Positions 1 through 64,000 of a stretch of 64,000 nucleotides of DNA are shown here, in pieces (within the stretch, counting starts at the first letter, position 1; the number at the start of each line of letters is the position of its first letter). Both the position numbers and the translations under genes were made by a program. Below the pieces are notes generated by a model. That model was given only the letters and a program-made list of their open reading frames with translations. It made no database searches and was not told where the DNA came from. Location: contig CAZZCT010000001.1 of NCBI GenBank assembly GCA_964652365.1, positions 1,593-65,592 on the forward strand. The letters run 5' to 3'. The DNA comes from an uncultured Lentisphaerales bacterium (GTDB lineage: Bacteria; Verrucomicrobiota; Kiritimatiellia; RFP12; CAZZCT01).

Positions 1-1052
1 CCGTCGCCTCCGCGCGCGAGAACCTGGCCGAACGCGAAAGCCTGCTGGCCGAGAATGAGCGCCTGCGCCGCCAGCTGGGCGACCGCTACCAGCCCAGCAA
101 CCTGGTGGGCAATGCCCGCTCCATGCGCCAGGTCTACGAGCAGATTGCGCAGGTGGCGGACAGCAACGCCACCGTGCTGATCCGCGGCGAGTCGGGTACC
201 GGCAAGGAGCTGGTCGCACGCGCGCTGCACTATGGCAGCGGGCGCCGCAACGGGCCTTTCCTGGGCGTGAACTGCGCCGCGTTGCCCGACACCCTGATCG
301 AGAGCGAACTCTTCGGACACGAGAAGGGCGCCTTCACGGGCGCGCAGCAGCAGCGCAAGGGCCGTTTTGAGCTGGCCAACGGAGGCACCCTGTTTCTCGA
401 CGAAATCGGCGACATCGCACCGTCTGTGCAGATCCGCCTGCTGCGCGTGCTGCAGGAGCGCACCTTCGAGCGGGTCGGCGGCGATCAACCGGTCACGGTC
501 AACCTGCGGATCGTGACGGCCACCAACCGCAACCTGGAGCAGGCCATCAAGGACGGCCGTTTCCGCGAGGATCTCTACTACCGCCTGAACGTCTTCCCGA
601 TCTACCTGCCGCCGCTGCGCGAACGCAAATCCGACATCCTGTTGCTGGGCGAGCACTTCCTGCGCAAGTACTGCGAGATGTACGGCAAGAATATCCGTCG
701 TATCTCCACCACCGCGATCAACATGATGATGGCCTACCACTGGCCCGGCAACGTGCGTGAACTCGAGAACTGCGTGGAGCGGGCCGTGCTGACGGCCACG
801 GACGACGTGATCCACGGCTATACCCTGCCGCCCACGCTGCAGACCAGCGAGGCCACGCAGACGGCCATCCTGCCGGAGAACGGCGCCAGCCTGCAGACCG
901 TGATCGAAAGCTACGAGCGCGAGATCCTGGTGGACGCCCTCAAGAAACACCGCGGCAACGCCGCCGCGGCCGGCCGCTTTCTCCAGACCACCCCGCGCAT
1001 CATCAACTACCGCATCCGGCAACTCGGCATCGAGCCCAAGGCCTACCGCTAG
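1..1052 (+). CDS. sigma-54-dependent transcriptional activator (bacterial enhancer-binding protein, NtrC/NifA class); 5' end outside the window
   Basis: Frame is open from nt 3, so track ORF 105..1052 is an internal start. Walker A GESGTGKE, sigma-54 contact motif [15 protein letters not shown], Walker [10 protein letters not shown]-terminal Fis-type HTH ([26 protein letters not shown]). TAG stop at 1050..1052. Confidence 0.9.
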
Positions 1053-1073
1053 ATTTCCCGTGGCGGGAAATCT
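1051..1073. repeat. conserved hairpin, copy 1: AGATTTCCCG-TGG-CGGGAAATCT
   Basis: Perfect 10-bp inverted repeat with 3-nt loop, read directly. Overlaps the TAG stop of the activator gene and ends 12 nt before the next ATG. Recurs at 2191..2213 and, degenerate and inverted, at 27505..27527. Confidence 0.7.
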
Positions 1074-1085
1074 CAGGAGACGACC

Positions 1086-2192
1086 ATGCACGTGAAAACG
1101 ACCCGGCACCTCGGCCGCGCAGCCTGGGAACTCGACAACGGCACCCTCCAGGTGGTGATGCTGGCCGGCGGCGGCCACATCGCCAAGGTGGCGCTGGCCA
1201 GCCAGCAGGACCTGAACCCGCTCTGGACGCCGCCGTGGCCCACGATCGAGCCGTGGCAGTGTCGCCGCGCCGACGCCGCGCGCTACGGCGGGTCGCCGCT
1301 GCTGGCTTCCGTGAGCGGACATCTGCTCTGCCTGCATTACTTCGGCTCGCCGTCGGCGGCCGAGGCGCAGCACGGTCTCGACGGCCATGGCGAAGCCCCC
1401 CGGGCGCGCTGGAACCTGGTGGAGCGCGCCGTCAGTCCCCGCCATGTCCGGCTGCGCACGCGCTGCGAACTGCCCGTGGCGGGCATGCAGGTGGCGCGCG
1501 CAATCACGCTGCGGCCCGGTTCGCACCTCGTCGAGGTGACCGAGGAGATCACGAACGTGACGGACCGCGACACGCCCTTCACGCTCTGCGAACACGTCAC
1601 CTTCGGGCCGCCCTTCCTCGAGAAGGGGGTCACCTGTTTCGACCTGCCGGCCGATGCCGGCCACACGTTCCCGCGCGAGTTCGGCGCACCCCAGCGCCTG
1701 CGCACCGACACGGCCTTCGACTGGCCCGACGGCCCGGCGGCCGCAGGCGGCACGGTCGACCTGCGCACGATCGGGAAGCGGGCGCGGCGTAACTCGGACT
1801 TCACGACCCAGCACCTGGACGCCGAGCGCGAAGATGCCTGGTTCAGCGCGGTCAACCCGCGCGCCGGACTTCTGATGGCCTACCACTGGCGGCGGCGCGA
1901 TTTCCCGTGGGTCGGCAACTGGGAGGAGAACTTCTGCCGTCGGACCGCACCGTGGGACGGCCGGACCCTGGCCCGCGGCATGGAGTTCGCCAACACGCCC
2001 TTCCCCACCAGCCTGCAGGAGCAGGTCGCGCGCGGCCGGATGCACGGCGACGCGACCGTAGCCTGGCTGCCGGCCCGTTCCACACTGCGGGTGGACTACC
2101 GCATCCTGCTGATGTCCGTCGAGGCGAACGTGCGGGGCGTGGCGGACATCCGCCCCGCGCCCGCGGGACTGGCCGTCGACCTGCTGGTCTAG
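1086..2192 (+). CDS. hypothetical protein, possibly galactose-mutarotase-like fold (weak)
   Basis: 368-aa ORF with AGGAGA 5 nt upstream of the ATG and a non-low-complexity translation. Segments CEHVTFGPPFL and GMEFANTPFP loosely resemble aldose-epimerase-like families. Overlapping ORFs in other frames are Arg/Pro-rich shadows. Confidence 0.6.
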   Translation: MHVKTTRHLGRAAWELDNGTLQVVMLAGGGHIAKVALASQQDLNPLWTPPWPTIEPWQCRRADAARYGGSPLLASVSGHLLCLHYFGSPSAAEAQHGLDGHGEAPRARWNLVERAVSPRHVRLRTRCELPVAGMQVARAITLRPGSHLVEVTEEITNVTDRDTPFTLCEHVTFGPPFLEKGVTCFDLPADAGHTFPREFGAPQRLRTDTAFDWPDGPAAAGGTVDLRTIGKRARRNSDFTTQHLDAEREDAWFSAVNPRAGLLMAYHWRRRDFPWVGNWEENFCRRTAPWDGRTLARGMEFANTPFPTSLQEQVARGRMHGDATVAWLPARSTLRVDYRILLMSVEANVRGVADIRPAPAGLAVDLLV

Positions 2193-2213
2193 ATTTCTCG
2201 TTTCGAGAAATCT
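2191..2213. repeat. conserved hairpin, copy 2: AGATTTCTCG-TTT-CGAGAAATCT
   Basis: Perfect 10-bp stem with 3-nt loop, again starting inside the TAG stop (2190..2192). Differs from copy 1 by C>T in the left arm and the paired G>A in the right arm. Confidence 0.7.
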
Positions 2214-2387
2214 AACGTTTTCTGGCAGCATTTCGTCTGCAGTTGAAGTTCGAGACTCCCGCAGCGGTATTCCGCCGCATGCAGCGACGGTCCGCGTCGG
2301 TGTTCCGCCTCCGTCCGGCACGCTCATGCTGCTGCGCTGGAAAGACCGGGGGGCTGCAAGCGTGTCCTCGGAGCCCACCGCGTCCGA

Positions 2388-3719
2388 CTACACGCGCGCC
2401 AACACAACGCGCCGGCTCGGCGCGACGGCAGCCGCGCGCACCGCTTCGTCCATGCCCGCGAGTTCCGCTGTGGCCGCGGCCAGTGCGGCAGCGCTGCCGT
2501 GGGCCAGTAGGTCCCGGTAGAGGCCGAGCACGTACGGATTCCCCTCGCCCGCCGCCACCATCTGACGCGCTGCGGCCGTCTCGTCGTCCGGCAGTGTCAC
2601 CCCGCGCTGGCGCAGGGCGTACCGGTCCCACATGAGGAACATCCGCGCAGCTGTCGGGTTGCGCACGCGGGTGATGGCCAGGTTGTGCCGGGCTTCGGCC
2701 CGCCGCCAGACCTCGGCCGCCTGTTGGACCTGCGGCGCCTCGGCGACCGCCGCCAGGTCGAGGCCGGTCGCCCACTCCGCCGCCGTCACCGTGACCACCG
2801 GCCTGCCATCCACGGTCAGCGCATACGTGCCGGGCGTCAAGCCGGGCACCGCAAGCAGGTCGCGGTTCAGGTGGCGCCAACGCGACCGCAGCGCGGCAGG
2901 CGCGACGTCCCATGCGGCCGCGGGTGCAGCGCACGGCAGACCACCCGCGCGGACGGTCCACGCCAGCCGACCGCCTGCCGCGTGGACCGCGCTGATCTCA
3001 GCCCGCGTGCGAGTCACCTCGCCAGAGGCGCCGATCACCGTCTCGCCAACACCGGCCGGAACTCCCAGCGCCTCGAGGAGGCTCGCCGCCATCAGCAGGT
3101 GGCCAACAGGCTCCGGATGCACGCGGTCCTCGCGGATGAACGCGGTCAAAGGGGTCGCGGCGATCTCCTCTCGAAGTGCCGACAGGAATGCGGCATGCAG
3201 ATCGACGAACTGTGCGCCGGTCCGCGCCGCCAGTTCCGCTGCCGCCGCTCCCATTACGGCCAGGGCGTCGTCGTAGCCGCAGGGCTCCGTGCTGCCGGCA
3301 AGGCGTGTATACTGATCGTAGACTGTGGGACTGAGCAGGATCACGCGGCGCGTCCCGATCGCCTGTAATCGCGCCACCAGGGCCGCCATATTCGCAACAT
3401 GCTGGCTAATCGCCGCGGCGCGCGCCGCGGCATTGCCGGCCGCGGAGGCCTGGGCGCGGTCATAGAGACCACGGTTGCCGTCGTTCATGCCGAAGAGCAC
3501 GAAGGCCTGCGTGGGGTGGTGCGGCGCGATGTCGTAGTCGAATCGCTGGAGCGCGCCCCCGGCGGTGTCTCCGCTGATCCCGCAGTTGACCCAGCGCACG
3601 CGCCTCTCAGGATGTCGCAGCGTACAGACCGTCGCGAGGAGGGCATGGTAGTGCCCGGCGTGCGTGATGCTGTCTCCGACGAAGAGCACCGTCTCCTGAT
3701 CCTGGGGTTCGAAGGACAT
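2388..3719 (-). CDS. SGNH/GDSL-family hydrolase (carbohydrate-esterase-like) with C-terminal extension
   Basis: Block I VLFVGDSITHAG, block III FGMNDG, block V DRVHPEPVGH. ATG at 3719 (MSFEPQDQ) has GGGAGA 7 nt upstream. The track start at 3821 would add 34 Arg/Cys-rich residues. Confidence 0.8.
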   Translation of the reverse strand: MSFEPQDQETVLFVGDSITHAGHYHALLATVCTLRHPERRVRWVNCGISGDTAGGALQRFDYDIAPHHPTQAFVLFGMNDGNRGLYDRAQASAAGNAAARAAAISQHVANMAALVARLQAIGTRRVILLSPTVYDQYTRLAGSTEPCGYDDALAVMGAAAAELAARTGAQFVDLHAAFLSALREEIAATPLTAFIREDRVHPEPVGHLLMAASLLEALGVPAGVGETVIGASGEVTRTRAEISAVHAAGGRLAWTVRAGGLPCAAPAAAWDVAPAALRSRWRHLNRDLLAVPGLTPGTYALTVDGRPVVTVTAAEWATGLDLAAVAEAPQVQQAAEVWRRAEARHNLAITRVRNPTAARMFLMWDRYALRQRGVTLPDDETAAARQMVAAGEGNPYVLGLYRDLLAHGSAAALAAATAELAGMDEAVRAAAVAPSRRVVLARV

Positions 3720-3747
3720 GTGAAGATCTCCCGTGCAGGTTCGTGCC

Positions 3748-5317
3748 CTATGACCGCTCCCCACGCAGCCAGCATCCGGGGCCGGCCGGAATTCGGATCG
3801 TACCGTCAGGCTCACGGTCAACCGTCTGATCGGACATCACGTCAATCAGGCGACCGTAGCACGCGTCCGCGACGCACAGCACGGCGCCTTGGGCCGCGTC
3901 CCGGTTGATCACAAACCAGTGGTCCACCCCGCCATGCCGTCGACGGAAAACCACTGCGCCCGCGCAATTCCACGGCGGCGGAGGCTGGTCCTCCAGCGCC
4001 GCCGCGGTCAGCAACTCCTCGAAGGCGCGGTTGCCGGCCTGGAAGCAGCGGCTTGCGACCTCGTAAGCGAAGTAGCGGATCTGGCCCGCTCCGATCGCCT
4101 GGCGGATCGCCGCGGGGCGTCCGTCATCAAACCGCGCCGTGACCGTTCCGCGCGTCGGCTCGATTTCGCTGAACTGTCCGGCCACGGCCTGGCCGTTCAC
4201 GGATCGCGGCTCGAACTGGGCGTTGAAGTGGTTCAGCGGATAGGCGCCCACGAGCCGGTCGAACTCGCCGCCCGCACCCTCGGTCCGCACCCGGCCGCAC
4301 TCGTCGAATGTCGCAAACGGCGCGTCCGCCACCACGCGGCCGCCCTGCGTCGCGTAGTGCACAAGCGCGGACATCACCTCGCCTCGCACCACGGCCATGC
4401 CGGGGACGACAAGAACCGGGAAGTGCGCGACGCGTCCCGCCAGCAGTTCGTTATCCGTGACGTACTCGAACGGTATGTTGCGGGTCATCAGGGCGCGCGC
4501 CACGCCCAGCCGGTTACGCGAGTTCTCGTCGCCGTTCCAACCATCCAAGCGCCCCATCTCACGCTCGCCCGAGAACATCTCGGACTCCCAACTCGTCAGC
4601 ACGCCTACGACCGCGTCGGCCCGGGCATCGTACAGTTCGGCGCGATACTGCTGCGCGCGCCGGCAGAACGCCCCGAGCAGCGTGGCGCGCCGCGACGGCG
4701 CGCCTTGCAGGGTGGTCATGCCATACTCGCCGGCCTCGGGTCCGCTGAGCCGGCAGTTCCAGGCCCACAGGCCAATCCCCTGCAGACCGGCGCCAAGATA
4801 GCACATCATCATCTGCCAGCGTCCCGTACTGAGCCTGCAACCACCCCCGAAACAGCTCGTGAAAGCGCAGATCGCTCTCCAACTCCGGAGGGAAGCCGCC
4901 CGGTTCACCGACGCCCTCGTATGCCAGCAGGCAATTCCGGTGCTGGTACCGGTTGACGGCCGCCGCCGCGTATCCCGCGATCAACCGGTGGTACTCCTCC
5001 TCGATCAGGTGCGTGGCTCGCGGAACGTTGTGCGGCGGCAGCGCCATCCAGTCCGCGTACCCGACGCGCAGGTTCGGCATGAGCCGCAGTCCGGCTTCCT
5101 CGGCCAAGTCGAAGATCAGGTCCATGTGCGCAAAGTCGTAACGGTCCTCGCCCAGGTATTTCACGCCGCACCCGCCCTCGCCGCCGCCGAAGCGGATGCA
5201 GTCGAAACCGCAGCCCCGAATGTCGCCAAGGTAGCGGCGCAGGTCCTCGACCGTCGTGCGCTCGGTCACGAAGACGTAGGGGGCAAACGGGAAAGGTTTC
5301 AGTGCATCACATATCAT
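3748..5317 (-). pseudogene. GH42-like beta-galactosidase-type gene disrupted by a frame change and apparent internal deletion
   Basis: Two overlapping ORFs lie in different frames (5395..4559 and 4908..3748). The upstream frame has GFDCIRFG, RYDFAHMDLIFDLAEEAGLRLMPN, YEGVGEPGG and FRGWLQAQYGTL, as in GH42 N-terminal barrels. The downstream frame has GIGLWAWN..GPEAGEYGM plus a trimerisation/GATase-like domain (FPVLVVPGMAVV). Frames switch near 4812..4819, and the segment that normally carries the nucleophile is missing. Confidence 0.55.
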
Positions 5318-5331
5318 GCGATCGACTCCGA

Positions 5332-7107
5332 CTAGTTCACGTTGGTGGCGCTGACGGCGTACGGCGCACCAGGGAATGCCATCACGCCGCCGCACTCAAA
5401 CTCGGCCCGGCCATCGGCACCCATGCCGAAGCGCGCACCGCCGTTGGTGGCATAGACAATCTCGGCGAACCGGTAGTTCAGGACCTGCCGCCCCGCGAAG
5501 TCGGCCACCGTGATGACCGCCGTGTCGGTGCCGTGCGTGTCGGCCATCTCGGCGCAGACCGGGTCCTGCAGACGCGCGTCACGCATACGCCGAATCACGG
5601 TGGCCTGCCGGTCGTCGTAACGGATCCACGCGATCTCGCGGTCGCCGCGCGACACGGCGAGCAGCGTGTCGCGAGAATACTTTTGGTATGTCAGGCAGAC
5701 CGGGTTGCGCCCCACCTGGACGCAGCCGACATACCGGATGTCCCCGGGATCGGTAGCCGCCTCGGTCGCCAGCGAACCAACCGTGTAGATGCCGACCTGC
5801 CCGTCCTGCGAGGCCACGAAGGCGCGCGCCGCGTGGTCGCCGGTCATGCTGGCGAGCACGGCGGTCGGCTGCGGGTGGGACACGACCTTGACGACGCCAG
5901 GCTGCCACTCGGGATCGACCTCAAACGCGTAGGGCCATTGCCGTGGCGCCGAGCCCTGGTCGCGCGTCCTGCGGTAGTTGTCCTCCGTCGTAAAATACAT
6001 CTCGCGCACGCGCCGGAAGAGCGGTTGCAGATCTAGGAATGCCACCTTCTGCTCGTACTTCGCGGCCACGACGGCAAAGCCCGCGCGCGTTACATAGCCC
6101 GCGTTGCTTCCCTTGCTGAAGCTGTCGCGGTCGGCTTGACGGCTCATATCGAACGTGCTGAGCGCACCGGCATGACCGTCGGGACCGTTCACGCGGTTCT
6201 GGACTGTGTCGCCGACAGCGCAAACCGACGTCGGTATCTCGATGCCCGGCAGGTCCACGAAGCCCAGCAGCTTCATCCCGGTCAGGAGCGCCACATTGGC
6301 GAGCGCGGGCTGCGGCTCCTTCCACTCATGGGCGAAACCGGTGCCGCCGCCGGTCAGCGCGATTACCGCGACCTGCCCGGTCCGTGTGCGCGCATCGAAC
6401 ACCGTCACCAGCGCGAACTCGTTCTTGGGTGTGACGGCGATGGCGGTCGGAATCTTCCCGGACGGCAACTGCAGCGTGGGGTTGGTGCCGCGGGCCGTAC
6501 AGGTGCCGGCGGTGGCCAGGAACCCGGACGAGAAGACGATCACGCCGCAGTTGGCCCACACGCCCATGCCGCGCGCGACAGCCACGGGCGCGCCCAGGTC
6601 GCCCACGACCGGTTTCCAACCCGCCGACATCGGTTCGGGCCGGAAACCGCCGTGCCACGGCGGTTCGGGCTTCTCCGAGTAGCAGTTGTTGCTCATCTCC
6701 AGGATCGTCACGCGGTCAACACCCAGTGTGTCACCCGTGTCCGGCACATACAGAACCTGTCCCTGCGTGCTGCTGTAATCGCCGGCGGCACTCGTCCACG
6801 GCCCGCCAATCTGGTACGGCCGCCCACCGGGGTCCTGGCGGGTCGGAGCCAGCCAGATCTCCGGGAACGGCTTCTCGGCCAGGGCCGAAGGCGGATGACA
6901 GGCCGCGTAGTCCGGTCCCAGGCGGCGGTGCCAGCCCTCGCGGCTGAAGTCGGTCAGCTCACGCGCCGCCGCGGCGCGGTCAAACCTGATCGCCTGGACT
7001 GGCGGCGCGGCCTTGGCCGGCGGCAGACTCGGCCGCTCCGGCGCGGCGACAGCGGCCCCGCCGAACACGCTGCACAAGCCTGCTGCTGCGAGGATGATGC
7101 TCTTCAT
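5332..7107 (-). CDS. secreted hypothetical protein (possible beta-propeller), no recognised family
   Basis: ATG at 7107 gives signal-peptide-like MKSIILAAAGLCSVFGGAAVAAP with GAGGG upstream. It starts 11 nt after the stop of the upstream gene. The longer track ORF (to 7389) adds Arg-rich residues overlapping that gene. Confidence 0.7.
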   Translation of the reverse strand: MKSIILAAAGLCSVFGGAAVAAPERPSLPPAKAAPPVQAIRFDRAAAARELTDFSREGWHRRLGPDYAACHPPSALAEKPFPEIWLAPTRQDPGGRPYQIGGPWTSAAGDYSSTQGQVLYVPDTGDTLGVDRVTILEMSNNCYSEKPEPPWHGGFRPEPMSAGWKPVVGDLGAPVAVARGMGVWANCGVIVFSSGFLATAGTCTARGTNPTLQLPSGKIPTAIAVTPKNEFALVTVFDARTRTGQVAVIALTGGGTGFAHEWKEPQPALANVALLTGMKLLGFVDLPGIEIPTSVCAVGDTVQNRVNGPDGHAGALSTFDMSRQADRDSFSKGSNAGYVTRAGFAVVAAKYEQKVAFLDLQPLFRRVREMYFTTEDNYRRTRDQGSAPRQWPYAFEVDPEWQPGVVKVVSHPQPTAVLASMTGDHAARAFVASQDGQVGIYTVGSLATEAATDPGDIRYVGCVQVGRNPVCLTYQKYSRDTLLAVSRGDREIAWIRYDDRQATVIRRMRDARLQDPVCAEMADTHGTDTAVITVADFAGRQVLNYRFAEIVYATNGGARFGMGADGRAEFECGGVMAFPGAPYAVSATNVN

Positions 7108-7117
7108 CGCTTGACCC

Positions 7118-10100
7118 TCATTCACCGCCAACGACCTCTGCGGTACCCCACTGATTCGGCGTCGCCAGGATCTCACCCGGGACATCGGCGACCAGGCCGG
7201 TAGCCTTGTTCGACCAGTAGACGCGCGCAGCGCGGTTGTCTCCCTTGGCGTCGGAATAGACCGCGCCCAGGTCGATCCGGTAGCGCCGGCCTGTCTGCGG
7301 CGTGAATCCGAGCGCTTCCAGCGGTACGGCGGCCTCGACCACGTACCCGCCGCCGCGGCGTACCAGGTTGATGCGCGCCGTTTCCACAATCTCGACGCGG
7401 TCCACGGTGGCGGACCGCCACGGACAGGTGAAGGTGACCGGCCGGCGCTCGCCGGGCGTCTTCCACCGGTAGAGCACGGCCACGGGCTTGCCGTCGTAAA
7501 CCGAGATCAGCAAACGCAGGTCGCCGACCGCAGCGCTGGTGCGGTTAGTGTCGGCCGCAGCGTCCGTGCCGAGTTGGAGGTCCACCGAGTCACCCGTCAC
7601 GAAGAGCTGGTTCACGTCCTTGCCGGCATTCACCATCGGGTTGTCGTCACCCGCCACATCATACCCCAGGTACAGGCTCGCGGCATCGAGGGCCAGCGCG
7701 GCGCGAACCGTGTAGGGGCCGGCCGACCACGTCACGCAGCCGTTGGTCGGGAATCCCCCCAGCCGACCATCGAACGCCGGCACAGCCTTAACACGCGGGA
7801 TGGTGAGCACTGCGGGAGCGGCCGCGCGGCGCGCGCGGCGCTGGGCCAGTCGTTCGGCCTCGGCCAGGGCCTCGGCGGTGAACGTGAGTTTGCCGCCACG
7901 GATGGCCCGCAGCGATTCGAAGCCGTCGAGCCGGATCAGGTTGTAGGCCGTGAACCCGGCGATCAGGTAATAGCGTCCGTCCCGCGCGCGAAAGAAATGG
8001 CCGCCGAACCACTCGCTGCCCATGGTCACGCGCCCGAGTGGCGCGCCAGGCCTGGCTTCGCGCGGCCAGGAGTCGCCCCCCAGCCGGCAGTCCTGGAAGA
8101 CGCTGGCCACCAGCAACCCGTCGAGGGTCATGAGGTAGAGGCGGCCCATGTTGGAGTGCATGGCGAAGACTGTTCCCAGCGCGGTGCCGGCCTTGCCGAT
8201 GCATCCCAGGGTGCCAATCAGCACATCATCGCGGTCAGGCAGCGGCGCCCAGTGCGAGCCGTGCACGCCGGACCAGTTGTCGGCATAGGTCCACAGCACG
8301 GCGCCGTCATCGCGAATGCACGTCAGCGGCGCGCCCACGACGACGCGCCCCTCGGCCGGCAGATAGAGGCAACCGCTCGCATCGGGTGTCGCCAGCACCT
8401 GCTGGCGCGCGAGGTCCCAGCGCGGCGCGCCGCCCGGGGACCAGCCCTGCAGGGGCGTCTTCGTCACCATGGCCTTGCGGCCGCCGTAGGCGCCATAGCT
8501 CTCGCCGGCGAACCCGTAGAGGTTGAAGTCGTCGTCGAGCCAGCAACTGCCGAAGTACCCCGCCACACCAACAGGTTGCTGAAGCGCGTTCCACCCGCTC
8601 CACTGCGAGCCGCTGGCCACCTCGTCGGCCTGCGCGCGGCCGTCGTCGTTCCGATCGGACCAGACGTAGGCGATCGTGGCATACCCGTGGGTTCCAGCCG
8701 GCGGCGGCGGCAGCGGGATGCCGGCCACGGACCCCAGGTCCTTGACGCAGACGTTGCCCATGGCGGCCACGCGCCGCAGCGCGTCGCCCGTGCGCAGGAA
8801 GAGCGCGCCCTCCTTGCTCATGACGTACTCGCGGCCGCGCGCCTTCAGCAACTGGCCGGCGACCGGGCCCAGGGCCGCGACGACCTGTGCGCGGTTCGCG
8901 CGGTAGTCCAACTTGAACTCGCAGCCGCTGCCGAACACGCGCGTCTTGTCGTCCGGGTCGGCATTGGCGCCGCCGCCGCCGTACTGCGTCGGCCCGATGA
9001 AATCGCGTTCGAGGCGCCCCTCCGGCGACCAGACGCTGATGCGCTTGGGCGCGGCATCGTCCTCGGCCACCCAGACCCGGCCACGCGGGTCCACGGCAAG
9101 CGCCGCCGGGTTCAGCAGTCCGTCGGGCTGCCAGGCGCCCGTGCGCGGCCGCCCGCCGGGCTTGCCGATGGCGTTGACGAACCGCCCGCCGCGGTCGTAC
9201 AGCCGCACCTGCTGCGCCTTCGGATCGGAGAGGAAGATGCGGCCGTTCGCGTCCACGGCCATGGCGTTGGCCCATTCGGGCAGGGCCTCGGTGATGACCG
9301 GCACAAGCCGTCCATCCACGAGCTTCGCGACCTGGCCGTCGGTCCAGACGTGCAGCACCCCGGCCGTGTCGAAGGCCAGACAGCCGGGTTTCGGTACACG
9401 CACGTCGCCGGTCTTCGCGGCGCTGTGCGCATCGAAGAACCGCACGACGCTCAGCCCGTTGGTGTCGGTCAGCGAAAGGGCCAGGCAGTTGCTGGTCACG
9501 GCAAAGCCGCCCACCCACGGTTGGGGTGTACCGTCAGCCGCCAGCGGGACCTTGAGCCGCGGCCCCGCAGACGTGTCGAACGGCGCGTAGCGGCCGCTCG
9601 CCAGATCGAGCCGGGCGAGGGCCGGCGGCACGTCCCACGAGCGCAGGAAGACGTAGGCATAGCGGTCGTCGGCAGCCAGCTTGTCGATCCCCGCGAGTCC
9701 GGCGTCGCCCCAGCGCTTGCGCCCGTCCAGATCGGTGGCGATGATGGCACAACCCGATTCGGCGCGCTCGGCCGCGAGCACCAGCGTGTTGCCGCCGCAC
9801 GCCACGGCCCGCGGCGCGCAGTGATCGCTCAGCCAGGCGCCGGTGCCGTCGGCGGTATCCCAGGGGGGCACGCCCGGCGTGCCGTAGGTGGCCTCGTAGA
9901 CTGGCTCGATCCCGCGGTGCACCAGGCCGCGGAAACGGTACTCGCCCGGTGGCGCGAGGCGGCCGCCTTCGTCGATCCCATCCCAGAAGTCGGTGCGGCG
10001 ACCGGCGTGGCGCGGCGCCATGCCGATCAGGTTGCGCACGCGCCGTCCGTCGCGGTCCTCGATCACCAGCGTGGCAAAACCCTCGAACGGCATCGTGTAG

Positions 10101-10996
10101 GCGAGCGCCACCGGTCCCTCGGTGGTCTGCAGCCGCGCGTCGGAGGCCCGCGCCTCCACCAGGAAATCCGGTTCAGGCAGCGAGAGGTTGCCTGTGGCGG
10201 CGAGGCGCACCTGTCCGTAGATGCGGTTCACCTCCCAGAACCAGCCCGCGTGGTTGGCGCCCGTTGCCACCAGGTCCATCATGTGGTTCACGGGCCAGCC
10301 CTTTCCGCTGTCCGGCCCCCAGACCAGGTCCAGCATGGCTTCGAAGGACTCGCCGGCGCGATAGGCGCGACCGCTGCGAACCACGGCTGGCCACGGGATG
10401 CGCAACTCCTGTACGTAGCCTGTACCGTCAGCCTTCGGCCGGAAGGCCTCGGTGATGCCGAGCGTGGCCAGGCCGTCGATGTACGGGATCGGCCGGTCGT
10501 CGTGCCAGGGGAACCAGCCGTCGAGGCTGCAGACCGCCGGCACGCCGCCGCGCGTATAGAACCAGCCGATGACCTTGCGCTCCTGATCGGTGCGGAAGTG
10601 GATCTGGAGCGAATCGGAGTGGAAGCATCGCCGCAAGTCGACGTCGAAGCGAGGGTCGTAGTTGTTCACCAGCGGTGTGGGGTCGCACCAGTCGACGCCG
10701 ACATACAGCGCCTCCGCGTCGTACATCATGGCGACTTCGGCACTGTAGCGACCCAATTGCGCGACGACGTCGCGGCAGACCACGATGCGGCCGGAGCGGT
10801 CCCATTCGGACAGATCGCCGTCGATGGTGACACGCGCCGGCGCCGGCACGGCGTCCAGCACGTGGTTGTCGGACTGAACGCCGCGCGCCCAGGCAGCCGC
10901 CAGAGCGACGGCCCACACCAACAGCAGAAGCCGTCCGGCGGCCGCAGGGCGCGACCGGCGCTTAGAAGAGCAGCGGCAGATGCTGTACCGGTTCAT
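7118..10996 (-). CDS. giant secreted protein: CBM9-like domain / FlgD-type Ig module / NHL-like propeller repeats / second CBM9-like domain
   Basis: Start at 10996 gives MNRYS..RLLLLVWAVALAAAWA (signal-like). Motifs: VTIDGDLSEWD..MMYDAEALYVGV (CBM9-like), GEYRFRGLVH (Ig module), DANGRIFLSD and DPRGRVWVAEDD (NHL-like), C-terminal ..LYLGYDV..RVYWSNKATGLVADVPGE..PNQWG. Paralogs at 30340..34254 and 24819..27290. Confidence 0.75.
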   Translation of the reverse strand: MNRYSICRCSSKRRSRPAAAGRLLLLVWAVALAAAWARGVQSDNHVLDAVPAPARVTIDGDLSEWDRSGRIVVCRDVVAQLGRYSAEVAMMYDAEALYVGVDWCDPTPLVNNYDPRFDVDLRRCFHSDSLQIHFRTDQERKVIGWFYTRGGVPAVCSLDGWFPWHDDRPIPYIDGLATLGITEAFRPKADGTGYVQELRIPWPAVVRSGRAYRAGESFEAMLDLVWGPDSGKGWPVNHMMDLVATGANHAGWFWEVNRIYGQVRLAATGNLSLPEPDFLVEARASDARLQTTEGPVALAYTMPFEGFATLVIEDRDGRRVRNLIGMAPRHAGRRTDFWDGIDEGGRLAPPGEYRFRGLVHRGIEPVYEATYGTPGVPPWDTADGTGAWLSDHCAPRAVACGGNTLVLAAERAESGCAIIATDLDGRKRWGDAGLAGIDKLAADDRYAYVFLRSWDVPPALARLDLASGRYAPFDTSAGPRLKVPLAADGTPQPWVGGFAVTSNCLALSLTDTNGLSVVRFFDAHSAAKTGDVRVPKPGCLAFDTAGVLHVWTDGQVAKLVDGRLVPVITEALPEWANAMAVDANGRIFLSDPKAQQVRLYDRGGRFVNAIGKPGGRPRTGAWQPDGLLNPAALAVDPRGRVWVAEDDAAPKRISVWSPEGRLERDFIGPTQYGGGGANADPDDKTRVFGSGCEFKLDYRANRAQVVAALGPVAGQLLKARGREYVMSKEGALFLRTGDALRRVAAMGNVCVKDLGSVAGIPLPPPPAGTHGYATIAYVWSDRNDDGRAQADEVASGSQWSGWNALQQPVGVAGYFGSCWLDDDFNLYGFAGESYGAYGGRKAMVTKTPLQGWSPGGAPRWDLARQQVLATPDASGCLYLPAEGRVVVGAPLTCIRDDGAVLWTYADNWSGVHGSHWAPLPDRDDVLIGTLGCIGKAGTALGTVFAMHSNMGRLYLMTLDGLLVASVFQDCRLGGDSWPREARPGAPLGRVTMGSEWFGGHFFRARDGRYYLIAGFTAYNLIRLDGFESLRAIRGGKLTFTAEALAEAERLAQRRARRAAAPAVLTIPRVKAVPAFDGRLGGFPTNGCVTWSAGPYTVRAALALDAASLYLGYDVAGDDNPMVNAGKDVNQLFVTGDSVDLQLGTDAAADTNRTSAAVGDLRLLISVYDGKPVAVLYRWKTPGERRPVTFTCPWRSATVDRVEIVETARINLVRRGGGYVVEAAVPLEALGFTPQTGRRYRIDLGAVYSDAKGDNRAARVYWSNKATGLVADVPGEILATPNQWGTAEVVGGE

Positions 10997-12953
10997 CGGT
11001 TGGTTTCTCCCGGCCGAATCCAATCTCGTACATCCGCGCGTGCGCCAGACGCGCGGCGGCCGCCAGTTCGCCATAGGGGCGGTGGCACACGTCCAGGAAG
11101 CCGATGTTGTAGTTTTCGCCGTCAAAGCGACCCTGGACCGGCTCGTCGTACAGCGTGAACCAGTGCACGCCCACGCACCACGGCAGGGCGGCGGCGTCTT
11201 CCACATACGACCGGTAGGCCTTGCCGCGCTCGACCTGGTCGCGCACGTGGCCGATGCCGCTGGCGGGCAGGCCGGCATCGAGCGCGCCGAAGTGCCACTC
11301 GCCCACGATCACGGGTTTGCCGGTGTTGCGGCTGAACGGTTCCAGCTCGCGTCGCACGCGCTGACTGTAGCCGTTCACGCCGATCACGTCGAAGGAGGCC
11401 ATCCCGCGCTGCACCCAGAGCGGCGGCGAGGTGTAGTAGCGGCCGCCGAGGTTCAGATGGGCCGGGTCGATGGCGCGGCAGGCGGCGCTCAGACCGTCGA
11501 AGAAGCGCGCAACAACCACCGTGCTGAAAGCCTCGAGATCCGGCCGCGCAGCAAGCGTCAGGCGCATCCGCCAGGGCCCGCGTGCCACGGCGTCGAAGGT
11601 CATCCCCGGCATTTGCCAGGCCGCCGCAAATGCCGACGCGTCGGCGTAGCGCTCCCCCAGGAATCGCGCGAAGGCCTCGCGCGTGTGGCTGTCCGCCCCC
11701 GCGTTCAGGATGCCCTGCAGCAGGGGCTCGTCCACAAACCCCCACTGGGGCTCGTTCATCAGGAAGTAGCCGATCAGGGCCGGGTCGGCCGCCGTCTCGC
11801 GCAGCGGTTCGGCGTAGGCCGCGCAATCGCCCGGAAAGGCCGGGTGGAACACGTCCGGCATGTCGCGGAAGACGGCCGGGGTGTTGGGAAAGGCGGGTTC
11901 GAGCTGCCGCACATAGGGGAAGCGGTGGCGGCTGGCCACCTGCCAGTCCGACCAGTTGCCAAAGGTGTTGAAGCCGATGCGCCGCATCTCGGCGATCGCC
12001 GCGGTCTCCCACTTCGCGCGGTAGTCCGAACCGAAGGCGCGGATCAGGTTGGCCCGCAGGAAGCTGAACTCGCGCTTGAAGCCGCCGAATTCGCCCGCGC
12101 GGCTGAAGGCCTCGGCGAAGGCGCCGCCCGGCTCGGGCATCCAGGCATGCGCGCGCTCAAGACCCTCGTAGGCGGCCTGCCCGCCGATGCCGGTGCAGTC
12201 CGGACCGGTCGACCAGAACGGGTGCCCATCCGGGTCCGCCAGCCACCAGCGGCGGCCGTCATGCTGGGTGCGGAAGAAGCCCGTGGCATCGAAGCGTACC
12301 GGCGCATAGCCGCCCCAGCGTGAGTAGCCCGCCGGCCAGACGGCCTGCGGGGCTTCGTCGCACTGTCGCCGCAAGCGCGCCACCAGTTCGGCCTCGTCGC
12401 GGGTCTTGCCCGGCCAGGTCTTGAGGGCGTTCTGCCCCAGCGCATCGACCAGCACACCCTTGGGCAGCAGGGGGTCTGTCAGCATCGGCGGCGGCTCGGT
12501 CACGGCATGGAGCGGCGTCATGCACCAGCGCACGTCCTCGGGCGGTTTGCGCAGCACGAAGAGACGGCAACGGTCCACGCGGCCCAGGTCCACGCGATCG
12601 CGGCAGCAGATGATGTTCTTCCAGGCGCCCTCGCGCGGATGGCAGCGGGTGTGCTGGTCCACCAGATTGAGCGGCAGACGCATGCGCGCCTGGCATTGGT
12701 TCAGAAATCCGAACCAGACTCCGAAGGTCGGACCGCCATCCCCCTCGGTCAGTTCCAGTTGAAACATGGCGGTGTTGACGCCGTCGAGCAGGAAGTCGGC
12801 GGTCAGGTAGCGAAAGCCGGCCAGCGCGCCAGGCTCGAAGCGGCACTCCAGGCCATCGCGCTCAGACGTTGCGCGGTAGGCCTGCGCCCCCGCCAGCAAA
12901 GGTGGGGCGGCGTCGCGCACAATTCCACCCGTCAGGGTCCACGTGAAATTCAT
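10962..12953 (-). CDS. clan GH-A glycoside hydrolase (GH5/GH42/GH50-like), no signal peptide
   Basis: Acid/base-type GYFLMNEPQWG, nucleophile-type PVIVGEWHFG, and FARFLGERYADASAFAAAWQ resembling the F-x-x-WL-x-x-Y motif of GH42-type enzymes. AGGA upstream of the ATG at 12953. Confidence 0.7.
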   Translation of the reverse strand: MNFTWTLTGGIVRDAAPPLLAGAQAYRATSERDGLECRFEPGALAGFRYLTADFLLDGVNTAMFQLELTEGDGGPTFGVWFGFLNQCQARMRLPLNLVDQHTRCHPREGAWKNIICCRDRVDLGRVDRCRLFVLRKPPEDVRWCMTPLHAVTEPPPMLTDPLLPKGVLVDALGQNALKTWPGKTRDEAELVARLRRQCDEAPQAVWPAGYSRWGGYAPVRFDATGFFRTQHDGRRWWLADPDGHPFWSTGPDCTGIGGQAAYEGLERAHAWMPEPGGAFAEAFSRAGEFGGFKREFSFLRANLIRAFGSDYRAKWETAAIAEMRRIGFNTFGNWSDWQVASRHRFPYVRQLEPAFPNTPAVFRDMPDVFHPAFPGDCAAYAEPLRETAADPALIGYFLMNEPQWGFVDEPLLQGILNAGADSHTREAFARFLGERYADASAFAAAWQMPGMTFDAVARGPWRMRLTLAARPDLEAFSTVVVARFFDGLSAACRAIDPAHLNLGGRYYTSPPLWVQRGMASFDVIGVNGYSQRVRRELEPFSRNTGKPVIVGEWHFGALDAGLPASGIGHVRDQVERGKAYRSYVEDAAALPWCVGVHWFTLYDEPVQGRFDGENYNIGFLDVCHRPYGELAAAARLAHARMYEIGFGREKPTDEPVQHLPLLF

Positions 12954-12987
12954 GCAATCTATTCCTGAGGTCCTGGCACAAGATCCC

Positions 12988-13100
12988 TTGTGCGGGCAGA
13001 GGGTTCAGGGTTCGGGGTTCAGGATGCGATTCCCGCCTGAACCCTGACACCCTGAACCCTGTTTCCGGGCTCTTACAGGGGTTATGCAAGAGCCGCTCAG
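12988..13100. repeat. nested-palindrome repeat element built on GGGTTCR heptamers, copy A
   Basis: Central hairpin GGGTTCAGGGTTCGGGGTTCAGG / CCTGAACCCTGACACCCTGAACCC. The reverse complement of 58920..59030 matches it with only a handful of mismatches over the ~75-nt core. Overlaps the 3' end of the GH29 gene. Confidence 0.75.
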
Positions 13101-14354
13101 CCACGCCGCCAGATCGGATTCCGGCAGGCTCTCGGGCGGACCGTCGAACTCAACCTTAATCACGGTGTCCGCCGCATCGGGCGGGCGGGCCGGCAGGCCG
13201 GTCAGAATCAGCCGGCCGCTGTACGCCTCCTGCCGTACCTTCACCGCGGCGCCCGTGGCCAGCAGCGATGCCCTACGGACCGGCGTGTCCACGCAGGGAA
13301 TGACCGCTTCGCTCCCCGGCCAGCGGAAGACGTGGAGATAGCCTGTGTTCCCCTTGCGGGTCCAGGGGCCCAGATGCCAGGCGGACTGCGTGAACTGATT
13401 CCGGAAGACCAGTCGCTGCGAGCCATAGACCGATTCACCGTTCGCGCGCAACCAGCGCCCCATGGCCTTCAGCCGGCGGACCTCCTCGGGTCGGATGGTT
13501 CCATCCGGCCGCGGACCGACATTCAACAGCAGGTTGCCCTCGCCCGTCGCAGCCGTCACCAAGTTCTGCACCAGTTGCGGCAGGCTTTTCATGTTCGGGT
13601 TGTGGCGCGTGTAGCCCCATCCCGAGGCGTCACCGATGGTCATGCACGACTCCCAGCCGCGGCCGGCCGCACTGGCGGTCACGTGCTGTTCCGGCGTATC
13701 GAGATCCTCGGGCACGCCGCAGCGGTTGTTGATCAGGATGTGCGGCTGCAGACTGCGCGCCATCGCGTTCAGCTCGCGCGCCCGCCAGAAGGCGGCCACG
13801 TCGAGCTTCTTCAGGCCATGGGCAATCCAATCGCCATCGTACCACAGCACATCGATCCGGCCATAGTTCGTCATCAGCTCGCGCACCTGGGCATGTGCCT
13901 GCGCCACCAGCGCGGCGGCGCTGTCGGGATGGCGCTCGGGCTCAAAATAGCCCGGAAAGCGCCAGTCCAGCAGCGAGTAGTAGATGCCCACGCGTAACCC
14001 GGCTTCGCGCAACGCCGCCACGTACTCGGCCACGAAGTCGCGTTTCGCCGCCGTCTTCACCGACGTGAAGTCCGACACCTGGCTGTCGTAGAGGCAGAAT
14101 CCGTCGTGGTGCCGGGCCGTGAGGACCGCGTACTTCATCCCGGCCTCGACCGCCAGCCCCGCCCACGCGCGCGCATCGAACTTCCGGGCCGTGAAACGCC
14201 GCGCCAGCTTGGCGTATTCGCCGGGCCGCATCCGTTCGTTGAACATCACCCACTCACCGCGCCCCAGCAACGCGTAGAGACCCCAGTGGATGAACATGCC
14301 GAAGCGGGCCTCGTGAAACCACTTCAGGCGATCCTCGTAAGATGGCACCGTCAT
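13005..14354 (-). CDS. alpha-L-fucosidase, GH29
   Basis: EARFGMFIHWGLYALLGRGEW and VLTARHHDGFCLYDS. ATG at 14354 with AAGGAG 8 nt upstream, overlapping the GH2 stop as ATGA. The last ~31 codons and the stop lie inside repeat element 12988..13100. Confidence 0.9.
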   Translation of the reverse strand: MTVPSYEDRLKWFHEARFGMFIHWGLYALLGRGEWVMFNERMRPGEYAKLARRFTARKFDARAWAGLAVEAGMKYAVLTARHHDGFCLYDSQVSDFTSVKTAAKRDFVAEYVAALREAGLRVGIYYSLLDWRFPGYFEPERHPDSAAALVAQAHAQVRELMTNYGRIDVLWYDGDWIAHGLKKLDVAAFWRARELNAMARSLQPHILINNRCGVPEDLDTPEQHVTASAAGRGWESCMTIGDASGWGYTRHNPNMKSLPQLVQNLVTAATGEGNLLLNVGPRPDGTIRPEEVRRLKAMGRWLRANGESVYGSQRLVFRNQFTQSAWHLGPWTRKGNTGYLHVFRWPGSEAVIPCVDTPVRRASLLATGAAVKVRQEAYSGRLILTGLPARPPDAADTVIKVEFDGPPESLPESDLAAWLSGSCITPVRARKQGSGCQGSGGNRILNPEP

Positions 14355-16738
14355 ACGTGCGACTCCTTTGCTATCGCGACCCGCGCGGATGCCAGACCGG
14401 GCGCCCGCGCTGTCAGAATCAAGTGTCCGGGTTCGGCCCCGCTGCGCAGGATAACTTGACACAGCCCGTGGAACGCGCGCCGGTGACCGGCTTTGTCGGG
14501 CTCGTGACTGGCGGGGTCGCCGTTGCCCACGCCCAGCACGTCGCCACCCCCTTCCAACTGGAAGGTAATCTCGTTGTCGGCTTCAGGCACCACGCGCCCC
14601 TCGCGGTCCACCACGGCCACGTCGACCACGCAGCCGTCGCCGGTGCTGGCGGCGATGCGTGCCCGATCAGGCGTCAGCCGCAGTCCATGCGCGGGCCCGG
14701 TAGTCTCGACGCGCTCCTTGGCAACGACCTGTTGATCTCGGCGTCCCCAGACTTCGATGCAACCCGGCGCGTAGATGACATCCGCCCACTCGGCATGGCC
14801 AGCGAACGGCACACTCTTCCGTCCCTGGCTGCACCCGTTGACCAGCAGTTCGACTTCCGGGCAGTTGGTGTAGCAGGCTACCCGCATCGGCTGCCCGACC
14901 TTGTCAGGCCAGTTCCAGTGCGGCAGCACGTGCACCAATGGTTCGCCCTGCCACATGGCCCGATAGTAGTAGTAGGCATCCTTCGGAAAGCCGCACGTAT
15001 CCAGCACGCCGAAGTGGGATCCGATCGCCGGCCAGCCGTGCGGGGACGGCTCGCCGCGATAGTCAAAGCCGGTCCACAGAAAGATGCCGCTCAGGTATGG
15101 CTGCGTGGCCACGCGTTGCCAGTGGTCCTCGGCCGCCGCCCAGTTGCTGCGCGGGTCGAGCCACCCGATCCGGCCGCGGGCGTCGTCGGTCTCGTAGCAG
15201 CCGCGCGTCTGCGAAGGCGTCGACGCCTCCGACACCACGGTCGGTTGATTCGGGCGGCGCTCGTGGTAGGGGCCCCAGTACTCGCCCACGTAATTGAAGC
15301 CCATCACGTCGACGTCGGCCGACGGCACGGGGAGGTGATCGAGCGAGTCGGTCTTGTTGAGAGCCGGGTTCCAGAAGCAGATCGCCAGCGTGACCGGGCG
15401 CGACGGATCCACCCGATGGACGACGTCGCGCAGCGTCCGCGCAATCCGTCCGGACTGCGGCGTCCACTGGGTGAAGAACTCCTCGTTTCCGAGGCTCCAG
15501 AGCACCACGCTGGGATGATTCCGGTCGCGCCGGACCAGGGCCTCGAGATCGGCCCGCTCCTCGGCCGTGCTGCTCAGGCGCCGGTTCTCGTCCATCACCA
15601 GCAGGCCCAGCCGGTCGGCGGCATCCAGCAGTTCCGGCGTCGGCGGATTGTGCGCGCAGCGGTAGGCGTTACAGCCCATCTCCTGGAGCCGCCGCAGCCG
15701 GAACTCCTGCAGGTGGTCGGGGAGCGCTACCCCCACGCCGGCATGGTCCTGGTGGCAGCAGACGCCCTTCATCTTGACCGGCTCTCCATTGAGCAGCAGT
15801 CCCGCGTCGCGGTCGAACCGCACTTCTCGAATACCTATGGTAGTCGCGTAGGCATCCACCTCGCAGCCGTCGACGAGCACGCGCGTACCGAGCGTGTGCA
15901 GGACGGGATGGCCGGTGTGCCAGAGGCGCGGCGCGTGCACGTCGAGGAACTGCACCGCCGTTGTCTCGATGCCGGCCGGACAACTCAGCTCGTCGCGCGC
16001 TTCGCCGACGGTCCGGCCGTCGGGATCGGCGAGCGTGCTGACCAGCGTGCAGTGCGTGTCGGCCGGCAGGCGGCAGGCCAAGGTCGTCTCGACGCGGACG
16101 CGGGCCGACACCCGCGGACCGTCACGCAGCAGCTCGGAGGTCACATACGTCCCCCAGGGCGCGACGTGCAGTGCGGCGGTCTTGACGAGCCACACATGGC
16201 GGTAGATGCCGCCGCCCTCGTAGAACCAGCCCTCGGGCCGCCGCGCGTCCGCCCGCACCGCCAGCACGTTCTCGCCACCGTACTCCACGAGGTCGGTCAC
16301 GTCGTACCAGAAACTCGTATAGCCGGACGCATGGCGGCCGACACAATAGTCGTTCAGGTACACGCGGCTATCGCGGAAGACGCCATCGAAGAAAAGGTAG
16401 ATCCGCCGGCCGAGGTCTTCCACCGGGACCGTCAGGCGCCGCCGGTACCAGCCGACGCCGCCCGGCTTGGAGCCATGCACCGTGTGATGGGTCTGCGGCT
16501 CCCGCGCAATGTAGTGCGCTTCGTCGATGAACTCGCCCTCCACGACGAAGTCATGCGGCAGGTCCACGTCGCGCCAGTCGGCATCGGCGTATGCCTTGGA
16601 CGGCGGTCCCTGCCGGAAGTCGCCGGCCTTGAGCCACGTCTCGTACGGCTGCAGCAGATCGCCCTGGGCCAGCTTGAACTTCCATCCCAGATCCAGCGAC
16701 ACGCGTTCGCGCGCGTCGAGCTTTACCTCTGTGGTCAT
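14351..16738 (-). CDS. glycoside hydrolase family 2 (beta-galactosidase/beta-glucuronidase-like)
   Basis: VSLDLGWKF, YLNDYCVGRHASGYTSFWYDVT, GIYRHVWL, NAYRCAHNPP, HPSVVLWSLGNEE. ATG at 16738 overlaps the upstream stop as ATGA. Confidence 0.9.
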   Translation of the reverse strand: MTTEVKLDARERVSLDLGWKFKLAQGDLLQPYETWLKAGDFRQGPPSKAYADADWRDVDLPHDFVVEGEFIDEAHYIAREPQTHHTVHGSKPGGVGWYRRRLTVPVEDLGRRIYLFFDGVFRDSRVYLNDYCVGRHASGYTSFWYDVTDLVEYGGENVLAVRADARRPEGWFYEGGGIYRHVWLVKTAALHVAPWGTYVTSELLRDGPRVSARVRVETTLACRLPADTHCTLVSTLADPDGRTVGEARDELSCPAGIETTAVQFLDVHAPRLWHTGHPVLHTLGTRVLVDGCEVDAYATTIGIREVRFDRDAGLLLNGEPVKMKGVCCHQDHAGVGVALPDHLQEFRLRRLQEMGCNAYRCAHNPPTPELLDAADRLGLLVMDENRRLSSTAEERADLEALVRRDRNHPSVVLWSLGNEEFFTQWTPQSGRIARTLRDVVHRVDPSRPVTLAICFWNPALNKTDSLDHLPVPSADVDVMGFNYVGEYWGPYHERRPNQPTVVSEASTPSQTRGCYETDDARGRIGWLDPRSNWAAAEDHWQRVATQPYLSGIFLWTGFDYRGEPSPHGWPAIGSHFGVLDTCGFPKDAYYYYRAMWQGEPLVHVLPHWNWPDKVGQPMRVACYTNCPEVELLVNGCSQGRKSVPFAGHAEWADVIYAPGCIEVWGRRDQQVVAKERVETTGPAHGLRLTPDRARIAASTGDGCVVDVAVVDREGRVVPEADNEITFQLEGGGDVLGVGNGDPASHEPDKAGHRRAFHGLCQVILRSGAEPGHLILTARAPGLASARVAIAKESHV

Positions 16739-18441
16739 ACCGGCGCCCCCCCCTTTTCCAGCAGTGCAAGCGCCCCGGTATACCAGCCGGCCCAGCGGTC
16801 GCGGGCCGGCGGGTCGGTGAGTGAGTTCAAGATCGCCTCTTCGACCGAGGCCAGGCAGAAGAGCACGTGGCCAGCGCCCAGGTCGTGGCGCCACAGCATC
16901 GGGAAGCCCTGGTCGTCACAACCGACCGCCACCGCGCCGCAGGGGTTCAGTTCGAGCCGGCACTCCTCTGGTGTGTGCCACGAACGGAAGGGCCAGTTGG
17001 TGCCGAAGGCCGTTACCTGGCAGTCGCGCTGCAGACCGAAGTCGGCGGGGCGCGCGCCCAGCAGCCGCGACTGGTCCGGACCCCACTCGTGCCAGAAGGG
17101 CGCGTGCCACAGCAGCCGGCCGCCGGCTTCGACCCACGCGGTCAGTGCCACGGCCTCGTCGGCGTCGAGATGGCATCCGGCGATGACGATCGTGCGGACG
17201 TGCGCGGGGATGGGCTGACCTCCCACCACGTGCCCGCAGTCCGTGCCGCCAAGCGCCAGGGCATGGAAGGCCGAGAGCTTGCGGTTGTGTACCGAACTGG
17301 CATCGTTGCCAACACTGCAGGGGTTCTCGCGACTGTAGAAGTGCTTGGGCCAGTAGAGGGCCACGGGGTGGCGCCGTTCGGGCGCGGGCAGGTGCTGTAC
17401 GTCGCGGGCGAACTCGATGAAGGCCTCGAGCCCCGGCTTCACCCGGCCGGCGTCGTCGACCAGCCCCAACGTGCCCTCCATCGCCGTACGGACGTAGTTG
17501 TAGGCTCGTGACCGGATATCCCGGAGGCACCACCACAGAAAGCCGTTGGCGCCGGCATTCCAGGCGGCCGGCAGGACCGCCCGCAGGTAGGCATCCTGCG
17601 GCGCCGCCGCGCCCGTGATCAAGGTGCCGAACTCCTGCACCATGACCGGACCGTGGGCCCGGATGGACGAAACCCCATGCGGCATCAGGGCCTGGGCGTA
17701 GCGGCCGGTGATACCGTCGAAGCGCAGGCCGGTCCAGTGCGGGACCGGATAACAGTGATAACTGTGGAAGTCGGTACCGAGATCGTCAGTGTATCGCCAG
17801 CTGCTGTCGTGCGCCACGGGCCCGCCGCTGACGCCCGAGATCAGCAGGGCCTGCGGGTAGGCGCGGCGGATCGCGCCGGCCAGCGTCTGGCACCAATGGC
17901 GGATCTGCGACGGCTCGGCCGGTTCGACGCCATCGAGTTCGTTGCCGTAGTCGATGCCTGCCAGCCACGGATGGTAGGGCGCCAGCACGGCGGCCGCGCG
18001 CCCGCCCAAGGCAGCCGCGCGCTCGATCATCACCGGATCGGTGAATACGTTGCGCCCCCGCTTCCAGGCCGGCCAGAAGCGGCCGCCGCTCATGCCGCCC
18101 ACGATCAGCGAGGGCTGGGCCAGCAGGTCGCGCTCGCGGAAGAAGCCCATCAGACGGTCGAGTCGCTCGAACGACGCCGCGTCGTAGCGCCCCTCCTCCG
18201 GCTCGAACTCCTGCCAGCGCAGAAAGAAGCGCACGCAGTTGAGGCCCAGGTCGCGAACGATGTCCAGGTCGCGGCAGATCTCATCCTCCGGCCAGGCCTG
18301 CCACATCTCGACACCGCACGATCCCGGCCAGTAGTTCACGCCGACAGGCACGATCCGCCGGCCGTTGCGCACGAAGTACCCCGCCGCATCCAGCGTGAGT
18401 CCCGTTCCGCGTCCTTTCGCGCCCATGCTCACTGCATTCAT
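16735..18441 (-). CDS. clan GH-A glycoside hydrolase (GH5/GH42-like) with GATase-like C-terminal domain
   Basis: LGLNCVRFFLRWQEFEPEEGRYD, acid/base-type IDYGNELD, nucleophile-type VMVQEFG, then VRTIVIAGCHLDADEAVALTAWVEAGGRLLW. AAGGAG-like site upstream of the ATG at 18441. Confidence 0.75.
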   Translation of the reverse strand: MNAVSMGAKGRGTGLTLDAAGYFVRNGRRIVPVGVNYWPGSCGVEMWQAWPEDEICRDLDIVRDLGLNCVRFFLRWQEFEPEEGRYDAASFERLDRLMGFFRERDLLAQPSLIVGGMSGGRFWPAWKRGRNVFTDPVMIERAAALGGRAAAVLAPYHPWLAGIDYGNELDGVEPAEPSQIRHWCQTLAGAIRRAYPQALLISGVSGGPVAHDSSWRYTDDLGTDFHSYHCYPVPHWTGLRFDGITGRYAQALMPHGVSSIRAHGPVMVQEFGTLITGAAAPQDAYLRAVLPAAWNAGANGFLWWCLRDIRSRAYNYVRTAMEGTLGLVDDAGRVKPGLEAFIEFARDVQHLPAPERRHPVALYWPKHFYSRENPCSVGNDASSVHNRKLSAFHALALGGTDCGHVVGGQPIPAHVRTIVIAGCHLDADEAVALTAWVEAGGRLLWHAPFWHEWGPDQSRLLGARPADFGLQRDCQVTAFGTNWPFRSWHTPEECRLELNPCGAVAVGCDDQGFPMLWRHDLGAGHVLFCLASVEEAILNSLTDPPARDRWAGWYTGALALLEKGGAPV

Positions 18442-18489
18442 CAGCTCAGCTCTCCTTGGCGCAGCCTCGGAATCCCCGGAACTGCGAGT

Positions 18490-19060
18490 TCAGTATACGC
18501 GGAAACTCCGAACGATGGGAGTGCCGACCGCCGCCGTGATGCGCAGCCGCACGCGCCTGGCGGGCGTGACGGGGAACCGGTCAATCCGCTTGTGGCCCAC
18601 CGAAACCCCCGCGCACAGGGGTTGCCAGACGCCTCCCGTCAACTGCTCCACAACATACGCGCGAATGCGCTCGCCGGCCGGGCCGGATTCCGTACTTCCT
18701 GCAGGAAGCCATGAAGTCCGCCACAAGGTCGCCCTGGCCCTGCTTCCATGGCGATTGCCGCACCGAGAAATCATAGGCAGCCGTGGGCCACAGGCAGAAC
18801 CCACTGCAATGCTTGGCCACCAGAACCGCATAGGTGGCCCCACCGGCCTTGGCCGTCGCCAGCCACTGATCCGTGTCCGGTGCAGACGGATCGAAGACCG
18901 AAGCCGCGGGCAAGGCGCCCGTTGCCACCGTGTAGCTGGGATCGTAGGTCTCCAAGTCCTGATGGATGATCACCCCGATCTCGGCATCGGCCCAGGCCAC
19001 GTGCTCCGGACTCGGAAGCGTTGGTGCCGCGCCTGCTGCCATGTTGCCTGCCATTGTCAT
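18490..19060 (-). pseudogene. GH29-like fucosidase remnant with large internal deletion
   Basis: Frame 1 (from the ATG at 19060, GGAGGG upstream) encodes ~128 aa: WLATAKAGGATYAVLVAKHCSGFCLWPT..DLVADFMASCRKYGIRPG. Reading then continues only in another frame as ERIRAYVVEQLTGGVWQPL..VRLRITAAVGTPIVRSFRVY, a fucosidase-type C-terminal beta-sandwich. Junction near 18669..18690. Confidence 0.6.
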
Positions 19061-19106
19061 CTCCAACCCTCCATACTGCTCAGCGGCGAGCGCCTCACGG
19101 CGGGGA

Positions 19107-22100
19107 TCACTCATAGGCTTCGAGCTCCCAGAGTGAAAACCCCCATGGACTACCGCGCGTCTTGAGGTCAAGCCGCAGATAACGGCCGCTGGCATCAAGC
19201 CCCGGCAGGTAGTCGATCCCACCATCGGCCGCCCTCACTTCACGCACCGTCACCCAGGGTCCGCCAGCCGAATCCGCACACTGCACTGCATAGTTGCGCG
19301 CATAGGCGGGGTCCCAGCGCAGAACCAAGCGACGGATCGCACGAATGGAACCGAGATCAACCAGAATCCACTGGGCGTCGTGGTGCTCGCTCGACCAGCG
19401 CGTGGCCGGGTCGCCGTCCACCGCCATCGCGGGCTTGCCGGCCTTGTCGTCAGACGTGGAAACCGTGACTGGTCGCGCGAGCGCCAGGTTCACGCGCGGC
19501 TTGGCTGGCTGTGACGGCGGAAGGTCCGGCGTCTCGGCACTTCCGGGCACCACCACCTTGCACGCCGCGATGTTCCATCCTTCGATCGCCAGGATCGGCT
19601 CCTCGCCCTTCACGTCAGATTCGGCGAAGTCGATCCTGACGGTGCGTGAGTCGCCCGGCAGAATCGAAAAGTAGTTGTCGCTGTAGTGGCAGGGCCGCAC
19701 CAGTCTTCCGGCCGGCGCTCCGCGCACCGTGAGGTGCAGGAAGAAGGCGAGCGGCGCCGTTGGGTTGTCCAGGGTCACCGTCCACTCGCGACGACCATCG
19801 GCCCTCTTTTCCACCGTCTTCACCACGAGCCGCGCGCCGGGCATGGTCCCCAGTGCCGTGAATGGACCGTCCGCCCCGTACCCGGGATCGCGCCGTGAAC
19901 GCCAGTATACATGCGAGTCAAGGCGCAGACCGTCGATCCCCCGCAGTTCAACGCAGACAAAATGCACGTCGTCGAACCCGGCGGCATCTTTCGCCGGAAC
20001 ATGCAGGAGCCCGATCGCCGTGCTGTCGGGCCCGAGTCCGGCCGATGCCGCGCCTTTCCAGACGACACGTCCATCCAGATTCCGCACCTCGGCGCGAACA
20101 TCGAGTGGTCCGGTGGATTCCGGCAGGTCGTTGACGATGGCCACGTCGTTCTTCCAGTAGTCGTACTGCGCATGGAGCGGCTGGTTGGCATGGGCGAGGT
20201 AGTAGAGTGCCGCATTGGGCTCCAGACTGTGGTCGTATAGCCGGCCGATCACCTGCGGTTGGGTGCTGTTAACCGTCCAGAGTGCGTAGCCGCCGGACTT
20301 CCGTTCGGCAAAGTCCCACTTATTCCGTTTCCAGACCTCGGCCAGGCCACGGAACAGCATGGCTCCGAGCACCTGCCCCTTGTAGGCATAGTTCTCCGCA
20401 CCCACACGTCCGGCGCGGTCCGGCACGTCGAAATCGCCATACTGGCTGCACCCCTCCTCCACGAACGCCATGATCCGGTAGAATCCGCCGCCGTCCTGGT
20501 AGCGGAATACCTCAGCATCGGGCGGCCACAGGGCGGCCTCGGGCACGTGTTCGCGGAGGCTGTCGATGGACGGCAGGCAGGCCACGCCGCTTTCGGTGTT
20601 GAATCCCGCCAGGGGCCCCTGCGGCCCCGCCCCCCAGATATCTGAGATGGTGTGATCGTACATGCCGTTCGCGCCCAGATAGCGGTAGGGATTTCCCCGC
20701 TCACCCTGATCCTGAGAGTTGGCCGTGTAGCCGCGCGTGCCGTCCGCGGCCGCGGCTGCCTCGCGCATCCCGGGCACGTCCGGACCTTCGTTGGACGCGC
20801 AATAATGGGCTACGCAGGGGTGGCGCCGTACGCGATGGATCACGTCCCGCCAGTTCTCCACGTGCAGGGCCTTGGCAGCGTCGTCCGGCAACACGACGGG
20901 CCCCGACAGTCCCGACTCGACCCACACCAGGATGCCGTGCCGATCGCACGCGTCGAAGAAGGCGTCATCCTCCACACCGCCTCCGCTCCAGCACCGCAAG
21001 AGGTTCACTCCCGCCTGGGCGACGTAGCGGACCTGGGCCTCGTAACGCCGTTCCGTGTCGCGCAGCATGGCGTCGGGCAGCCAATTGCCGCCCGAGACAA
21101 ACAGTCGCTGGCCATTGACGTGGAAGGTCATCTGGTTGTTGAACGACGTGTCGGTTACGATCGACCGGACGCCGAAGGTCGTGCAGGCCACGTGCGAGGT
21201 AACGCCGCCCGTGCCGACAAACGCCACCTGCAGGTCATACAACTCCGGCTTTCCGCGACCGACCGGCCACCAGATGCGGGGGCGGTTCACCACCAGTTCG
21301 GAGTGGGTCTTCGAAGTCAGCGTGACCTCGCGCGTCTCCCCGGCCACCAGCGTCACCGGTTCGGACACGCGCGCGCCAGCGAACGCGGCCCGGAGCGTTC
21401 CGGCCTGTTCCCGATCCGAGGCGTTGACCAGAAAGGCCCGGAGTTCCAGCTCCGCGGTTCGGTCGGGCACTCCCACTGTCGCCATGAAAGGGTCGCGTAC
21501 GATCACAGGCCCGCTCGCGAAGACGCGCACCGACCGGTGGATGCCGAGGTTCCGGTCGCGGACCCCGTCGGGGAAGGTGAAGTCCCAACCGCAGGTCTGA
21601 AGCATGGTGGCCGGCGTGCGCGCGATCGTCTGCTGGTCGCCGGCCTGCCCCAAATCGTCCGGCGGGTGGATCTGGACCGCCAGCGTGTTGTCGCCTGCGA
21701 CCACGTGCGCCGTGACGTCGAACAACCCACGCCTGAACATGCCCGCCATCGTCCCGACGCGGGCTCCGTTCAGCCACACGTCGGCCCTCCAGTTGATCCC
21801 CTTCAGCTCCAGCCAGACGGTCCGTCCGCGAAACTCTGGCCTCAGACTGAAACGGGTTCTGTACCAATGCGGAGACGCGAAGACCGTTCCCGGCACGGTA
21901 ATGTCCGGGATCAGCCCGGTCTCTCGCCGGTTGTTGAGCCCGTAGTACGGGTCCGGGAACCGGCCGTTGGCCAGGTAAGTGGTCAGCAGCGTACCCGGCA
22001 CCACGGCTGGCAACCACCCGTTCGTAACTATACCGCCAGTGCTTAGCGCGACGCCGTCGCCGGCGAGGCCCGCCGCGCTGCGCAGCCACCAGTTCGCATC

Positions 22101-22199
22101 GAGCACCTGCTCGGACGGCGCCGCGGCCAGCGCAATCGCCCCGAATACCGATGCCAGCGCCAGCGGGAAACTGCCTCTGTTCACGGCCCCTCGCTCCAT
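19107..22199 (-). CDS. secreted GH2 glycosidase (beta-mannosidase / exo-glucosaminidase-like) with C-terminal F5/8 type C (discoidin) domain
   Basis: Signal-like MERGAVNRGSFPLALASVFGAIALAAAPS. WLPAVVPGTLLTTYLANGRFPDPYYGLNN is typical of this GH2 branch. C-terminus AMAVDGDPATRWSS..WILVDLG..LRWDPAYARNY..WELEAYE. Confidence 0.85.
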   Translation of the reverse strand: MERGAVNRGSFPLALASVFGAIALAAAPSEQVLDANWWLRSAAGLAGDGVALSTGGIVTNGWLPAVVPGTLLTTYLANGRFPDPYYGLNNRRETGLIPDITVPGTVFASPHWYRTRFSLRPEFRGRTVWLELKGINWRADVWLNGARVGTMAGMFRRGLFDVTAHVVAGDNTLAVQIHPPDDLGQAGDQQTIARTPATMLQTCGWDFTFPDGVRDRNLGIHRSVRVFASGPVIVRDPFMATVGVPDRTAELELRAFLVNASDREQAGTLRAAFAGARVSEPVTLVAGETREVTLTSKTHSELVVNRPRIWWPVGRGKPELYDLQVAFVGTGGVTSHVACTTFGVRSIVTDTSFNNQMTFHVNGQRLFVSGGNWLPDAMLRDTERRYEAQVRYVAQAGVNLLRCWSGGGVEDDAFFDACDRHGILVWVESGLSGPVVLPDDAAKALHVENWRDVIHRVRRHPCVAHYCASNEGPDVPGMREAAAAADGTRGYTANSQDQGERGNPYRYLGANGMYDHTISDIWGAGPQGPLAGFNTESGVACLPSIDSLREHVPEAALWPPDAEVFRYQDGGGFYRIMAFVEEGCSQYGDFDVPDRAGRVGAENYAYKGQVLGAMLFRGLAEVWKRNKWDFAERKSGGYALWTVNSTQPQVIGRLYDHSLEPNAALYYLAHANQPLHAQYDYWKNDVAIVNDLPESTGPLDVRAEVRNLDGRVVWKGAASAGLGPDSTAIGLLHVPAKDAAGFDDVHFVCVELRGIDGLRLDSHVYWRSRRDPGYGADGPFTALGTMPGARLVVKTVEKRADGRREWTVTLDNPTAPLAFFLHLTVRGAPAGRLVRPCHYSDNYFSILPGDSRTVRIDFAESDVKGEEPILAIEGWNIAACKVVVPGSAETPDLPPSQPAKPRVNLALARPVTVSTSDDKAGKPAMAVDGDPATRWSSEHHDAQWILVDLGSIRAIRRLVLRWDPAYARNYAVQCADSAGGPWVTVREVRAADGGIDYLPGLDASGRYLRLDLKTRGSPWGFSLWELEAYE

Positions 22200-24832
22200 C
22201 TCGCCCCACCGGGCTGCGGCACCGGCTCGTCCGAGAACCAGCGGCTCTCGATGCCGCGGGCGTCGAGGGCGGTCACGTGGTACACATGCGCAGCCGCTCC
22301 GCGCGCGTCTTCATATGAGCAAACCGTCAGCGTCTCGCGCGCACGGCCAACAACGTACGGCGAGTTCAGCAGGGTCCACGGCCCGCCCTCCTGCTCCGAG
22401 CGGTAAATGCGGTAGGTGGCGGCGCCGGCTGCCGGTTCCCACGTCACCCGCCGCCCCGGCCGCGCGGCCGCCACCGTGACGCCGGCCGGCAACGGCGGCG
22501 CCACCAACGGCTGGTACCGCTGCCGCGCGGCGTTCAGGTTCACCGCGGCATGGAAGTGGTTGAAGAGCTCGGACCAGTTGACGTGGCGGCCGACCCGGTG
22601 ACGCACAAAGTAGGCGGCCTCGGTCAGCCCCGGCGGCACGGGATCGCCGGCCACGCGGAAGAGCCCGACGTAGGGCGCAGCGTCCCAGGCCTCCCAACGG
22701 TGGTCGTGCGTCTGCGTCCGGAAGAAGTTGGCGCGCGGCCAGGAGGCGATGTCCGTCGCCCCGGGAGCGCGGTGGCAGAGGTCGGCGCAGACGTCGATGG
22801 CGTCCGTGTAGCGTCCATAGACAGCCGGGTGCAGCCAGAGGTCCTCTCCGGTATGCAGCTCGGCCGTGCGCAACCAGAAGTCGCTGATCGCCTCATACAG
22901 CAGGTCGGACTGGCCGGCCCCGCGCAAGGCGCTCGTGTAAGCGCGCTGACCACGGCCGTAGATGGCCAGCACGCCGTTCTGGCGCGTCACATCGCGATAG
23001 AACTGTGAAAGGCCGGGATCGTCCATGGCCCGGCCGCTGTGGAGCCCGAAGAGGACCGAACCGGCCTGCATGTTGAAGGCCGTCGAAAAGCAGTTCAGAT
23101 AGGGCATGCCATACCCGTCGACGCTGCCGTTGGTCAGACGCGAGGCGCGCGCGACGGCAAGACAGATGCGGTCAAGACGCTCGGACGGCGCCAGGGTGGC
23201 GGCAAACGCGGGCATGCTGCCGGCCGCGAACCCGATGTGATAGGGGTCCATGCGCCCGTAGTCGATCTTCCATCCGGACGGACGTCGCGGCGTCTCGCCG
23301 GGCCCGACGCGCGCCCAGCCGGGCAGCCAGTGGTCCACGGAAGTCTCGTCGCTGCGGTCCCCTGCCCGCCCGGCCGCAACGCCGGCGAGGATCCGCCGCC
23401 ACTCGCCCTCGTTACGCTCGATGTAGGCAATGGCGGCCGTCTGCTGCCAGCCGCGCCCCCAGTTCGTGATCTTCCGGAACGAGGGTGCCAGCGCGGCCAG
23501 TTCCAAGGTCAGGTCGACCGGCCCGATGCCCGGCTCGTCCACAATGGCCGTCAGCGTCTGCATGTGCGGCAGACTCGCCAGCCAGAGGGCGTCGACCGTC
23601 ACGGCGCGGCCGAAGACATAGCGCGTCTCGCACCAGAAGGCCCGGATGGACCCGCTGTCTCCATCCTCGTGGCGCGTGAAGGTCCGCGGACCGGCAAAAG
23701 CCACGGTGCCGTCGGCGCCCAGAACGATGGCGCTGGCGCCGGATTGCACGTAGGGGATCGCGAGCAGGCTCACACCCGACGCGGCGTGGACCAGTGCCTG
23801 GTTCTGGTGGCCGCTCGCGCGGCGCAGCAGGCGGCGCAGCCCGGCCGGCACGTCGACTACGCGCAAGCCGGCCGCGTCGCGACCGAGCACCAGACGGCCG
23901 TGAAGCAGGTCGCCGCCCGTGGTGCCGACCACCTGCAGGCTGTCAGGCTCCTCCGGAAGAAAGCGTGCCGTCTGGATCAGCAGGCCGCCGCGACGCGGCA
24001 GGCGGTAGGTGTACTCGGCGGCGTCGGGCACACCGGGAGGACCGATGCGCACCACCCACTTGGCGAAGAGCGGGCCCGTGCCGTACCGCAGCGCGCGCAC
24101 TTCCATTGAGGCCGGTTCGGCGTAGGAAACCGGCGTCTCTCGCATCGTTCGCAGCTCGACGTCCTGGCGGCGCAGCGTCACACGCGGCCCGAGCACGCCC
24201 GACGGAATCGCCACGGCACCGGCCGCCGACTCGAGCGCCACGATGCCGCCAGCGCGTGGACCGTCGGCGAGGAAGGTCACGGCCAGGTCGGCGCCGCGCA
24301 ACGTAACACGACCATCGCGCACCTCCATGGGCACGGCGGGCATGGCCGGTGCACCATGGGTGCGTGCGTACAGCAGGAACTGACGGCGTTGCCACGGCGC
24401 CAGGTCGGCTTCGAAGTACAGGTGCAGGCGGCTCACGGCGCCGGTCGCGTCGCGCCGGATATCGTCGGCCTGCCACGGCAGGGGTCGCTCGCAGCGGACA
24501 TCCTCGGCGGCATACAGCGCGAGGGCGTCGGGCGCCGCACACTCGCCAGCATGGAGGAACAGCGGCGCCCGCACGAGTTCGTTGCTCCGGCCGACGCCGA
24601 CACGCTCCTCGACCGTCAAAAGACGCAGCAGTCCGTTCGTCCGCGGCGCGCCCGCGCGCAACGCCATCGTCATCGGCGCCGGCGGTGCGCCGAAGACGTC
24701 GTCATCGGCGGCCGACGCGCCGACCGCGGCGCCGGCCAGCAGGATTGCGGCGGCCGCGCACAAGCCGGAAAGCCCGCGCGGGTACCGGCGGCAGACGCCG
24801 CCCGCGGCGCGCGACGGATCATCGGGTGACAT
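22181..24832 (-). CDS. secreted hypothetical protein with C-terminal Fn3-like module
   Basis: ATG at 24832 gives MSPDD..GLSGLCAAAAILLAGAAVGASA (signal-like). C-terminal VTWEPAAGAATYRIYRSEQEGGPWTLL is Fn3-like. No catalytic family recognised. Overlaps its neighbours by 14 and 19 nt. Confidence 0.65.
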   Translation of the reverse strand: MSPDDPSRAAGGVCRRYPRGLSGLCAAAAILLAGAAVGASAADDDVFGAPPAPMTMALRAGAPRTNGLLRLLTVEERVGVGRSNELVRAPLFLHAGECAAPDALALYAAEDVRCERPLPWQADDIRRDATGAVSRLHLYFEADLAPWQRRQFLLYARTHGAPAMPAVPMEVRDGRVTLRGADLAVTFLADGPRAGGIVALESAAGAVAIPSGVLGPRVTLRRQDVELRTMRETPVSYAEPASMEVRALRYGTGPLFAKWVVRIGPPGVPDAAEYTYRLPRRGGLLIQTARFLPEEPDSLQVVGTTGGDLLHGRLVLGRDAAGLRVVDVPAGLRRLLRRASGHQNQALVHAASGVSLLAIPYVQSGASAIVLGADGTVAFAGPRTFTRHEDGDSGSIRAFWCETRYVFGRAVTVDALWLASLPHMQTLTAIVDEPGIGPVDLTLELAALAPSFRKITNWGRGWQQTAAIAYIERNEGEWRRILAGVAAGRAGDRSDETSVDHWLPGWARVGPGETPRRPSGWKIDYGRMDPYHIGFAAGSMPAFAATLAPSERLDRICLAVARASRLTNGSVDGYGMPYLNCFSTAFNMQAGSVLFGLHSGRAMDDPGLSQFYRDVTRQNGVLAIYGRGQRAYTSALRGAGQSDLLYEAISDFWLRTAELHTGEDLWLHPAVYGRYTDAIDVCADLCHRAPGATDIASWPRANFFRTQTHDHRWEAWDAAPYVGLFRVAGDPVPPGLTEAAYFVRHRVGRHVNWSELFNHFHAAVNLNAARQRYQPLVAPPLPAGVTVAAARPGRRVTWEPAAGAATYRIYRSEQEGGPWTLLNSPYVVGRARETLTVCSYEDARGAAAHVYHVTALDARGIESRWFSDEPVPQPGGARWSEGP

Positions 24833-27290
24833 CAGCGGACTCCTTGTGGGGAACCTCGATCGGGGGTGCAAAGCGGAAAAGTCCCCAGAGGTTCGGTTGC
24901 ACACCCGCCTCACTTGGGAGATCGGACAGGAGCGCGGTCTGGCGGTTCGCCCAGTAAGTGCGTCGCGCGGTGGCGCTGCCCGTCTGATCGCTCCAGATGC
25001 GTCCGAGGTCGCCGCGCGTCTCGCCGAGCTTCGCGGGCGCAAGGTGAATGTCGGCCAGCGGAACCGCGGCCTCGACAGCCACATCGCCGCCCGAGCGGCG
25101 CATCACCGCCACACGTGCGTTCGCGAGCACGGTCACTCGGTCGCACCACTGCGTACGCCAGGGGGAGCTGAACGCGATACGTTCGCCCGCGAATCCGGGA
25201 ACGAGGTAGTCGTAGAGCACGCACACCGGCGCGCCGCCGAGCATGGCGATGCTGAGGCGGATGTCGCCCGGCCCGGCCTTCAGGCGGCGCGGATCAAGGC
25301 CAACGCCGGTCTGGAGCATGACGTCGACCACGTCGCCGCTGGCGAAGAGCCGCAGCGGATTGTCGCCCGCGTTCGCGAAGGGCGCACGGTCATCGCGCGC
25401 GCGGTGCAGGATGTAGAGATGCGTGCGGTCGTACGCGAGCGCGCAGCCTTCCACGCGCTCCCCGCCCGGCCAGTCGCGGTCGTCGCCGTCGATGGCGATG
25501 GCTCCGGCGACCACGTTCGTCACCAGGTAGGTCCTGGGCGGCTGGGTGCGGGCCGCCGCGGCCTGGCGGCGCTGGGTTGCAGCCACAACCTGCCTGGCGG
25601 TCACCTCCAGCGGTGCCCCCGCCAGCCGACGGATGCGGTCGAGCCCCGTGAGTTCCACCACCGAGCAGTGGGTCTTGCCGACGACGTAGAAGTAGCGATC
25701 ACGCCCGTCGGCGTCGCGCACACGCTGCAGGATGCCGCCGAAGTGTTCATCGAAGAGGCTCGTCTCCGCCAGCACCTCCGACGCCGGCGGCTCCGGGAAA
25801 CGCCACAGCAGTCCGACGCGCTGGTCGCGAAAGACGCGGTCGATGCCCCACAGTTTGCGGGCCGCGCCATCGACCTCGACGATCGAATCGCCAGCTTCGC
25901 CGTATGCGGCTAGCCACAGGCGGTCGCCGGCGCGCGCGATCGAGCGTGGCAGCTCGTGGTCCGCCAGCCAGCCGCCCGTGCGGTCGGATGTGTGCCACGG
26001 CATGCCGGCGACCGGCGTCGGGTAGTACGAGAAGCGGTAGTCGACCCGCAGGCCGGGATTGTACAGGCCCTGCCAGCGGTAGCTGCCGGGCTGCGTGACA
26101 AGGTCGCCCGCGACGTCCTCCAGGTTCCACCAGGCCGTGTTCGTCCCGGCCGGAAAACGTACGCCCGCGACGGGGTTCGCGACCACGCGTCCATCCGCAT
26201 CGCGGATCTGGAGCGTCACCGTGGCGGGCTCGGGCAACGCGAAGCGGATCGGCGCCAGTTCCGCGCCCGCGGGATCACCCTCCGCCACGCGGCCGTCGGC
26301 CCCATCGTTCGCCACCGGTGAAAGTACCACGATCTCACCGAGGCCGGGCGGCATCACGCCGCCCGTGCAGCGCAGGCGGAGCGCGGACGTCGTGACCGAC
26401 CGCGCCAGCGTATGGATGCGCCCACGGCGGAAGGCCGACTCGGCCGGCGTCGGCAGCGGCAGTGTGCGCCAGTCACGAGACGCCTGAGCCGCGAAGCGCG
26501 GGTCGCCAGTCCCGGTATAGACCTCTGCCACGAAATCGCCGAGGCCGCGGTCGTGACTCCCGAAGAACAGTGCAAATCCGGCCAGACACTGCGGCACGTC
26601 CCAGACCAGCATCATCCACTCTGGCGCTTCCGGCGACAGTGGCGCAGCACGTGGGGCGGTCGCGAAGTTCTGCCGCGCGTCGACGAATCCATCGGTGAGG
26701 GTCTCGGGACGGTTCACCCACGGTCGCGGCTGGAAGCCCTCGCTGGGCGTATCCGCGCTGCTGACGCTCACCGCCGCGCGCGGTGCGATGTTGGCATGGC
26801 GTCCCGGCTGCACGCGCAGAAACGGCAGCACGGCCCGAAAGCCGGGCCGGCCGCCGCCGGCATCCTCGGTGGCAGCGGCCGCCACGGCCACGCGCAACAC
26901 ACCATCGGGCTGGGGCGCGGGCAGCGTCACAACCGCGAGGCTGGCCCGTGCGTCCGCGGGCGCGGATGGCAACCAGGCATCACCAACCGCCGACGCACCA
27001 TAGCAGAACACGGTCAGCCCCTCCGCGGAGGGCGGCGGCAGGGGCAGCGCGAACAGGGTCTCAGTCGCGTTTGAGGTGGCGGGCGCGACCGCGTCGAGCA
27101 CTTCGAGCGCGCCATCGGACGTGGTCCGCGGTTCCACGTTCACGACCAAGGCCGGCGCCGCCGCGCCGTTCCCGGATGCCAGCAGCGGTAGTACCGCGAG
27201 AGCCAACGCCACGGCGCGCCGCAGCGACCAGCCCGGCCGAAGCGACGAGCAATGGAACGCGGGAGCGGTGATAGGTGCTGCAAACCACAT
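24819..27290 (-). CDS. secreted protein: discoidin-like region / FlgD-type Ig module / C-terminal CBM9-like domain (short paralog of 7118..10996)
   Basis: RRAVALALAVLPLLASG is signal-like; other motifs are LRLRCTGG..GLGEIVVL, VTLQIRDADGRVV..GSYRWQGLYN, and AIDGDDRDWPG..LAYDRTHLYIL..RTYWANRQTALLSDLPSE..PNLWG. The start is uncertain: ATG 27290 is chosen, while GTG 27320 would lie inside repeat 27295..27327. Confidence 0.7.
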   Translation of the reverse strand: MWFAAPITAPAFHCSSLRPGWSLRRAVALALAVLPLLASGNGAAAPALVVNVEPRTTSDGALEVLDAVAPATSNATETLFALPLPPPSAEGLTVFCYGASAVGDAWLPSAPADARASLAVVTLPAPQPDGVLRVAVAAAATEDAGGGRPGFRAVLPFLRVQPGRHANIAPRAAVSVSSADTPSEGFQPRPWVNRPETLTDGFVDARQNFATAPRAAPLSPEAPEWMMLVWDVPQCLAGFALFFGSHDRGLGDFVAEVYTGTGDPRFAAQASRDWRTLPLPTPAESAFRRGRIHTLARSVTTSALRLRCTGGVMPPGLGEIVVLSPVANDGADGRVAEGDPAGAELAPIRFALPEPATVTLQIRDADGRVVANPVAGVRFPAGTNTAWWNLEDVAGDLVTQPGSYRWQGLYNPGLRVDYRFSYYPTPVAGMPWHTSDRTGGWLADHELPRSIARAGDRLWLAAYGEAGDSIVEVDGAARKLWGIDRVFRDQRVGLLWRFPEPPASEVLAETSLFDEHFGGILQRVRDADGRDRYFYVVGKTHCSVVELTGLDRIRRLAGAPLEVTARQVVAATQRRQAAAARTQPPRTYLVTNVVAGAIAIDGDDRDWPGGERVEGCALAYDRTHLYILHRARDDRAPFANAGDNPLRLFASGDVVDVMLQTGVGLDPRRLKAGPGDIRLSIAMLGGAPVCVLYDYLVPGFAGERIAFSSPWRTQWCDRVTVLANARVAVMRRSGGDVAVEAAVPLADIHLAPAKLGETRGDLGRIWSDQTGSATARRTYWANRQTALLSDLPSEAGVQPNLWGLFRFAPPIEVPHKESADVTR

Positions 27291-27294
27291 TCTG

Positions 27295-27327
27295 TTCACC
27301 ACGAAGAACGCGAAGAGCACGAAGCAA
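27295..27327. repeat. triple-hexamer repeat unit, CTTCGYG type (reverse complement: TTG-CTTCGTG-CT-CTTCGCG-TT-CTTCGTG-GTGAA)
   Basis: Read directly. Same architecture as the TTGGCG units at 34355..35077 but with a different hexamer. Lies at the edge of the TA islet. Confidence 0.6.
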
Positions 27328-27504
27328 CAGCGGAAGTCAGGCGGACCCTCGCTGCATGCGGCGGAATACCGCCGCGGGAGTATCGAGTTCCAACTGCAAC
27401 TGGTTGGGCCAGACTCAGCTTCGACCCCGCGCCGCGAACCTCGATCGCGGGTAATTTCTTGCGTTCGACCGACTGTCGCGACGAAATGCAGCCAGGAAAC
27501 ATTT

Positions 27505-27527
27505 GATTTCTCGGAACGAGAAGTCTA
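27505..27527 (-). terminator. conserved hairpin, copy 3 (minus-strand sense AGACTTCTCG-TTC-CGAGAAATC), downstream of the TA operon
   Basis: Begins 19 nt after the DUF5615 stop. 8 paired positions with one internal mismatch. Sequence related to the hairpins at 1051 and 2191. No clear U-tract. Confidence 0.4.
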
Positions 27528-27546
27528 GTTCGGGCGTGATTCCGCC

Positions 27547-27879
27547 CTACTCGATGTTGAGCAAGGACTCGCTCGGATCGGCAATGAACTCCTTGATCGT
27601 TTGCTCTTCCGCCAGCAAGCGCCGTGCGAGAGCTTTGGTCGAGCAGTTGCCGAGGCGGATATGCACCACCTTGGGCGGGTGCCCTCGCAGCATGGCGAGA
27701 TGGAGGAAGTCCGAGTCCTTCGAGACGATCGTGAAGCCGTTCTTTCTGGCGAAGGACCAGATCGGCTCGTCCTGTTCCCGGGTAAGGCCGAAATCTTTCA
27801 GGTGCTTTGAGCCAGGGAAGACAGCCGAGAGGGTCGGGATGAGCTTGACGGAAAGATTCTGGTCAAACAGCAGCTTCAT
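27547..27879 (-). CDS. DUF5615-family PIN-like putative toxin
   Basis: MKLLFDQNLSVKL..EPIWSFARKNGFTIVSKDSDFLHLAMLRGHPPKVVHIRLGN. The ATG overlaps the antitoxin stop as ATGA. Visibly lower G+C than the surroundings. Confidence 0.8.
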   Translation of the reverse strand: MKLLFDQNLSVKLIPTLSAVFPGSKHLKDFGLTREQDEPIWSFARKNGFTIVSKDSDFLHLAMLRGHPPKVVHIRLGNCSTKALARRLLAEEQTIKEFIADPSESLLNIE

Positions 27880-28100
27880 GCTACCGCGGCGACCAACCGC
27901 CTCTCGCGTTGTGCCGCAAAGGCAAGGCAAGCGCGAATGTCTTCCGCTGTAAGCTCGGGGAAATCGCCCAGGATTTCGTCAACGCTCATGCCAGAGGCAA
28001 GATACTCGAGAATGTCAGAGACGGTGATCCTCATGCCGCGAATGCAGGGCTTCCCGCTCCTCTTGCCGGGCTCAATCGTGATGATGTCTCTGTAATCCAT
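27876..28100 (-). CDS. DUF433-family putative antitoxin
   Basis: IEPGKRSGKPCIRGMRITVSDILEYLASGMSVDEILGDFPELTAEDIRACLAFAA matches the DUF433 pattern. 74 aa, immediately upstream of the DUF5615 gene. Confidence 0.85.
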   Translation of the reverse strand: MDYRDIITIEPGKRSGKPCIRGMRITVSDILEYLASGMSVDEILGDFPELTAEDIRACLAFAAQRERRLVAAVA

Positions 28101-28220
28101 AGCCTCACTTTACTCCCTCCGACCTCCATGCGCAACTCTGTTCTCGCCGCCTCCGGCATCGCCCTCGCGTGGACACTCGTCTTCGTCCTCGTGCTCCAAC
28201 TCGGCGGTCACCGGGAACGG

Positions 28221-28825
28221 TCACGCGCCGACGACGTGAAGCGTGCGTGCGTCGCGCGCGACTGTGTGCCAGAAAATACGCTGCTTCCAGGTGCGCTTGG
28301 GACGGCGGTCGAAGATCACCAGCCAGCCTTCCTTCGCGCCGCAGCTGCAGGAAGGCCGTCAGGATCAGGTGCGGCGCGGCCTCGCGGTAATCGTGCTTCT
28401 CCACCCAGACATCGGCGTTCTCGCGCCAGAACTCCTGGAAGCCGCGCAACAGGCCTGTCATGTCGAGCCGGTTGTCCGCGAACCAGCGGTGGACCAGGCC
28501 GGGCGAAAGGGACTCCTGCGTGGAGTAGCTGGCTCCAGCAAAAGGCGCGGGCCACGGCCTCGGGCGGGAAGGCCTGCCCCGTGTCGGCAGTGTGCTGGGC
28601 GTAGAGGCTGGCGACCTCGGCTTCGGTAAAGATAGCCAGCGTCAGCGACTTGGCCGCGATGTTGAAGGGGCTGGCCGAGCCGAGGGTGGTACCACCGGGG
28701 CGGACCTGAGCCTTGCTTGCCGCGCCGTAGCTCTGCGAAGGCGGGTAGTCGCGGATGTCGCGCATGCCGACCAGCGCCACCGAACTCGGGAACGGCTGAC
28801 CGCCGGCGCGGCGGCCCCCACCCAT
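28221..28825 (-). pseudogene. remnant of an AAA-like ATPase gene with PD-(D/E)XK-type tail; N-terminally truncated, several frame changes and deletions
   Basis: Family-typical fragments lie in three frames: SVALVGMRDIRDY..GSASPFNIAAKSLTLAIFTEAEVASLYAQHTADTGQAF, then GLVHRWFADNRLDMTGLLRGFQEFWRENADVWVEKHDYREAAPHLILTAFLQ, then KEGWLVIFDRRPKRTWKQRIFWHTV..LHVVGA-stop (28221..28223). No Walker motifs remain. Confidence 0.45.
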
Positions 28826-28921
28826 TGGACGTGCTCGACAACACTGCTGGCGGCCGCCCAGATGGCAGCGTTCTCGCTAGGCAAGATGTGCACGACGTTG
28901 ACCTGCACCGCCGACGGCCAG

Positions 28922-30142
28922 TTAGCCCAGGGTCGCGATCGCACGGGAACTGCCCGGACACGCGAGTCCGACGCCCGCCTGCATTCCGCCGACGTCAACC
29001 GTGTAGTCGCCCAGGAACCCATCGAACACCACACACCCGTGGGCGTCGGTCACGAGCTTCTGCGGTCCGGTCCACCAGGCGCCCTTTACCAGTCGCATCA
29101 GGGCCTCATAGGCCGGTTTGGGCGAGAGATCCTTGCGCAGCAGACCGCCGGGCGCGCCCAGCCAACAGCCCTGATCGGCCAGGTCCCACCACGTGATGGC
29201 TTCGACCGATGGATGCGAGAAGAGCAGCGTGTAGAGCTCCGTCACCTGCCGCGCCTGCTGCTCCTCGCCCTCCGGCGTGCTGAACCAGTCGTCGCGGGCC
29301 TTGCTCCAACTGTGCTCTGGCTGCACGATGCCCGAGAGGATGGTCAGCTCGCTGAAGTGCAGCGGCTTGCCGAAGCGCGCGTACTCCTCGCACACCCGCC
29401 AGATCTTCTCCGCGCCCCAGTAGCCCTTGTGCATGTGGGACTGGATGCCGACGATATCGACCGCCGCGCCGGCCGCCAGGCTGTCACGTACCAGCCGCGC
29501 ATAGGCCGGCACGGGATCGCAGTCGTTGAGCACGAGCGCCGCAAGCGGGCTGGCCGCGCGGGCGCGCGCGAACGTCTCCTTCACCAGTCCCACCCGGCCC
29601 AGACGCCGGGCCACGCGTGCCAGCGGGTGCTTGCCGCCTTCATGGCCCGGGGTCCAGACGGTCTCGTTGATCACATCCCACACATCGACCAGACCAGCAA
29701 ACCCGGCCACCTCGCGCGTGATGCGTTCGAATTGGCGCGCCTTGAACTCCGCAAACGGCAGGGCCCGCGCCCAGTCGGGGGCCGACATGTGGTAGCAGAG
29801 CGGATGGCCTTTGGCCACGATCCCCCGCTCCGCACACCAACGCGCCATGGCGGTCAGCCGTTCGAGCTTCGTCTCGCCCGCGCGCGGCTCGTAGCCGCCC
29901 CAATAGAACGGCAGCGTCGCGAAGTTGAGCAGGTCGGCGAAGCGCGCCTGGTAGGCGGCCTCGCGCCCGGGGTCGGCTTCGGCGCCGAGGCGGAACAGAT
30001 TGCAGCCAAAAAGGAACTTGTGGCTCGTCTGGCGGACCGTCACCTCGCGGCCGGCCAGCGGCCGGCCGTCCGAGGTCTGTACCGTCAGATGCAGATGTCC
30101 GGTGCGGTGTTGGCGAATGCGCTGATTCACGCTTGCAGACAT
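28922..30142 (-). CDS. GH10-like glycoside hydrolase (endo-xylanase family), no signal peptide
   Basis: FLFGCNLF, ATLPFYWGGYEP, GIVAKGHPLCYH, acid/base-type VDVWDVINETVW, nucleophile-type PLHFSELTIL. Confidence 0.75.
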   Translation of the reverse strand: MSASVNQRIRQHRTGHLHLTVQTSDGRPLAGREVTVRQTSHKFLFGCNLFRLGAEADPGREAAYQARFADLLNFATLPFYWGGYEPRAGETKLERLTAMARWCAERGIVAKGHPLCYHMSAPDWARALPFAEFKARQFERITREVAGFAGLVDVWDVINETVWTPGHEGGKHPLARVARRLGRVGLVKETFARARAASPLAALVLNDCDPVPAYARLVRDSLAAGAAVDIVGIQSHMHKGYWGAEKIWRVCEEYARFGKPLHFSELTILSGIVQPEHSWSKARDDWFSTPEGEEQQARQVTELYTLLFSHPSVEAITWWDLADQGCWLGAPGGLLRKDLSPKPAYEALMRLVKGAWWTGPQKLVTDAHGCVVFDGFLGDYTVDVGGMQAGVGLACPGSSRAIATLG

Positions 30143-30339
30143 GGCGTGCGTTTTGAACTCCTACGCTTTCCGGTGGCGGCAGCCGCGGTTCCTGACGATC
30201 ACCGCACCACCAGGCACGTTCACTCTCCAACGCATCGCGTAAGCCATCACGCCACGCGGGCCATACCGGTCAGAATCACCGGACCAGAACCGAGGAAAGC
30301 CACAAACCTGTTCTCATGAGCATGACAACCTCCTTGGAG

Positions 30340-33300
30340 TTACTTGAGGGCCAATTCACCCCAGTTGCGGGGCACCATCATCAACTCCTCGACCTCGTCG
30401 CTGACCAGGCCCGTGCTCAGGTTGGCCCAGTACGAGCGCAGCACCGTGTCGTTGCCAGCCTTGTTGCCGTGGGTCGCACCGACATCGCCGCGCAAGGCCA
30501 GACCGGCCGCAGGCGTCGTACCAAGCAGACTCCACGGAATGGCGGCTTCGACCACGTACCCCTTCTTGTCGTCGGCCAACTTGACCTGCAGCGTAACTGT
30601 CTGGGGGAAGGTCACACTCTCCATCCAGACGCCATCGCGGTAGACGCCCGAACTGAACTTCATCGGCTTCTTGTCGGATTCCTGCGCGACGACGCGACGG
30701 TACAGCACCGCCGTTGGCTTGCCCTGGAACGGACCGATCGACAGCCGCAGATCGCCCAACTCCGCCTTGTCGCGGTTGGCGTCGGCCTTCGCATTTGTGG
30801 CGAGTTGCAGGTCGACCGTGTCGCCGCGCGCATAGAGGAACTCGGGCGCATCCGCCCCGTTGACCCAAGGCGTATCGTCCATCACATGCCAGGCCACATA
30901 CAGGTTCGCCTGGTCCCACGCGAACGCGCTGCGGACCTTGGCATTGTCCTGACGCGAGAAGTCCTTGATGGCCTTGGCGCCGAAGTCCTTTTCAATGTCA
31001 CCCGAGAAGGCTGGCTTCGCCTGGGCAATCTCCAGCTTGCGCCCGCCCTCCTGCGCCGTCAGGTAGCGCTGGCGGTACGCCTTCGCGGTCTCGACGTCCG
31101 CCGCGCTCAGCGCGAGCTTGCCGCCGGCGAGCGCCTGCGCCTTCTCGAGCCCCTGCACGTGCATGTTCCAGAAGCTGGTGTGACCGCCCTGAATCGAGAA
31201 CACACCGTCCTTGCCCAGGGTGACCGAACCGCCAAAGGCCTCTTCGCCGGCGCCGGGCGGGCAGCGCGTACAGTCGGTGCCGGGCACGGCCTTGTCCGGG
31301 AACTCAACCTTCATCGGGTCGCCTTCCCAGAACTTCGTCAGGTAGTACCCCTGCTCAGTGAGCGCGTGCCACTCCCCCTTGTTGGTCGGAATCACCCAGA
31401 TGTTGCCGATGGGCGGGGGCAGCGTGACCGACCCGCAGATGTCGTAGGCGCCACGGATCATGCCCACCTCGGGCGGGCAGGCGCGGTGCGAGCCGTGCAC
31501 GCCGGTGAAGTTGCTGGGGTAACTCCACATCTTCTTGCCGCTGGCGATCTCGTAGCAGTCGAGCGTCATGTGATCCTCGCCGTAACCGCCGTTCCAGAGC
31601 ACGAAGCGGTTGTCGGCCGACCCCGCGTTCCTCTGGGCGCCCATGCCGCCGCGGTACCCGGCATCGGACGGAGCCGGCAGCAACTTGGCCTGACCCAGGT
31701 CGTAAAGCGGCGCGCCACACTTCGTCCAGCCGGTCACCTTGATCTGCTTCATACCGCCGTAGCAGGTGAGGTCGGGCGTGATGGCCATGTACCAGCCCTG
31801 GATCCAACCGCCCAAGTCGTTCGGGTAGCTCGTGACCTCCTCGGGCTGCTCGCGGACATCATCATTCGCATCCGCCCACACCTCCACGAGCTTCTGCTTG
31901 TCCTTCTCGGTCTGTTCGAGCCGCGTGCGCAGTTTCCACTCGCCGTCGCGGATCTTCTCGAAGATCCGGATGGCGCCGCCCGCGTGCAGGAAGGCGGGCG
32001 TCACGGCTACGTACAGGCGCCCGCCCGGACCGAAGCCAAAGCGTGAGGCCATCATGCCATTGCGGTCCAAGGTGCCGAGCACCGTGGCCTGGCCCGTCTT
32101 CTGGTCAATGCGCCATTCGCAGCCCTGGCCGACCATCAGGCACGGGTCCACCGGGTTGATCGCTGCTCCCAGTGCGCCGTAGGTCGACGATCCGAAGAAC
32201 TCCTTCGCAAAGGCCCCGGTCTTGGCGTTCCAGACACTGACGCGTCGCGGCAGGCCGTCCTGCTCGGTCACCCAGAGCTGCCCCTGCGAGTCAATCGCCA
32301 GCGCGCTCACATGGAGCATGCCCTCCGGCTGCCAGAGACCGGCTAGACGCCGTCCCGCCTTGACGCCAATCGTCCGGGTGAGCTTGCCGTCCTTTCCGAG
32401 CACCTGCACGTAGTGGTGGTCGCCCCGGATGCCGCAGTAGATCTCGCCGTCCGGATCGACCGCGATTGAACTGACCCAGTCCTTGCCTTCCAGCGGCACC
32501 GCACCGACCTCGCGGATGGCGCCGCTCTGCGGGTCGACCGCCAGCACCTTCCGGGCCTCGGACATGGCATACAGCATGCCATCGGGGCCGAGTTCGATGT
32601 CGCCGACCTTGGGGACGGCGAGTTTACGCAGTGTCTTGCCGCTCTTGGCGTCCACGACCGCCACCAGCCCGCGACCGCCGAATCCCATGAAGACCATGCC
32701 ACGACCGGCCGTCAGGCTGTCGGGCCGCTCGGGCACCTCCGCGTCGCCGGCGAAGACCTGGGCCATCGACAGGTCCGTGGCGTCCGTGCCCTCCCACACG
32801 CTGTAACCGCCGGTCTTGGCGTCCACGCGGTAGAGGCTGCGGGGAGCATACTGTCCGTGTTCGTTCCAGACATACACGGTGCCGGCCTCGGCGGCCACCA
32901 AGCTGGCCGTGGCAATGCCGCCGCGAATCTGCTTCCAGAGAATCTTGCCCTCGGGCGTGCAGGCCAGCAGCGGCTTGGCGCCTTCGCCGCCGGCCCAGCC
33001 GACGTAGACGCGTTCGCCGTCCGCCGCCACCGCGCAGGGATCGCCATGGTCGGCGCCCCACACATTGCCCCAGGGCGTCTCGGAGCTGCTGCCGGCCCAG
33101 CCGCGCAACGCCAGTGTCACACCGGGGTGCCAGATGCCCGCCCATGTGAAATCGCCGGCTTCCAGCGGCTGGCCGGGCACGTTCACAGAGGTGGTGCCCA
33201 GCCCGTCCCAGCGGACTTCGTGACTGCCCTTCGGGTAGAAGGCGCTGGTCAGCAACTGGCGGGCCACGGTGCCGTCGGCGCGGAAGACGTTGAGCGACAC

Positions 33301-34254
33301 GTATCCGTCGGCGTCCACGGCAAAACGGATCGACTTGAACCCTTCCGGCTCGCGGCTCTTGACCAGCCCGGTCCAATCCACGGCCGGCACGCCGTCAACC
33401 ATGCGTACGGCGAACTCGCGACCGTCACGCAGCCGCACCGGCCGTAGCGCTGTCTGACCCTTGGAGGCGAGCGTCGCAAAGCCCCAGCAATTCGGGGCCT
33501 GAAAGGTGAACACGCGGTCAATGCCGACAGCCGGCCGGAAAATATCCTTGATGGTCAGGCGCGTGCCGGCGCCCGTGAGAAAGTTGGGTTCGAGCGTCAG
33601 CACAATCCTGGCGCCGGCGGTCGGCTTCCAGCCATCCCGCGAGAGCAACTCCCACGGAATCGACAGCTCCTGCGTGTAGCCGCGTTTGTCTTCCCAGACT
33701 GCGAAGGTCTGCTTGCCACCCTTCTCCTTGGATTCAACACTCCCCTCGTTGAACTTCTGGCCCCAGTCGATCTTGAGCGTATCCAGCCCGTCGCGGTCAC
33801 GCCAGGCGGTGATGTGGCTGGTGCGGGTGCCGGGATGGTCCGGTCCCGGGTCCTGCTGCGGACTGCCGCGCGTGGCAGCCGCCGCCAGCTTGTCGGCGGG
33901 CGCCGTGAGCGTGCGGAACTGCAGGCAGTCGCCACTGAAACCGTAGTCGCCGCGAATGCTTCCAGGGTGATTGAGAGGTGTGAGGTCCATCCACCGTGCC
34001 AGAATGTAGAGATTGTCGGCGTCCCACATGGCGTGGAACCAGGTGCCGTACTTGTCGCGCTGGTTCTCGACGTCGCCGCAGGCAAAAATGCCGCCGGAGA
34101 GGTCCCAGTCATCGCTCTTCGCGTCGACCGTCACCTGGCCCGGAGCGGGCAGTACCTGAAAATCCTGGTTCTCGGTCTCGGTGGACCGAACACCGGCCGC
34201 CAGCATCAGTACCAGGGCCAGCCAGGCAACGCGTATGTGCTCACGTGATCTCAT
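30340..34254 (-). CDS. giant secreted protein: CBM9-like / FlgD-type Ig / NHL-like propeller / CBM9-like (paralog of 7118..10996)
   Basis: ATG at 34254 (GGGAG upstream) gives MRSREHIRVAWLALVLMLAAGVRS. Motifs: VTVDAKSDDWD..AMWDADNLYILARW, GDFTWAGIWH, DPDGEIYCGIRGD and DSQGQLWVTEQD, C-terminus ..RSYWANLSTGLVSDEVEE..PRNWG. Confidence 0.8.
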   Translation of the reverse strand: MRSREHIRVAWLALVLMLAAGVRSTETENQDFQVLPAPGQVTVDAKSDDWDLSGGIFACGDVENQRDKYGTWFHAMWDADNLYILARWMDLTPLNHPGSIRGDYGFSGDCLQFRTLTAPADKLAAAATRGSPQQDPGPDHPGTRTSHITAWRDRDGLDTLKIDWGQKFNEGSVESKEKGGKQTFAVWEDKRGYTQELSIPWELLSRDGWKPTAGARIVLTLEPNFLTGAGTRLTIKDIFRPAVGIDRVFTFQAPNCWGFATLASKGQTALRPVRLRDGREFAVRMVDGVPAVDWTGLVKSREPEGFKSIRFAVDADGYVSLNVFRADGTVARQLLTSAFYPKGSHEVRWDGLGTTSVNVPGQPLEAGDFTWAGIWHPGVTLALRGWAGSSSETPWGNVWGADHGDPCAVAADGERVYVGWAGGEGAKPLLACTPEGKILWKQIRGGIATASLVAAEAGTVYVWNEHGQYAPRSLYRVDAKTGGYSVWEGTDATDLSMAQVFAGDAEVPERPDSLTAGRGMVFMGFGGRGLVAVVDAKSGKTLRKLAVPKVGDIELGPDGMLYAMSEARKVLAVDPQSGAIREVGAVPLEGKDWVSSIAVDPDGEIYCGIRGDHHYVQVLGKDGKLTRTIGVKAGRRLAGLWQPEGMLHVSALAIDSQGQLWVTEQDGLPRRVSVWNAKTGAFAKEFFGSSTYGALGAAINPVDPCLMVGQGCEWRIDQKTGQATVLGTLDRNGMMASRFGFGPGGRLYVAVTPAFLHAGGAIRIFEKIRDGEWKLRTRLEQTEKDKQKLVEVWADANDDVREQPEEVTSYPNDLGGWIQGWYMAITPDLTCYGGMKQIKVTGWTKCGAPLYDLGQAKLLPAPSDAGYRGGMGAQRNAGSADNRFVLWNGGYGEDHMTLDCYEIASGKKMWSYPSNFTGVHGSHRACPPEVGMIRGAYDICGSVTLPPPIGNIWVIPTNKGEWHALTEQGYYLTKFWEGDPMKVEFPDKAVPGTDCTRCPPGAGEEAFGGSVTLGKDGVFSIQGGHTSFWNMHVQGLEKAQALAGGKLALSAADVETAKAYRQRYLTAQEGGRKLEIAQAKPAFSGDIEKDFGAKAIKDFSRQDNAKVRSAFAWDQANLYVAWHVMDDTPWVNGADAPEFLYARGDTVDLQLATNAKADANRDKAELGDLRLSIGPFQGKPTAVLYRRVVAQESDKKPMKFSSGVYRDGVWMESVTFPQTVTLQVKLADDKKGYVVEAAIPWSLLGTTPAAGLALRGDVGATHGNKAGNDTVLRSYWANLSTGLVSDEVEELMMVPRNWGELALK

Positions 34255-34294
34255 CGCATGCTCCCGTTTGTACCGGTGACGCAGCCACTGCGCA

Positions 34295-34325
34295 CCAGTC
34301 ACTATACATTGCGTGTATATCATGT
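34295..34325 (-). promoter_or_regulatory. candidate operator/promoter: + strand CCAGTCACTATACATTGCGTGTATATCATG (inverted repeat TATACA-N5-TGTATA)
   Basis: AT-rich island 41-71 nt upstream of the 34254 ATG. Matches 44616..44646 as CCAGTYACTATACA-N6-GTATAWCAT. In gene sense it contains a TATAGT -10-like hexamer. Confidence 0.4.
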
Positions 34326-34354
34326 TGGGCAGGTGTGATGCAAACAGATAAGTC

Positions 34355-34387
34355 AACCTTGGCGCGCTTGGCGTCTTGGCGGTTCAA
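34355..34387 (+). repeat. triple-TTGGCG repeat unit c1 (AACC-TTGGCG-CGC-TTGGCG-TC-TTGGCG-GTTCAA)
   Basis: Read directly. Near-identical direct copy at 35041..35077. Confidence 0.8.
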
Positions 34388-34490
34388 TAGAGATGATTTG
34401 ACATGGCTCGAAAAGGGAAACCGGTCTAACCTGGATCCGCGCGTCCGGGTCGATGCACCGGAGAAGAACTACCACGCAGTATTAAGCAGG

Positions 34491-34521
34491 TAACCGCCAA
34501 GACGCCAAGGACGCCAAGGGG
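34491..34521 (-). repeat. triple-TTGGCG repeat unit c2 (inverted)
   Basis: Its reverse complement CCCCTTGGCGTCCTTGGCGTCTTGGCGGTTA differs from c3 at 2 of the first 30 positions. Overlaps the SD region of the GxxExxY gene. Confidence 0.8.
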
Positions 34522-34533
34522 AGGAGAGGGACG

Positions 34534-34965
34534 ATGAGAGAGCCGGACAGAGAGCTTGATGATTTGGCCAATGCCGCGATTGGGGCCGCGATTGAAGTGC
34601 ATCGCGTCCTGGGCCCCGGGTACCTGGAAAGCGTCTATGAAGAGGCGTTGGCCGTCGCGATGGAACTTCGAGGTCTGCCCTTTGAGAGGCAGAAACCCAT
34701 GGGCGTGGACTACAAAGGCCGTGCGGTCGGCCAAGGGCGACTGGACCTGTTGGTCGGCGGAAAGCTGATCGTTGAACTCAAGGCTGTTGATGCCCTTGCG
34801 CCGATTCACACCGCGCAGGTCATGTCCTATCTCAAGACCTTGAAACTCCCGCTCGGACTTCTGATGAACTTCAACGTCCCGCTTCTGAAACATGGCATCA
34901 AACGCGTCGTGCTTTCTTGCCCCCTTGGCGATCTTGGCGTCTTGGCGGTTCAACCTGGGAAGTAG
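34534..34965 (+). CDS. GxxExxY-family protein (PD-(D/E)XK nuclease-like)
   Basis: AAIEVHRVLGPGYLESVYEEALAVAMELRG..GRLDLLVGGKLIVELKAV..QVMSYLK matches the GxxExxY family pattern. GGGGAGGAGAGGG precedes the ATG. The last 14 residues (PLGDLGVLAVQPGK) are encoded by repeat c3. Confidence 0.85.
   Translation: MREPDRELDDLANAAIGAAIEVHRVLGPGYLESVYEEALAVAMELRGLPFERQKPMGVDYKGRAVGQGRLDLLVGGKLIVELKAVDALAPIHTAQVMSYLKTLKLPLGLLMNFNVPLLKHGIKRVVLSCPLGDLGVLAVQPGK
34921..34955 (+). repeat. triple-TTGGCG repeat unit c3
   Basis: CCCC-TTGGCG-ATC-TTGGCG-TC-TTGGCG-GTTCAACC. Inverted partner of c2 across the GxxExxY gene. Confidence 0.8.
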
Positions 34966-34978
34966 ATCAGACACCAGA

Positions 34979-35012
34979 GGCCAACCTCCAAGACGCCAAG
35001 GACGCCAAGAAG
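34979..35012 (-). repeat. triple-TTGGCG repeat unit c4 (inverted, third hexamer TTGGAG)
   Basis: Reverse complement CTTC-TTGGCG-TCC-TTGGCG-TC-TTGGAG-GTTGGCC. Lies 23 nt after c3. Confidence 0.75.
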
Positions 35013-35040
35013 ACGTGGTGCTGTCTCGCTGAAAGCACAA

Positions 35041-35077
35041 AACCCTTGGCGCGCTGGGCGTCTTGGCGGTTCAACCC
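35041..35077 (+). repeat. triple-TTGGCG repeat unit c5 (direct copy of c1)
   Basis: AACCC-TTGGCG-CGC-TGGGCG-TC-TTGGCG-GTTCAACCC. Ends 17 nt before the stop of the SGNH gene. Confidence 0.8.
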
Positions 35078-35094
35078 TCTCCCGGAGGACCGTT

Positions 35095-36339
35095 CTACGG
35101 CTTCGCGACGCACCAGACGGCCGGCTTCTCGCCGCCGGCTACGCAAATGCTTTCGATGTGCAGTTCCTGTTTGGCATCGGCCACGTGCACCGGCTCGATG
35201 CGCAACACGTGCTCGACGACCGGGTCCAGGCCGGTCGCCAGGATCTCGTTCAGATGCACGGTGCCGCCCATGCGCTTGCCGAGCGAGCCGCCGTCGAACA
35301 GCTCGGGGGCTGGATCATCGGCCTTGGCGTTGCTCCGCTTGCATGGCTGACCGTCGATGAACACGCGGTACTGGCAGCCCTTTGTCACGGACTCACCGAA
35401 CAGCATCACCATGCTCCCGCGGAAGTGCGCCTCGAACGGAGCGCCCTCGGGCGAGGGGGTCCCCACCGTAACATCATCCAGCCAGCGCGACATCTGCATG
35501 TCGAAGACCGGCGAGGTCACGCTAGCCCGAGCCGGCGCCCAGCCCTTCGGCAGGGGCGTGAGCGACGAGAGGCGCACGCGGGCGCTGCGCAGGTAGGTGT
35601 CGGCGGTCACCATCTTCTCGGTCACCGTGCAAATGCGCTTCTCGCGGACGGCCAGCTGGAATCCGTCCCAAGCCGCGTCGGCAAACTGCACGTACCCGGC
35701 GTCGCCGGGGTGGACGCCATCGAATGGCCAGAGGTCGGCGATCGTGACTGTGCCCGCCTTGACGCGCTCGAAGATCAGAGCCACGGCATCGCCCAAGCCC
35801 GTGCGATAGGCCTGGGACAACTCGATGTGCTTCACGCGCCGCTGGAAATCGTCGATGGTCGTGCGCTTCTCGACGTTCCACTTGAACGGGAAGATCACCT
35901 GTACCACCGGCGCCCCGGCCAGCACAATCCGGCGGATGAGCGCCTCGTACGAGGCCATGTTCTCAGGGGTCGCCCATTCGATGCCGTCGTTGGCCGTGAA
36001 GTCGAGAAACACCAGGTCCGGCTTGTGGCGCAACACGTCGCGCTCGAGCCGGAACACGCCCAGTTGCGAGCCGGTCCCGCCGATCGCGGCATCGCGGAAG
36101 GTGAAGTGTGCCTTCGGATAGGCCACCTCCAAACGCTGGCCCAGCAGCGCGCGACAGGAGGTCCATCCCTGGTCCGAGGCGTTCGCACCCCAGGTCAGCG
36201 AAGCCCCGAAGAACACCACGTTCAGGCGCTCGCCCGCATTGGCACGCCGATCGAACTCGGCGAACGAGGGCTCGCCAGCCGCGACGGCCACGGCACCACA
36301 CACACAACCCGCCAGACACACACCTGCCAGAACCTGCAT
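35095..36339 (-). CDS. SGNH-family hydrolase (carbohydrate-esterase-like), probable lipoprotein, with C-terminal beta-sandwich-like extension
   Basis: NVVFFGASLTWG (block I variant), DLVFLDFTANDG, FDGVHPGDAGY. The ATG at 36339 has GAAGGA 8 nt upstream and gives MQVLAGVCLAGC with an LAGC lipobox. Alternative starts at 36348 and 36357. Confidence 0.75.
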   Translation of the reverse strand: MQVLAGVCLAGCVCGAVAVAAGEPSFAEFDRRANAGERLNVVFFGASLTWGANASDQGWTSCRALLGQRLEVAYPKAHFTFRDAAIGGTGSQLGVFRLERDVLRHKPDLVFLDFTANDGIEWATPENMASYEALIRRIVLAGAPVVQVIFPFKWNVEKRTTIDDFQRRVKHIELSQAYRTGLGDAVALIFERVKAGTVTIADLWPFDGVHPGDAGYVQFADAAWDGFQLAVREKRICTVTEKMVTADTYLRSARVRLSSLTPLPKGWAPARASVTSPVFDMQMSRWLDDVTVGTPSPEGAPFEAHFRGSMVMLFGESVTKGCQYRVFIDGQPCKRSNAKADDPAPELFDGGSLGKRMGGTVHLNEILATGLDPVVEHVLRIEPVHVADAKQELHIESICVAGGEKPAVWCVAKP

Positions 36340-36381
36340 ATCGATCATCCTTCGCAACGGCGGGCATCAACCCGCAACCCA

Positions 36382-36438
36382 ACGTGGCACGGGCTTCCAG
36401 CCCCGTAGCCGGCGACGGGCTGGAAGCCCGTGCCACGT
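36382..36438. terminator. 57-nt near-perfect palindrome (22 bp + bulge + 2 bp stem, 8-nt loop), REP-like or terminator
   Basis: ACGTGGCACGGGCTTCCAGCCCCGT-AGCCGGCG-ACGGGCTGGAAGCCCGTGCCACGT. Lies 24 nt downstream of the PA14 gene stop (36462) and upstream of the SGNH gene. Confidence 0.5.
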
Positions 36439-36461
36439 CGGTGGGCGCCAGCCTCTCCCTG

Positions 36462-39400
36462 CTACCGCACCGCCAGAACCGTACCGGCGCTCGCCGGCCG
36501 CAAGCTCGCCACGCGCAGCACCACGTCGTTGCCGGTGCCGCCAGCCAGACTGCTGTTGTAAAGGATGTCGAAGGTAACCTTGCGGTTGCCGTAGACCGCC
36601 TCCACGCTGTCCTGCTGCGAGAACTTTCCGCTGATCGCGGTCGTGCTGCCAACCGTCAGAATCAGGAAGGTGTCGCCGACGGCGGGTTCGAATGCCAGCA
36701 CCGGCACCAGGGAGGTGCCGCTCAGCGACAGCGTCGACTCGCTGGCGCCGTTGCTGGACTTGTAGAGCGCGAGTCGATCGTAGTCGCTGCGCCCGCACAG
36801 GTCGATCTCGAGTGTGCCTCCCTGCAGCTTGACATACTCGAAACCGCCAAACGTGAACGTGCCGGGCCGACCGGCCATGCCGGGCCGCACGGCGCCCCCG
36901 TCAAGCAGCTTCAGCGTCTGGTACTCGGTCGCGCCGCCATTGCCGCCAATGTTGATGCGTTTGCCGCCGGCGTTCCAAGCGGCCTCGATCATGCCAAAAC
37001 CGGCCGCCGACGCCACGGTCAGGTGGTCGTTCACCCACGGCAGAGCCTTGGCGCCGGCAGCCACAAACAGCGCATTGTTGTTGTTGCCAAGGGCGTAGCG
37101 GTGCTGCAGATAGACATTGCCGGCGTTCACGGCGACGAGCCCCGTCAACTGCCGGTTGTCACCGGACAGAGTGACGTTCTCGTTCGCACCGCCGCCATGC
37201 ACCACGGTCAGCCCGTGCGAACCGACCATCGCACTGCTGATGGTGAAGCCCGACCAGTCGCCCCACCCCATCAGGAAGCCCTCGGCGCTGCCGAAATCGA
37301 GCGTCGGCACACTCAGGGTGACCGAGATCGCGTTCACGGCTCCGGACGGACTGGCCAGCACCAGTCCGCTCTTAACGGTCAGCACCGTGCCGGCCGGAGC
37401 CGTCAGCGTCACGGTCCGGTTGCCGCTCGACTTGTCCGAGTCGAAGAAGAGCGAGTTAATGCTTGTATTGCCGGCCAGGGTCAGCACGGCGGGGTCGGGT
37501 GTTTCGGTCGCGTGCACGACGCTCCAGGGCAGGCGCACGTTGTCGTTGCCGTCGGCGTTGACCTCCGGAAAGGCGACCGCCGTCGCCAGCACGAAATCGG
37601 TCGCGCGGTCCAGCGGCGTGAGCCCGCTGGTTGGGTCGTAGCGCAGGAAGGTGCTGGGTCGGCCGTTGTAGTTCGCGGAGGCCACGCTCACGAGGCACGG
37701 CGCAATCGCCTTGTCGGTGCCGCGCGTGTTGGCGCCGCCGATCTGCACGAGGCTCGCCCCGCCGTCGCCGAACTGGACGTTGCTGCCGGCTCCCGTGTTG
37801 TAGTTCTGCTCGTTGCAGTAGTCGATGTTCCAGGACGCCACGGTGGCCGTACCGCCGTTGGCGCGCACGAACGACCCCGGCAACAGCGTGGCGGTACCCG
37901 TGCCGCCGCCAGCATTGACCTGGATGGCCGCGTGTCCATCGTCTAGGCGCAGCGTGCCAATGCGTTCGACCGTCGCGGTATTGTCCTTGCCCACCAGTGC
38001 GAGCAGGCCGCGTTCGACCGCCACGGTGGCGGCATTGGGCAGACGCCCGAAAGTCGACGTTCCATCGTCCGGCTTGTCGGCGTCGGTCCAACCCAGACGC
38101 AGCAAGCCCGACGTCATGCGAATGTCCAGGGCCGCGGTCACTGCCCCACTTGAGTCGATGCGGGTGTTGCCGTCGGCGATGAATGGGCCGGTGAAGTCGT
38201 TGTTCGCGTTGCGCAAGAACCAGGTTCCCGAGTCCTGCGAGCCGCGCCCCATCATCACGCGCACGCGCGAGCCGGTCAGCCGGCCATTGGCGTAGGAGCT
38301 GTTGGCTGCCGTAGAGTCGAGCGTCAGGGTGTATGTCGCGCCGTCGGCGGTGCCGCCCAGCACCAGGTCGCGCCCGTTGGGCCAGCCTGTCTGGTTGATC
38401 ACGGTGGCGTTGGCTGTCAGCGTCACCCCGCTGTTGATGGTGGGGTTACCCGCGGCCCCGGCGACGACGGTGATTCCGCCGGCGCCCAGCGACAGGGTGC
38501 TGCCGCTAATCGTGAACCCGGCCGCATTGGGCGCGAAGATGACGCCGCGCACGGCCTGGTTGCCGTTCAGGTTGCAGGTGCCGCTACCGATGTTCGTGTA
38601 GACGGCCGTGTCAAGGGCCTGGGGGTAGATGCCGTACTCGGGCAGCCACTTGCTGCTGTCGTTCCAGTTGTTGCCACTGGCGCCGCGCCAGATCAACGTC
38701 TCGGAACTGGTGCTGGCCGTGGTGAAGGAAGCAGGCGTGGCCGACCACGCGACCCCGTAGTCGTTGGAGGCGAACGTACGGTAGTAGTAAGTCGTGCTGA
38801 GCGTCAGACCGCCCGCGTTGACCGTGAAGCTGCCCTCGAGTTGTGAACCGAAATCGTAGCTCTGCGTCCAAACCCCGTCGGTCGTGCCCAGATAGATCCG
38901 GCAGTAGGCGCGGCTGCCACCGGTCAAGCGGCCGTTCAAGAGCGCCCGCACGCCGCCGATACCGGTCGCGCCGGAGGCGTTATCCACCACAGGCAGGGCG
39001 CCCAGCGTCTTGAACGTGGCGGCGGTATCGGACCAGGTGTTGTAGGCGTCGTTGGTTGCGAAGAAACGGTAGTAGTAGGTGGTGTTCGAGGCCAACCCGC
39101 TCACCGGGTGCGCGAAGGCGCCGGCGGCCTGTTCGCCGATGGACTCGACCGCGCCGTTGGCCTGCCAGGTGCCAAGCGCCTCGCCCCAGTCGTTGGTCGA
39201 CCAAACCGCCCAGACGTCGAAGTCGCTCTCCGTGAAGATCGACATGACGCCGTTGAGCGTGGCCGTTGTCTGTCCGACTGACGTGGCGGCCGCCGTGGCA
39301 ACATCGAACGGATACAGGTTGACGAAGAACCGGCCGTCCGCCGTATTGACCGCGCGGTAACTGGAGTCGCCCGGCAACTTGTAATTGGCGTACATTCCCT

Positions 39401-39875
39401 CCCCGCCCCCACCCTGATAGAAGGGGATGGCAATACGGTAGGCCTGCGCCGCCAGGGTCACGGTCCCGTCGCGGTAGTTGACGCCCTGGTATTCGTTGTT
39501 GTTGACGATGCGCTCGCTCGGCGAGTTGCCGGTTTCGAAGACGCCATCGCCGTCGAGATCAAGATAGACCAGCGAACCGTCGTCGGAGCCCGTCTGGAAG
39601 GTGTAGGTGCCTGCCGTCGGCGCCACGAACCAGCCGGTCCAGAGAACCGTGTAGTTCTCCGCCTGCGTGCCCAGGCTGGCGCTGGGATCGCCGAAACTGA
39701 TGGTGCCGGTGAAGGTGCGCGTAGACGTCGGCGTCAGTGCCAGCAGATTGGAGAGCGGGTCCACCAGCGCCTTCGAATGCTGGTTCGCATAGTATCGCAG
39801 GGTCAACCCCTGCTGGCCCATGGTTGTTGTTACAGCCAACAGACCCACCGCCAGTGTCGCAAGCAACTTCCTCAT
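36462..39875 (-). CDS. secreted PA14-domain / Ig-like / autotransporter-associated beta-strand-repeat adhesin-like protein, copy 1
   Basis: The ATG at 39875 (GAGGAGGA upstream) gives MRKLLATLAVGLLAVTTTMG. PA14 signature YTVLWTGWFVAPTAGTYTFQTGSDDGSLVYLD. Two modules end in TTYYYR. Long Gly/Thr/Asn/Ser-rich beta-strand repeats (LSLGAGGITV.., TLTAPAGTVLTVKSG..). Confidence 0.85.
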   Translation of the reverse strand: MRKLLATLAVGLLAVTTTMGQQGLTLRYYANQHSKALVDPLSNLLALTPTSTRTFTGTISFGDPSASLGTQAENYTVLWTGWFVAPTAGTYTFQTGSDDGSLVYLDLDGDGVFETGNSPSERIVNNNEYQGVNYRDGTVTLAAQAYRIAIPFYQGGGGEGMYANYKLPGDSSYRAVNTADGRFFVNLYPFDVATAAATSVGQTTATLNGVMSIFTESDFDVWAVWSTNDWGEALGTWQANGAVESIGEQAAGAFAHPVSGLASNTTYYYRFFATNDAYNTWSDTAATFKTLGALPVVDNASGATGIGGVRALLNGRLTGGSRAYCRIYLGTTDGVWTQSYDFGSQLEGSFTVNAGGLTLSTTYYYRTFASNDYGVAWSATPASFTTASTSSETLIWRGASGNNWNDSSKWLPEYGIYPQALDTAVYTNIGSGTCNLNGNQAVRGVIFAPNAAGFTISGSTLSLGAGGITVVAGAAGNPTINSGVTLTANATVINQTGWPNGRDLVLGGTADGATYTLTLDSTAANSSYANGRLTGSRVRVMMGRGSQDSGTWFLRNANNDFTGPFIADGNTRIDSSGAVTAALDIRMTSGLLRLGWTDADKPDDGTSTFGRLPNAATVAVERGLLALVGKDNTATVERIGTLRLDDGHAAIQVNAGGGTGTATLLPGSFVRANGGTATVASWNIDYCNEQNYNTGAGSNVQFGDGGASLVQIGGANTRGTDKAIAPCLVSVASANYNGRPSTFLRYDPTSGLTPLDRATDFVLATAVAFPEVNADGNDNVRLPWSVVHATETPDPAVLTLAGNTSINSLFFDSDKSSGNRTVTLTAPAGTVLTVKSGLVLASPSGAVNAISVTLSVPTLDFGSAEGFLMGWGDWSGFTISSAMVGSHGLTVVHGGGANENVTLSGDNRQLTGLVAVNAGNVYLQHRYALGNNNNALFVAAGAKALPWVNDHLTVASAAGFGMIEAAWNAGGKRINIGGNGGATEYQTLKLLDGGAVRPGMAGRPGTFTFGGFEYVKLQGGTLEIDLCGRSDYDRLALYKSSNGASESTLSLSGTSLVPVLAFEPAVGDTFLILTVGSTTAISGKFSQQDSVEAVYGNRKVTFDILYNSSLAGGTGNDVVLRVASLRPASAGTVLAVR

Positions 39876-39932
39876 GGCATCCTCCTCGTTCGCACCGTCC
39901 CCAACCACCCACACGCAACACGCAGAAACCGT

Positions 39933-39966
39933 GGCGCGTGACGTCGGCTTGCCGACGCCACGCGTC
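39933..39966 (-). terminator. GC-rich hairpin downstream of PA14 gene copy 2
   Basis: GGCGCGTGACGTCGGC-TT-GCCGACGCCACGCGTC pairs with one mismatch. Lies 28 nt after the stop at 39994 and upstream of the copy 1 promoter region. No U-tract. Confidence 0.35.
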
Positions 39967-39993
39967 CCCGCACGCCGCGGCAGCCGCAAAGGG

Positions 39994-42900
39994 CTACCGC
40001 ACCGCCACCACCGTGCCAGCACTCGCCGGCCGGATGCTCGCCACGCGCAGCACGACGTCGTTGCCCGTCCCGCCCGCAAGGCTGCTGTTGTAGAAAATGT
40101 CGAACGCGACCTTGCGGTTGCCGTAGACCGCCTCCACGCTGTCCTGCTGCGCAAACTTGCCGGTGATGCCCGTCGACCCGGCGACCGTCACGACCAGGTA
40201 CTGCTCGCCCAGCGTCGGCATCGCATGCAACACAGGCAGGATCGACGCCCCGTTGAGGGTCAATGCTGGCGTCCCCGTCAACGCCAGACGGTCGTAGTCG
40301 GTCGCCGCGAAGAGGTCCAGTTCGAGCGCACCGCCCGACAGTTTCACCGCGCTGAAATCCTGCACCGTAAGCGTCCCGGCACGCGTCGCGGTGCCCGGTT
40401 GTACAGCCCCGCCCGCGAGCAGTGTCAACGTGTTGGCCGCACCGCCGGTGCCCGCGCCGCCAACGTTGATGCTCGCGCTGCTATACCGACGGATCAGCGT
40501 GCCGAACCCTTTCAGCGTCTTCACGGTCACACTCTGGCCGCTGGTCACGCCCACATCATTGTAGAGCGTCCCATTCAAGAACAGGTCGTTCGCGCCGCTA
40601 CCCAGCGCCGTCACGCTGCTCTCGATCTTCGTCGGGCCGCCCCACGCGCCGGCGCCCGAGATCGTGATCTGCCCGGTCAGTCCGCTGTTGTCGCCCGCCA
40701 GCGAGACGTACGTGTCGCCCGATCCCCCCGCCGTGCAGTAGGTCGTCAGCCCGTTGTTGCCCGTGATCGCGCTGCTGATCTTGAACGTAACGTAGTCCCG
40801 TGCATAGCAGTTGATGACGCCTTCCGCCGACCCGAACGCCAGCGTCGGCACGCTGATCGTGGCCTTGGTTCCGCGCCCCGCGTTGTTGATGCCTCCCGAC
40901 GGCGTGCACATCAAGGCCCCGCTCTTGACGGTGAGCGTGCTGCCAGCCGGCCCGGTCAGCGTCACCAGCTTGTTGCCACCTGGGTCGGTCGTGTAGTTGC
41001 CGTCGAAGATCAGCGAGTTGATCGCCGTGTTGCCGGCCGCCACGCTCACCGTGGTGTCGGCCGAGGTCGGATGCACGGCCGTGTAGGGCAGCCGAACGTT
41101 GTCGTTGCCGTCAGCATCGACGGTCGGGAAATCCGTCGTACTGGCCCCCTGGACGAAGTCGCTGGCCGGGTTCATCTGGACCAACCCGTTGGCCGCGTCG
41201 TAGGTCACGAAGCTGTTCGGGTTACCCTCGTAGGTGCTGCCACTGGTGCGAGTGGTCAGATACGGCACGACCTTCTTGTTAGTCGTGCGGCTGCCATCGC
41301 CGCCAATCTGAGTCAGGCCAGCGCCACCGTCGGTCGGCTTCAAGTAGCTGCCGGCGCCGAGATTGTAGTCGCTGCTCATGGTCACGGCCACAGGACGGCT
41401 GGAGGCATCGCGCGTCAGCGCGGCCGGGATCAGGGTCGCCCGCTGAACGTCGATCCACGTGCGGCCGCCGATCAGTTGGATCTCGCCCAACCGCTCAACA
41501 GTGGCGGCGCTCTGACCCCGCATGTTCAGCCCCGCGCCCCACAGCAAAAGGTTCTGCGCGTTAGCGATGCGTCCAAAGGTCGTCGCGCCGTTATCCGAAA
41601 CCGTCGATCCGGTATCGCCCAACGTCAGCGTCGCCCCGGACGTGACGCGCACGTCGCCGGCCGTGAGCATCGTCCCGCCACTCATGAGCATGGCGTTGCC
41701 GCCGCCGACCGCGAACGCGCCCGTGAAGGCGTTGGCGGCCCTGAATGCCGCGGTACTTCCACCCGCGGTCCGAACCGCGCCCGCGCCGGCGATGGGCCCG
41801 TCGATGTACAACGCCCGGGCATCGCACTGCAGTGTCAGCGTGTAGCCGGCGTTATCGATCGCGCCATTGACGTACTTGTCGCGCTCGACCACGCTGTGCT
41901 GCCAGATGCTGGAGTCGGCCGTCAGTTCGACTGCGCTGTTGATGCGCGTATTCTGACCCCAGCGCCCGTAGAAGTGAATGCCGCCCGCCCCGAGTCTCAG
42001 CGTGTGGCCGGAAATGACATAGTCGGGAAGGTTATCGGCTACGACCTGGGCCGGGGTGCCGATGTCGAGCCGGTAAACGGCCTGGTTGCCGTTCAGGTTG
42101 ATGGTGCCGCCGGCCACATGATTCGAAAGCACGGCCGTGTCGTTCGCCTGCGGGTAGATCCCATAGTTCGGCAGCCACTTGGTGCTGTCGTTCCAGTTGT
42201 TGCCGCTGGCGCCGTTCCAGATCAGCGTCTCGGCGCTGGTGGCGGCCGTCGTGAAGGAGGCCGCCGTTGGGGACCAGGCCACGCCATAGTCGTTCGACGC
42301 AAACGTACGGTAGTAGTAAGTCGTATCGAGTGCCAGGCCGCCGGCATTGACGCTGAAAGCTCCTTCGAGTTGTGAACCGAAATCGTAGCCCTGCGTCCAG
42401 CCCCCGTCGGTCGTGCCCAGATAGATCCGGCAGTCGGCGCGGCTGCCGCCGGTCAGGCGGCCGTTCAAGAGTGCCCGCACGCCGCCGATACCGGTCGCAC
42501 CGGAGGCGTTGTCGACGGCCGGAATGGCGCCCAGCGTCTTGAACGAGGCGGCGGTGTCGGACCAGGCGCTGTGAGCGTCGTTGGTGGCGAAGAAGCGGTA
42601 GTAGTAGGTGGTGTTCGAGGCCAACCCGGTCACCGGATGCGCGAAGGCGCCAGCGGCCTGTTCGCCGATTGACTCAACTGCGCCGTTGGCCTGCCAGGCT
42701 GCAAACGCCTCGCCCCAGTCGTTGGTTGACCAAGCGGCCCAGACATCGAAGTCGCTCTCGTTGAAGATCGACATGACGCCGTTGAGCGTGGCCGCCGTCT
42801 GACCTACTGACGAGGCAGCCGCCGTGGCGATGTCGAACGGATAGACGTTGACAAAGAACCGCCCGTCCGCCGTATTGACCGTGCGGTAACTGGAGTCGCC

Positions 42901-43404
42901 CGGCAGCTTGTAGTTAGCGTACATTCCCTCCCCGCCCCCACCCTGATAGAAGGGGATGGCAATACGGTAGGCCTGCGCGGCCAAGGTCACGGTCCCATCG
43001 CGATAGTTGACGCCCTGGTAGAAGTTGTTGTTGACGATGCGTTCACTCGGCGAGTTGCCAGTTTCGAAGACACCGTCGCCATCCAGGTCTAGGTAGACCA
43101 GCGAACCGTCGTCAGAGCCGGTCTGGAAGGTGTAGGTGCCGGCCGTCGGCGCCACGAACCACCCCGTCCAGAGCACAGTGTAGTTCTCGGCCTGCGTGCC
43201 TAGGCTGGCGCTGGGATCACCGAAACTGATGGCGCCGGTAAAGGTCCGCGTGGACGTCGGCGTCAGTGCCAGCAGGTTCGAGATCGGGTCCACCAGCGCC
43301 GTCGAGTGCTGTCCCGCATAATACCGCAGAGTCAAGCCCTGCTGGCCCATGGTTGTTGTTACAGCCAACAGACCCACCGCCAGTGTCGCAAGCAACTTCC
43401 TCAT
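39994..43404 (-). CDS. secreted PA14-domain / Ig-like / beta-strand-repeat adhesin-like protein, copy 2
   Basis: Same signal peptide, SD and leader as copy 1. The first ~430 aa and last ~55 aa are nearly identical to copy 1, while the centre is divergent. Confidence 0.85.
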   Translation of the reverse strand: MRKLLATLAVGLLAVTTTMGQQGLTLRYYAGQHSTALVDPISNLLALTPTSTRTFTGAISFGDPSASLGTQAENYTVLWTGWFVAPTAGTYTFQTGSDDGSLVYLDLDGDGVFETGNSPSERIVNNNFYQGVNYRDGTVTLAAQAYRIAIPFYQGGGGEGMYANYKLPGDSSYRTVNTADGRFFVNVYPFDIATAAASSVGQTAATLNGVMSIFNESDFDVWAAWSTNDWGEAFAAWQANGAVESIGEQAAGAFAHPVTGLASNTTYYYRFFATNDAHSAWSDTAASFKTLGAIPAVDNASGATGIGGVRALLNGRLTGGSRADCRIYLGTTDGGWTQGYDFGSQLEGAFSVNAGGLALDTTYYYRTFASNDYGVAWSPTAASFTTAATSAETLIWNGASGNNWNDSTKWLPNYGIYPQANDTAVLSNHVAGGTINLNGNQAVYRLDIGTPAQVVADNLPDYVISGHTLRLGAGGIHFYGRWGQNTRINSAVELTADSSIWQHSVVERDKYVNGAIDNAGYTLTLQCDARALYIDGPIAGAGAVRTAGGSTAAFRAANAFTGAFAVGGGNAMLMSGGTMLTAGDVRVTSGATLTLGDTGSTVSDNGATTFGRIANAQNLLLWGAGLNMRGQSAATVERLGEIQLIGGRTWIDVQRATLIPAALTRDASSRPVAVTMSSDYNLGAGSYLKPTDGGAGLTQIGGDGSRTTNKKVVPYLTTRTSGSTYEGNPNSFVTYDAANGLVQMNPASDFVQGASTTDFPTVDADGNDNVRLPYTAVHPTSADTTVSVAAGNTAINSLIFDGNYTTDPGGNKLVTLTGPAGSTLTVKSGALMCTPSGGINNAGRGTKATISVPTLAFGSAEGVINCYARDYVTFKISSAITGNNGLTTYCTAGGSGDTYVSLAGDNSGLTGQITISGAGAWGGPTKIESSVTALGSGANDLFLNGTLYNDVGVTSGQSVTVKTLKGFGTLIRRYSSASINVGGAGTGGAANTLTLLAGGAVQPGTATRAGTLTVQDFSAVKLSGGALELDLFAATDYDRLALTGTPALTLNGASILPVLHAMPTLGEQYLVVTVAGSTGITGKFAQQDSVEAVYGNRKVAFDIFYNSSLAGGTGNDVVLRVASIRPASAGTVVAVR

Positions 43405-43507
43405 GGCATCCTCCTCGTTCGTATCGTTCCCAACCACCTACACACAGCACGCAGAATCCGTCCACTCCGCCTCGGACCGGCGCGGATCCACCCCCGGAGT
43501 CGCGCCC

Positions 43508-44614
43508 CTAGGCCGGCACCAATGCGGCGGCCGCCCGGCTCGCCACCCGCGGCGTCGCAGCGGTCGCGCCATCCACCAGTGGAACATCCACGTATTCGGG
43601 CGCCTCGGCGCCGCAGCGCTGCGCCTCCAGCGATTGGAGACAGGCCCGCAACACGTCGCGCACGTCGCATCCGATGCGATGGATGGGCATGGCCGACGGC
43701 GTGGCGTGAGGGAAATTGGCGTGCCCCACGACGCGTATATCCTGCGGTACGCGCAGGCCGGCATCGAGCAGTCCGGCCGTGGCATCGGGCACCAGGTTGT
43801 CATCCATGATCAACAGGCCATTGGGGCGGCGGGACGGCTCGCTCGCCATCAGCAGTTGCACGGCCGAACGGGTCCCGGCCGCGTCGCCTGCCAGCGCCGT
43901 CTGCACCCAGTACGAAGGCACCGCAACGCCACGCGACTGGAGCGCGTCGATAACCGCCTGCCGGACCAGCGGCACGGCCACGGCCGCGATGCGGCGCCGG
44001 CCCTGGGCCAGCAACCAGTCGACGGCCGCATCGAAGAAGCCGGCCGGTGTGTTCACGGCCTTGACGTTGGGCGGCATCGGCTCGGGCATGATGGCCACGC
44101 GCGGCATGTCCGGCGCCTCGAGTACGGGAGATCCCTGCAGGTAGAAGGGCTTGGTCGCGAAGATCAGCCCGGCCAGGCGGCGTTGCTGCACGTCGCTAAC
44201 CAGTTCCTGATAGGCTTCCACGTCCTGATGCGTCTCGTTGCCATAGCAGAACACCAAGTCGTGCCCAAGTTCGCGCGCCAGGGCCGACGCCTCGGCTGCC
44301 AGCGCGTGCCAGAACTGCGGCCACGGACGCTCGGGGCGGTCGCGATAGGGGAAGACGCACGCAAACCGGTTCAGGTGCGGGGGAAGCTCACTGACGAACG
44401 TGCCCTGCCAACCGCGCGTCACCACGAAGCCGTCGCGCGACAACTGGTCGAACACCCGCTGGACCGTCACCGGAGTGGTGGTGAACTCGCCCTCGAAATG
44501 GGAACGCGACGGCAGCCGCGTCCCGGGCGGCAGGCGGCCGTCGAGAATGCGCATCCGCAAGTCGGCCAACAGCCGCTTGCCGGGCGTCAGTTCCCTGGAG
44601 GGGGCAGAGTTCAT
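43508..44614 (-). CDS. GntR-type HTH regulator fused to a LacI/PBP1-like sugar-binding domain
   Basis: LADLRMRILDGRLPPGTRLPSRSHFEGEFTTTPVTVQRVFDQLSRDGFVVTRGWQGTFV is a GntR wHTH; the remainder resembles a periplasmic-binding-protein type 1 fold (GLIFATKP.., VVGHANFP). ATG at 44614 chosen (MNSAPSRELTPGKRLL). Confidence 0.8.
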   Translation of the reverse strand: MNSAPSRELTPGKRLLADLRMRILDGRLPPGTRLPSRSHFEGEFTTTPVTVQRVFDQLSRDGFVVTRGWQGTFVSELPPHLNRFACVFPYRDRPERPWPQFWHALAAEASALARELGHDLVFCYGNETHQDVEAYQELVSDVQQRRLAGLIFATKPFYLQGSPVLEAPDMPRVAIMPEPMPPNVKAVNTPAGFFDAAVDWLLAQGRRRIAAVAVPLVRQAVIDALQSRGVAVPSYWVQTALAGDAAGTRSAVQLLMASEPSRRPNGLLIMDDNLVPDATAGLLDAGLRVPQDIRVVGHANFPHATPSAMPIHRIGCDVRDVLRACLQSLEAQRCGAEAPEYVDVPLVDGATAATPRVASRAAAALVPA

Positions 44615-44615
44615 A

Positions 44616-44646
44616 CCAGTTACTATACACGCAACGTATAACATTC
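44616..44646 (-). promoter_or_regulatory. candidate autoregulatory operator/promoter: + strand CCAGTTACTATACACGCAACGTATAACATT
   Basis: Shares CCAGTYACTATACA-N6-GTATAWCAT with 34295..34325. In gene sense, TATAGT is followed by 7 nt and then the ATG. Confidence 0.4.
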
Positions 44647-44690
44647 CGGCCGCGGATGCAAGGGCGGTTTTCACCCCTCAAACTGCGAGA

Positions 44691-44720
44691 GTTGGAATGG
44701 TGGAATGCTGGAATCGTGGA
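44691..44720 (+). repeat. triple-hexamer repeat unit, TGGAATS type (GT-TGGAATG-G-TGGAATG-C-TGGAATC-GTGGA)
   Basis: Read directly. The inverted partner is at 44871..44901. Confidence 0.75.
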
Positions 44721-44870
44721 CGGCTGTGTGCTGAATCCTGCAACCCCACACGAAGTCGTGCACAGCAAGGCCCTCTGTGGGGGGACGCAGGCTGCTCGCG
44801 TTCCATCCATGCCATGGTGATGTTTGTTGAACAGCAAATCGCAGGCAATTGGACTGTCTGATGGGCCATT

Positions 44871-44901
44871 TCCCAACATTCCAGCATTCCAGTATTCCAT
44901 C
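44871..44901 (-). repeat. triple-hexamer repeat unit, TGGAATS type (inverted)
   Basis: Reverse complement GA-TGGAATA-C-TGGAATG-C-TGGAATG-TTGGGA. Lies 150 nt from its partner and ~80 nt upstream of the antitoxin ATG. Confidence 0.75.
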
Positions 44902-44941
44902 TCCCGCAATCCGGGGGTCACGCTGGCGTTGAAGGGCCTGC

Positions 44942-44970
44942 TTGACATGCCTGCACTGCCTTGCCATGAT
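44942..44970 (+). promoter_or_regulatory. candidate sigma-70-type promoter of the vapBC module
   Basis: TTGACA (44942..44947), 17-nt spacer, CATGAT (44965..44970). The ATG at 44980 is only ~9 nt downstream, which suggests a very short leader or none. Confidence 0.35.
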
Positions 44971-44979
44971 GCATGCGCA

Positions 44980-45234
44980 ATGAAAAGAAGAGTTCAGTAC
45001 ACCCTGCGCAACGTGCCGGAGCGGACGGACGCCCTCTTGCGTGAAACGGCCGCCGAATATGGGACCAGTCTGAACGAGGCCGCACTCGCGGCGCTCATGC
45101 GTGGCCTGGGAGCGGAGGCCGATGCCGTGGAGCATCACGACCTCGACGCCCTGATCGGAAGCTGGGTTCAGGACCCCGCCTGTGACCGAGCGTTGGCTGA
45201 CATGGACAAGATTGACGCGGAGTTGTGGACATGA
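44980..45234 (+). CDS. ribbon-helix-helix (FitA/VapB-like) antitoxin
   Basis: MKRRVQYTLRNVPERTDALLRETAAEYGTSLNEAALAAL is an RHH pattern. 84 aa. The stop overlaps the toxin ATG as ATGA. The track ORF start at 44824 lies in the repeat region. Confidence 0.75.
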   Translation: MKRRVQYTLRNVPERTDALLRETAAEYGTSLNEAALAALMRGLGAEADAVEHHDLDALIGSWVQDPACDRALADMDKIDAELWT

Positions 45235-45617
45235 GGATCGCGATCGATACAAATCGCTACCGCGACTTCTGCGAGGGGCGGGACGATGCCGTGCGCTGCT
45301 TCAGGAAGGCTTCCCATATCTGCGTGCCCTTCTGCGTGCTCGCGGAGTTGCGGGCGGGGTTCGCCTGCGGCACGCTCGCACGCCGAAACGAAGGCGGGCT
45401 GTCAACTTTCCTCAACAGCTCTCGCGTCAGGACGCTGTTTGCCGACGAACAAACGACGTTCCACTATGCGCGCATCTTCCGGCAGTTGCGCGAGCAGGGC
45501 ACGCCCATCCCGGTGAATGACATCTGGATCGCCGCCCTCGTGCAGCAGCACGATCTCGTGCTTTTCTCGCGCGACGCGCACTTCGACATCCTGCCGCAAC
45601 TGGCCCGCGCGCCCTGA
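45231..45617 (+). CDS. vapC: PIN-domain toxin, VapC family
   Basis: MRIAIDTNRY.., VPFCVLAELRAGF, PIPVNDIWIAALVQQHDLVLFSRDAHF (conserved acidic residues of PIN). Confidence 0.85.
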   Translation: MRIAIDTNRYRDFCEGRDDAVRCFRKASHICVPFCVLAELRAGFACGTLARRNEGGLSTFLNSSRVRTLFADEQTTFHYARIFRQLREQGTPIPVNDIWIAALVQQHDLVLFSRDAHFDILPQLARAP

Positions 45618-45696
45618 GTCAGCCGGCCAGCTTAGCAACCGATTCTCACCACCCGCGCGCGTCCTGGCGACGGCGTGCGCCTCCTGGCAACCGGCG

Positions 45697-47043
45697 TCAG
45701 GCGGCGCCGTGCCGCACCGCGCGCACGAGTGCATAGAGCAGCGCCGCGCCGGCCAGCCCCATGGCCGCGTACATGGCGGCGCGGCTGTTGAGTCCGCGCC
45801 GCCACGCCGGGCGCCGGGGAAGCGAACCGGGTTCGACAACACCGAGACCGGCGGCCAACGGAACCTGCCCACGCGCCAGCAGATCGGCTACCAGTGCGCC
45901 CTCGCGCGCTGCAGACGGCGAAGCATCGTCGCCAAACGTGAGCGCGGCGACTGCGCCTGGCCGCGCCACAAACACCACCTGCCAGACCTCGCCGTGTGCA
46001 GCCGTCACGGTCAGACCGCTGCTGCCGTCTGCGCCGACCGGGTAGCGCAGCACGTACTCGTCGCAGCGACTGCCGTCCAACTCGAACGTCAACTCACGTC
46101 GTACCCGGTCCTGAAAGCGCACCTGCGTGAGTGTGCGTTCGAGATATGTCCGGCGTCGGCGCGTACCGTCAGCCTGGCGCATGAAGCCTTCCAGCGTGGC
46201 AGGCCGGCAGAAGAGCGGAGCGTCTGTGCCAAACTCCACGCGCCGCAGCGGCGCGCGCCCGCCGGAGAATTTCAAGACCGCCGTCTCGTCCTCGATGGTC
46301 GTGGAAACGCTGTCCGGCGGGTAGTTCGTCAGCACCGGCAACGCTGCGCCAGGTCGGGACTCGTCGCGCCAGAACCGCACCGCCGACACCCGGAATGGCT
46401 CGCGACGCACCTGCCGGCGCACGGTCGTGAACTCCGGACCGGCGGTCTCCTCGCGCAGGTCGGACGGCACGTCGCGTTCGGCATCGAAGAAGGTCACCCG
46501 GTAGCGGTCGCAGGAGCGGGGAAACCAAGCCACATCGCACTGCCGGACATCCACGAAGCGCTCCAGCGCGTAGATCAACTCGGGGCCTGCCAGCGTCTGC
46601 CAGGCGCCTTCCGCCGCCCGGCCCTCGACCTGCACGCGTTGCGCAAAGTCGGTCAGCGGCGTCTCTACCGTCAGACCTCCGGGCGGCGGCGCCGGCGCAG
46701 CGCCCGGCGCGGACTCGAAGATCAGCTCCAGCACATTCGACGCGGCCGGCCGGGCTCGCGGCGCGCCGAATGCGCAGGGCAGTCGCACGCGCTCTACGGC
46801 CGCCGTCTCGACGCGCCGCACGACGGAGGGCAACATGCAGCCGTCGGCATCGATCACGCGCAGATCCCGCAGCCCCTCGCCGCAGGCGGCGAACACCGAT
46901 GGACTGAGCGTGACGGCCACCAGTTCTTCACGCGCCAGCGCCGGCAGCACCACAGCGGCGCGGGTCACCGCCGCCGGACGCGCGTAGGCGTAGGGTCCGG
47001 CTACGGCCAGAAGCGCCAGGTACCAGGCGACAGAGGGCTTCAC
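45697..47043 (-). CDS. DUF3999-like secreted / C-terminally anchored protein
   Basis: A GTG start overlaps the upstream stop as GTGA. Signal-like MKPSVAWYLALLAVAGPYAYA and a C-terminal hydrophobic helix (AAMYAAMGLAGAALLYALV). The pairing with a DUF2339-type gene is a known association. Confidence 0.6.
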   Translation of the reverse strand: MKPSVAWYLALLAVAGPYAYARPAAVTRAAVVLPALAREELVAVTLSPSVFAACGEGLRDLRVIDADGCMLPSVVRRVETAAVERVRLPCAFGAPRARPAASNVLELIFESAPGAAPAPPPGGLTVETPLTDFAQRVQVEGRAAEGAWQTLAGPELIYALERFVDVRQCDVAWFPRSCDRYRVTFFDAERDVPSDLREETAGPEFTTVRRQVRREPFRVSAVRFWRDESRPGAALPVLTNYPPDSVSTTIEDETAVLKFSGGRAPLRRVEFGTDAPLFCRPATLEGFMRQADGTRRRRTYLERTLTQVRFQDRVRRELTFELDGSRCDEYVLRYPVGADGSSGLTVTAAHGEVWQVVFVARPGAVAALTFGDDASPSAAREGALVADLLARGQVPLAAGLGVVEPGSLPRRPAWRRGLNSRAAMYAAMGLAGAALLYALVRAVRHGAA

Positions 47044-49475
47044 GCGTGTTCCTTCGATTCACCATGTGCGGGCCGCAGATACAGGAAAGCCGCCAGCAGC
47101 AGCACGCCGCCCAGCACGCCGGAGGCCACGATCCGGTAGATGGCGGCCAGGTGGCGCAGATCCGACAGGAAGACTTTGAGCACCACCACGGCGAAGAGCG
47201 CCAGCCCCATGTAGCGCAGCGGGCGCGCGTCGCACCGGATGCCCACGAACACCAGGCCAAAGGCGTAGAGTGTCCACGCCACCGAAATCGCCCCGGCGCG
47301 GAACTCCGGCACGTAACGCCCGAATGCGGTGCCGGTCTCGAACGTCACGTGCAGGAAGAGCACCGCCAAGGCCACATAACCGCAGGCCCGACCAATGGGG
47401 CGCGTGGCGTCCAGGTTCCGCCACGCGCGCCAGGCCCACGCCAGGAATCCCGCACCCAGCGCCACGTCAAACAACCGGACGGCACCACCCCATTCGGCAT
47501 AGCCCGCCCCGTAGCGACCGTGATCGAACTGCGGATGCCACTCGGTGAAGTCGAAGCACAGCTTGCCAGCCGCCAGCAGGAGCGCGAGTCCGGCCAGCGC
47601 ACCCAGCACACCGGGCCGCAGGCCCGGTCCACGCGCGAGCAGATAGAGACCAAAGCCAGCCCAGATCACCGTCAGGCCGGTCAGTCCGAACGAAGGCCAG
47701 GCCTGCTGCCAGAAGGCGTAGGTCTCGAGATTGAGGAACAGGAAGAGCAGTCCGTACATGGACACCAGCGCAAGCACCCCCCACGTGCCGACAGCCGGCA
47801 ATCGGGCGGCGTCAGACAACCGCACGTCGTCACGCGGCACGCGCCGCAACAGGCGCGCGCCGAGCCAGAAGGACGCCACCGGCACGCCGAACTGCATGGC
47901 GCGGTCGAGGGCCGCGCGCGCGTAGTCGGCGTGCGTGGCGGCCGCAGGCCCGGCGTAGGCGTAGCCCAGGTCGTGCAGCCCGAGCTTGGCGGCCACCAAG
48001 GCGTAGAGCGCCAGGCCGATACCGCGCAGGAAGGGGCTGTCGAGCGTCACGCCCACCCACAGCGCACAGGTGGCCAGGACCGCCCACGACATCGTCAGCC
48101 AGGCGTGGCTCAGCACGAGTGGCAGCGTCAGGGCCAGGGCGCCGGCCGCCAACCCGAGAAAGGCCGCCAAGCGCCGGCGGTCGCGTGTCGCACGATGCAA
48201 CAGCCAGTAGACGTGCGCGGTGTAATAGGCGGCCATGCCGAGCGTCAGCCAGGCCACCGAGGCTTTGCCGAAAGAGGCCTTCACCAGGTCGTACCCGCCG
48301 CCGAAAAAGATCGCGGCGACGCCGAAGAGGCCCGCCAGTTCGAGTGTCGAGGCGGGTTCACCGCGCGACAGGCCGTGGCTGAAGACGGCCGTGGTGAAGA
48401 GTGCGAAGTAGGCCGCGAAGAACGGCAGCGTCACGGCCAGCGCGCCGGTGTGCGGGGCCCAGTCCAGGGCGCTGAAGAAGACCAGGTTGTGACAGACCAC
48501 GCAGATGTAGGTCAGGGCCGGCCAGTTACGCCGCCACGCGACGACCGTCACGCCCGCCGCCAGCACGAGCAGGTAGCCGAACAGCCAGAGGTCGTGGCGC
48601 TCGGCGGTGCGCAGCATCACGGGCGTCAGGTAGCCGCCCAGGGTGCCGAGCAGCGCCGGCAGGAAAGTGCGGAAGCGCACGGCGATCACGCCGGCAACAG
48701 CCGTGACCAGCGCCATCAGGCCGAAGCCCGCCGGCACGGGCAAGAGCGCGTAGAGGTTGGTGGCGGCGAAGACGGCGAAGTAGAGGGTCGCCACGCCCGC
48801 GGCCACCAGTCCCTGACCCAGCAGGTGGTAGCGCCGGCCAAAGAGGCGCAGGCCTCCCGCCACGCCCGCGGCGCCGGACGCGAAACAGAGCGCCACACGC
48901 GCGGTCGGCCCGAGCAGGCCCTGGTCGATGGAGTGCTTGAGGAAGAAGCCCACGAAGGCCAGCACGACCAGCACACCCACGCGGGTGAGCCAGTTGGTCG
49001 CCACGGCGACCTCCACCGATATGCCCGGCTTACGGTACTCCTCGCCCACCAGCAGCCAGTTCCAGGCGGTCTGCAGCAGGCGCCCGACGCCGCTGTCCGG
49101 CGGCGGTTCCGGCGCGGGGGGCGGCATGGGGGCCCTCGGCGGCGGCGGCACGGGCGGGAGTGCGGCAGGCGGCGGGAGCGGCGCAGGTGCGACCGAGGCG
49201 GCACCCACCGCCACCGGTACGTAGGCCGGCGGCGCCGGCGGCAGTTTCGGCGGCGACACGATCGGCAGAGGCGGCACAAAGGTCGTCGCCGACGGCGTCA
49301 GTTCCGCCGCGCCGCCAAGCTCGCGCCGCAGTGCCTGCAGCGCTGCGTTCTGACGAGCCGATTCCTCGTCGAAGCGCCGGTGCAGGCGCAGAATGGCCAC
49401 CAGACACCAGATTGGCGCGACCAGCAGGCCGAAGAGGGCGCCAGCCGCCAGCAGCAATGCGAAGAACTCGTTCAT
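47040..49475 (-). CDS. DUF2339-like polytopic membrane protein with N-terminal coiled segment and Pro-rich linker
   Basis: The ATG at 49475 (AGGGAG upstream) gives MNEFFALLLAAGALFGLLVAPIW. Pro-rich PPKLPPAPPAY..PPVPPPPRAPMPPPAPEPPP is followed by many hydrophobic helices. Confidence 0.7.
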   Translation of the reverse strand: MNEFFALLLAAGALFGLLVAPIWCLVAILRLHRRFDEESARQNAALQALRRELGGAAELTPSATTFVPPLPIVSPPKLPPAPPAYVPVAVGAASVAPAPLPPPAALPPVPPPPRAPMPPPAPEPPPDSGVGRLLQTAWNWLLVGEEYRKPGISVEVAVATNWLTRVGVLVVLAFVGFFLKHSIDQGLLGPTARVALCFASGAAGVAGGLRLFGRRYHLLGQGLVAAGVATLYFAVFAATNLYALLPVPAGFGLMALVTAVAGVIAVRFRTFLPALLGTLGGYLTPVMLRTAERHDLWLFGYLLVLAAGVTVVAWRRNWPALTYICVVCHNLVFFSALDWAPHTGALAVTLPFFAAYFALFTTAVFSHGLSRGEPASTLELAGLFGVAAIFFGGGYDLVKASFGKASVAWLTLGMAAYYTAHVYWLLHRATRDRRRLAAFLGLAAGALALTLPLVLSHAWLTMSWAVLATCALWVGVTLDSPFLRGIGLALYALVAAKLGLHDLGYAYAGPAAATHADYARAALDRAMQFGVPVASFWLGARLLRRVPRDDVRLSDAARLPAVGTWGVLALVSMYGLLFLFLNLETYAFWQQAWPSFGLTGLTVIWAGFGLYLLARGPGLRPGVLGALAGLALLLAAGKLCFDFTEWHPQFDHGRYGAGYAEWGGAVRLFDVALGAGFLAWAWRAWRNLDATRPIGRACGYVALAVLFLHVTFETGTAFGRYVPEFRAGAISVAWTLYAFGLVFVGIRCDARPLRYMGLALFAVVVLKVFLSDLRHLAAIYRIVASGVLGGVLLLAAFLYLRPAHGESKEHA

Positions 49476-49565
49476 GGTTGCACTCCCTGCGCCGACACAC
49501 CCTCTGCTTGCGCTTCCCCATACCGCGGTGCGCTGCATCGCGCCGGTCAAGAAAACGGCCCGGAT

Positions 49566-49579
49566 GACCGTTAACGGTC
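49566..49579. promoter_or_regulatory. perfect 14-bp palindrome GACCGTTAACGGTC, candidate TetR operator
   Basis: Read directly. Lies ~90 nt upstream of the DUF2339 start, in the divergent intergenic region shared with the TetR gene. Confidence 0.3.
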
Positions 49580-49773
49580 TGGTCCTCACGGCGTCCCACG
49601 CACCCAAGCCTGGCCGCCGCGGCCAAGCCTCCGTGTTGTTGAGCGCCACGGGGTAGTGTACGCCGGTGCCAGGCAGCGGGCAAGATTGCCGACCGGGCGC
49701 CCCAAGGGCCTGGGGCGCCCCTATCCATCTGGCCGCACGTCGGGCCGACGTGCGCCACAGGCTGCACACGCTG

Positions 49774-49803
49774 TTGACATCCGATCAGGCCAGGCACTAC
49801 GCT
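49774..49803 (+). promoter_or_regulatory. candidate sigma-70-type promoter of the TetR gene
   Basis: TTGACA (49774..49779), 18-nt spacer, TACGCT (49798..49803). Confidence 0.3.
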
Positions 49804-49815
49804 GTCCCCGCCCAA

Positions 49816-49830
49816 CGAGGTCGTACCTCG
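49816..49830. promoter_or_regulatory. 15-bp palindrome CGAGGT-CGT-ACCTCG, candidate TetR autoregulatory operator
   Basis: Lies between the putative -10 and the TetR ATG (49846). Confidence 0.3.
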
Positions 49831-49845
49831 ACGTTGTTGTTGCCC

Positions 49846-50439
49846 ATGTCGGTTCCCGTCCAACACGAACTGCGCAAGCAGGCGATCCTGAAGCAGGCCT
49901 TGGCGGTCTTTGCGGCGGAGACCTATGCCGGCACGACCTTCCAGAAGATCGCCGACGCCTGCGACATCAGCCGCACGATCCTGTATCTCTACTTTCCCAA
50001 CAAGCAGGCCATCTTCCGCCATGCGATCCGGGAACTGACCGCCGAGATCGGCCGCGACATCGCGCGGGTCAACGCGACGGCGGGGTTGAGCGTCACCACG
50101 CGCCTGGAGCGCTCAATGCGCTGCATTCTTGAGGCCTGCCACCGCGAGCGAGCCCTGTTCCGGGTGATCCTCGAGTACCTGACCCTGCTGGCGCGGCGCG
50201 GCGGCAGCCCGCGGCAGCGCGTGCGCGCGCAGACGGCTGCCGCGCGCCGTCTCTTCCGGCGGCTGTTAACCGAGGGCGTGAGCCAGGGCGAACTGGTGGC
50301 CTGCGACATCCCGGCGACGGAAGCGCTGATCTTCGCGCTGCTGCAGGCCGCCGCGCTGCGGTTGGCGCTGCTGGATGAGCCGGACATGACCGACTTGCAC
50401 CACGCCTTCCACGCCCTGCTGGAGCGCCTCAAGGCCTGA
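49846..50439 (+). CDS. TetR/AcrR-family transcriptional regulator
   Basis: N-terminal HTH TTFQKIADACDISRTILYLYFPNKQAIF. ATG at 49846. The track start at 49666 adds Arg/Pro-rich residues. Confidence 0.85.
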   Translation: MSVPVQHELRKQAILKQALAVFAAETYAGTTFQKIADACDISRTILYLYFPNKQAIFRHAIRELTAEIGRDIARVNATAGLSVTTRLERSMRCILEACHRERALFRVILEYLTLLARRGGSPRQRVRAQTAAARRLFRRLLTEGVSQGELVACDIPATEALIFALLQAAALRLALLDEPDMTDLHHAFHALLERLKA

Positions 50440-50661
50440 CGCTCTTAGTCGGGCACGCCGCAGAGCGGTCCTCCGAGCCGGTTGCCTTCGTTCACAGGGT
50501 CCACAGCACCACCGGCACGGCGCAGAGCACCGTGCTACAGGCATTCGAGACGGGCACGAACGCCGTCGGCCAGGAAGGAGGACGAGAAGGCCGCAGGGAC
50601 GGCGGGGGCTTAAGGCGGTTAAGCACTTCCCACCCAAAGGCGCTTTCCCGGCACGGAAAAC

Positions 50662-52413
50662 CTAGTCACCGGCCGGCAGGGGGCCGGCAAGCGTCTCGAA
50701 ATCGTCGAGGGTCGAGGTCTCACCCGCGCAGATCCGCTCCTTGAGCATACGCACCTGCGGAAGTTTGTCCGCCAGCCAGCGCTTGGCCACTGCCAGCTTC
50801 TTGGGACTGGCCGTGGCGTGGTCGCAGAAGAGCGCGCCCACCACCAGGTAGATGCCCATATCAACCAGCTTGCGCGCGTAGAGGTCGCGGTAGGAGTTGC
50901 TGGCGGAGTGGGCCTTCACAAAGGCCACGGCTTCGGTCAACTGCGCCAGTTCCTCGCGCAGACGGATGACCAGGGTCTCGAGTTCGTGCGACCAGACGCG
51001 GTCGCCGAGAATCTCCTGGATCACCTCGCCGACCTGGCCGCCCATCACGCCGGCCACGGCCGCCACGACCTGCAACTGGCTCGTGCCCTCGTAGATCGTG
51101 GTGATGCGGCTGTCGCGCAGGTGGCGTTCGACGGCGTAATCCTTCATGTAGCCGCTGCCGCCCAGCACGGCCATGGCACCGTTGGCGGTGCGCATGGACA
51201 TCTCGGAGGAGTAGTACTTGGCCATGGGGGTCAGGAGCTTGTTGAATCCCTTGTACTTGCGCTCCTCGGCACGCAGGCGCTTGGCCTCGTCAGCCGGGAC
51301 GCCGGCCGCGTGTTCAAGGCGCAGGCCGAGCCCCTCCTCCAGATCGACGCTGTAGGCGGCAAAGTAGGTCAGGGCGCGGGCGGCCTGCACGTCGAGACTC
51401 ATGTCCACGAGCAGGTCGCGCACCGCCGGGAAGCTCTCGATGGCGGTGTTGAACTGCTTGCGGCTGTGGGCGTAGTCGCGCGCCACGCGGCAGGCGGCCT
51501 CACCGATGCCCAGGCTCTGGGCCGCGATGCCGATGCGGGCGCCGTTCATCAGGCTCATGACATAGGTGATCAGTCCGCGCCGGCGCTCGCCGATCAGCTT
51601 GGCCGGGGCGTCGTCGAAGAACAGCTCGCAGGTGGGGCTGCCGTGAATGCCCAGCTTGTTCTCGAGACGGCGCACCTTCACGCGCGGGCCGCGCTCGACC
51701 AGCAGGCAGGAGAGGCCGCGTCCATCGGCAATCTCGGGCTCGGTGCGGGCCAGCACCAGCAGCACCTCACCGCAGCCGTTGGTGATGAAGCGCTTCACGC
51801 CGCGCACGAACCAGTTGCCGGAGGCGTCCTGATAGGCCCGGACCTTGACCGCCTGCAGGTCGCTGCCGGCGTCGGGTTCGGTCAGCACCATCGCGCCGGT
51901 CCACTCGCCGGTGGCCATCCGCGGCAGGTATTCCTGCTTGAGCTCCTCGCTGGCAAAGGCGTTGATGGTCTCGGCAATGCCCTGCAAACCGTAGAGATTC
52001 ATCAGCGAGGCGTCCGCCCGGCTGACGATGTCGTTGGACATCGTATAGAGCAGGTTCGGGCCGTTGAGGCCGCCGAAGCGGTAGGGCAGCGTGAAGCCCA
52101 TGACGTCGGCCTGGCCCAGCAACCGGATGGCTTCGGCGATGCCCGGCGCATAGGTGACGCTGCCGTCGGGGTTCAGCGTGTTGCCCACCGTGTCGGTCTC
52201 GGCCGCCGTCGGCGCGACGCGCTCGCCGGCGATCTCGCCGATGACGCTGAGGATGCGCTGGTAGTTGTCGAGCGCCTCGGCCGTATCGGCCGGCGCGAAA
52301 TCGAACTCCTTCGCATACCGGAAGTTGTCTTCCCGCAGCGCGGCCACGCGCGCCAGGTTCATGTGCCGGAAGAGAAACTGGATGTCCTCGTTGTCGGTGT
52401 AGAAGTTCGCCAT
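50662..52413 (-). CDS. acyl-CoA dehydrogenase, long (~580 aa) form with extra C-terminal domain
   Basis: WTGAMVLTEPDAGSDL, VKRFITNG, HGSPTCELFFDD, RITTIYEGTSQLQ. Confidence 0.9.
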   Translation of the reverse strand: MANFYTDNEDIQFLFRHMNLARVAALREDNFRYAKEFDFAPADTAEALDNYQRILSVIGEIAGERVAPTAAETDTVGNTLNPDGSVTYAPGIAEAIRLLGQADVMGFTLPYRFGGLNGPNLLYTMSNDIVSRADASLMNLYGLQGIAETINAFASEELKQEYLPRMATGEWTGAMVLTEPDAGSDLQAVKVRAYQDASGNWFVRGVKRFITNGCGEVLLVLARTEPEIADGRGLSCLLVERGPRVKVRRLENKLGIHGSPTCELFFDDAPAKLIGERRRGLITYVMSLMNGARIGIAAQSLGIGEAACRVARDYAHSRKQFNTAIESFPAVRDLLVDMSLDVQAARALTYFAAYSVDLEEGLGLRLEHAAGVPADEAKRLRAEERKYKGFNKLLTPMAKYYSSEMSMRTANGAMAVLGGSGYMKDYAVERHLRDSRITTIYEGTSQLQVVAAVAGVMGGQVGEVIQEILGDRVWSHELETLVIRLREELAQLTEAVAFVKAHSASNSYRDLYARKLVDMGIYLVVGALFCDHATASPKKLAVAKRWLADKLPQVRMLKERICAGETSTLDDFETLAGPLPAGD

Positions 52414-52503
52414 GGTGGTTGTGCCCTTCTGTGCCCGGTCGCCGCCGACCGGCGGGACGCTGACTCGATAATCACTAGCTGATGGTCGTGGGTTGCCGGC
52501 GCC

Positions 52504-53571
52504 TTACGCGTGCGCACCTGCGGTCTTGACGGCCTGGGTCAGGCTCGCGCCGCTGCGGATGGTCTTGATCATCTTGGGGACAACCTCGTTCAGGTCGCCC
52601 ACGATGCCGTAGTGCGCGATGCCGAAGATCGGCGCATCCTTGTCGATGTTGATGGCCAGGATCTTGGCCGACTCCTGCATGCCGGCGCGATGCTGCACGG
52701 CGCCGGAGACGCCGCAGCAAATGTAGAGCGCCGGGCGCACCGTGGTGCCCGTCTGGCCGACCTGGTGGTCGTGATCCACGTACCCCAGGTCCACGGCCGC
52801 GCGGCTGCCGCCGACGGCGCCGCCGAGAATGTTGGCCAGGTCCCAGATCAGGCGGAAGTTCTCGCGGCTGCCCACGCCGGCGCCGCCGCTGACGATAATG
52901 CGCGCCCCCTTGAGGTTGACCTTCTTGGGCCGCCGCTGCGACTCGAGCACCTCCGTCGGCAGGGTGATGCCGGACAGGTTGACCGGGCAACGGACCGTGA
53001 CGCCGGCGCGTCCGGGCTGGGGCACGGACATGCGCATGACGCCTTCACGAACCGTGGCCATCTGCGGCCAGCGGTGCGGGTTGACGATCGTGGCGATGAT
53101 GTTGCCGCCAAAGGCGGGCCGGATCTGGAGCAGCAGATTGGCAATCCGCTCCTTGCTCTGCGGGTCGGTATGCTCGCCGATCTCAAGATCGGTGCAGTCG
53201 GCCGTCAGCCCGCACTTCATCGCCGAGGCGACGGTCGGCGCGAGGTCGCGTCCCATGGCCGTGGCGCCGAAAAGGCAGATCTGCGGTTTGTGGTGTGTGA
53301 TCAGCTCACAGACCACGTGGGTGAAACTGGCCGTCTGGTAGTGAGCCAGCAGCGGCGCATCGGCCAGGTAGACCCGGTCGGCGCCGTGCAGCACGAGCTG
53401 GCCGGCCAGATCGGATACGCCGTGGCCCAGCAGCACGGCCCCCAGCGGCACCTGCAGCTGGTCCGCCAGTTCACGGCCCTTACTGAGCAGTTCGAGCGGC
53501 ACGTCGGACAGGCGCCCGGCCTCCTGCTCCGCGAACACCCATACCTCGCCCTGTCGGTTGACTTCAATCAT
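52504..53571 (-). CDS. etfA: electron transfer flavoprotein alpha subunit (EtfA/FixB type)
   Basis: RIIVSGGAGVG and GQTGTTVRPALYICCGVSGAVQHRAGM (FAD-binding signature). Confidence 0.9.
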   Translation of the reverse strand: MIEVNRQGEVWVFAEQEAGRLSDVPLELLSKGRELADQLQVPLGAVLLGHGVSDLAGQLVLHGADRVYLADAPLLAHYQTASFTHVVCELITHHKPQICLFGATAMGRDLAPTVASAMKCGLTADCTDLEIGEHTDPQSKERIANLLLQIRPAFGGNIIATIVNPHRWPQMATVREGVMRMSVPQPGRAGVTVRCPVNLSGITLPTEVLESQRRPKKVNLKGARIIVSGGAGVGSRENFRLIWDLANILGGAVGGSRAAVDLGYVDHDHQVGQTGTTVRPALYICCGVSGAVQHRAGMQESAKILAINIDKDAPIFGIAHYGIVGDLNEVVPKMIKTIRSGASLTQAVKTAGAHA

Positions 53572-53590
53572 GTTGGCATCCTCTCGGTCT

Positions 53591-54499
53591 TCACCCGATC
53601 GTGTGATCTTCGATCAGTTCGCCCATCAGTTGGCCCACGCCATCGTCCGTGGCGGGGAACTCTTTGTACTCCCCACCCGCCAGTACGATCGACTGGATCC
53701 GGTGGACCTTGGTCGGGCTGCCTGAACCGCCGCACCAGGCCAGGTCGGCCTGCACGTCGTCCAGGTTCCATTGTGTGATGAGCAGATCCTGCGCAGCCAG
53801 TTCGGCGCAGCGACGCGCGGACTCGGCGCTCCTGGCTTCGGGCGTGGAGGCCGCCATGGCGCCCTCAACAGCCTTGGAGACCTCGGCGGTCGAGCGGGCC
53901 TTCTTGTACTTGAGCATGCGCCGGACCGAGGGCGGCCGCGGCTGGTTAGCCGAGTCCATGACCGTGAAGAGTGCCGGCAGGCTCGACTTCACGACTTCGA
54001 AGCCGTTGCCGATGTTGCGGCGTACGCGGGCCGAACGCCCGTCAAGCTGCAGAGCTTCGAGGTAGGTCACCAGCGTGAAACCGATCTTTTCGGCCAATTG
54101 GGGGCCAACCTGGGCGGTGTCGCCGTCGATGGCCTGACGGCCGCAGAAGATCAGGTCGGGCTGCAGCTTGCGGATGGCGCAGGAGAGGATGTAGCTGGTT
54201 GCCAGCGTGTCCGAAGCCGCGGCCCGGCGGTCGGTGATCAGGGCCACGCGGTCGGCCCCGCGGTAGAGCGCGTCGCGCAGCACGTCGCAGGCGGCCGGCA
54301 GCCCCATCGAGATGACGGTCACCGATCCGCCGTGGCGGTCGCGCACCTGCAGGGCGGCCTCCAGGGCGTTGAGATCCTCGGGGTTGAAGATGGCCGGCAA
54401 GGCCGCGCGGTTGACGGTGCCGTCCTCGCGCATGGCCTGCCCGGTGATCCGCTTGGTATCCGGCACTTGCTTGACGCACACGACGCAGTTATAGCCCAC
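53591..54499 (-). CDS. etfB: electron transfer flavoprotein beta subunit (EtfB/FixA type)
   Basis: A GTG start at 54499 (GGGGAG 8 nt upstream) gives (M)GYNCVVCVKQVPDT. Also PEDLNALEAAL and GRQAIDGDTAQVGP. The track ORF extends upstream with Arg/Trp-rich residues. Confidence 0.85.
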   Translation of the reverse strand: MGYNCVVCVKQVPDTKRITGQAMREDGTVNRAALPAIFNPEDLNALEAALQVRDRHGGSVTVISMGLPAACDVLRDALYRGADRVALITDRRAAASDTLATSYILSCAIRKLQPDLIFCGRQAIDGDTAQVGPQLAEKIGFTLVTYLEALQLDGRSARVRRNIGNGFEVVKSSLPALFTVMDSANQPRPPSVRRMLKYKKARSTAEVSKAVEGAMAASTPEARSAESARRCAELAAQDLLITQWNLDDVQADLAWCGGSGSPTKVHRIQSIVLAGGEYKEFPATDDGVGQLMGELIEDHTIG

Positions 54500-54617
54500 G
54501 ATGGTCACTCCCCGATTAGGTCCAGGTCCATGCGCTCGGGATTCCCCGCCAAGCGGACGAACCCGGTGAAAAGTCCGCACACGATGGCAAAGCCAACCCC
54601 GCCCGTCAAGGCCGGAT

Positions 54618-55751
54618 TCAGAAACCGTGCAATTCAAAGAAGTCGCGGCGGTACCCTTCGAGGTCCACCAGTTCTGCCACCGACTCCGGGGTCGCGGCCG
54701 CAACCCGGCGGGCCACCTCGGCCTGCACGTCGGCGCGCATCTCCCAGTCGTCCAGGCGGATGCGGCCCTCGGCATCCACCGCCACCGGTTGCCCACTGTA
54801 GAGCCGCTCGCGGAACAGGCGGCGCATCTGGTCGAGACAGTCCTCGTGCAGTCCCAGATCCTTCATCACGCGGTACAGGGCGGCAATGTAGAGTGGCATG
54901 GCCGGGATCACCGCGCTGGCGCGCGTCACCAGGGCCTTGTTGACCGCCACGTAGGCCCGGCCCGCCCATGTGGAGAGCGTGGCGTCGAGCGTTCGGGCCG
55001 TGGCCTCCAGGTGCGCCTTGGCCTGTCCGAGCGCGCCGGTGCGGTAGATGGCCTGGGTGGTCTCCGGACCCACATACGAGAAGGCGACCGTGCGCACACC
55101 CGGTGCCAGCCGGCCGGCCGCCTGCAGGGCTTCAATCCACAACTGCCAATCCTCGCCGCCCATGACCTTGACCGTGTCGTGGATCTCCTCGTCGGTGGCC
55201 GAAGCCACCACCACGCGCCGCATGGAGCCGGCGGCCACATCCAGCGTCACGCCTTCAAAGGTCTGGCCAATCGGCTTGAGCGTCGAGCGGTGCACGTGAC
55301 CGGTGACCGGGTCCGTGCGCACCGGCGCCGCCAGACTGTAGATGACCAGATCGAAGGGCTCGAAGCCCTGGGCGCGCGCCGTGTCGATCACACGGGACTT
55401 CGACTCAGTCAGGAAGGCATCCCCTATCAGGGTCGCGCAGATCAAACCGCCGGCCTGGGCCGCGGCATCAAAGGCCAGGTTATTGTACCAACCAGGGGAT
55501 CCGTGACCCTCCGGCGTGGGCGCCCGTTCGTAGGAGACGCCGAAGGTCTGCGCCCCGCAACCAAACGCAGCTTCGATCCGCGCCGCCAGCCCGTATCCGC
55601 CCGAAGCACCGAGCACCAGGACCGACCGCGGTCCGGCCGTCAGTCGCGGGCCTGCCGCCGCGGCCGCAATCCGCGCCTGGACCGCACGCATGCAACCTTC
55701 GGGACTGACCCCCACGCAGACACCGTTACGGACTCTGGGCTCGGCCGCCAT
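54618..55751 (-). CDS. fabV: trans-2-enoyl-CoA / enoyl-ACP reductase, FabV/TER family
   Basis: N-terminal PRVRNGVCVGVSPEGCMRAV, VLVLGASGGYGLA, VIYSLAAP, AFSYVGPE, YRTGALGQAKAHLE. The ATG overlaps the fabZ stop by 1 nt (TGATG). Confidence 0.85.
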   Translation of the reverse strand: MAAEPRVRNGVCVGVSPEGCMRAVQARIAAAAAGPRLTAGPRSVLVLGASGGYGLAARIEAAFGCGAQTFGVSYERAPTPEGHGSPGWYNNLAFDAAAQAGGLICATLIGDAFLTESKSRVIDTARAQGFEPFDLVIYSLAAPVRTDPVTGHVHRSTLKPIGQTFEGVTLDVAAGSMRRVVVASATDEEIHDTVKVMGGEDWQLWIEALQAAGRLAPGVRTVAFSYVGPETTQAIYRTGALGQAKAHLEATARTLDATLSTWAGRAYVAVNKALVTRASAVIPAMPLYIAALYRVMKDLGLHEDCLDQMRRLFRERLYSGQPVAVDAEGRIRLDDWEMRADVQAEVARRVAAATPESVAELVDLEGYRRDFFELHGF

Positions 55752-56167
55752 CAGCCTTTCCCCACGACGCAGACCCACTCGGCCTCGGCTGCGAGTTCAT
55801 CGTCCACCCAGACCTTCCCCCGCTGGCGAACCAGGCGACGCGTGACCTTGATATTCTCAACGTCAATCCGAACCGTGTCGCCCGGGCGCACCTGTCGGCG
55901 GAACTTGACCGTCGAAACCGATGCCAGGAAGATGATCTGGCTGGTGCACAGGCCGGCTTTGACGACGCCCGCGCCCCCGCACTGGGCCATGCTCTCGATC
56001 AGAATAACCCCCGGCACGACCGGGTACTCCGGGAAGTGACCGGCAAAGAAGTACTCGTCCGGACCGAAGTGATGCGTGCCGGTGTAGCCGCCGTCGTCGC
56101 GCACGTCGATCTGGTCCAGGAACAGGAAAGGCTTGCGGTGCGGCAGGAGTTGTTCGACGCCATTCAT
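55751..56167 (-). CDS. fabZ: 3-hydroxyacyl-ACP dehydratase FabZ-like
   Basis: LLPHRKPFLFLD and FAGHFPEYPVVPGVILIESMAQ. The ATG at 56167 overlaps the fabF stop as ATGA. The track ORF (to 56623) is an Arg-rich extension. Confidence 0.85.
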   Translation of the reverse strand: MNGVEQLLPHRKPFLFLDQIDVRDDGGYTGTHHFGPDEYFFAGHFPEYPVVPGVILIESMAQCGGAGVVKAGLCTSQIIFLASVSTVKFRRQVRPGDTVRIDVENIKVTRRLVRQRGKVWVDDELAAEAEWVCVVGKG

Positions 56168-57414
56168 CCTTGGTGTCTCCGGAACGCGAGCACCCCGTTG
56201 TGCCCGCCAAAACCGAGCGAACCCGACAGGGCCACGTCGATCGGCCCGCGTACGCCCTGATTGGGGACGTAGTCGAGGTCGCAGCCGGCTTCCAGGTCGG
56301 GGTTGTCCAGATTGATGGTCGGTGGGTAGAAACCGTCCCGAATGGCAAGGATACAGATGAGCGCCTCGATCGCGCCGGCAGCGGCGATGCAGTGGCCGGT
56401 CATGCTCTTGGTGCTCGACACCTTCATGCAACGCACATGCTCGCCGAAGGCCCGCTTGAGCATCTTGGTTTCGAGCGGGTCGTTGACCGGGGTGGACGTG
56501 CCATGGGCATTGTAGTACTGCACCTGCTCGGGGGTCAGCCCCGCGTCGTCCAGGGCACGCTGAATGGCGCGAGCTCCGGACTCGCCGGTGGGGTCGGGTG
56601 CGGTCAGGTGGAAGGCATCGCACGTGCCGCCGTATCCAGCCAACTCGGCGTAGATGCGGGCGCCCCGGCGACGGGCATGCTCCAGTTCCTCGAGCACCAG
56701 GACCGCCGCGCCCTCACCCATCACGAATCCGTCGCGATCCTTGTCAAAGGGGCGGCTGGCACGCTCGGGCTGGTCGTTGTAGCGCGTCGACAGCGCTTTG
56801 AGAACCTGGAACCCGGCGATGCCGAACCCCGTCAGCGTCGATTCCGTGCCTCCGGACAGGCAGATGTCGCTGCGTCCGCTGCGAATCTGATCCAGCGCCA
56901 TGCCCAAGGCATCCGAGCCGGCCGCACAGGCCGTCACCACAGTCAGGGCCGGTCCCTTGAGGCCAAAGGCGATGGCCATGTTGCCGGCAGCCTCGTTGGC
57001 AATCGCCATCGGCACGGTCAACGGCAGGATGCGCCGCGGTCCCTGGCTGAAGTACTTGCCAAAGGACTCCTCCAGGATTTCGTAGCCGCCGATGCCATTG
57101 CCCATTACCACGCCGGTGCGCGTGGCGTCGAACTGTCCCGGCGCCAGCCCGGCGTCCGTGAGCGCCTGGGAGGCCGAGGCCACCGCGTACTGGGTGAAAA
57201 GCCCCATCTTACGCGCCGCCTTAGGCTCGATCCACTTCTCCGGCTGAAAATCCTTCACTTCGGCGGCGACGCGTGCCTCCAGCGCGGACGCATCGAAGCG
57301 CGTGATCGGGCCGATCCCGCTCTTGCCAGCCTGGATCGCACTCCAGAAGGTGGCGACGTCGTTACCCAGGGGGTTAATCGTGCCCAGTCCAGTGACAACC
57401 ACGCTGCGTTTCAT
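56164..57414 (-). CDS. fabF: 3-oxoacyl-ACP synthase II
   Basis: VVVTGLGTINPLGN, active-site Cys context VVTACAAGS, NAHGTSTPVND, GFGGHNG. Confidence 0.9.
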   Translation of the reverse strand: MKRSVVVTGLGTINPLGNDVATFWSAIQAGKSGIGPITRFDASALEARVAAEVKDFQPEKWIEPKAARKMGLFTQYAVASASQALTDAGLAPGQFDATRTGVVMGNGIGGYEILEESFGKYFSQGPRRILPLTVPMAIANEAAGNMAIAFGLKGPALTVVTACAAGSDALGMALDQIRSGRSDICLSGGTESTLTGFGIAGFQVLKALSTRYNDQPERASRPFDKDRDGFVMGEGAAVLVLEELEHARRRGARIYAELAGYGGTCDAFHLTAPDPTGESGARAIQRALDDAGLTPEQVQYYNAHGTSTPVNDPLETKMLKRAFGEHVRCMKVSSTKSMTGHCIAAAGAIEALICILAIRDGFYPPTINLDNPDLEAGCDLDYVPNQGVRGPIDVALSGSLGFGGHNGVLAFRRHQG

Positions 57415-57557
57415 TACTGCTCCTCATCCATCACATCAGCCCGCGGGCCGCTAAAGCCCAAGCCTGTCAATCCTGTCCAACGCGGGCCTGCACCCGCAGC
57501 CTAATCGATCGGTTAGGCCTATCCGAGTACGGGTGGCGGCGCAGCCGCGCGGCAGGC

Positions 57558-58550
57558 TTACCACCGGATCAAGGCTCCGCCATAGGTCAACCCGCCGCCA
57601 AACCCCACGCAGAGAATCAGATCGCCGCGCTTCAGACCACCCGATTGCTCGAGATCCGACAGCGCGATCGGAATCGTTCCGGCCGAGGTGTTGGCGCGTT
57701 GCTCGAGATTCATGTAGAACTTCGAGACATCAATGCCCATCTGGCTGGCCGCGCCCTGGATGATGCGTTCGTTGGCCTGGTGCGGCACGATCCGGGCCAC
57801 CTGGTCCAGCGTGAGATTCGCCTCGGCCAGAAGTCGGCGAACGACCTCCGGCAGGGCGCGGATCGCGAAGGCATAGACCTTCTTGCCCGCCATCTCGAGG
57901 ATCGGCGGCTTGCGGTTGTCCATGCCCGTCAGGTAGGTGTGGGCCGTACCACCGTTGCGCACGATGATCGCCTCGTAGCTGTCGCCGTCGGCCCCCATGC
58001 AGCAGTTTAGGATGCCCCGGTCAGGCTCGTCGGAAAGCTCCAGCACGGCCGCGCCGGCGCCATCGCCGAACAGGACGCAGGTGTTGCGGTCCTTCCAGTC
58101 CACCACGCGCGACAGCACCTCGCCGCCGATCACCAGCGCGCGCCGCGCCAGCCCCTGTAGCATGAGGCCCTTGGCCGTCGCCAGCCCGCAGATGAACCCC
58201 GTGCAGGCCGCCAGCACGTCAAAGGCGATGGCGCCGCTGGGCACCCCCAGCTTGTGCTGCACCACGCAGGCCGTCGACGGGCAGCCGATATAGTCGCCCG
58301 TGATCGTCGCCACGACGATCAGATCCACGTCGCTGGGCTGCAGGTTGGCCTTGGCCAGCGCATCGCGCGCTGCCAGCACGCAAAGGTCTGAGGTCGCCTG
58401 CCCCTCGGCGGCAATGTGCCTCCAGCCGATGCCCGTATGCGACCGGATCCACGCATCCGACGTATCCAGAGTCTTGGCCAGTTCTTCGTTCGGAACCCGC
58501 CGATCGGGCAGACCCGCACCGACGGAACGGATGATCACACTCTTTGGCAT
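57558..58550 (-). CDS. fabH: 3-oxoacyl-ACP synthase III
   Basis: AWIRSHTGI, active-site Cys context LAACTGFICGL, VPHQANERI, VGFGGGLTYG. Confidence 0.9.
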   Translation of the reverse strand: MPKSVIIRSVGAGLPDRRVPNEELAKTLDTSDAWIRSHTGIGWRHIAAEGQATSDLCVLAARDALAKANLQPSDVDLIVVATITGDYIGCPSTACVVQHKLGVPSGAIAFDVLAACTGFICGLATAKGLMLQGLARRALVIGGEVLSRVVDWKDRNTCVLFGDGAGAAVLELSDEPDRGILNCCMGADGDSYEAIIVRNGGTAHTYLTGMDNRKPPILEMAGKKVYAFAIRALPEVVRRLLAEANLTLDQVARIVPHQANERIIQGAASQMGIDVSKFYMNLEQRANTSAGTIPIALSDLEQSGGLKRGDLILCVGFGGGLTYGGALIRW

Positions 58551-58919
58551 GTTGCCTCTCAGGTTTCAGCCCTCTCAAGCGACACGGCCGCACGGTTTAG
58601 ACAAAACAGCCCCGCATGTCAACCGCTAACCACTGCCAAGGCCGCCAGTGGACAGCCGGCAAGCCACCCGCGCGCCGCCGGGACGGCACGGGTCCGGTTA
58701 GCCCGCCGGCCAGCCACGGTCATCCGCCGCGCCGGGACCGCCACCCGGCCGAAGAGCGCAGGCACGAAAGAAGAGATTATAGGCCCTAACCATGCCCTCA
58801 CGCCACCCCAAACAATGCCCGTCGGGCCGCCATGCTCCGGAGGGTCCGGAGACCTGTTCCGTCCCGACCGCCAGAGCGCTCCGCATTTGACCCTGATGGA
58901 CTGGTTTGGTATCATTTTC

Positions 58920-59030
58920 CTGAGGCTCGTGCAGGACCCCTGCAAGAGCCGGGAAACAGGGTTCAGGGTGTCAGGGTTCAGGTGGAAATCGCATCCTGAA
59001 CCCCGAACCCTGACCCCTCCGCTTGCACAA
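58920..59030. repeat. nested-palindrome GGGTTCR-heptamer repeat element, copy B (inverted relative to copy A)
   Basis: Its reverse complement aligns with 12988..13100 from TTGTGC.. to ..GAGCC-CTCAG. Intergenic between fabH and the trypsin-fold gene. Confidence 0.75.
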
Positions 59031-59065
59031 ACCGGAGGTTTTGCAGGCGCCTCACCTATTAGACG

Positions 59066-60400
59066 ATGGCCGGCAACCGCACCACCGTTGGGACACGAGA
59101 CTCGACGATGTCGCAAGCATCCTCCAGATCGACGACACGCTGCATCGCCTGGCTGGCGGTGCAGTTTGCCATGCTCTGCCCGCCAGCCGTCGCCGTCGTC
59201 TTCACCGCAGCGGTCAACGACCCGGCCCATAACACCACCGCGCCAACCGGCAGCCTGGCCGGCAGCGGCTGGGAGTGCACGGTCCCGATCGGCGGATTCC
59301 TGGGAACCTTCATCCATTCGAACGCCATGTTGGTGGCCAAACATGCCGGACTGGGCGTGGGCAACACATTTTCCTGGCAGAGCACCACCTACACCGTCAC
59401 CGGCCGCGTAGACGCGGCCGGCGGGGCCAGCGACCTGCGGGTCCTCTTCTTCAATGGCGCAGTCACAAATGTGGCCCGACTGAACATTGAGCCGGACGAG
59501 GTCGGCCGCTGGACCGTGGTACAGGGACGCGGCTTGGACCGCGGCGCCGTTGTGACCACCGGCGGCTACACCAACGGCTGGAAGTGGGGCAGCGCCGGGT
59601 TCATCCGGCGCTGGGGGGTCAACCAGTTCGGCGGCCTGGCCGACTACGCGAGCAACGGCGACGAACTGCTGTCGTGGGCCACGTTTGACGCGGGTGCCCA
59701 CGCGGACGAGTGCATGCTCTCGGCCTACGACAGCTCGGGGCCTTCGTTCGTCCAGACGCCAACCGGTTGGCGTTTCGCCGGGGTCAGCTACGCGGTCTGG
59801 CCCTCGGTCTTCAGTCCGACCGGCAGTTCCACGAACGAGTACTCCGCCACGTTGTACGACTGCGGTGGCCTGTATTACAAGTCCGGCTTGTCGTGGGTCT
59901 ACGTGACACCTGAAGCCTGGCGCCAGCCGTGTGCGTTCTATGTCAGCCGCGTGGCGCCGCGGATTGCCTGGATCACCAACGTGGTGGATGGCATCACCTT
60001 CCCGGCCGATGTGGGCCTGTCGTGGCGCGCCAGCAGCACCTCCGCGTGGGACCTGGCCCGCGGCGTGACCTACACGCTGACCGCGACTAACCGCGGCCCC
60101 TACATCGCCCGTAACCTGTCGATTGCGCTGGACTGGGCCGACGGGTTGCGGCTCCTGTCGGTCCAGGCCACAACCGGCAGCTATCAGACGGTCACCCACC
60201 GCTGGAATCTGCCGGCGCTGGCGGACGGCGGTGGCGCCGAGCTCATGGCGCGGGCGGTGGTCTGGCGCACCACGCCCATGTTCGGCACCAACCTGGCAAC
60301 CGTAGCCGCCTGTGACAAGCCCGACCCAAGCCCGGCCGACAACGCCGCCCGCTTCGAGGTGCGCGTGGCGCCGACCGCCACCCTGCTGCTCGTGCGGTAA
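59066..60400 (+). CDS. secreted trypsin-fold (S1-like) protein with C-terminal DUF11/CARDB-like domain
   Basis: Signal-like CIAWLAVQFAMLCPPAVAVVFTAAV. His/Asp/Ser contexts MLVAKHAG, ASDLRVLFF, SAYDSSGPSF (cf. GDSGGP). C-terminal YTLTATNRGPYIARNLSI. Alternative start at 59108. Confidence 0.6.
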   Translation: MAGNRTTVGTRDSTMSQASSRSTTRCIAWLAVQFAMLCPPAVAVVFTAAVNDPAHNTTAPTGSLAGSGWECTVPIGGFLGTFIHSNAMLVAKHAGLGVGNTFSWQSTTYTVTGRVDAAGGASDLRVLFFNGAVTNVARLNIEPDEVGRWTVVQGRGLDRGAVVTTGGYTNGWKWGSAGFIRRWGVNQFGGLADYASNGDELLSWATFDAGAHADECMLSAYDSSGPSFVQTPTGWRFAGVSYAVWPSVFSPTGSSTNEYSATLYDCGGLYYKSGLSWVYVTPEAWRQPCAFYVSRVAPRIAWITNVVDGITFPADVGLSWRASSTSAWDLARGVTYTLTATNRGPYIARNLSIALDWADGLRLLSVQATTGSYQTVTHRWNLPALADGGGAELMARAVVWRTTPMFGTNLATVAACDKPDPSPADNAARFEVRVAPTATLLLVR

Positions 60401-60434
60401 GGCGCTGACCAACGCGCGTGGCTGAGCAGCCCCT

Positions 60435-60452
60435 CACACTTTATAAAGTGTG
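60435..60452. promoter_or_regulatory. perfect 18-bp palindrome CACACTTTATAAAGTGTG, copy 1
   Basis: Read directly. AT-rich centre in a GC-rich context. Lies 35 nt after the upstream stop and ~270 nt before the GH94 ATG. Confidence 0.4.
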
Positions 60453-60486
60453 GTCATGCCACCTGCCACCCCGCTATGTCCCCACT

Positions 60487-60504
60487 CACACTTTATAAAG
60501 TGTG
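60487..60504. promoter_or_regulatory. perfect 18-bp palindrome CACACTTTATAAAGTGTG, copy 2
   Basis: Identical to copy 1, 52 nt centre to centre. The flanks are also similar (CYCACACTTTATAAAGTGTGRT). Confidence 0.4.
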
Positions 60505-60718
60505 ATTACACGACGCGATGGGGCCGCGAACTCCGGCTTGGCCCTGGCGTGTGACAGGTTCCGGATAGAGTGGCAGAAGCGAACGTGAACGCGGCGAGAC
60601 CGACCTTTTCTTGGTGTTGACGGGACCGCAAGACGCTAACATTCGCTCCGCCTGCACGCGCTGTGCGTGCGGATCGCGAAACAGCACGGCGGGCAGCCCC
60701 CGCCAGAGGGAGCCCGCC

Positions 60719-63067
60719 ATGGAATTCGGCCATTTCGACGACCGCCAGAGCGCCTTTGAGATCACAACACCCCTGACGCCGCGCCCCTGGATCAACTACC
60801 TCGGCAACCGCCGCCTCCGGGCGTTTGTCAGCCAGCAGGCCGGCGGTCTGCTGTGGCACCGCGAGCCGCACGCCCAGCGCATCACCCGTTACCACTACCT
60901 CGCCCCGCCCGCCGACCGCCCGGGCTTTTACCTCTACGTGCGCGACGCGCGCGATGGCCGTGTCTGGAATCCCCACTTTGCGCCGACCTGTACCCCGCTG
61001 GACCACTACGCCTGCCGTCACCAGCCCGGCCGGACCGCGTTCAGCGGCCGCCGGCGCGGCGTGACGGTATCGGTGAACGTCTTCATCCCGCCGGCCGACG
61101 ACGTGCTGCTCTGGCAGGTGCGCGCACGCAATGCCACCCGCAGCCCCGTGGCGCTCACACTCTGCAGCTACCTGGAGTTCGGTCTGCTGGAGTTCATGCG
61201 CGAGATTCTCGGCTGGTGCTACCTGAAGAGCCACAACCGCTTCTCGTATGACCCCGCCGTGCAGGCTATCCGTTACGATTACCGCGTGTTCGAAGCCCCC
61301 TACGCGCCGCGCATGGCTTTTGGCTGCAGTGCGCCGGTCGCCAGCTACGACTGCTCGCGCGACGCCTTCATTGGAGCCGATGGCTCACTCGAACGACCCG
61401 CAGCCTTCGCGCGCACGGGCGGCCTGACCGACAGCGAATTGCCGCTGGGCGGCCATGGCTGCGGCTGCCTGGCCACAAAACTTGAACTGGCGCCCGGCGC
61501 CGCCGCAGGGCTCAGCTATGTCTTCGCCCTCGGCGAAACCTGGGAGGCCACCGATGCCCTGCTGCGACGCTACTACGAACCGACCCATGTGACGCAAGCC
61601 TCCGCCGAACTCGACGCCTTCTGGGCCGCGCGGTGCGGCCGCTTGCAGGCCACCACCGGCGAGGCCGCAGTCGACCGCTTCGTCAACTGCTGGAATCCCT
61701 ACAACGCCGTGACCGCCCTGGACCTGGCGCGCACGATTTCGACCGATCACATGGGCATGGACGGGCTGCGGTACCGCGACACCACCCAGGACGCCTTGGC
61801 CGTGGCCGCGATCGACCCCGAGTTCGCCGAGCAACGCCTGCTGCAAGTCCTGGCAACCCAGCGTCGCGATGGCGGCGGCTGCTTTGCATTCTACCCGGAT
61901 AACCCCCGTCCGGTCAGCGACGAGCCGCACCGTTCGGACAACACGGTCTGGCAGGTGGACACGGTCCGCGCCCTGATCGCCGAGACCGGCGCCTGGAACC
62001 TGCTGGACCGCCAGGTCCCCTTCCGCGAAGGCGGTGCCGCCCCGGTGTACGAACACCTGCTGCTGGGCCTGCAACACATCCACGCCCGGCGCGGTCCCCG
62101 CGGCCTGCCCCTGCTGTTCGACGCCGACTGGAACGACGGGCTGGCGATCTTCGGCGACCCGCAGGCCGAAAGCGTGATGTTGGGCATGCAGATGGTCGGC
62201 GCCTGCCGCACGCTGGCCAACTGGGCCACGCGACGCAATCGCCCGGAGGACGCGGTCTGGTGCCGGCAGGTCGCGGCCGAACTGAGCGCCGTGCTGAACC
62301 GGCCCCCATGCTGGGACGGCGAGTGGTACGCGCGCCTGCTGCTCAGCAACGGCACGGCAATCGGCTCGCGCGACCGGCGCGAGGGCCGCATCGAACTGAC
62401 CGCGCAATGCTGGGCTGTGATCGCCGGCGTGGCGGACGCCACGCGCGGCCGGCAGGCCATGGATGCCGTGGCTCGGGAACTCGACACCGACCTGGGCATC
62501 CGCCTGCTGGCGCCGCCCTTCACGGGAATCCCGGAACCGGAGGACCCGCCGCGCGGGTCGCTCCCGGGCACCAACGAGAACGGCGGCATCTTCTGCCACG
62601 CCAACACTTGGGCGATCCTCGCCGAAGCCATGCTCGGGAACGCGCCGCAAGCCTGGAAGTACTACCGTCAACTCCTGCCCGAGCATGTCATCGCGCGCGT
62701 CGGCGGCCGGCACTACGAACGCGAGCCCTACGCCTATGTCTCCACGATCGTTGGGCCGCCCAGCGCACGCATGGGCACCGGCGGCATCAGTTGGCTGACC
62801 GGCACCGCCAGCTGGATGTACGTGGTCGCCACGCAGCATCTGCTCGGCGTCGAACCCACGGTTGACGGGCTGCGCCTGCACCCCTGCCTGCCGCCGGAAC
62901 TGGCACACCTGCGCGTGCAACGGACCTTCAGGGGTTGCCGCTACGACATCCGGATCGAGAACCAAGGCCGCGGCCAGGTGACCCTGACACTCGACGGTGA
63001 GCCGCTGGCCGGCAACTGCCTGCCGCTTGTCGACCGGCCCGACTGCCGGGTGCGGTGCGAGTTGTGA
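60719..63067 (+). CDS. GH94-family glycoside phosphorylase (cellobiose/chitobiose/cellodextrin phosphorylase-like)
   Basis: The ATG at 60719 has AGGGAG 7 nt upstream. Motifs: FEITTPLTPRPWINYLGN, WNPYNA, RDGGG, NENGGIFCHANTWAILAEA, SWLTGTASW. Confidence 0.85.
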   Translation: MEFGHFDDRQSAFEITTPLTPRPWINYLGNRRLRAFVSQQAGGLLWHREPHAQRITRYHYLAPPADRPGFYLYVRDARDGRVWNPHFAPTCTPLDHYACRHQPGRTAFSGRRRGVTVSVNVFIPPADDVLLWQVRARNATRSPVALTLCSYLEFGLLEFMREILGWCYLKSHNRFSYDPAVQAIRYDYRVFEAPYAPRMAFGCSAPVASYDCSRDAFIGADGSLERPAAFARTGGLTDSELPLGGHGCGCLATKLELAPGAAAGLSYVFALGETWEATDALLRRYYEPTHVTQASAELDAFWAARCGRLQATTGEAAVDRFVNCWNPYNAVTALDLARTISTDHMGMDGLRYRDTTQDALAVAAIDPEFAEQRLLQVLATQRRDGGGCFAFYPDNPRPVSDEPHRSDNTVWQVDTVRALIAETGAWNLLDRQVPFREGGAAPVYEHLLLGLQHIHARRGPRGLPLLFDADWNDGLAIFGDPQAESVMLGMQMVGACRTLANWATRRNRPEDAVWCRQVAAELSAVLNRPPCWDGEWYARLLLSNGTAIGSRDRREGRIELTAQCWAVIAGVADATRGRQAMDAVARELDTDLGIRLLAPPFTGIPEPEDPPRGSLPGTNENGGIFCHANTWAILAEAMLGNAPQAWKYYRQLLPEHVIARVGGRHYEREPYAYVSTIVGPPSARMGTGGISWLTGTASWMYVVATQHLLGVEPTVDGLRLHPCLPPELAHLRVQRTFRGCRYDIRIENQGRGQVTLTLDGEPLAGNCLPLVDRPDCRVRCEL

Positions 63068-63092
63068 TCGGGATGGTCGCAAATGGCATTCG

Positions 63093-63125
63093 GAAGAGCA
63101 TGGGGACAAAGAGCATGGGGACAGG
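63093..63125. repeat. tandem 2 x AGAGCATGGGGACA (15-nt period)
   Basis: Read directly. Lies between the GH94 stop and the REP cluster. Confidence 0.7.
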
Positions 63126-63150
63126 CAAACAGAACGACTAACTGCGTCGT

Positions 63151-63281
63151 CTCGGCATTCGTAGCCGCCGGCGCCAGCCGGTGGATCATCCCGGCGTCCA
63201 GACCCCATCCACGCGCTGGCGCGCGCGGCTACTGGACCGCGTTGCCTCGGCACCCGTAGCCGCCGGCGCCAGCCGGTGGAT
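63151..63281. repeat. REP cluster upstream of the RayT gene: a-type CTCGGCAYYCGTAGCCGCCGGCGCCAGCCGGTGGAT at 63151..63186 and 63246..63281, inverted b-type ATCCACGCGCTGGCGCGCGCGGCTAC at 63207..63232
   Basis: Two direct copies 95 nt apart with an imperfect inverted partner between them, read directly. Confidence 0.8.
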
Positions 63282-63329
63282 ATCTTGAACGATTGCATCC
63301 TGCAGATTCCGGGGGTAGCATTCCCCATC

Positions 63330-63914
63330 ATGCATTCGATACCCGCGCTGGAATGGCGGAAAGGCACGCTGCCTCGCCTCGCCCCCGAGTACTACCGGGG
63401 TCATGCCTTTGTCTTCTGGACGCATACCATCGAGCAGCGCTGCAAGGACTGGCTTTCACCGTCGTTTTACGCGTGCTTCCGCGAGCTGCTGCTGCATGCC
63501 CTTGCGCGCTACGAGCTCGCCTGCCCAATCTACTGCCTGATGCCGGACCACATCCACCTCGTATGGTTGGGCTTGTCCCCTGCCAGCGATCAGCAGCGCG
63601 CAAGCCAGTTCCTCAGGCAGCACGTGGGACCCTCACTTCTCCCCGCAGCATTTCAGAAGCAGCCGCATGATCACGTCCTGCGGGAGAAGGAACGCGAGCG
63701 CAACGCCTTCCAGAGCACGTGCTACTACGTCCGTGAGAATCCCGTCAGGGCTGGACTGGCCGCCGCATGGGCCGACTACCGTTACAGCGATGCCGTTGTC
63801 CCCGGCTATCCGGAACTCAACGTCCGTGCCGAAGATTTCTGGATACGGTTCTGGCGCGTCTATGCCTATGTGCGCCAACGTAACGAGGGCAAAGCCCTGC
63901 CGCCCCATCCGTAG
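63330..63914 (+). CDS. REP-associated tyrosine transposase (RayT, IS200/IS605 Y1 HUH family)
   Basis: HUH motif in CLMPDHIHLVW and a catalytic-Tyr region CYYVRENPVRAGL. Flanked on both sides by REP copies. The start is uncertain (63276 or 63330). Confidence 0.8.
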   Translation: MHSIPALEWRKGTLPRLAPEYYRGHAFVFWTHTIEQRCKDWLSPSFYACFRELLLHALARYELACPIYCLMPDHIHLVWLGLSPASDQQRASQFLRQHVGPSLLPAAFQKQPHDHVLREKERERNAFQSTCYYVRENPVRAGLAAAWADYRYSDAVVPGYPELNVRAEDFWIRFWRVYAYVRQRNEGKALPPHP

Positions 63915-63922
63915 CCGAGGCT

Positions 63923-63987
63923 CATCCACGCACTGGCGGTCGCATCTGCTCGGGAACGCCCATCCACGCGCTGGCGCGCGCGGCTAC
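63923..63987. repeat. REP copies downstream of the RayT gene (b-like 63923..63946; b-type 63962..63987); the array continues to the window edge
   Basis: CATCCACGCACTGGCGGTCGCATC and ATCCACGCGCTGGCGCGCGCGGCTAC, read directly. Confidence 0.75.
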
Positions 63988-64000
63988 AGGACCGCGTAGC

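Follow-up and report, generated by a model that had tools for sequence, protein, structure and literature searches.

A large family of predicted secreted proteins with tandem beta-propellers and flanking carbohydrate-binding-type domains: candidate glycan-recognition platforms

What do three large genes lying among glycoside hydrolase genes of an uncultured Lentisphaerales bacterium encode, and do their products bind glycans, cut them, or do neither? The window, by which we mean the whole stretch of 64,000 nucleotides analysed here (assembly GCA_964652365.1, contig CAZZCT010000001.1, positions 1,593 to 65,592 of the forward strand), carries these genes on its minus strand at the positions reported in a first-pass annotation, each in the frame whose GC at third codon positions is highest (0.81-0.86).

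7118..10996, minus strand: protein A, 1292 aa, complete family member of the type with a CBM9-like domain at the N-terminus (open reading frame and translation; identical to database protein P0001)
30340..34254, minus strand: protein B, 1304 aa, full-length paralogue of A from a separate and larger clade (alignment to A; Pfam CBM9_1)
24819..27290, minus strand: protein C, 823 aa, member of a subfamily with an N-terminal discoidin-like region, minus ~575 aa that comprise nearly all of both propellers (homologue lengths; alignment to P0097)

The database gene calls give 1292, 1304 and 833 aa respectively, the start of C yielding a product 10 aa longer than the one first proposed. A and B are end-to-end paralogues, aligning over their full lengths with 28% identity (E 2e-113), and C aligns with A in the Ig and first-blade segment (35% identity, E 6e-19) and again in the final ~330 aa (35% identity, E 7e-44). 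The motifs originally quoted for the three proteins (GEYRFRGLVH, DANGRIFLSD, DPRGRVWVAEDD, GDFTWAGIWH, DPDGEIYCGIRGD, DSQGQLWVTEQD and GSYRWQGLYN) are all present in the translations.

Judged by sequence similarity, A, B and C are members of a very large family of ~1,300-residue, apparently secreted proteins, with 3,444 representatives (50% identity) at E<=1e-30 distributed among the Planctomycetota, Verrucomicrobiota, Lentisphaerota and Armatimonadota. A has 95 homologues, mostly of 1,260-1,340 aa, and B has at least 400. The earlier description of the family as uncharacterised agrees with the sources, which give its members only generic names and none that is function-specific, and we found no literature on it.

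Domain organization of proteins A and B

The two full-length proteins share the order signal peptide, CBM9-like domain, FlgD-type Ig module, tandem beta-propellers with NHL/PQQ_2-type blades, linker helix and second CBM9-like domain. The common order had been proposed from the translations, and it holds in the full-length alignment and is supported by Pfam, by searches of a 57-sequence family profile against the PDB, and by a predicted AF2 model of A (pLDDT 92.7, pTM 0.90). The parts of A are as follows.

10883..10996, minus strand: residues 1-38, probable Sec signal peptide with a basic n-region and the core LLLLVWAVALAAAWA (by-eye reading of the translation)
10187..10864, minus strand: residues ~45-270, N-terminal CBM9-like beta-sandwich (Pfam CBM9_1; family profile against 1i82)
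9884..10111, minus strand: residues ~296-371, FlgD-type Ig sandwich (sub-cut-off Pfam match, family profile, AF2 strands at model positions 22-97)
7880..9862, minus strand: residues ~379-1039, tandem beta-propellers of ~13-14 four-stranded blades (AF2, Foldseek, family profile)
8621..8656, minus strand: residues 781-792, DRNDDGRAQADE, EF-hand-like 12-residue loop D-x-N-x-D-G-x5-E (conservation in 57 sequences)
8252..8263, minus strand: residues 912-915, H-G-S-H inside W-x-G-[VL]-H-[GA]-[SG]-H, in a short helix of propeller 2 (82-84% conserved, alignment A1)
7121..7810, minus strand: residues ~1063-1292, C-terminal CBM9-like domain (best Pfam CBM9_1 stretch 1195-1287; conservation table; homologous domain of C against 7nwo)

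Pfam CBM9_1 recognizes two stretches in each protein, with scores of 37.1 bits for A and 42.3 bits for B against a gathering score of 23.4, and the family profile matches the CBM9 of Thermotoga maritima Xyn10A (1i82) at profile positions 39-219 (E 7e-7). For single sequences both FlgD_ig and NHL fall under the Pfam cut-offs (FlgD_ig scores 22.3 bits in A, with a cut-off of 27); the family profile matches FlgD Ig structures at E ~1e-6 and, through the NHL/PQQ_2-type blades of propeller 1, NHL structures at E 1e-17 to 3e-40. No solved structure is matched by the sequence of propeller 2 in that search.

Among the best 50 of 1,612 Foldseek matches to the model of A there are only generic tandem propellers (Aip1, EML1, 2ymu and the NHL domain of Thin) and, weakly matched, the BT4663 sensor; no glycoside hydrolase or polysaccharide lyase propeller appears among these or the best 60 PDB HMM matches, and because the query is multidomain a specific catalytic-propeller match could be hidden below the best 50. 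Among the matches listed, the detectable relatives of the propellers serve as ligand binders or scaffolds (the PknD sensor, TRIM-NHL, tandem WD-like propellers and, weakly, BT4663), and no match is to a characterized CAZy family or to a protein of clear non-glycan function, either of which the first-pass annotation had named as grounds for abandoning its proposal.

Polar residues are conserved family-wide across both propellers (D391, H392, E413, K427, R616, Y672, H912/H915, D969, R971 and E995), and the paired-histidine motif recurs in the C-type subfamily as WPGLHAGH. The EF-hand-like loop keeps D781 and E792 in all of the 57 sequences and N783 and D785 each in 89%, a pattern suggesting that it is probably a structural Ca2+ site. 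E645 and R652 belong to the ordinary NHL repeat consensus D..G.hWVaE...KRIsVW, and together with D781 and E792 they indicate that several of the invariant residues are probably structural. In the C-terminal CBM9-like domain N1123, R1161, R1258, D1271 and E1275 are invariant throughout the family, along with Y1260/W1261, and the residues conserved at >=80% are exclusively D, N, R, Y, W and S/T, with no His in the conservation table (Met was outside the scoring). Every paralogue, C among them, keeps these invariant polar residues, which is easier to square with one ligand shared by all than with a chemistry particular to each paralogue.

Protein C is an internally deleted member of its subfamily

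The first-pass annotation described C as a shorter relative with discoidin-like, Ig and C-terminal modules. The modules are there: although Pfam has no match in the discoidin-like region, in the AF2 model this region resembles F5/8-type-C and CBM32 structures (TMt 0.68-0.75) and the C-terminal domain resembles CBM9 (7nwo/7nwn; E 2e-6, TMt 0.61-0.64). Its shortness is another matter, since its homologues are all ~1,370-1,380 aa, and C residues 1-487 align with P0097 residues 46-480 and C residues 483-808 with P0097 residues 1055-1379.

25830..25847, minus strand: residues 482-487 of C, GIDRVF, deletion junction (pairwise alignment with P0097)

By these alignments C is an in-frame, internally deleted copy of a ~1,375-aa subfamily, and it is probably a propeller-deleted remnant whose core function has been lost. 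It could instead be a functional, naturally short protein made of discoidin, Ig and CBM9-like modules, as first supposed, and its intact reading frame, coding-like third-position GC (0.81) and retention of the conserved residues of the C-terminal domain are what one would expect of such a protein. We consider this unlikely, however, as every homologue with >45% identity, obvious fragments aside, is of full length, the two halves of C are collinear with P0097, the break falls between the IDR[VI] motifs that occur twice in the full-length orthologues, and the AF2 pLDDT drops below 50 around the junction.

Gene neighborhoods and fusions

The GH2, GH29, GH10 and clan GH-A genes that had been described as neighbors are present in the window; that some of them lack signal peptides is a reading of their N-termini by eye. 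The stronger statement, that the family is embedded in glycoside-hydrolase operons, applies to the window but not as a conserved property, because no more than 3 of 77 related loci contain homologues of these genes. The conserved partners are tandem family paralogues, an adjacent SGNH/GDSL esterase, GntR/LacI-type regulators and a ~580-aa NHL protein, which we call S. Four neighbors in the window bear on this.

35095..36357, minus strand: SGNH/GDSL esterase, 420 aa, with an N-terminal hydrophobic segment and LAGC (possible lipobox), upstream of B (Pfam Lipase_GDSL_2, E 7e-18)
5332..7059, minus strand: ~575-aa protein directly downstream of A, conserved neighbor of A-clade orthologues (62% identity to L005:2842-4860)
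43508..44677, minus strand: regulator with a GntR-HTH and a periplasmic-binding-protein (LacI-like) fold, heading the co-directional cluster (Pfam)
2388..3821, minus strand: another SGNH/GDSL protein of 477 aa, the most distal in the cluster, in which no signal peptide is apparent (Pfam; N-terminus by eye)

Two to five tandem paralogues occur at ~48 of the 77 loci, and two loci (L060 and L079) have in-frame fusions of S with family members, suggesting that the proteins form complexes. The 123 nearest neighbors include 15 GDSL and 2 SASA genes and 12 GntR/PBP regulators, the latter being one of the two commonest non-family neighbors, with GH2, GH3, GH10, GH29, GH38, GH116, GH13-like and sulfatase genes scattered among them. 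Sixteen of 18 clustered GDSL genes directly adjoin a family gene and are co-directional with it, an arrangement spanning three phyla, and homologues of the esterase upstream of B occur in 12 of the 77 loci. Orthologues of the protein downstream of A, which has no match in Pfam, NCBIfam or PDB searches, lie beside family genes at six loci (L001, L005, L006, L007, L012 and L029). Rhodopirellula-type loci combine a sulfatase, a GDSL gene and two family genes with no recognized depolymerase, locus L001 has no CAZyme at all, and paralogues are expanded in polysaccharide-degrading lineages.

Eleven long members were scanned for fused domains, and none carries a known catalytic one. The one informative fusion is P0355, in which a Hanks Ser/Thr kinase is followed by a transmembrane segment and then by the Ig/propeller module as ectodomain (profile match 655-1690). 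It is present in two independent assemblies, followed by the usual S partner and with an ECF sigma factor and a second kinase gene adjacent, and it favors ligand binding; its frequency is one in 400 proteins examined. Ser/Thr kinase genes lie near family genes at 5 of the 77 loci.

Possible functions

Of the original proposal of a glycan-binding or glycan-cleaving component, the glycan link is supported by the CBM9-like and CBM32-like flanking modules and the carbohydrate-related neighborhoods; cleavage has no direct support, and the kinase fusion points toward binding. Our leading interpretation, held tentatively, is that A and B are secreted, probably Ca2+-stabilized glycan-recognition platforms, and it is solely from the type of module that we infer glycan binding. 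The Sec signal peptide would direct export; polysaccharide would be gripped by the invariant C-terminal CBM9-like domain and by an N-terminal CBM that varies, being CBM9-like in A and B and CBM32/discoidin-like in the C subfamily; and the tandem-propeller core would offer a conserved ligand-binding surface. Paralogues may work in sets, often with the ~580-aa NHL propeller partner and jointly with the SGNH esterase encoded immediately upstream, from operons under GntR/LacI-type sugar regulators. Such a set would capture glycans bearing ester groups (probably O-acetyl) on behalf of the exo-acting enzymes of the cell, and might also present or sense them; the family proteins themselves would have no catalytic activity.

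Several of the same observations count against a recognition platform and would be explained if the tandem-propeller core were a new glycan-cleaving enzyme, a polysaccharide lyase or glycoside hydrolase targeted by its two CBMs, with the SGNH esterase deacetylating the substrate first and tandem paralogues cutting different linkages of one complex glycan. CBMs placed around a large conserved core are the usual layout of an enzyme, and polar residues conserved in both propellers are what an active site would look like: conserved D, E, H, R and Y residues are predicted from strand order to occupy top-face (D-A and B-C) loops in blades 1 and 6, and propeller 2 has the HxxH and D969/R971/E995 group. 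The tight, co-directional esterase adjacency in three phyla, the loci in which a regulator, an esterase and a sulfatase accompany family genes and no known depolymerase is present, and the expansion of paralogues in polysaccharide-degrading lineages all point the same way. The rarity of the kinase fusion also weighs against the platform reading. The catalytic domains of PL11, PL22, PL24/25, PL42, GH74 and GH145 are all beta-propellers, and Bacillus subtilis encodes its PL11 lyases YesW/YesX alongside the SGNH acetylesterases YesT/YesY. We nonetheless regard an enzyme as plausible but less likely than a recognition platform, given that none of these families is matched in sequence or fold among the matches listed, that E645/R652 and D781/E792 are accounted for by the NHL consensus and the EF-hand-like loop, that a kinase ectodomain suggests binding, and that the long members scanned carry no catalytic fusion.

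It is a good deal less probable that the family is not primarily glycan-directed at all, and consists of structural, adhesion or signaling proteins of the envelope or extracellular space, such as soluble co-receptors for Ser/Thr kinase or ECF pathways, with DOMON-type CBM9-like domains for a non-carbohydrate ligand. The CBM9_1/DOMON fold does bind haem and other ligands in other proteins, the kinase fusion has its ECF sigma factor and second kinase gene alongside, and contexts such as L001 lack CAZymes; the kinase genes at 5 of 77 loci may, however, be there by chance, since Planctomycetes encode many kinases. Against this reading, the commonest neighbors are carbohydrate esterases and sugar-type regulators, the alternative N-terminal module is CBM32/discoidin-like, the CBM9-like domains match genuine CBM9 structures of which one was solved with glucose, and the C-terminal domain has no highly conserved His. 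Recognition platforms remain our preferred reading, and the family is a good candidate, if still unproven, for novel machinery that binds or cuts glycans.

Comparison with known systems

The propeller CAZymes (PL11 YesW/YesX, PL22, PL24/PL25, PL42, the tandem GH74 and GH145) resemble the family in their fold, Ca2+-type loops, flanking CBMs and association with SGNH acetylesterases in the B. subtilis yes operon, a likeness drawn from general knowledge rather than computed; they differ in that no HMM or fold match to them was among the results returned and no catalytic residues can be assigned in the family. Galactose oxidase, with its CBM32, propeller and Ig-like domains, recalls the C-type subfamily, which begins with a discoidin/CBM32 domain followed by propellers, and it gives low-scoring Foldseek matches to the model of C; these are, however, discoidin-driven (TM-scores 0.13-0.21), C itself has no propellers, and neither the Cu ligands nor a Tyr-Cys motif is evident.

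The BT4663 sensor of Bacteroides hybrid two-component systems (4a2l/4a2m) shares tandem beta-propellers, an Ig-like domain and a polysaccharide-utilization context, and it is matched weakly by Foldseek (E 1e-10) and faintly, in B, through Reg_prop, but the TM-scores are 0.17-0.24, Reg_prop scores 15.7 against a cut-off of 20.4, and the family lacks the Y_Y_Y domain, membrane anchor, histidine kinase and response regulator. The blades of propeller 1 match the NHL profiles of sensor and binding propellers such as Mycobacterium tuberculosis PknD (1rwi) and TRIM71/TRIM2/Thin, and one family member is, like PknD, the ectodomain of a Hanks kinase. Those propellers are single, six-bladed and ~270 aa, whereas the family has ~13-14 tandem blades with Ig and CBM modules, and most of its members are predicted to be soluble, secreted and free of a kinase.

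The closest correspondence for the terminal domains is with CBM9 (1i82 and Caldicellulosiruptor kristjanssonii 7nwo), both domains of A and B exceeding the Pfam cut-off, the N-terminal region matching 1i82 by profile, and the C-terminal domain, as modelled in C, superposing on 7nwo (TMt 0.64). The comparison is one of overall sequence and fold, with an identity of only 13-14% in the Foldseek matches. Known CBM9 domains are appended to a recognized catalytic domain (GH10), whereas here two copies flank a double propeller.

Three related giant proteins in a co-directional gene cluster

The window has a GC content of about 68% and carries a co-directional minus-strand gene cluster that extends from about 44.7 kb down to 2.4 kb. 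Three genes in this cluster encode the proteins referred to here as A, B and C:

7118-10996, minus strand, protein A, 1292 aa
30340-34254, minus strand, protein B, 1304 aa
24819-27290, minus strand, protein C, 823 aa

All three are genuine coding sequences (third-position GC 0.81-0.86), and the sequence motifs that the first-pass annotation had described are all present in the translations. A and B align from end to end with 28% identity (E 2e-113), and C is 35% identical to A across the Ig module and first blade region (E 6e-19). The observation of a family of giant secreted proteins is thus confirmed as to the reading frames, the motifs and the kinship of A and B.

Domain architecture and structural model

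The CBM9-like domains proposed for A and B are borne out by Pfam searches, with CBM9_1 matches of 37.1 and 42.3 bits respectively against a gathering cut-off of 23.4, in two stretches of each protein. Matches to FlgD_ig (PF13860; 22.3 bits in A and 16.1 in C, cut-off 27), to NHL (PF01436; 15.8 bits for A alone, cut-off 20) and to Reg_prop (15.7 bits, in B only, cut-off 20.4) fall below threshold, and homologues carry precomputed PF01436 matches. C, searched as a single sequence, yields no Pfam match at all, including to CBM9_1 and discoidin, and NCBIfam adds nothing to the Pfam calls for the three proteins. The domain calls are strengthened by a family profile of 57 sequences searched against PDB sequences, which matches NHL propeller structures at E values of 1e-17 to 3e-40 and FlgD Ig structures at 7e-7 to 1e-6, and whose N-terminal domain matches 1i82, the T. 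maritima Xyn10A CBM9, at 7e-7.

An AlphaFold2 model of A residues 275-1292, made with the 57-sequence alignment, has a mean pLDDT of 92.7 and a pTM of 0.90. It contains a seven-strand Ig sandwich (residues 296-371), about 13-14 four-stranded blades forming tandem propellers (residues ~379-1039), and then an 18-residue helix followed by a C-terminal beta-sandwich. The 50 best Foldseek matches of this model in the PDB are generic tandem or NHL propellers, among them Aip1, EML1, 2ymu, UTP/WDR proteins and teneurin; Thin NHL is matched at a TMt of 0.68, and the heparin-sensing HTCS (hybrid two-component system) ectodomain BT4663 weakly, with TM-scores of 0.17-0.24. Generic WD/NHL tandem propellers dominate these 50 matches, and no specific enzyme, glycoside hydrolase or lyase is among them. 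The family combines familiar domain types in an architecture that is itself new and conserved.

Protein C and its deletion

The first-pass annotation had taken C for a shorter relative of A and B, but its homologues are all about 1,370-1,380 aa long and C aligns in two blocks with one of them, P0097 (C residues 1-487 with 46-480, and 483-808 with 1055-1379). The full-length proteins have two IDR[VI] motifs, and the break point, GIDRVF, falls between them. The two-part alignment and the full-length homologues together indicate that C lost about 575 residues in frame, a deletion that appears to have taken nearly the whole double propeller, and C is best described, judging from these alignments, as a remnant, a deletion derivative of a longer subfamily.

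The flanking domains of C nonetheless fit the original description. In an AlphaFold2 model whose overall pLDDT is only 73 and drops below 50 near the junction, the "discoidin-like" N-terminus resembles F5/8-type-C/CBM32 modules in Foldseek searches (3nng, TMt 0.68; 4zxe and 4zy9, TMt 0.73-0.75; neuropilin b1b2, E 5e-7). The C-terminal domain, said to be the same as that of A, is 35% identical to it over the last ~330 residues (E 7e-44), and in the model it matches the CBM9 structures 7nwo (with glucose) and 7nwn (E 2e-6, TMt 0.61-0.64).

Size, spread and variants of the family

A word-indexed search recovers 95 homologues of A and at least 400 of B. Searching with a profile built over the Ig, propeller and C-terminal region gives 3,444 representatives of 50%-identity clusters at E<=1e-30, and each of the top 150 has E<1e-217. 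Scanning species-representative genomes gave 164 relatives, from which 77 loci were retained; these fall in Planctomycetota, Verrucomicrobiota, Lentisphaerota and Armatimonadota. Carriers include the cultured planctomycetes Rhodopirellula sallentina, Aporhodopirellula rubra and A. aestuarii and, among Verrucomicrobiota, Opitutaceae, Chthoniobacter and Limisphaerales, with several copies per genome and a maximum of about ten. The N-terminus comes in at least three forms: a CBM9-like module (A and B), a discoidin-like one (the C type, ~1,375-1,485 aa) or no such module (~1,190-1,270 aa). All source names are generic ('hypothetical protein', 'PQQ-binding-like beta-propeller repeat protein', 'YvrE', 'BamB', 'NHL repeat-containing protein'), and we found no literature on the architecture.

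Gene neighborhoods

The family genes of the window lie among genes for a GH29, two GH2, a GH10, a clan-A GH and a GH42M-like protein, together with two GDSL proteins, two PA14 giants and a GntR/LacI-type regulator. Members of the cluster that the comparisons below refer to are:

5332-7059, minus strand, ~575-aa protein directly downstream of A, without Pfam, NCBIfam or PDB match
10962-12953, minus strand, large protein of 663 aa, without Pfam or NCBIfam match
22181-25084, minus strand, large protein of 967 aa, without Pfam or NCBIfam match
35095-36357, minus strand, GDSL (SGNH) esterase upstream of B
36462-40154, minus strand, PA14 giant of 1230 aa, with PA14 and FN3-like (Pur_ac_phosph_N/PhoD_N) matches and ~800 aa without family match
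39994-43437, minus strand, PA14 giant of 1147 aa, with PA14 and FN3-like (Pur_ac_phosph_N/PhoD_N) matches and ~800 aa without family match

The two PA14 giants are tandem paralogues, 61% identical. About 840 bp (34254-35095) separate the GDSL gene from B, and the only ORF there (34426-35040) has a low third-position GC of 0.64, so that this interval probably encodes no protein; B may be transcribed from a promoter of its own. Just beyond the regulator lies a pair made up of a DUF3999-like protein and a DUF2339 predicted membrane protein (45697-49784, minus strand), with no bearing on the family. Farther on there is a lipid/acyl-CoA block (50662-58565 and 60569-63067: acyl-CoA dehydrogenase, ETF alpha and beta, trans-2-enoyl-CoA reductase, KAS II/III); a GH94-type phosphorylase, encoded on the plus strand, comes next.

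We compared the 20 cluster proteins of the window by BLAST with the ORFs of the 77 related loci. Homologues of the window's GH29, GH2, clan-A GH and GH10 occur in only 0-3 of the 77, and a fixed GH partnership is rejected; the description of the family as embedded in glycoside-hydrolase operons holds in the window but is not a feature conserved across the related loci, and the GH context of A, B and C is local, not defining for the family. Neither the PA14 giants nor the 967-aa and 663-aa proteins have homologues in these 77 loci.

De novo ORF clustering shows that family genes most often neighbor one another, and same-strand tandem copies, two to five in number, occur in about 48 of the 77 loci. 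A recurrent module has the order GDSL, a member lacking the N-terminal CBM9, a ~580-aa NHL protein that we call S, and a B-clade member (~1,300 aa). S follows members lacking the N-terminal CBM9 in about 20 loci (further examples are L063:13224-15023, L083:7047-8774 and L084:11108-12886), and in L060 (9505-14628) and L079 (3480-8972) it is fused in frame to the preceding family member; the window contains no S gene.

Among the 123 non-family genes that lie nearest, Pfam identifies 15 GDSL and two SASA esterases, 12 GntR + Peripla_BP_3 regulators and three AraC regulators, with GH families only scattered. Sixteen of 18 clustered GDSL genes, in three phyla, directly adjoin a same-strand family gene, mostly immediately upstream of it. 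Other neighbors encode a sulfatase, GH13-like, GH116 and GH32 proteins, a beta-helix protein and a second GDSL-PKD protein.

On A's side, the conserved neighbor is the ~575-aa downstream protein and not the 663-aa upstream one, which we rejected as a partner because it has no similarity to the gene upstream of the homologue P0008. The ~575-aa protein is kept beside A-clade orthologues (L001:8233-9990, L005:2842-4860, L006:8126-9904), lying upstream in L001 and L005 and downstream of A in the window; homology to S was considered and rejected (hhalign probability 0.2%). We note that the 6.6 kb downstream of the P0008 gene (L001:13895-20554) lack called genes, that no ORF there reaches 200 aa, and that the stretch may be masked or low-complexity sequence.

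Conserved residues

Conservation was assessed across the 57 sequences, which extend down to 28% identity. Conserved positions of propeller 1 (numbered as in A) are D391, H392, E413, K427, R616, D636, E645, R652 and Y672, which from the strand order would lie in the D-A and B-C loops, on the 'top' face; E645 and R652 belong to the standard consensus of NHL repeats and so may be structural. Propeller 2 has an H912-x-x-H915 motif that is 82-84% conserved, as well as D959, D969, R971 and E995. The D and E of an EF-hand-like loop, D781-x-N-x-D-G-x5-E792, are invariant, as are N1123, R1161, R1258, D1271 and E1275 of the C-terminal CBM9-like domain, where Y1260/W1261 are also conserved. The conserved residues of the family recur in the C-type subfamily.

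Possible functions

The first-pass interpretation stands in that the family is real, very large and without an assigned function, and is revised as to the GH context and the nature of C. The 11 long members scanned for fusions contain only CBM9, FlgD_ig, NHL, PQQ_2, SGL and one kinase, and none has a known catalytic domain fused to the family region. The kinase is in P0355 (1693 aa), where a Hanks Ser/Thr kinase and a transmembrane segment precede an Ig/propeller ectodomain (profile match 655-1690); the gene is present in two independent assemblies (L084:6001-11082 and L085:4886-9967), and an S gene follows it. Also beside it are genes for an ECF-type sigma factor, a second kinase and RHS/YD-repeat giants.

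The best-supported reading, which we hold tentatively at slightly less than an even chance, is that these proteins form a secreted glycan-recognition platform for capture, presentation or sensing. It draws on the kinase fusion, on structural relatives that are exclusively of binding type among the matches listed, on the invariant C-terminal CBM, and on the tandem paralogues and S fusions as evidence for hetero-complexes; a role unconnected with glycans is improbable. Such a platform would work with the SGNH esterase on esterified glycans. The tight coupling to an esterase gene favors a serious rival, possible rather than probable, in which the family is a new propeller CAZyme: the layout is CBM-core-CBM, polar residues are conserved, there are loci without any recognized depolymerase, and the B. 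subtilis yes operon, in which propeller lyases are encoded together with SGNH acetylesterases, provides a precedent. In its strongest form, which we consider rather unlikely, the tandem propeller core would be the catalytic domain of a wholly new polysaccharide-cleaving class (lyase or hydrolase), acting after SGNH de-esterification; across thousands of genomes that have no Sus-type systems, in Planctomycetota, Verrucomicrobiota, Lentisphaerota and Armatimonadota, this class would be the chief endo-acting depolymerase.

Much polysaccharide degradation in soil, freshwater and marine systems and in bioreactors is due to PVC bacteria and Armatimonadota, which are not known to have the SusC/D machinery by which Bacteroidota capture glycans. 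Should the family bind glycans, it may supply the capture and sensing layer that is missing in these phyla; should it act enzymatically, a new CAZy family would be needed and carbon turnover predicted from CAZymes would have to be revised for the carrier lineages. In both cases the family is well defined as a target, since the structural model is confident and the residues to mutate are clear.

Comparison with known systems

No similarity to GH74, GH145, PL11, PL22, PL24/25 or PL42 was found in Pfam and NCBIfam or among the matches listed, the best 50-60, in the PDB sequence searches and Foldseek (top 50). Bacteroides HTCS sensors are defined by Reg_prop repeats and Y_Y_Y together with a membrane-anchored histidine kinase and a response regulator; A and B differ from this arrangement, and Pfam finds no Y_Y_Y, kinase or receiver domains in A, B or C. 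On HMM scores the family is likewise probably distinct from the propellers of PQQ-dependent dehydrogenases and SGL/SMP-30 lactonases: SGL scores 16.2 bits in A, below the cut-off of 26.3, and PQQ_2 scores 20-32 bits in four distant members, above its cut-off of 27.6 in P0358 only. The sources use 'PQQ-binding-like' and 'YvrE' as generic labels. A haem-binding DOMON reading of the CBM9-like domains was rejected on a conservation check, which shows no conserved His/Met ligand pair. There is a likeness to CBM9 itself, whose HMM A and B match above the gathering score and whose beta-sandwich fold is superposable on the modeled C-terminal domain of C. CBM9 binds reducing-end sugars through an aromatic clamp and polar contacts; the residues seen to be conserved in the C-terminal domain of the family are Y1260/W1261, N1123, R1161, R1258, D1271 and E1275.

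Follow-up and report, generated by a model that had tools for sequence, protein, structure and literature searches.

The locus described here raises the question of why a small nuclease gene should be surrounded by inverted and direct copies of a tandemly repeated unit, and of what kind of element the resulting block represents. The block lies in a 64-kb stretch of DNA, which was analyzed as a whole and is referred to as the window. Five units, each described as three TTGGCG hexamers, had been predicted at this locus. All five are found at essentially the predicted positions, within 34358-35074, and the tripled unit is real, but it is better read as three CTTGGCG heptamers that are separated by spacers of 2 and 1 nt and followed by GTT(CAA). 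A pattern search found this arrangement nowhere in the rest of the 64-kb window. With up to 3 mismatches allowed, the full unit pattern gave 4 matches compared to 0.00 expected from 100 shuffles, and the two-hexamer core gave 5 matches in the window compared to 0.81 expected, all of them inside 34358-35074. The direct triple repeat makes up a single arm that is not palindromic, and the formation of a hairpin requires two such arms.

The second copy, c2 (34492..34520, core 34492-34518, plus strand; AACCGCCAAGACGCCAAGGACGCCAAGGG), is inverted and constitutes the 5′ arm on the gene strand, where it extends into the purine-rich Shine-Dalgarno tract CGCCAAGGGGAGGAGAGGGACGATG / GGAGGAGAGG. The 3′ arm is c3 (34924..34953, core to 34950, then CAA, plus strand; CTTGGCGATCTTGGCGTCTTGGCGGTTCAA). 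As had been predicted, c2 and c3 are inverted copies (30 nt, 93% complementary, 399 nt apart) that enclose exactly one open reading frame (34534-34965), with c2 located at its Shine-Dalgarno region and c3 coding for its last residues. The predicted c2/c3 stem of approximately 30 bp folds stably, and its length would suffice for RNase III cleavage. Downstream of the gene, c4 (5′-type, 34983-35009) and c5 (3′-type, 35045-35074, core to 35071) form a gene-free hairpin with a 35-nt loop. In RNA folding, the c4/c5 pairing reached -53.5 kcal/mol (z -4.5) and the alternative c3/c4 pairing -49.8 kcal/mol (z -4.9), and the fold of c1 with c2 was not better than shuffles. The first copy, c1 (34358..34387, with the 27-nt arm running to 34384 and followed by CAA, plus strand; CTTGGCGCGCTTGGCGTCTTGGCGGTTCAA), is a solo 3′-type arm. 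The expected near-identity of c1 and c5 as direct copies held as well; they have a CGC spacer in common and each is the copy closest to the other. The stretch of some 105 nt that separates c1 from c2 (34388..34491) contains no recognizable gene remnant, either of a GxxExxY or of a four-helix-bundle gene, and could be the site of the cassette's own promoter. Neither a sigma-70 consensus nor an intrinsic terminator (a U-tract after the hairpin) was found at the block or its arms, and an Rfam scan of 33900-35500 returned sub-threshold noise only, with no rRNA.

Comparison with related genomes showed that the block is an insertion. It occupies 840 nt (34255..35094), from the start codon of a CBM9-protein gene (34254, minus strand) to the stop codon of an SGNH/GDSL hydrolase gene (35095-35097, minus strand). 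In the orthologous contigs L126, L127, L128 and L129, which represent at least two lineages (identity of the flanking SGNH hydrolase 81% and 80%), the CBM9 and SGNH genes are 12-28 nt apart, the GxxExxY gene and the repeat are absent at the site, and arm units are absent anywhere on the contigs. The 840-nt block is therefore an insertion that splits one operon, and these results show that the event took place in this lineage, within an operon for sugar degradation. The presence/absence polymorphism anticipated by the original prediction is confirmed by these contigs, and the insertion itself is real. It is longer than the 0.7 kb that c1 and c5 had been thought to delimit; measured against the relatives' empty sites, it reaches approximately 100 nt past c1 and 17-20 nt past c5, although the junctions and a target-site duplication cannot be placed to the nucleotide with relatives of about 80% amino-acid identity. 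Two further expectations failed: the empty sites hold no repeat copy at all, where one had been anticipated, and the block does not lie between two glycan operons but splits what the relatives have as one. Since there is no hairpin at the empty sites, the window copy was not created by homing into pre-existing hairpins. The cassette gene is antisense to the operon that it split, and consequently the window copy receives no read-through from a host gene. As a separate observation, 840 nt now separate the CBM9 gene from the gene that used to be its partner upstream, and the CBM9 gene has gained a promoter-like motif.

The gene between the arms (34534..34965, plus strand, 143 aa) was assigned to the GxxExxY / PDDEXK_3 nucleases on the basis of profile matches and catalytic residues. 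The window protein matched TIGR04256 with E=1.5e-41 (141.4 bits, cut-off 35) and PF13366 with E=1.2e-40 (139 bits, cut-off 22), and it contains the motif GPGYLESVY. The PD-(D/E)XK residues E32, D71, E81 and K83 are present in this protein and invariant in alignments A1 and A3; judged by this conservation, the cassette gene evidently keeps the nuclease active site intact. A search of the PDB found no sequence relatives of the window protein, and an exact look-up in the assembly index gave no entry for it. The AF2 model had a pLDDT of 89, and a fold search with it returned generic PD-(D/E)XK matches (TM of about 0.5) together with weak matches to Cas4 and lambda exonuclease. This sole ORF, with its 126-residue PD-(D/E)XK core, matched no transposase family and showed no HUH features. 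The close homologues (70-86% identity) are distributed among Lentisphaerota, Nitrospinota and Gammaproteobacteria, and have the same translated arm; the Lentisphaerae copy has an N6_N4_Mtase (methyltransferase) gene on one side and a ResIII gene on the other.

The conserved domain comprises residues 10-126 (to approximately 34911), and residues 127-143 are a read-through into c3, which codes for the C-terminal residues PLGDLGVLAVQPGK in the tail LGDLGVLAVQ. The units thus lie outside the conserved protein domain, as the original prediction required, and the AF2 model leaves the tail disordered (pLDDT below 50). Among the 120 closest homologues, about 70 have a tail of the form LG.LG.LAV, which is the one result that would favor a functional C-terminal peptide, or a repeat that arose by chance or by replication slippage. 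Such an origin can practically be dismissed. Zero chance matches to the unit are expected, some homologues translate the arm DNA in other frames (LGGS...) and on into the inverted copy (NRQDAK.AK), and in other clades the arm is located downstream of the stop codon. The frame-independence and the presence of a complementary arm upstream refute this explanation, and the repeat-encoded protein tail is incidental.

To place the window copy in a wider context, 80 independent GxxExxY metagenome loci were examined with an arm detector that presupposes CRCNRAG and has a background of about 3 units per 64 kb of shuffled sequence. A 5′ arm was detected within 150 nt upstream of the gene in 66 of the 80 loci (median gap to the gene 31 nt), a 3′ arm within 200 nt downstream in 71, and both arms in 60. 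The 5′ arm consists of (T/G)NAACC and 3 x CRCNRAG, and the 3′ arm is its complement and ends in GGTT(CA). The canonical unit comprises the 5′ arm, 5-40 nt with the ribosome-binding site, a nuclease gene of about 125 codons, and the 3′ arm. In other loci, the number of units is 2-6. The majority layout is 5′ arm, gene, 3′ arm; the order hairpin, gene, 3′ arm is found in L120 and L139-141, and the order 3′ arm, gene, hairpin in L131. Extra arms clustered locally are common around these cassettes, and the nested inverted and direct layout on which the original prediction was built is not conserved among the other loci. The upstream neighbor is co-oriented with the gene in 46 of 57 loci. One pair of cassettes in different contexts was informative, with only the left junction readable: L143 and L149 carry the same cassette (94% over 613 nt), and the point where unrelated DNA begins coincides exactly with the outer edge of the 5′ arm. 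The terminal inverted repeats are therefore the boundary of the common sequence in this pair, as in elements of the IS/MITE type. These results show that the gene-in-a-hairpin design travels with the GxxExxY gene across phyla.

The block had been proposed to be a structure-specified element, in which the sequence varies while the partners remain complementary, and the comparison of arms strongly supports this proposal. Among 62 independent GxxExxY loci, the median arm complementarity was 0.81 within a locus and 0.56 between loci, and the majority heptamer was identical in both arms in 47 of the 62, compared to 17% expected. In a hand-trimmed alignment of 36 of these loci, double compensatory changes were observed at 14 of 22 stem pairs, and 94.8% of the cells were paired, compared to 80.5% in shuffles and 36-48% when the partners were slid. 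The number of double-change cells was 161 compared to 63 in shuffles, and none of 500 shuffles reached 161. Judging from the aligned sequences, selection clearly preserves the complementarity of the arms even as they drift in sequence. The consensus stem is continuous except at the spacer positions and has no conserved bulged bases. Stem mismatches on the sense strand (60 G.U, 57 A.C) show no wobble excess. The pairing constraint thus lacks a signature specific to RNA, and DNA could be the molecule on which it acts. Each arm is built of three similar heptamers, and positions C1, C3, A6, G7 and ACC/GGT are invariant. Both features exceed what pairing needs, which points to some sequence-specific partner. 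The heptamer type follows the protein tree loosely, with 22 of 62 loci in agreement compared to 9.3 expected; the idea that each nuclease clade is strictly tied to its own heptamer type was rejected because this association is weak.

The repeat also occurs apart from the nuclease gene. The exact TTGGCG unit was found at no fewer than 119 loci in at least ten phyla, gene-free hairpins are likewise present in at least ten phyla, and Sorangium genomes contain many TTGGCG-type copies. Loop lengths are bimodal, with 78 pairs separated by less than 150 nt (gene-free) and at least 52 pairs separated by 300-600 nt (GxxExxY inside). The possibility that the repeat is exclusive to GxxExxY genes was rejected, as the gene is present in only 3-4 of the 119 repeat-selected loci.

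Elements with similar tandem units are located elsewhere in the window, and three of them had been listed as units placed beside other accessory genes. The arm TTCACCACGAAGAACGCGAAGAGCACGAAG (27295..27332, plus strand), which reads TCACC + CACGAAG/CGCGAAG x3, does belong to the same superfamily, but it is a solo arm between the DUF5615 stop codon and the next gene. No complementary partner was found within 2 kb, and the arm does not bracket DUF433/DUF5615. The TGGAATG pair at 44691 and 44871 is a genuine pair of inverted tandem octamers (44691..44901; three copies of TGGAATGN and, on the other side, the complement), and the 150 nt of its loop are non-coding; it is located upstream of the FitA-like/PIN pair, listed as vapBC, and does not enclose those genes. 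At 63093 there are merely 2 x 15-mer (63094-63123), and these do not bracket the RayT-like ORF (63141- or 63276-63914), which adjoins the window's own GTAG-tagged REP set, a repeat different from the TTGGCG unit. Absent from the earlier list were two gene-free hairpins of AGGGTTC / GAACCCT x3, at 13000..13061 (fold z -7.6) and 58957..59018 (fold z -4.7). These two are the copies of one dispersed element, which measures at least 110 nt and is of the same broad class of tandem-unit hairpin as the block. The empty loops of the window contained no gene remnants, and no PF05635-like or four-helix-bundle gene was found in the window. In L213 and L216, four-helix-bundle genes have arms whose units are similar to the AGGGTTC type.

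To our knowledge, the origin and mobility of bacterial rRNA intervening sequences (IVSs) have been unexplained since about 1990. The window-type cassettes are similar to the 23S rRNA IVSs of Coxiella burnetii, Leptospira and others, in which an ORF of about 120 codons is located in a 28-30-bp stem loop, with three tandem heptamers per arm beside an AG-rich Shine-Dalgarno sequence and a variable copy number (PMC4990558). In the Coxiella burnetii IVS, the ORF lies within a stem of 28-bp terminal repeats with three tandem heptamers, RNase III cuts at the first repeat, and the copy number is strain-dependent (PMC4990558). ORF-bearing IVSs are regarded as selfish elements of unknown origin (PMC4990558). 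The earlier statement that no described system has this organization was too strong, because these sequences share it. The window element differs from the IVSs in its site, which is not in rRNA, where the locations are 23S helix 9, 25 or 45, but between two protein-coding genes of one operon (SGNH hydrolase and CBM9), to which it is antisense. Its cargo is a PD-(D/E)XK nuclease (PF13366) and not S23p (PF05635), and the heptamer of window-type elements is CRCNRAG with AACC/GGTT ends, compared to GACAGAT in the Coxiella IVS. When all loci of the comparison set were searched for seven 23S motifs, one match was obtained, an 11-mer in L047.

A search of the comparison loci for the S23p motif gave no match, and a bait search then supplied four-helix-bundle loci. 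In these loci, four-helix-bundle (PF05635, S23p) genes that are not part of rRNA lie between enclosing arms made of tandem 7-8-nt units, and the unit copy number differs among the near-identical loci L210-212. The four-helix-bundle cargo has no catalytic motif. Together with the loose match between heptamer type and protein tree, this indicates that a cargo nuclease need not mobilize the element. In the searchable literature on GxxExxY, PF13366, TIGR04256, TIGR02436 and heptamer/IVS elements, such cassettes were not found described outside rRNA.

We consider it probable, though well short of certain, that the block is a selfish, horizontally mobile gene-in-hairpin cassette of the IVS type that is located outside rRNA and carries a GxxExxY nuclease. 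The canonical unit is c2-gene-c3, whose arms pair over about 30 bp to give a stem that encloses the whole gene; c4/c5 is a gene-free copy of this hairpin and c1 a solo arm. On transcription, the stem would form in RNA. The transcript would in most cases run in from the host gene upstream, as the co-oriented neighbors at 46 of 57 loci and the missing promoter consensus in the window block suggest. By analogy with the Coxiella IVS, RNase III may cut this stem, and the cassette RNA would then be released and uncoupled from the host transcript; such a release would explain how operons and rRNA can tolerate these cassettes. The nuclease would act for the benefit of the element itself, helping it to spread or to be retained, by making cuts in or close to hairpins of the arm type, after which recombination or repair could copy the cassette. 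Slippage and recombination between the tandem units could lead to changes in unit number and to extra arms. The gene-bearing GxxExxY cassettes, the four-helix-bundle cassettes and the rRNA IVSs could be members of a single large family of selfish elements. A more far-reaching version is conceivable but doubtful. In that version, GxxExxY would be a structure- and sequence-specific endonuclease that acts on the three-heptamer stem (a DNA cruciform or hairpin, or dsRNA) and copies itself to new sites. One unrecognized mobile superfamily, with its own transposition or homing chemistry, would then comprise the GxxExxY and four-helix-bundle cassettes, the rRNA IVSs and the gene-free hairpins, which number in the thousands across at least ten phyla.

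Other explanations assign the arms a different role. The gene-free hairpins could be primary and non-autonomous, with the GxxExxY protein mobilizing them in trans and its gene flanked by its own substrate. This would resemble the REP/REPIN-RAYT systems, which also consist of a short dispersed intergenic repeat with inverted pairs that form hairpins, one enzyme gene between inverted copies, and gene-free copies that are far more common (PMC3116915, PMC3333891). Empty hairpins do far outnumber filled ones among the repeat-selected loci, inverted copies of the dispersed repeat flank the gene, the nuclease site is intact, and the association of heptamer type with protein relatedness, weak as it is, is significant. 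However, RAYT is an HUH Y1 transposase (PMC3116915, PMC3333891) whereas the enzyme here is a PD-(D/E)XK nuclease, and the arm is a direct triple repeat, not a palindrome, with the same sequence in several phyla. GxxExxY has neither HUH nor transposase features, the identical arm sequence across phyla is unlike the lineage-specific REP/RAYT pairs, all 5 TTGGCG copies in the window are at the locus with none dispersed away from the gene, and non-enzymatic four-helix-bundle genes have the same architecture. On balance, mobilization of this kind appears unlikely.

Host regulatory hairpins (terminators, mRNA stabilizers or protein-binding sites), among which the gene would be present by chance, are an improbable source of the arms. 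Most copies are intergenic and gene-free, the stable c3/c4 and c4/c5 hairpins directly follow a gene, and E. coli REPs are reported to act as 3′-UTR elements. The presence/absence result nevertheless disfavors this explanation, as the whole block is missing at the relatives' orthologous site. In addition, the arms move with the gene across phyla, have no U-tract or terminator signature, and are located about 400 nt apart around an ORF in most loci. It is slightly less probable still that the arms are attC-like sites (AAC...GTT) for a tyrosine recombinase coded elsewhere, with the gene as promoter-less cargo. The likeness to integron cassettes consists of a promoter-less single small ORF, imperfect hairpin ends of the form AAC...GTT and upstream-dependent expression; AAC/GTT is conserved at the outer ends, the single small ORFs are mostly co-oriented with the upstream gene, and in some loci direct copies flank the gene or the gene lies between compact hairpins (L120, L131). 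In contrast to integron cassettes, the ORF is inside the stem-loop and not beside a compact attC in 60 of 80 loci. The arms contain three equal heptamers with no conserved bulged or extrahelical bases and no R/L-box layout, and the cassettes are single and form no arrays, with no integrase or attI seen adjoining the loci inspected in a non-systematic look.

The mobile gene-in-hairpin cassette, which we prefer, also shares features with two other systems. Free-standing homing endonuclease genes are similar in being minimal nuclease genes without any other function that occur sporadically, move between phyla and are inserted between or within host genes, but the cassettes have no conserved host target gene, their only conserved flanks are their own arms, and the orthologous empty site is without any arm. 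The cyanobacterial STRR and the Beggiatoaceae TAACTGA repeats (PMC4679880) likewise have 2-6 tandem 7-nt units that are intergenic and shared by distant phyla. Those repeats are direct arrays only, whereas the arms described here come as complementary pairs, with compensatory covariation, on either side of a gene or a short loop.

In environmental genomes, few small genes annotated as 'function unknown' are as abundant as those of the GxxExxY and four-helix-bundle families: 7952 of the 8000 scored candidates had E <= 1e-10. The arms yield spurious protein tails or leaders in gene calls, such as LGVLGVLAV, NRQDAKDAK, NHRGTEDTE and similar sequences, and cassette insertions can split operons, as at the CBM9/SGNH site. 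If all GxxExxY and four-helix-bundle genes are cargo of one hairpin design, then the rRNA IVSs would be one particular form within a far broader class. If this is true, the class would be open to comparative genomics of filled, empty and absent sites and to simple biochemistry.

Five copies of a unit best written as CTTGGCG-NN-CTTGGCG-N-CTTGGCG-GTT(CAA) are present at window positions 34340-35080: c1 (34358-34387, plus), c2 (34492-34518, inverted), c3 (34924-34953, plus), c4 (34983-35009, inverted) and c5 (35045-35074, plus). Searches of the 64-kb window with the full unit pattern at three or fewer mismatches gave 4 matches compared to 0.00 expected in shuffles, and the two-unit core gave 5 matches compared to 0.81 expected; with either pattern, no CTTGGCG-type units were found in the rest of the 64 kb. 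The c2 and c3 arms are 30-nt inverted copies (93% complementarity) separated by 399 nt, with a single ORF (34534-34965) between them. The c2 arm passes straight into the purine-rich ribosome-binding tract of this ORF, and c3 encodes its final residues. The original prediction of a five-unit block around one ORF is therefore correct, as the unit counts, the c2/c3 pairing and the placement of the ORF were all confirmed. In this layout c1 is a solo arm, c2 and c3 with the gene between them make up the canonical cassette, and c4 and c5 form an empty hairpin.

The ORF encodes a GxxExxY protein, as demonstrated by HMM matches to TIGR04256 (E = 1.5e-41) and PF13366 PDDEXK_3 (E = 1.2e-40). The catalytic set E32, D71 and E81-x-K83 is invariant in alignments of its relatives and present in the window protein, and its sequence indicates that the cargo retains a nuclease active site. 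No PDB chains related by sequence were found, and a structure search returned weak matches (TM ~0.5) to generic PD-(D/E)XK nucleases, Cas4 SSO0001 and lambda exonuclease. The core of the AlphaFold2 model is confident (mean pLDDT 89). Because the HMM match stops at residue 126 and the repeat-encoded tail was modelled with a pLDDT below 50, the 17-residue tail is incidental read-through into c3. The tail pattern LG.LG.LAV is common to ~70 of the best 120 homologues; some homologues read the tail DNA in another frame (…LGGS…), and some run on into NRQDAK.AK, which is the inverted copy in translation. Conservation is thus of the nucleotides and not of the peptide.

The block is flanked by two minus-strand genes, one for an SGNH/GDSL hydrolase (35095-36357) and one for a 1300-residue CBM9-domain protein (start at 34254). 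Four contigs from at least two lineages carry orthologues of the hydrolase (81% and 80% identity). On each of them the CBM9 gene begins 12-28 nt past the hydrolase gene in the same orientation, and neither a GxxExxY gene nor a repeat lies between the two. In the window, 840 nt (34255-35094) separate the two genes, and this comparison indicates that the block is an insertion into what is elsewhere one operon; the nuclease gene runs antisense to the genes of this operon. Empty sites carrying one repeat copy had been expected, and this expectation was not borne out: all four contigs lack a copy at the site, and no bona fide arm units were found anywhere on them. Two other features were observed. 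The palindrome TATACA-N5-TGTATA occurs exactly twice in the window compared to 0.16 expected (34303-34319 and 44624-44640), within a shared ~50-nt motif (ACCAGTYACTATACA…GTATAWCAT…GATGCAA). Each copy precedes a minus-strand gene and lies 40-50 nt outside an arm of tandem units; a promoter or operator role is probable. The CBM9 gene carries the motif in this lineage only, where the insertion severed the gene from its operon. A REP-like hairpin (36379-36441; 25-nt arms CCAACGTGGCACGGGCTTCCAGCCC / GGGCTGGAAGCCCGTGCCACGTCGG, 96% complementary, 13-nt loop) is located between a PA14-domain gene and the SGNH hydrolase gene.

An exact scan for TTGGCG-N3-TTGGCG-N2-TTGGCG, using one genome per species, returned at least 119 loci. 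Among those listed, the triple unit was found in Planctomycetota, Chloroflexota, Myxococcota, Cyanobacteria, Verrucomicrobiota, Gammaproteobacteria, Acidobacteriota, Nitrospirota, Bacteroidota, Armatimonadota and others, with many copies in Sorangium (Myxococcota). Conservation across loci covers the heptamers and the GTT(C) after them; the spacers are free to vary and the flanks are unrelated. At many loci an inverted copy is followed 15-150 nt on by a direct copy, resulting in a compact hairpin (AACCGCCAAG…loop…CTTGGCGGTT). Just 3-4 of the 119 listed loci contain a GxxExxY gene, and most copies are therefore gene-free. In six Sorangium loci (L021, L036, L042, L052, L113 and L118), the hairpins share sequence past both arms (…GGTTCATTTCTCGCTCGATCAACGTG and …GGTTCGACTTTCTGCTCTTTCGAGCG), so in Sorangium the hairpin forms part of a larger repeated unit.

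Tail-trimmed GxxExxY cores, used to scan metagenomes, yielded 80 independent loci at 50-75% identity, and inspection by eye revealed one arm-gene-arm pattern in nearly all of them. Upstream, (T/G)NAACC and three heptamers precede the start codon by 5-40 nt; downstream, the exact complement of the upstream arm ends in GGTT(C)A or GGTGA. The heptamer varies by locus (CGCCAAG, CACAGAG, CGCAGAG, CGCGAAG, CGCAAAG, CACGGAG, CACGAAG, CACAAAG and CGCTGAG), with the consensus CRCNRAG over the GxxExxY loci. A strict detector (three CRCNRAG heptamers, 1-3 nt spacers, two or fewer mismatches), which finds ~3 units per 64 kb in the shuffled window, located the 5′ arm at 66 of the 80 loci, the 3′ arm at 71 and both at 60. 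Median arm complementarity was 0.81 within loci and 0.56 between loci, and both arms had the same majority heptamer at 47 of 62 loci compared to 17% expected; the detector presupposes CRCNRAG, yet it does not force a match between the two arms of a locus.

Covariation was analyzed in 36 mini-hairpins (5′ arm + GAAA + 3′ arm) that were picked and trimmed by hand out of 62. RNAalifold predicted 22 pairs, 14 of which had double compensatory changes; one example consists of 21 GC and 15 AU pairs with none broken. Paired cells amounted to 94.8%, compared to 80.5% in shuffles and 36-48% when partners were slid by 1-3 columns, and the 161 double-change cells (63 in shuffles) were reached by none of 500 shuffles. 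These results show that the arms are kept complementary. Among all retrieved loci, the loop length of complementary pairs is bimodal, with 78 pairs below 150 nt and at least 52 at 300-600 nt, and with one exception the longer loops hold a GxxExxY gene. The exception (L109, 4624-5289), the sole other cargo in a complementary CRCNRAG pair, is a protein of 144 residues that has a hydrophobic segment at its N-terminus; Pfam gave it no significant match (EAD9, E = 0.0075, was below the cut-off).

The cassette enters intergenic sites and is transferred across phyla. Close homologues (70-86% identity) carry annotations to Lentisphaerota, Nitrospinota and Nevskiaceae, and such similarity is far too high to reflect vertical descent between phyla. 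A Lentisphaerae copy (L120, 2880-3450; GCA_900198705.1), with a compact hairpin upstream and a tail formed by the 3′ arm, sits in a restriction-modification operon, with the N6_N4_Mtase (methyltransferase) gene on one side and the ResIII gene on the other; there, the arm-extended GxxExxY ORF overlaps at its end with the ResIII start codon, and ahead of the 5′ arm is a partial duplication (GATGAACCGTCAAGA / GATGAACCGCCAAGA). L143 and L149 are the sole pair that share a cassette (94% over 613 nt) in differing contexts, and the outer edge of the 5′ arm is exactly where the similarity starts. Downstream of the cassette, L149 (980-1040) has, relative to L143, a 61-nt tandem duplication that comprises a complete 3′-type arm and spacer, so arms can multiply locally. 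The layout is also variable: [5′ arm]-gene-[3′ arm] is the majority form, [hairpin]-gene-[3′ arm] occurs in L120 and L139-141, and [3′ arm]-gene-[hairpin] in L131. Evidently, the arms multiply and recombine locally.

Other tandem-unit hairpins in the window have units of GGNTTC/GGAATC flavour, as around four-helix-bundle genes. Two AGGGTTC x3 hairpins in opposite orientations (12960-13100, hairpin at 13000; 58900-59060, hairpin at 58957) are copies of a single dispersed element that is at least 110 nt long, with similarity reaching beyond the hairpin (…CCCCTGYAAGAGCCGGGAAA-hairpin-…GCACAA); the mechanical ORF of an alpha-L-fucosidase gene terminates within the former, at 13005. The original prediction had assigned the same architecture to three further sites. 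The TGGAATG pair (44691/44871) is indeed a tandem-unit hairpin, but like the AGGGTTC hairpins it is gene-free with no gene remnant inside. The 27295-27332 unit conforms exactly to the CRCNRAG rule and adjoins the DUF433/DUF5615 pair, but no partner arm was found; it lies between that pair and the next gene without bracketing them. The repeat at 63094-63123 is unrelated to the arms, being a perfect 2 x 15-nt direct repeat (AAGAGCATGGGGACA) directly past a gene end. Nearby, three GTAG-tagged REP-like palindromes (GTAGCCGCCGGCGCCAGCCGGTGGAT) in alternating orientation (63141-63281) lie directly upstream of a 212-aa ORF (63276-63914) with no Pfam match at E <= 0.01; its HUH (MPDHIHLV) and tyrosine (YYVRENPVRAGL) motifs make it RayT-like.

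In terms of how the cassette may work, the intervening sequence (IVS) of 23S rRNA provides an analogy. In Coxiella burnetii it is a 428-nt selfish element with a small ORF (S23p) in the loop of a 28-bp stem, the stem contains three tandem heptamers, and RNase III cuts at the first repeat (PMC4990558); the architecture is as in the window cassette. By this analogy, the ~30-bp stem formed on transcription would be an RNase III substrate, and its cleavage would free the cassette RNA, which would then no longer be coupled to the host transcript. With crude ORF calling, neighbours were co-oriented upstream at 46 of 57 loci and downstream at 28 of 48, and no promoter consensus was found in the window block; both observations are consistent with cassettes that mostly lack a promoter and depend on read-through for expression. 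The window copy belongs to the minority, since the gene upstream of it is divergent and the cassette is antisense to the split operon. A purely RNA-level role is counted against by three observations: stem mismatches on the sense strand show no excess of G.U over A.C (60 versus 57), the three heptamers within one arm are kept alike, and the positions C1, C3, A6, G7 and ACC/GGT are invariant. These suggest an additional sequence-specific partner whose target would be a symmetric structure, possibly of DNA. The obvious candidate for this partner is the cargo nuclease, but heptamer type tracks the nuclease tree only loosely (nearest neighbour of the same type in 22 of 62, 9.3 expected), and four-helix-bundle cargo has no catalytic motif.

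Four-helix-bundle genes were retrieved with a consensus used only as bait; all 120 matches among those listed were PF05635/PF22296 'four helix bundle protein'. None of the three checked in genomic context is in rRNA (epimerase|gene|epimerase, ORF6N|gene|acetate kinase and MoxR|gene|DUF58), and all three are enclosed by inverted arms of tandem 7-8-nt units: GTGACAA/GTGACGC x5-6, varying in number among near-identical loci; GGGTTCAA-GGAGTCCA-GGATTCGA-GGGGTCAA with its complement (88% over 34 nt); and GGATTCGG-GAGTTCAA-GAGTTCAA. The near-identical cassettes L210, L211 and L212 (330-380) differ by 5 versus 6 units in the 5′ arm, a slippage-type change that matches the variation reported between Coxiella strains.

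The window element probably works in the manner of an ORF-bearing IVS, but it is not located in 23S rRNA and does not carry S23p. It resembles REP/RAYT systems in that an enzyme gene is flanked by its own dispersed repeat; it differs in that the enzyme is no HUH transposase and that one arm by itself is not palindromic. Integron cassettes have similar AAC…GTT ends and promoter-less cargo, but in the window type the ORF is inside the hairpin and no arrays were seen. No description of GxxExxY/PF13366 hairpin cassettes was found in the searchable literature, although the curators' family notes may mention flanking repeats; the sole functional remark found for PF13366 was 'unknown, multiple transfers' (PMC3424549). 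Given the tandem-unit arms around non-rRNA four-helix-bundle genes, gene-in-a-hairpin cassettes appear to form a wider class, of which the rRNA IVS is the special case already described. The cassette design generalises to thousands of genes, and it puts the old question of IVS origin within testable reach.
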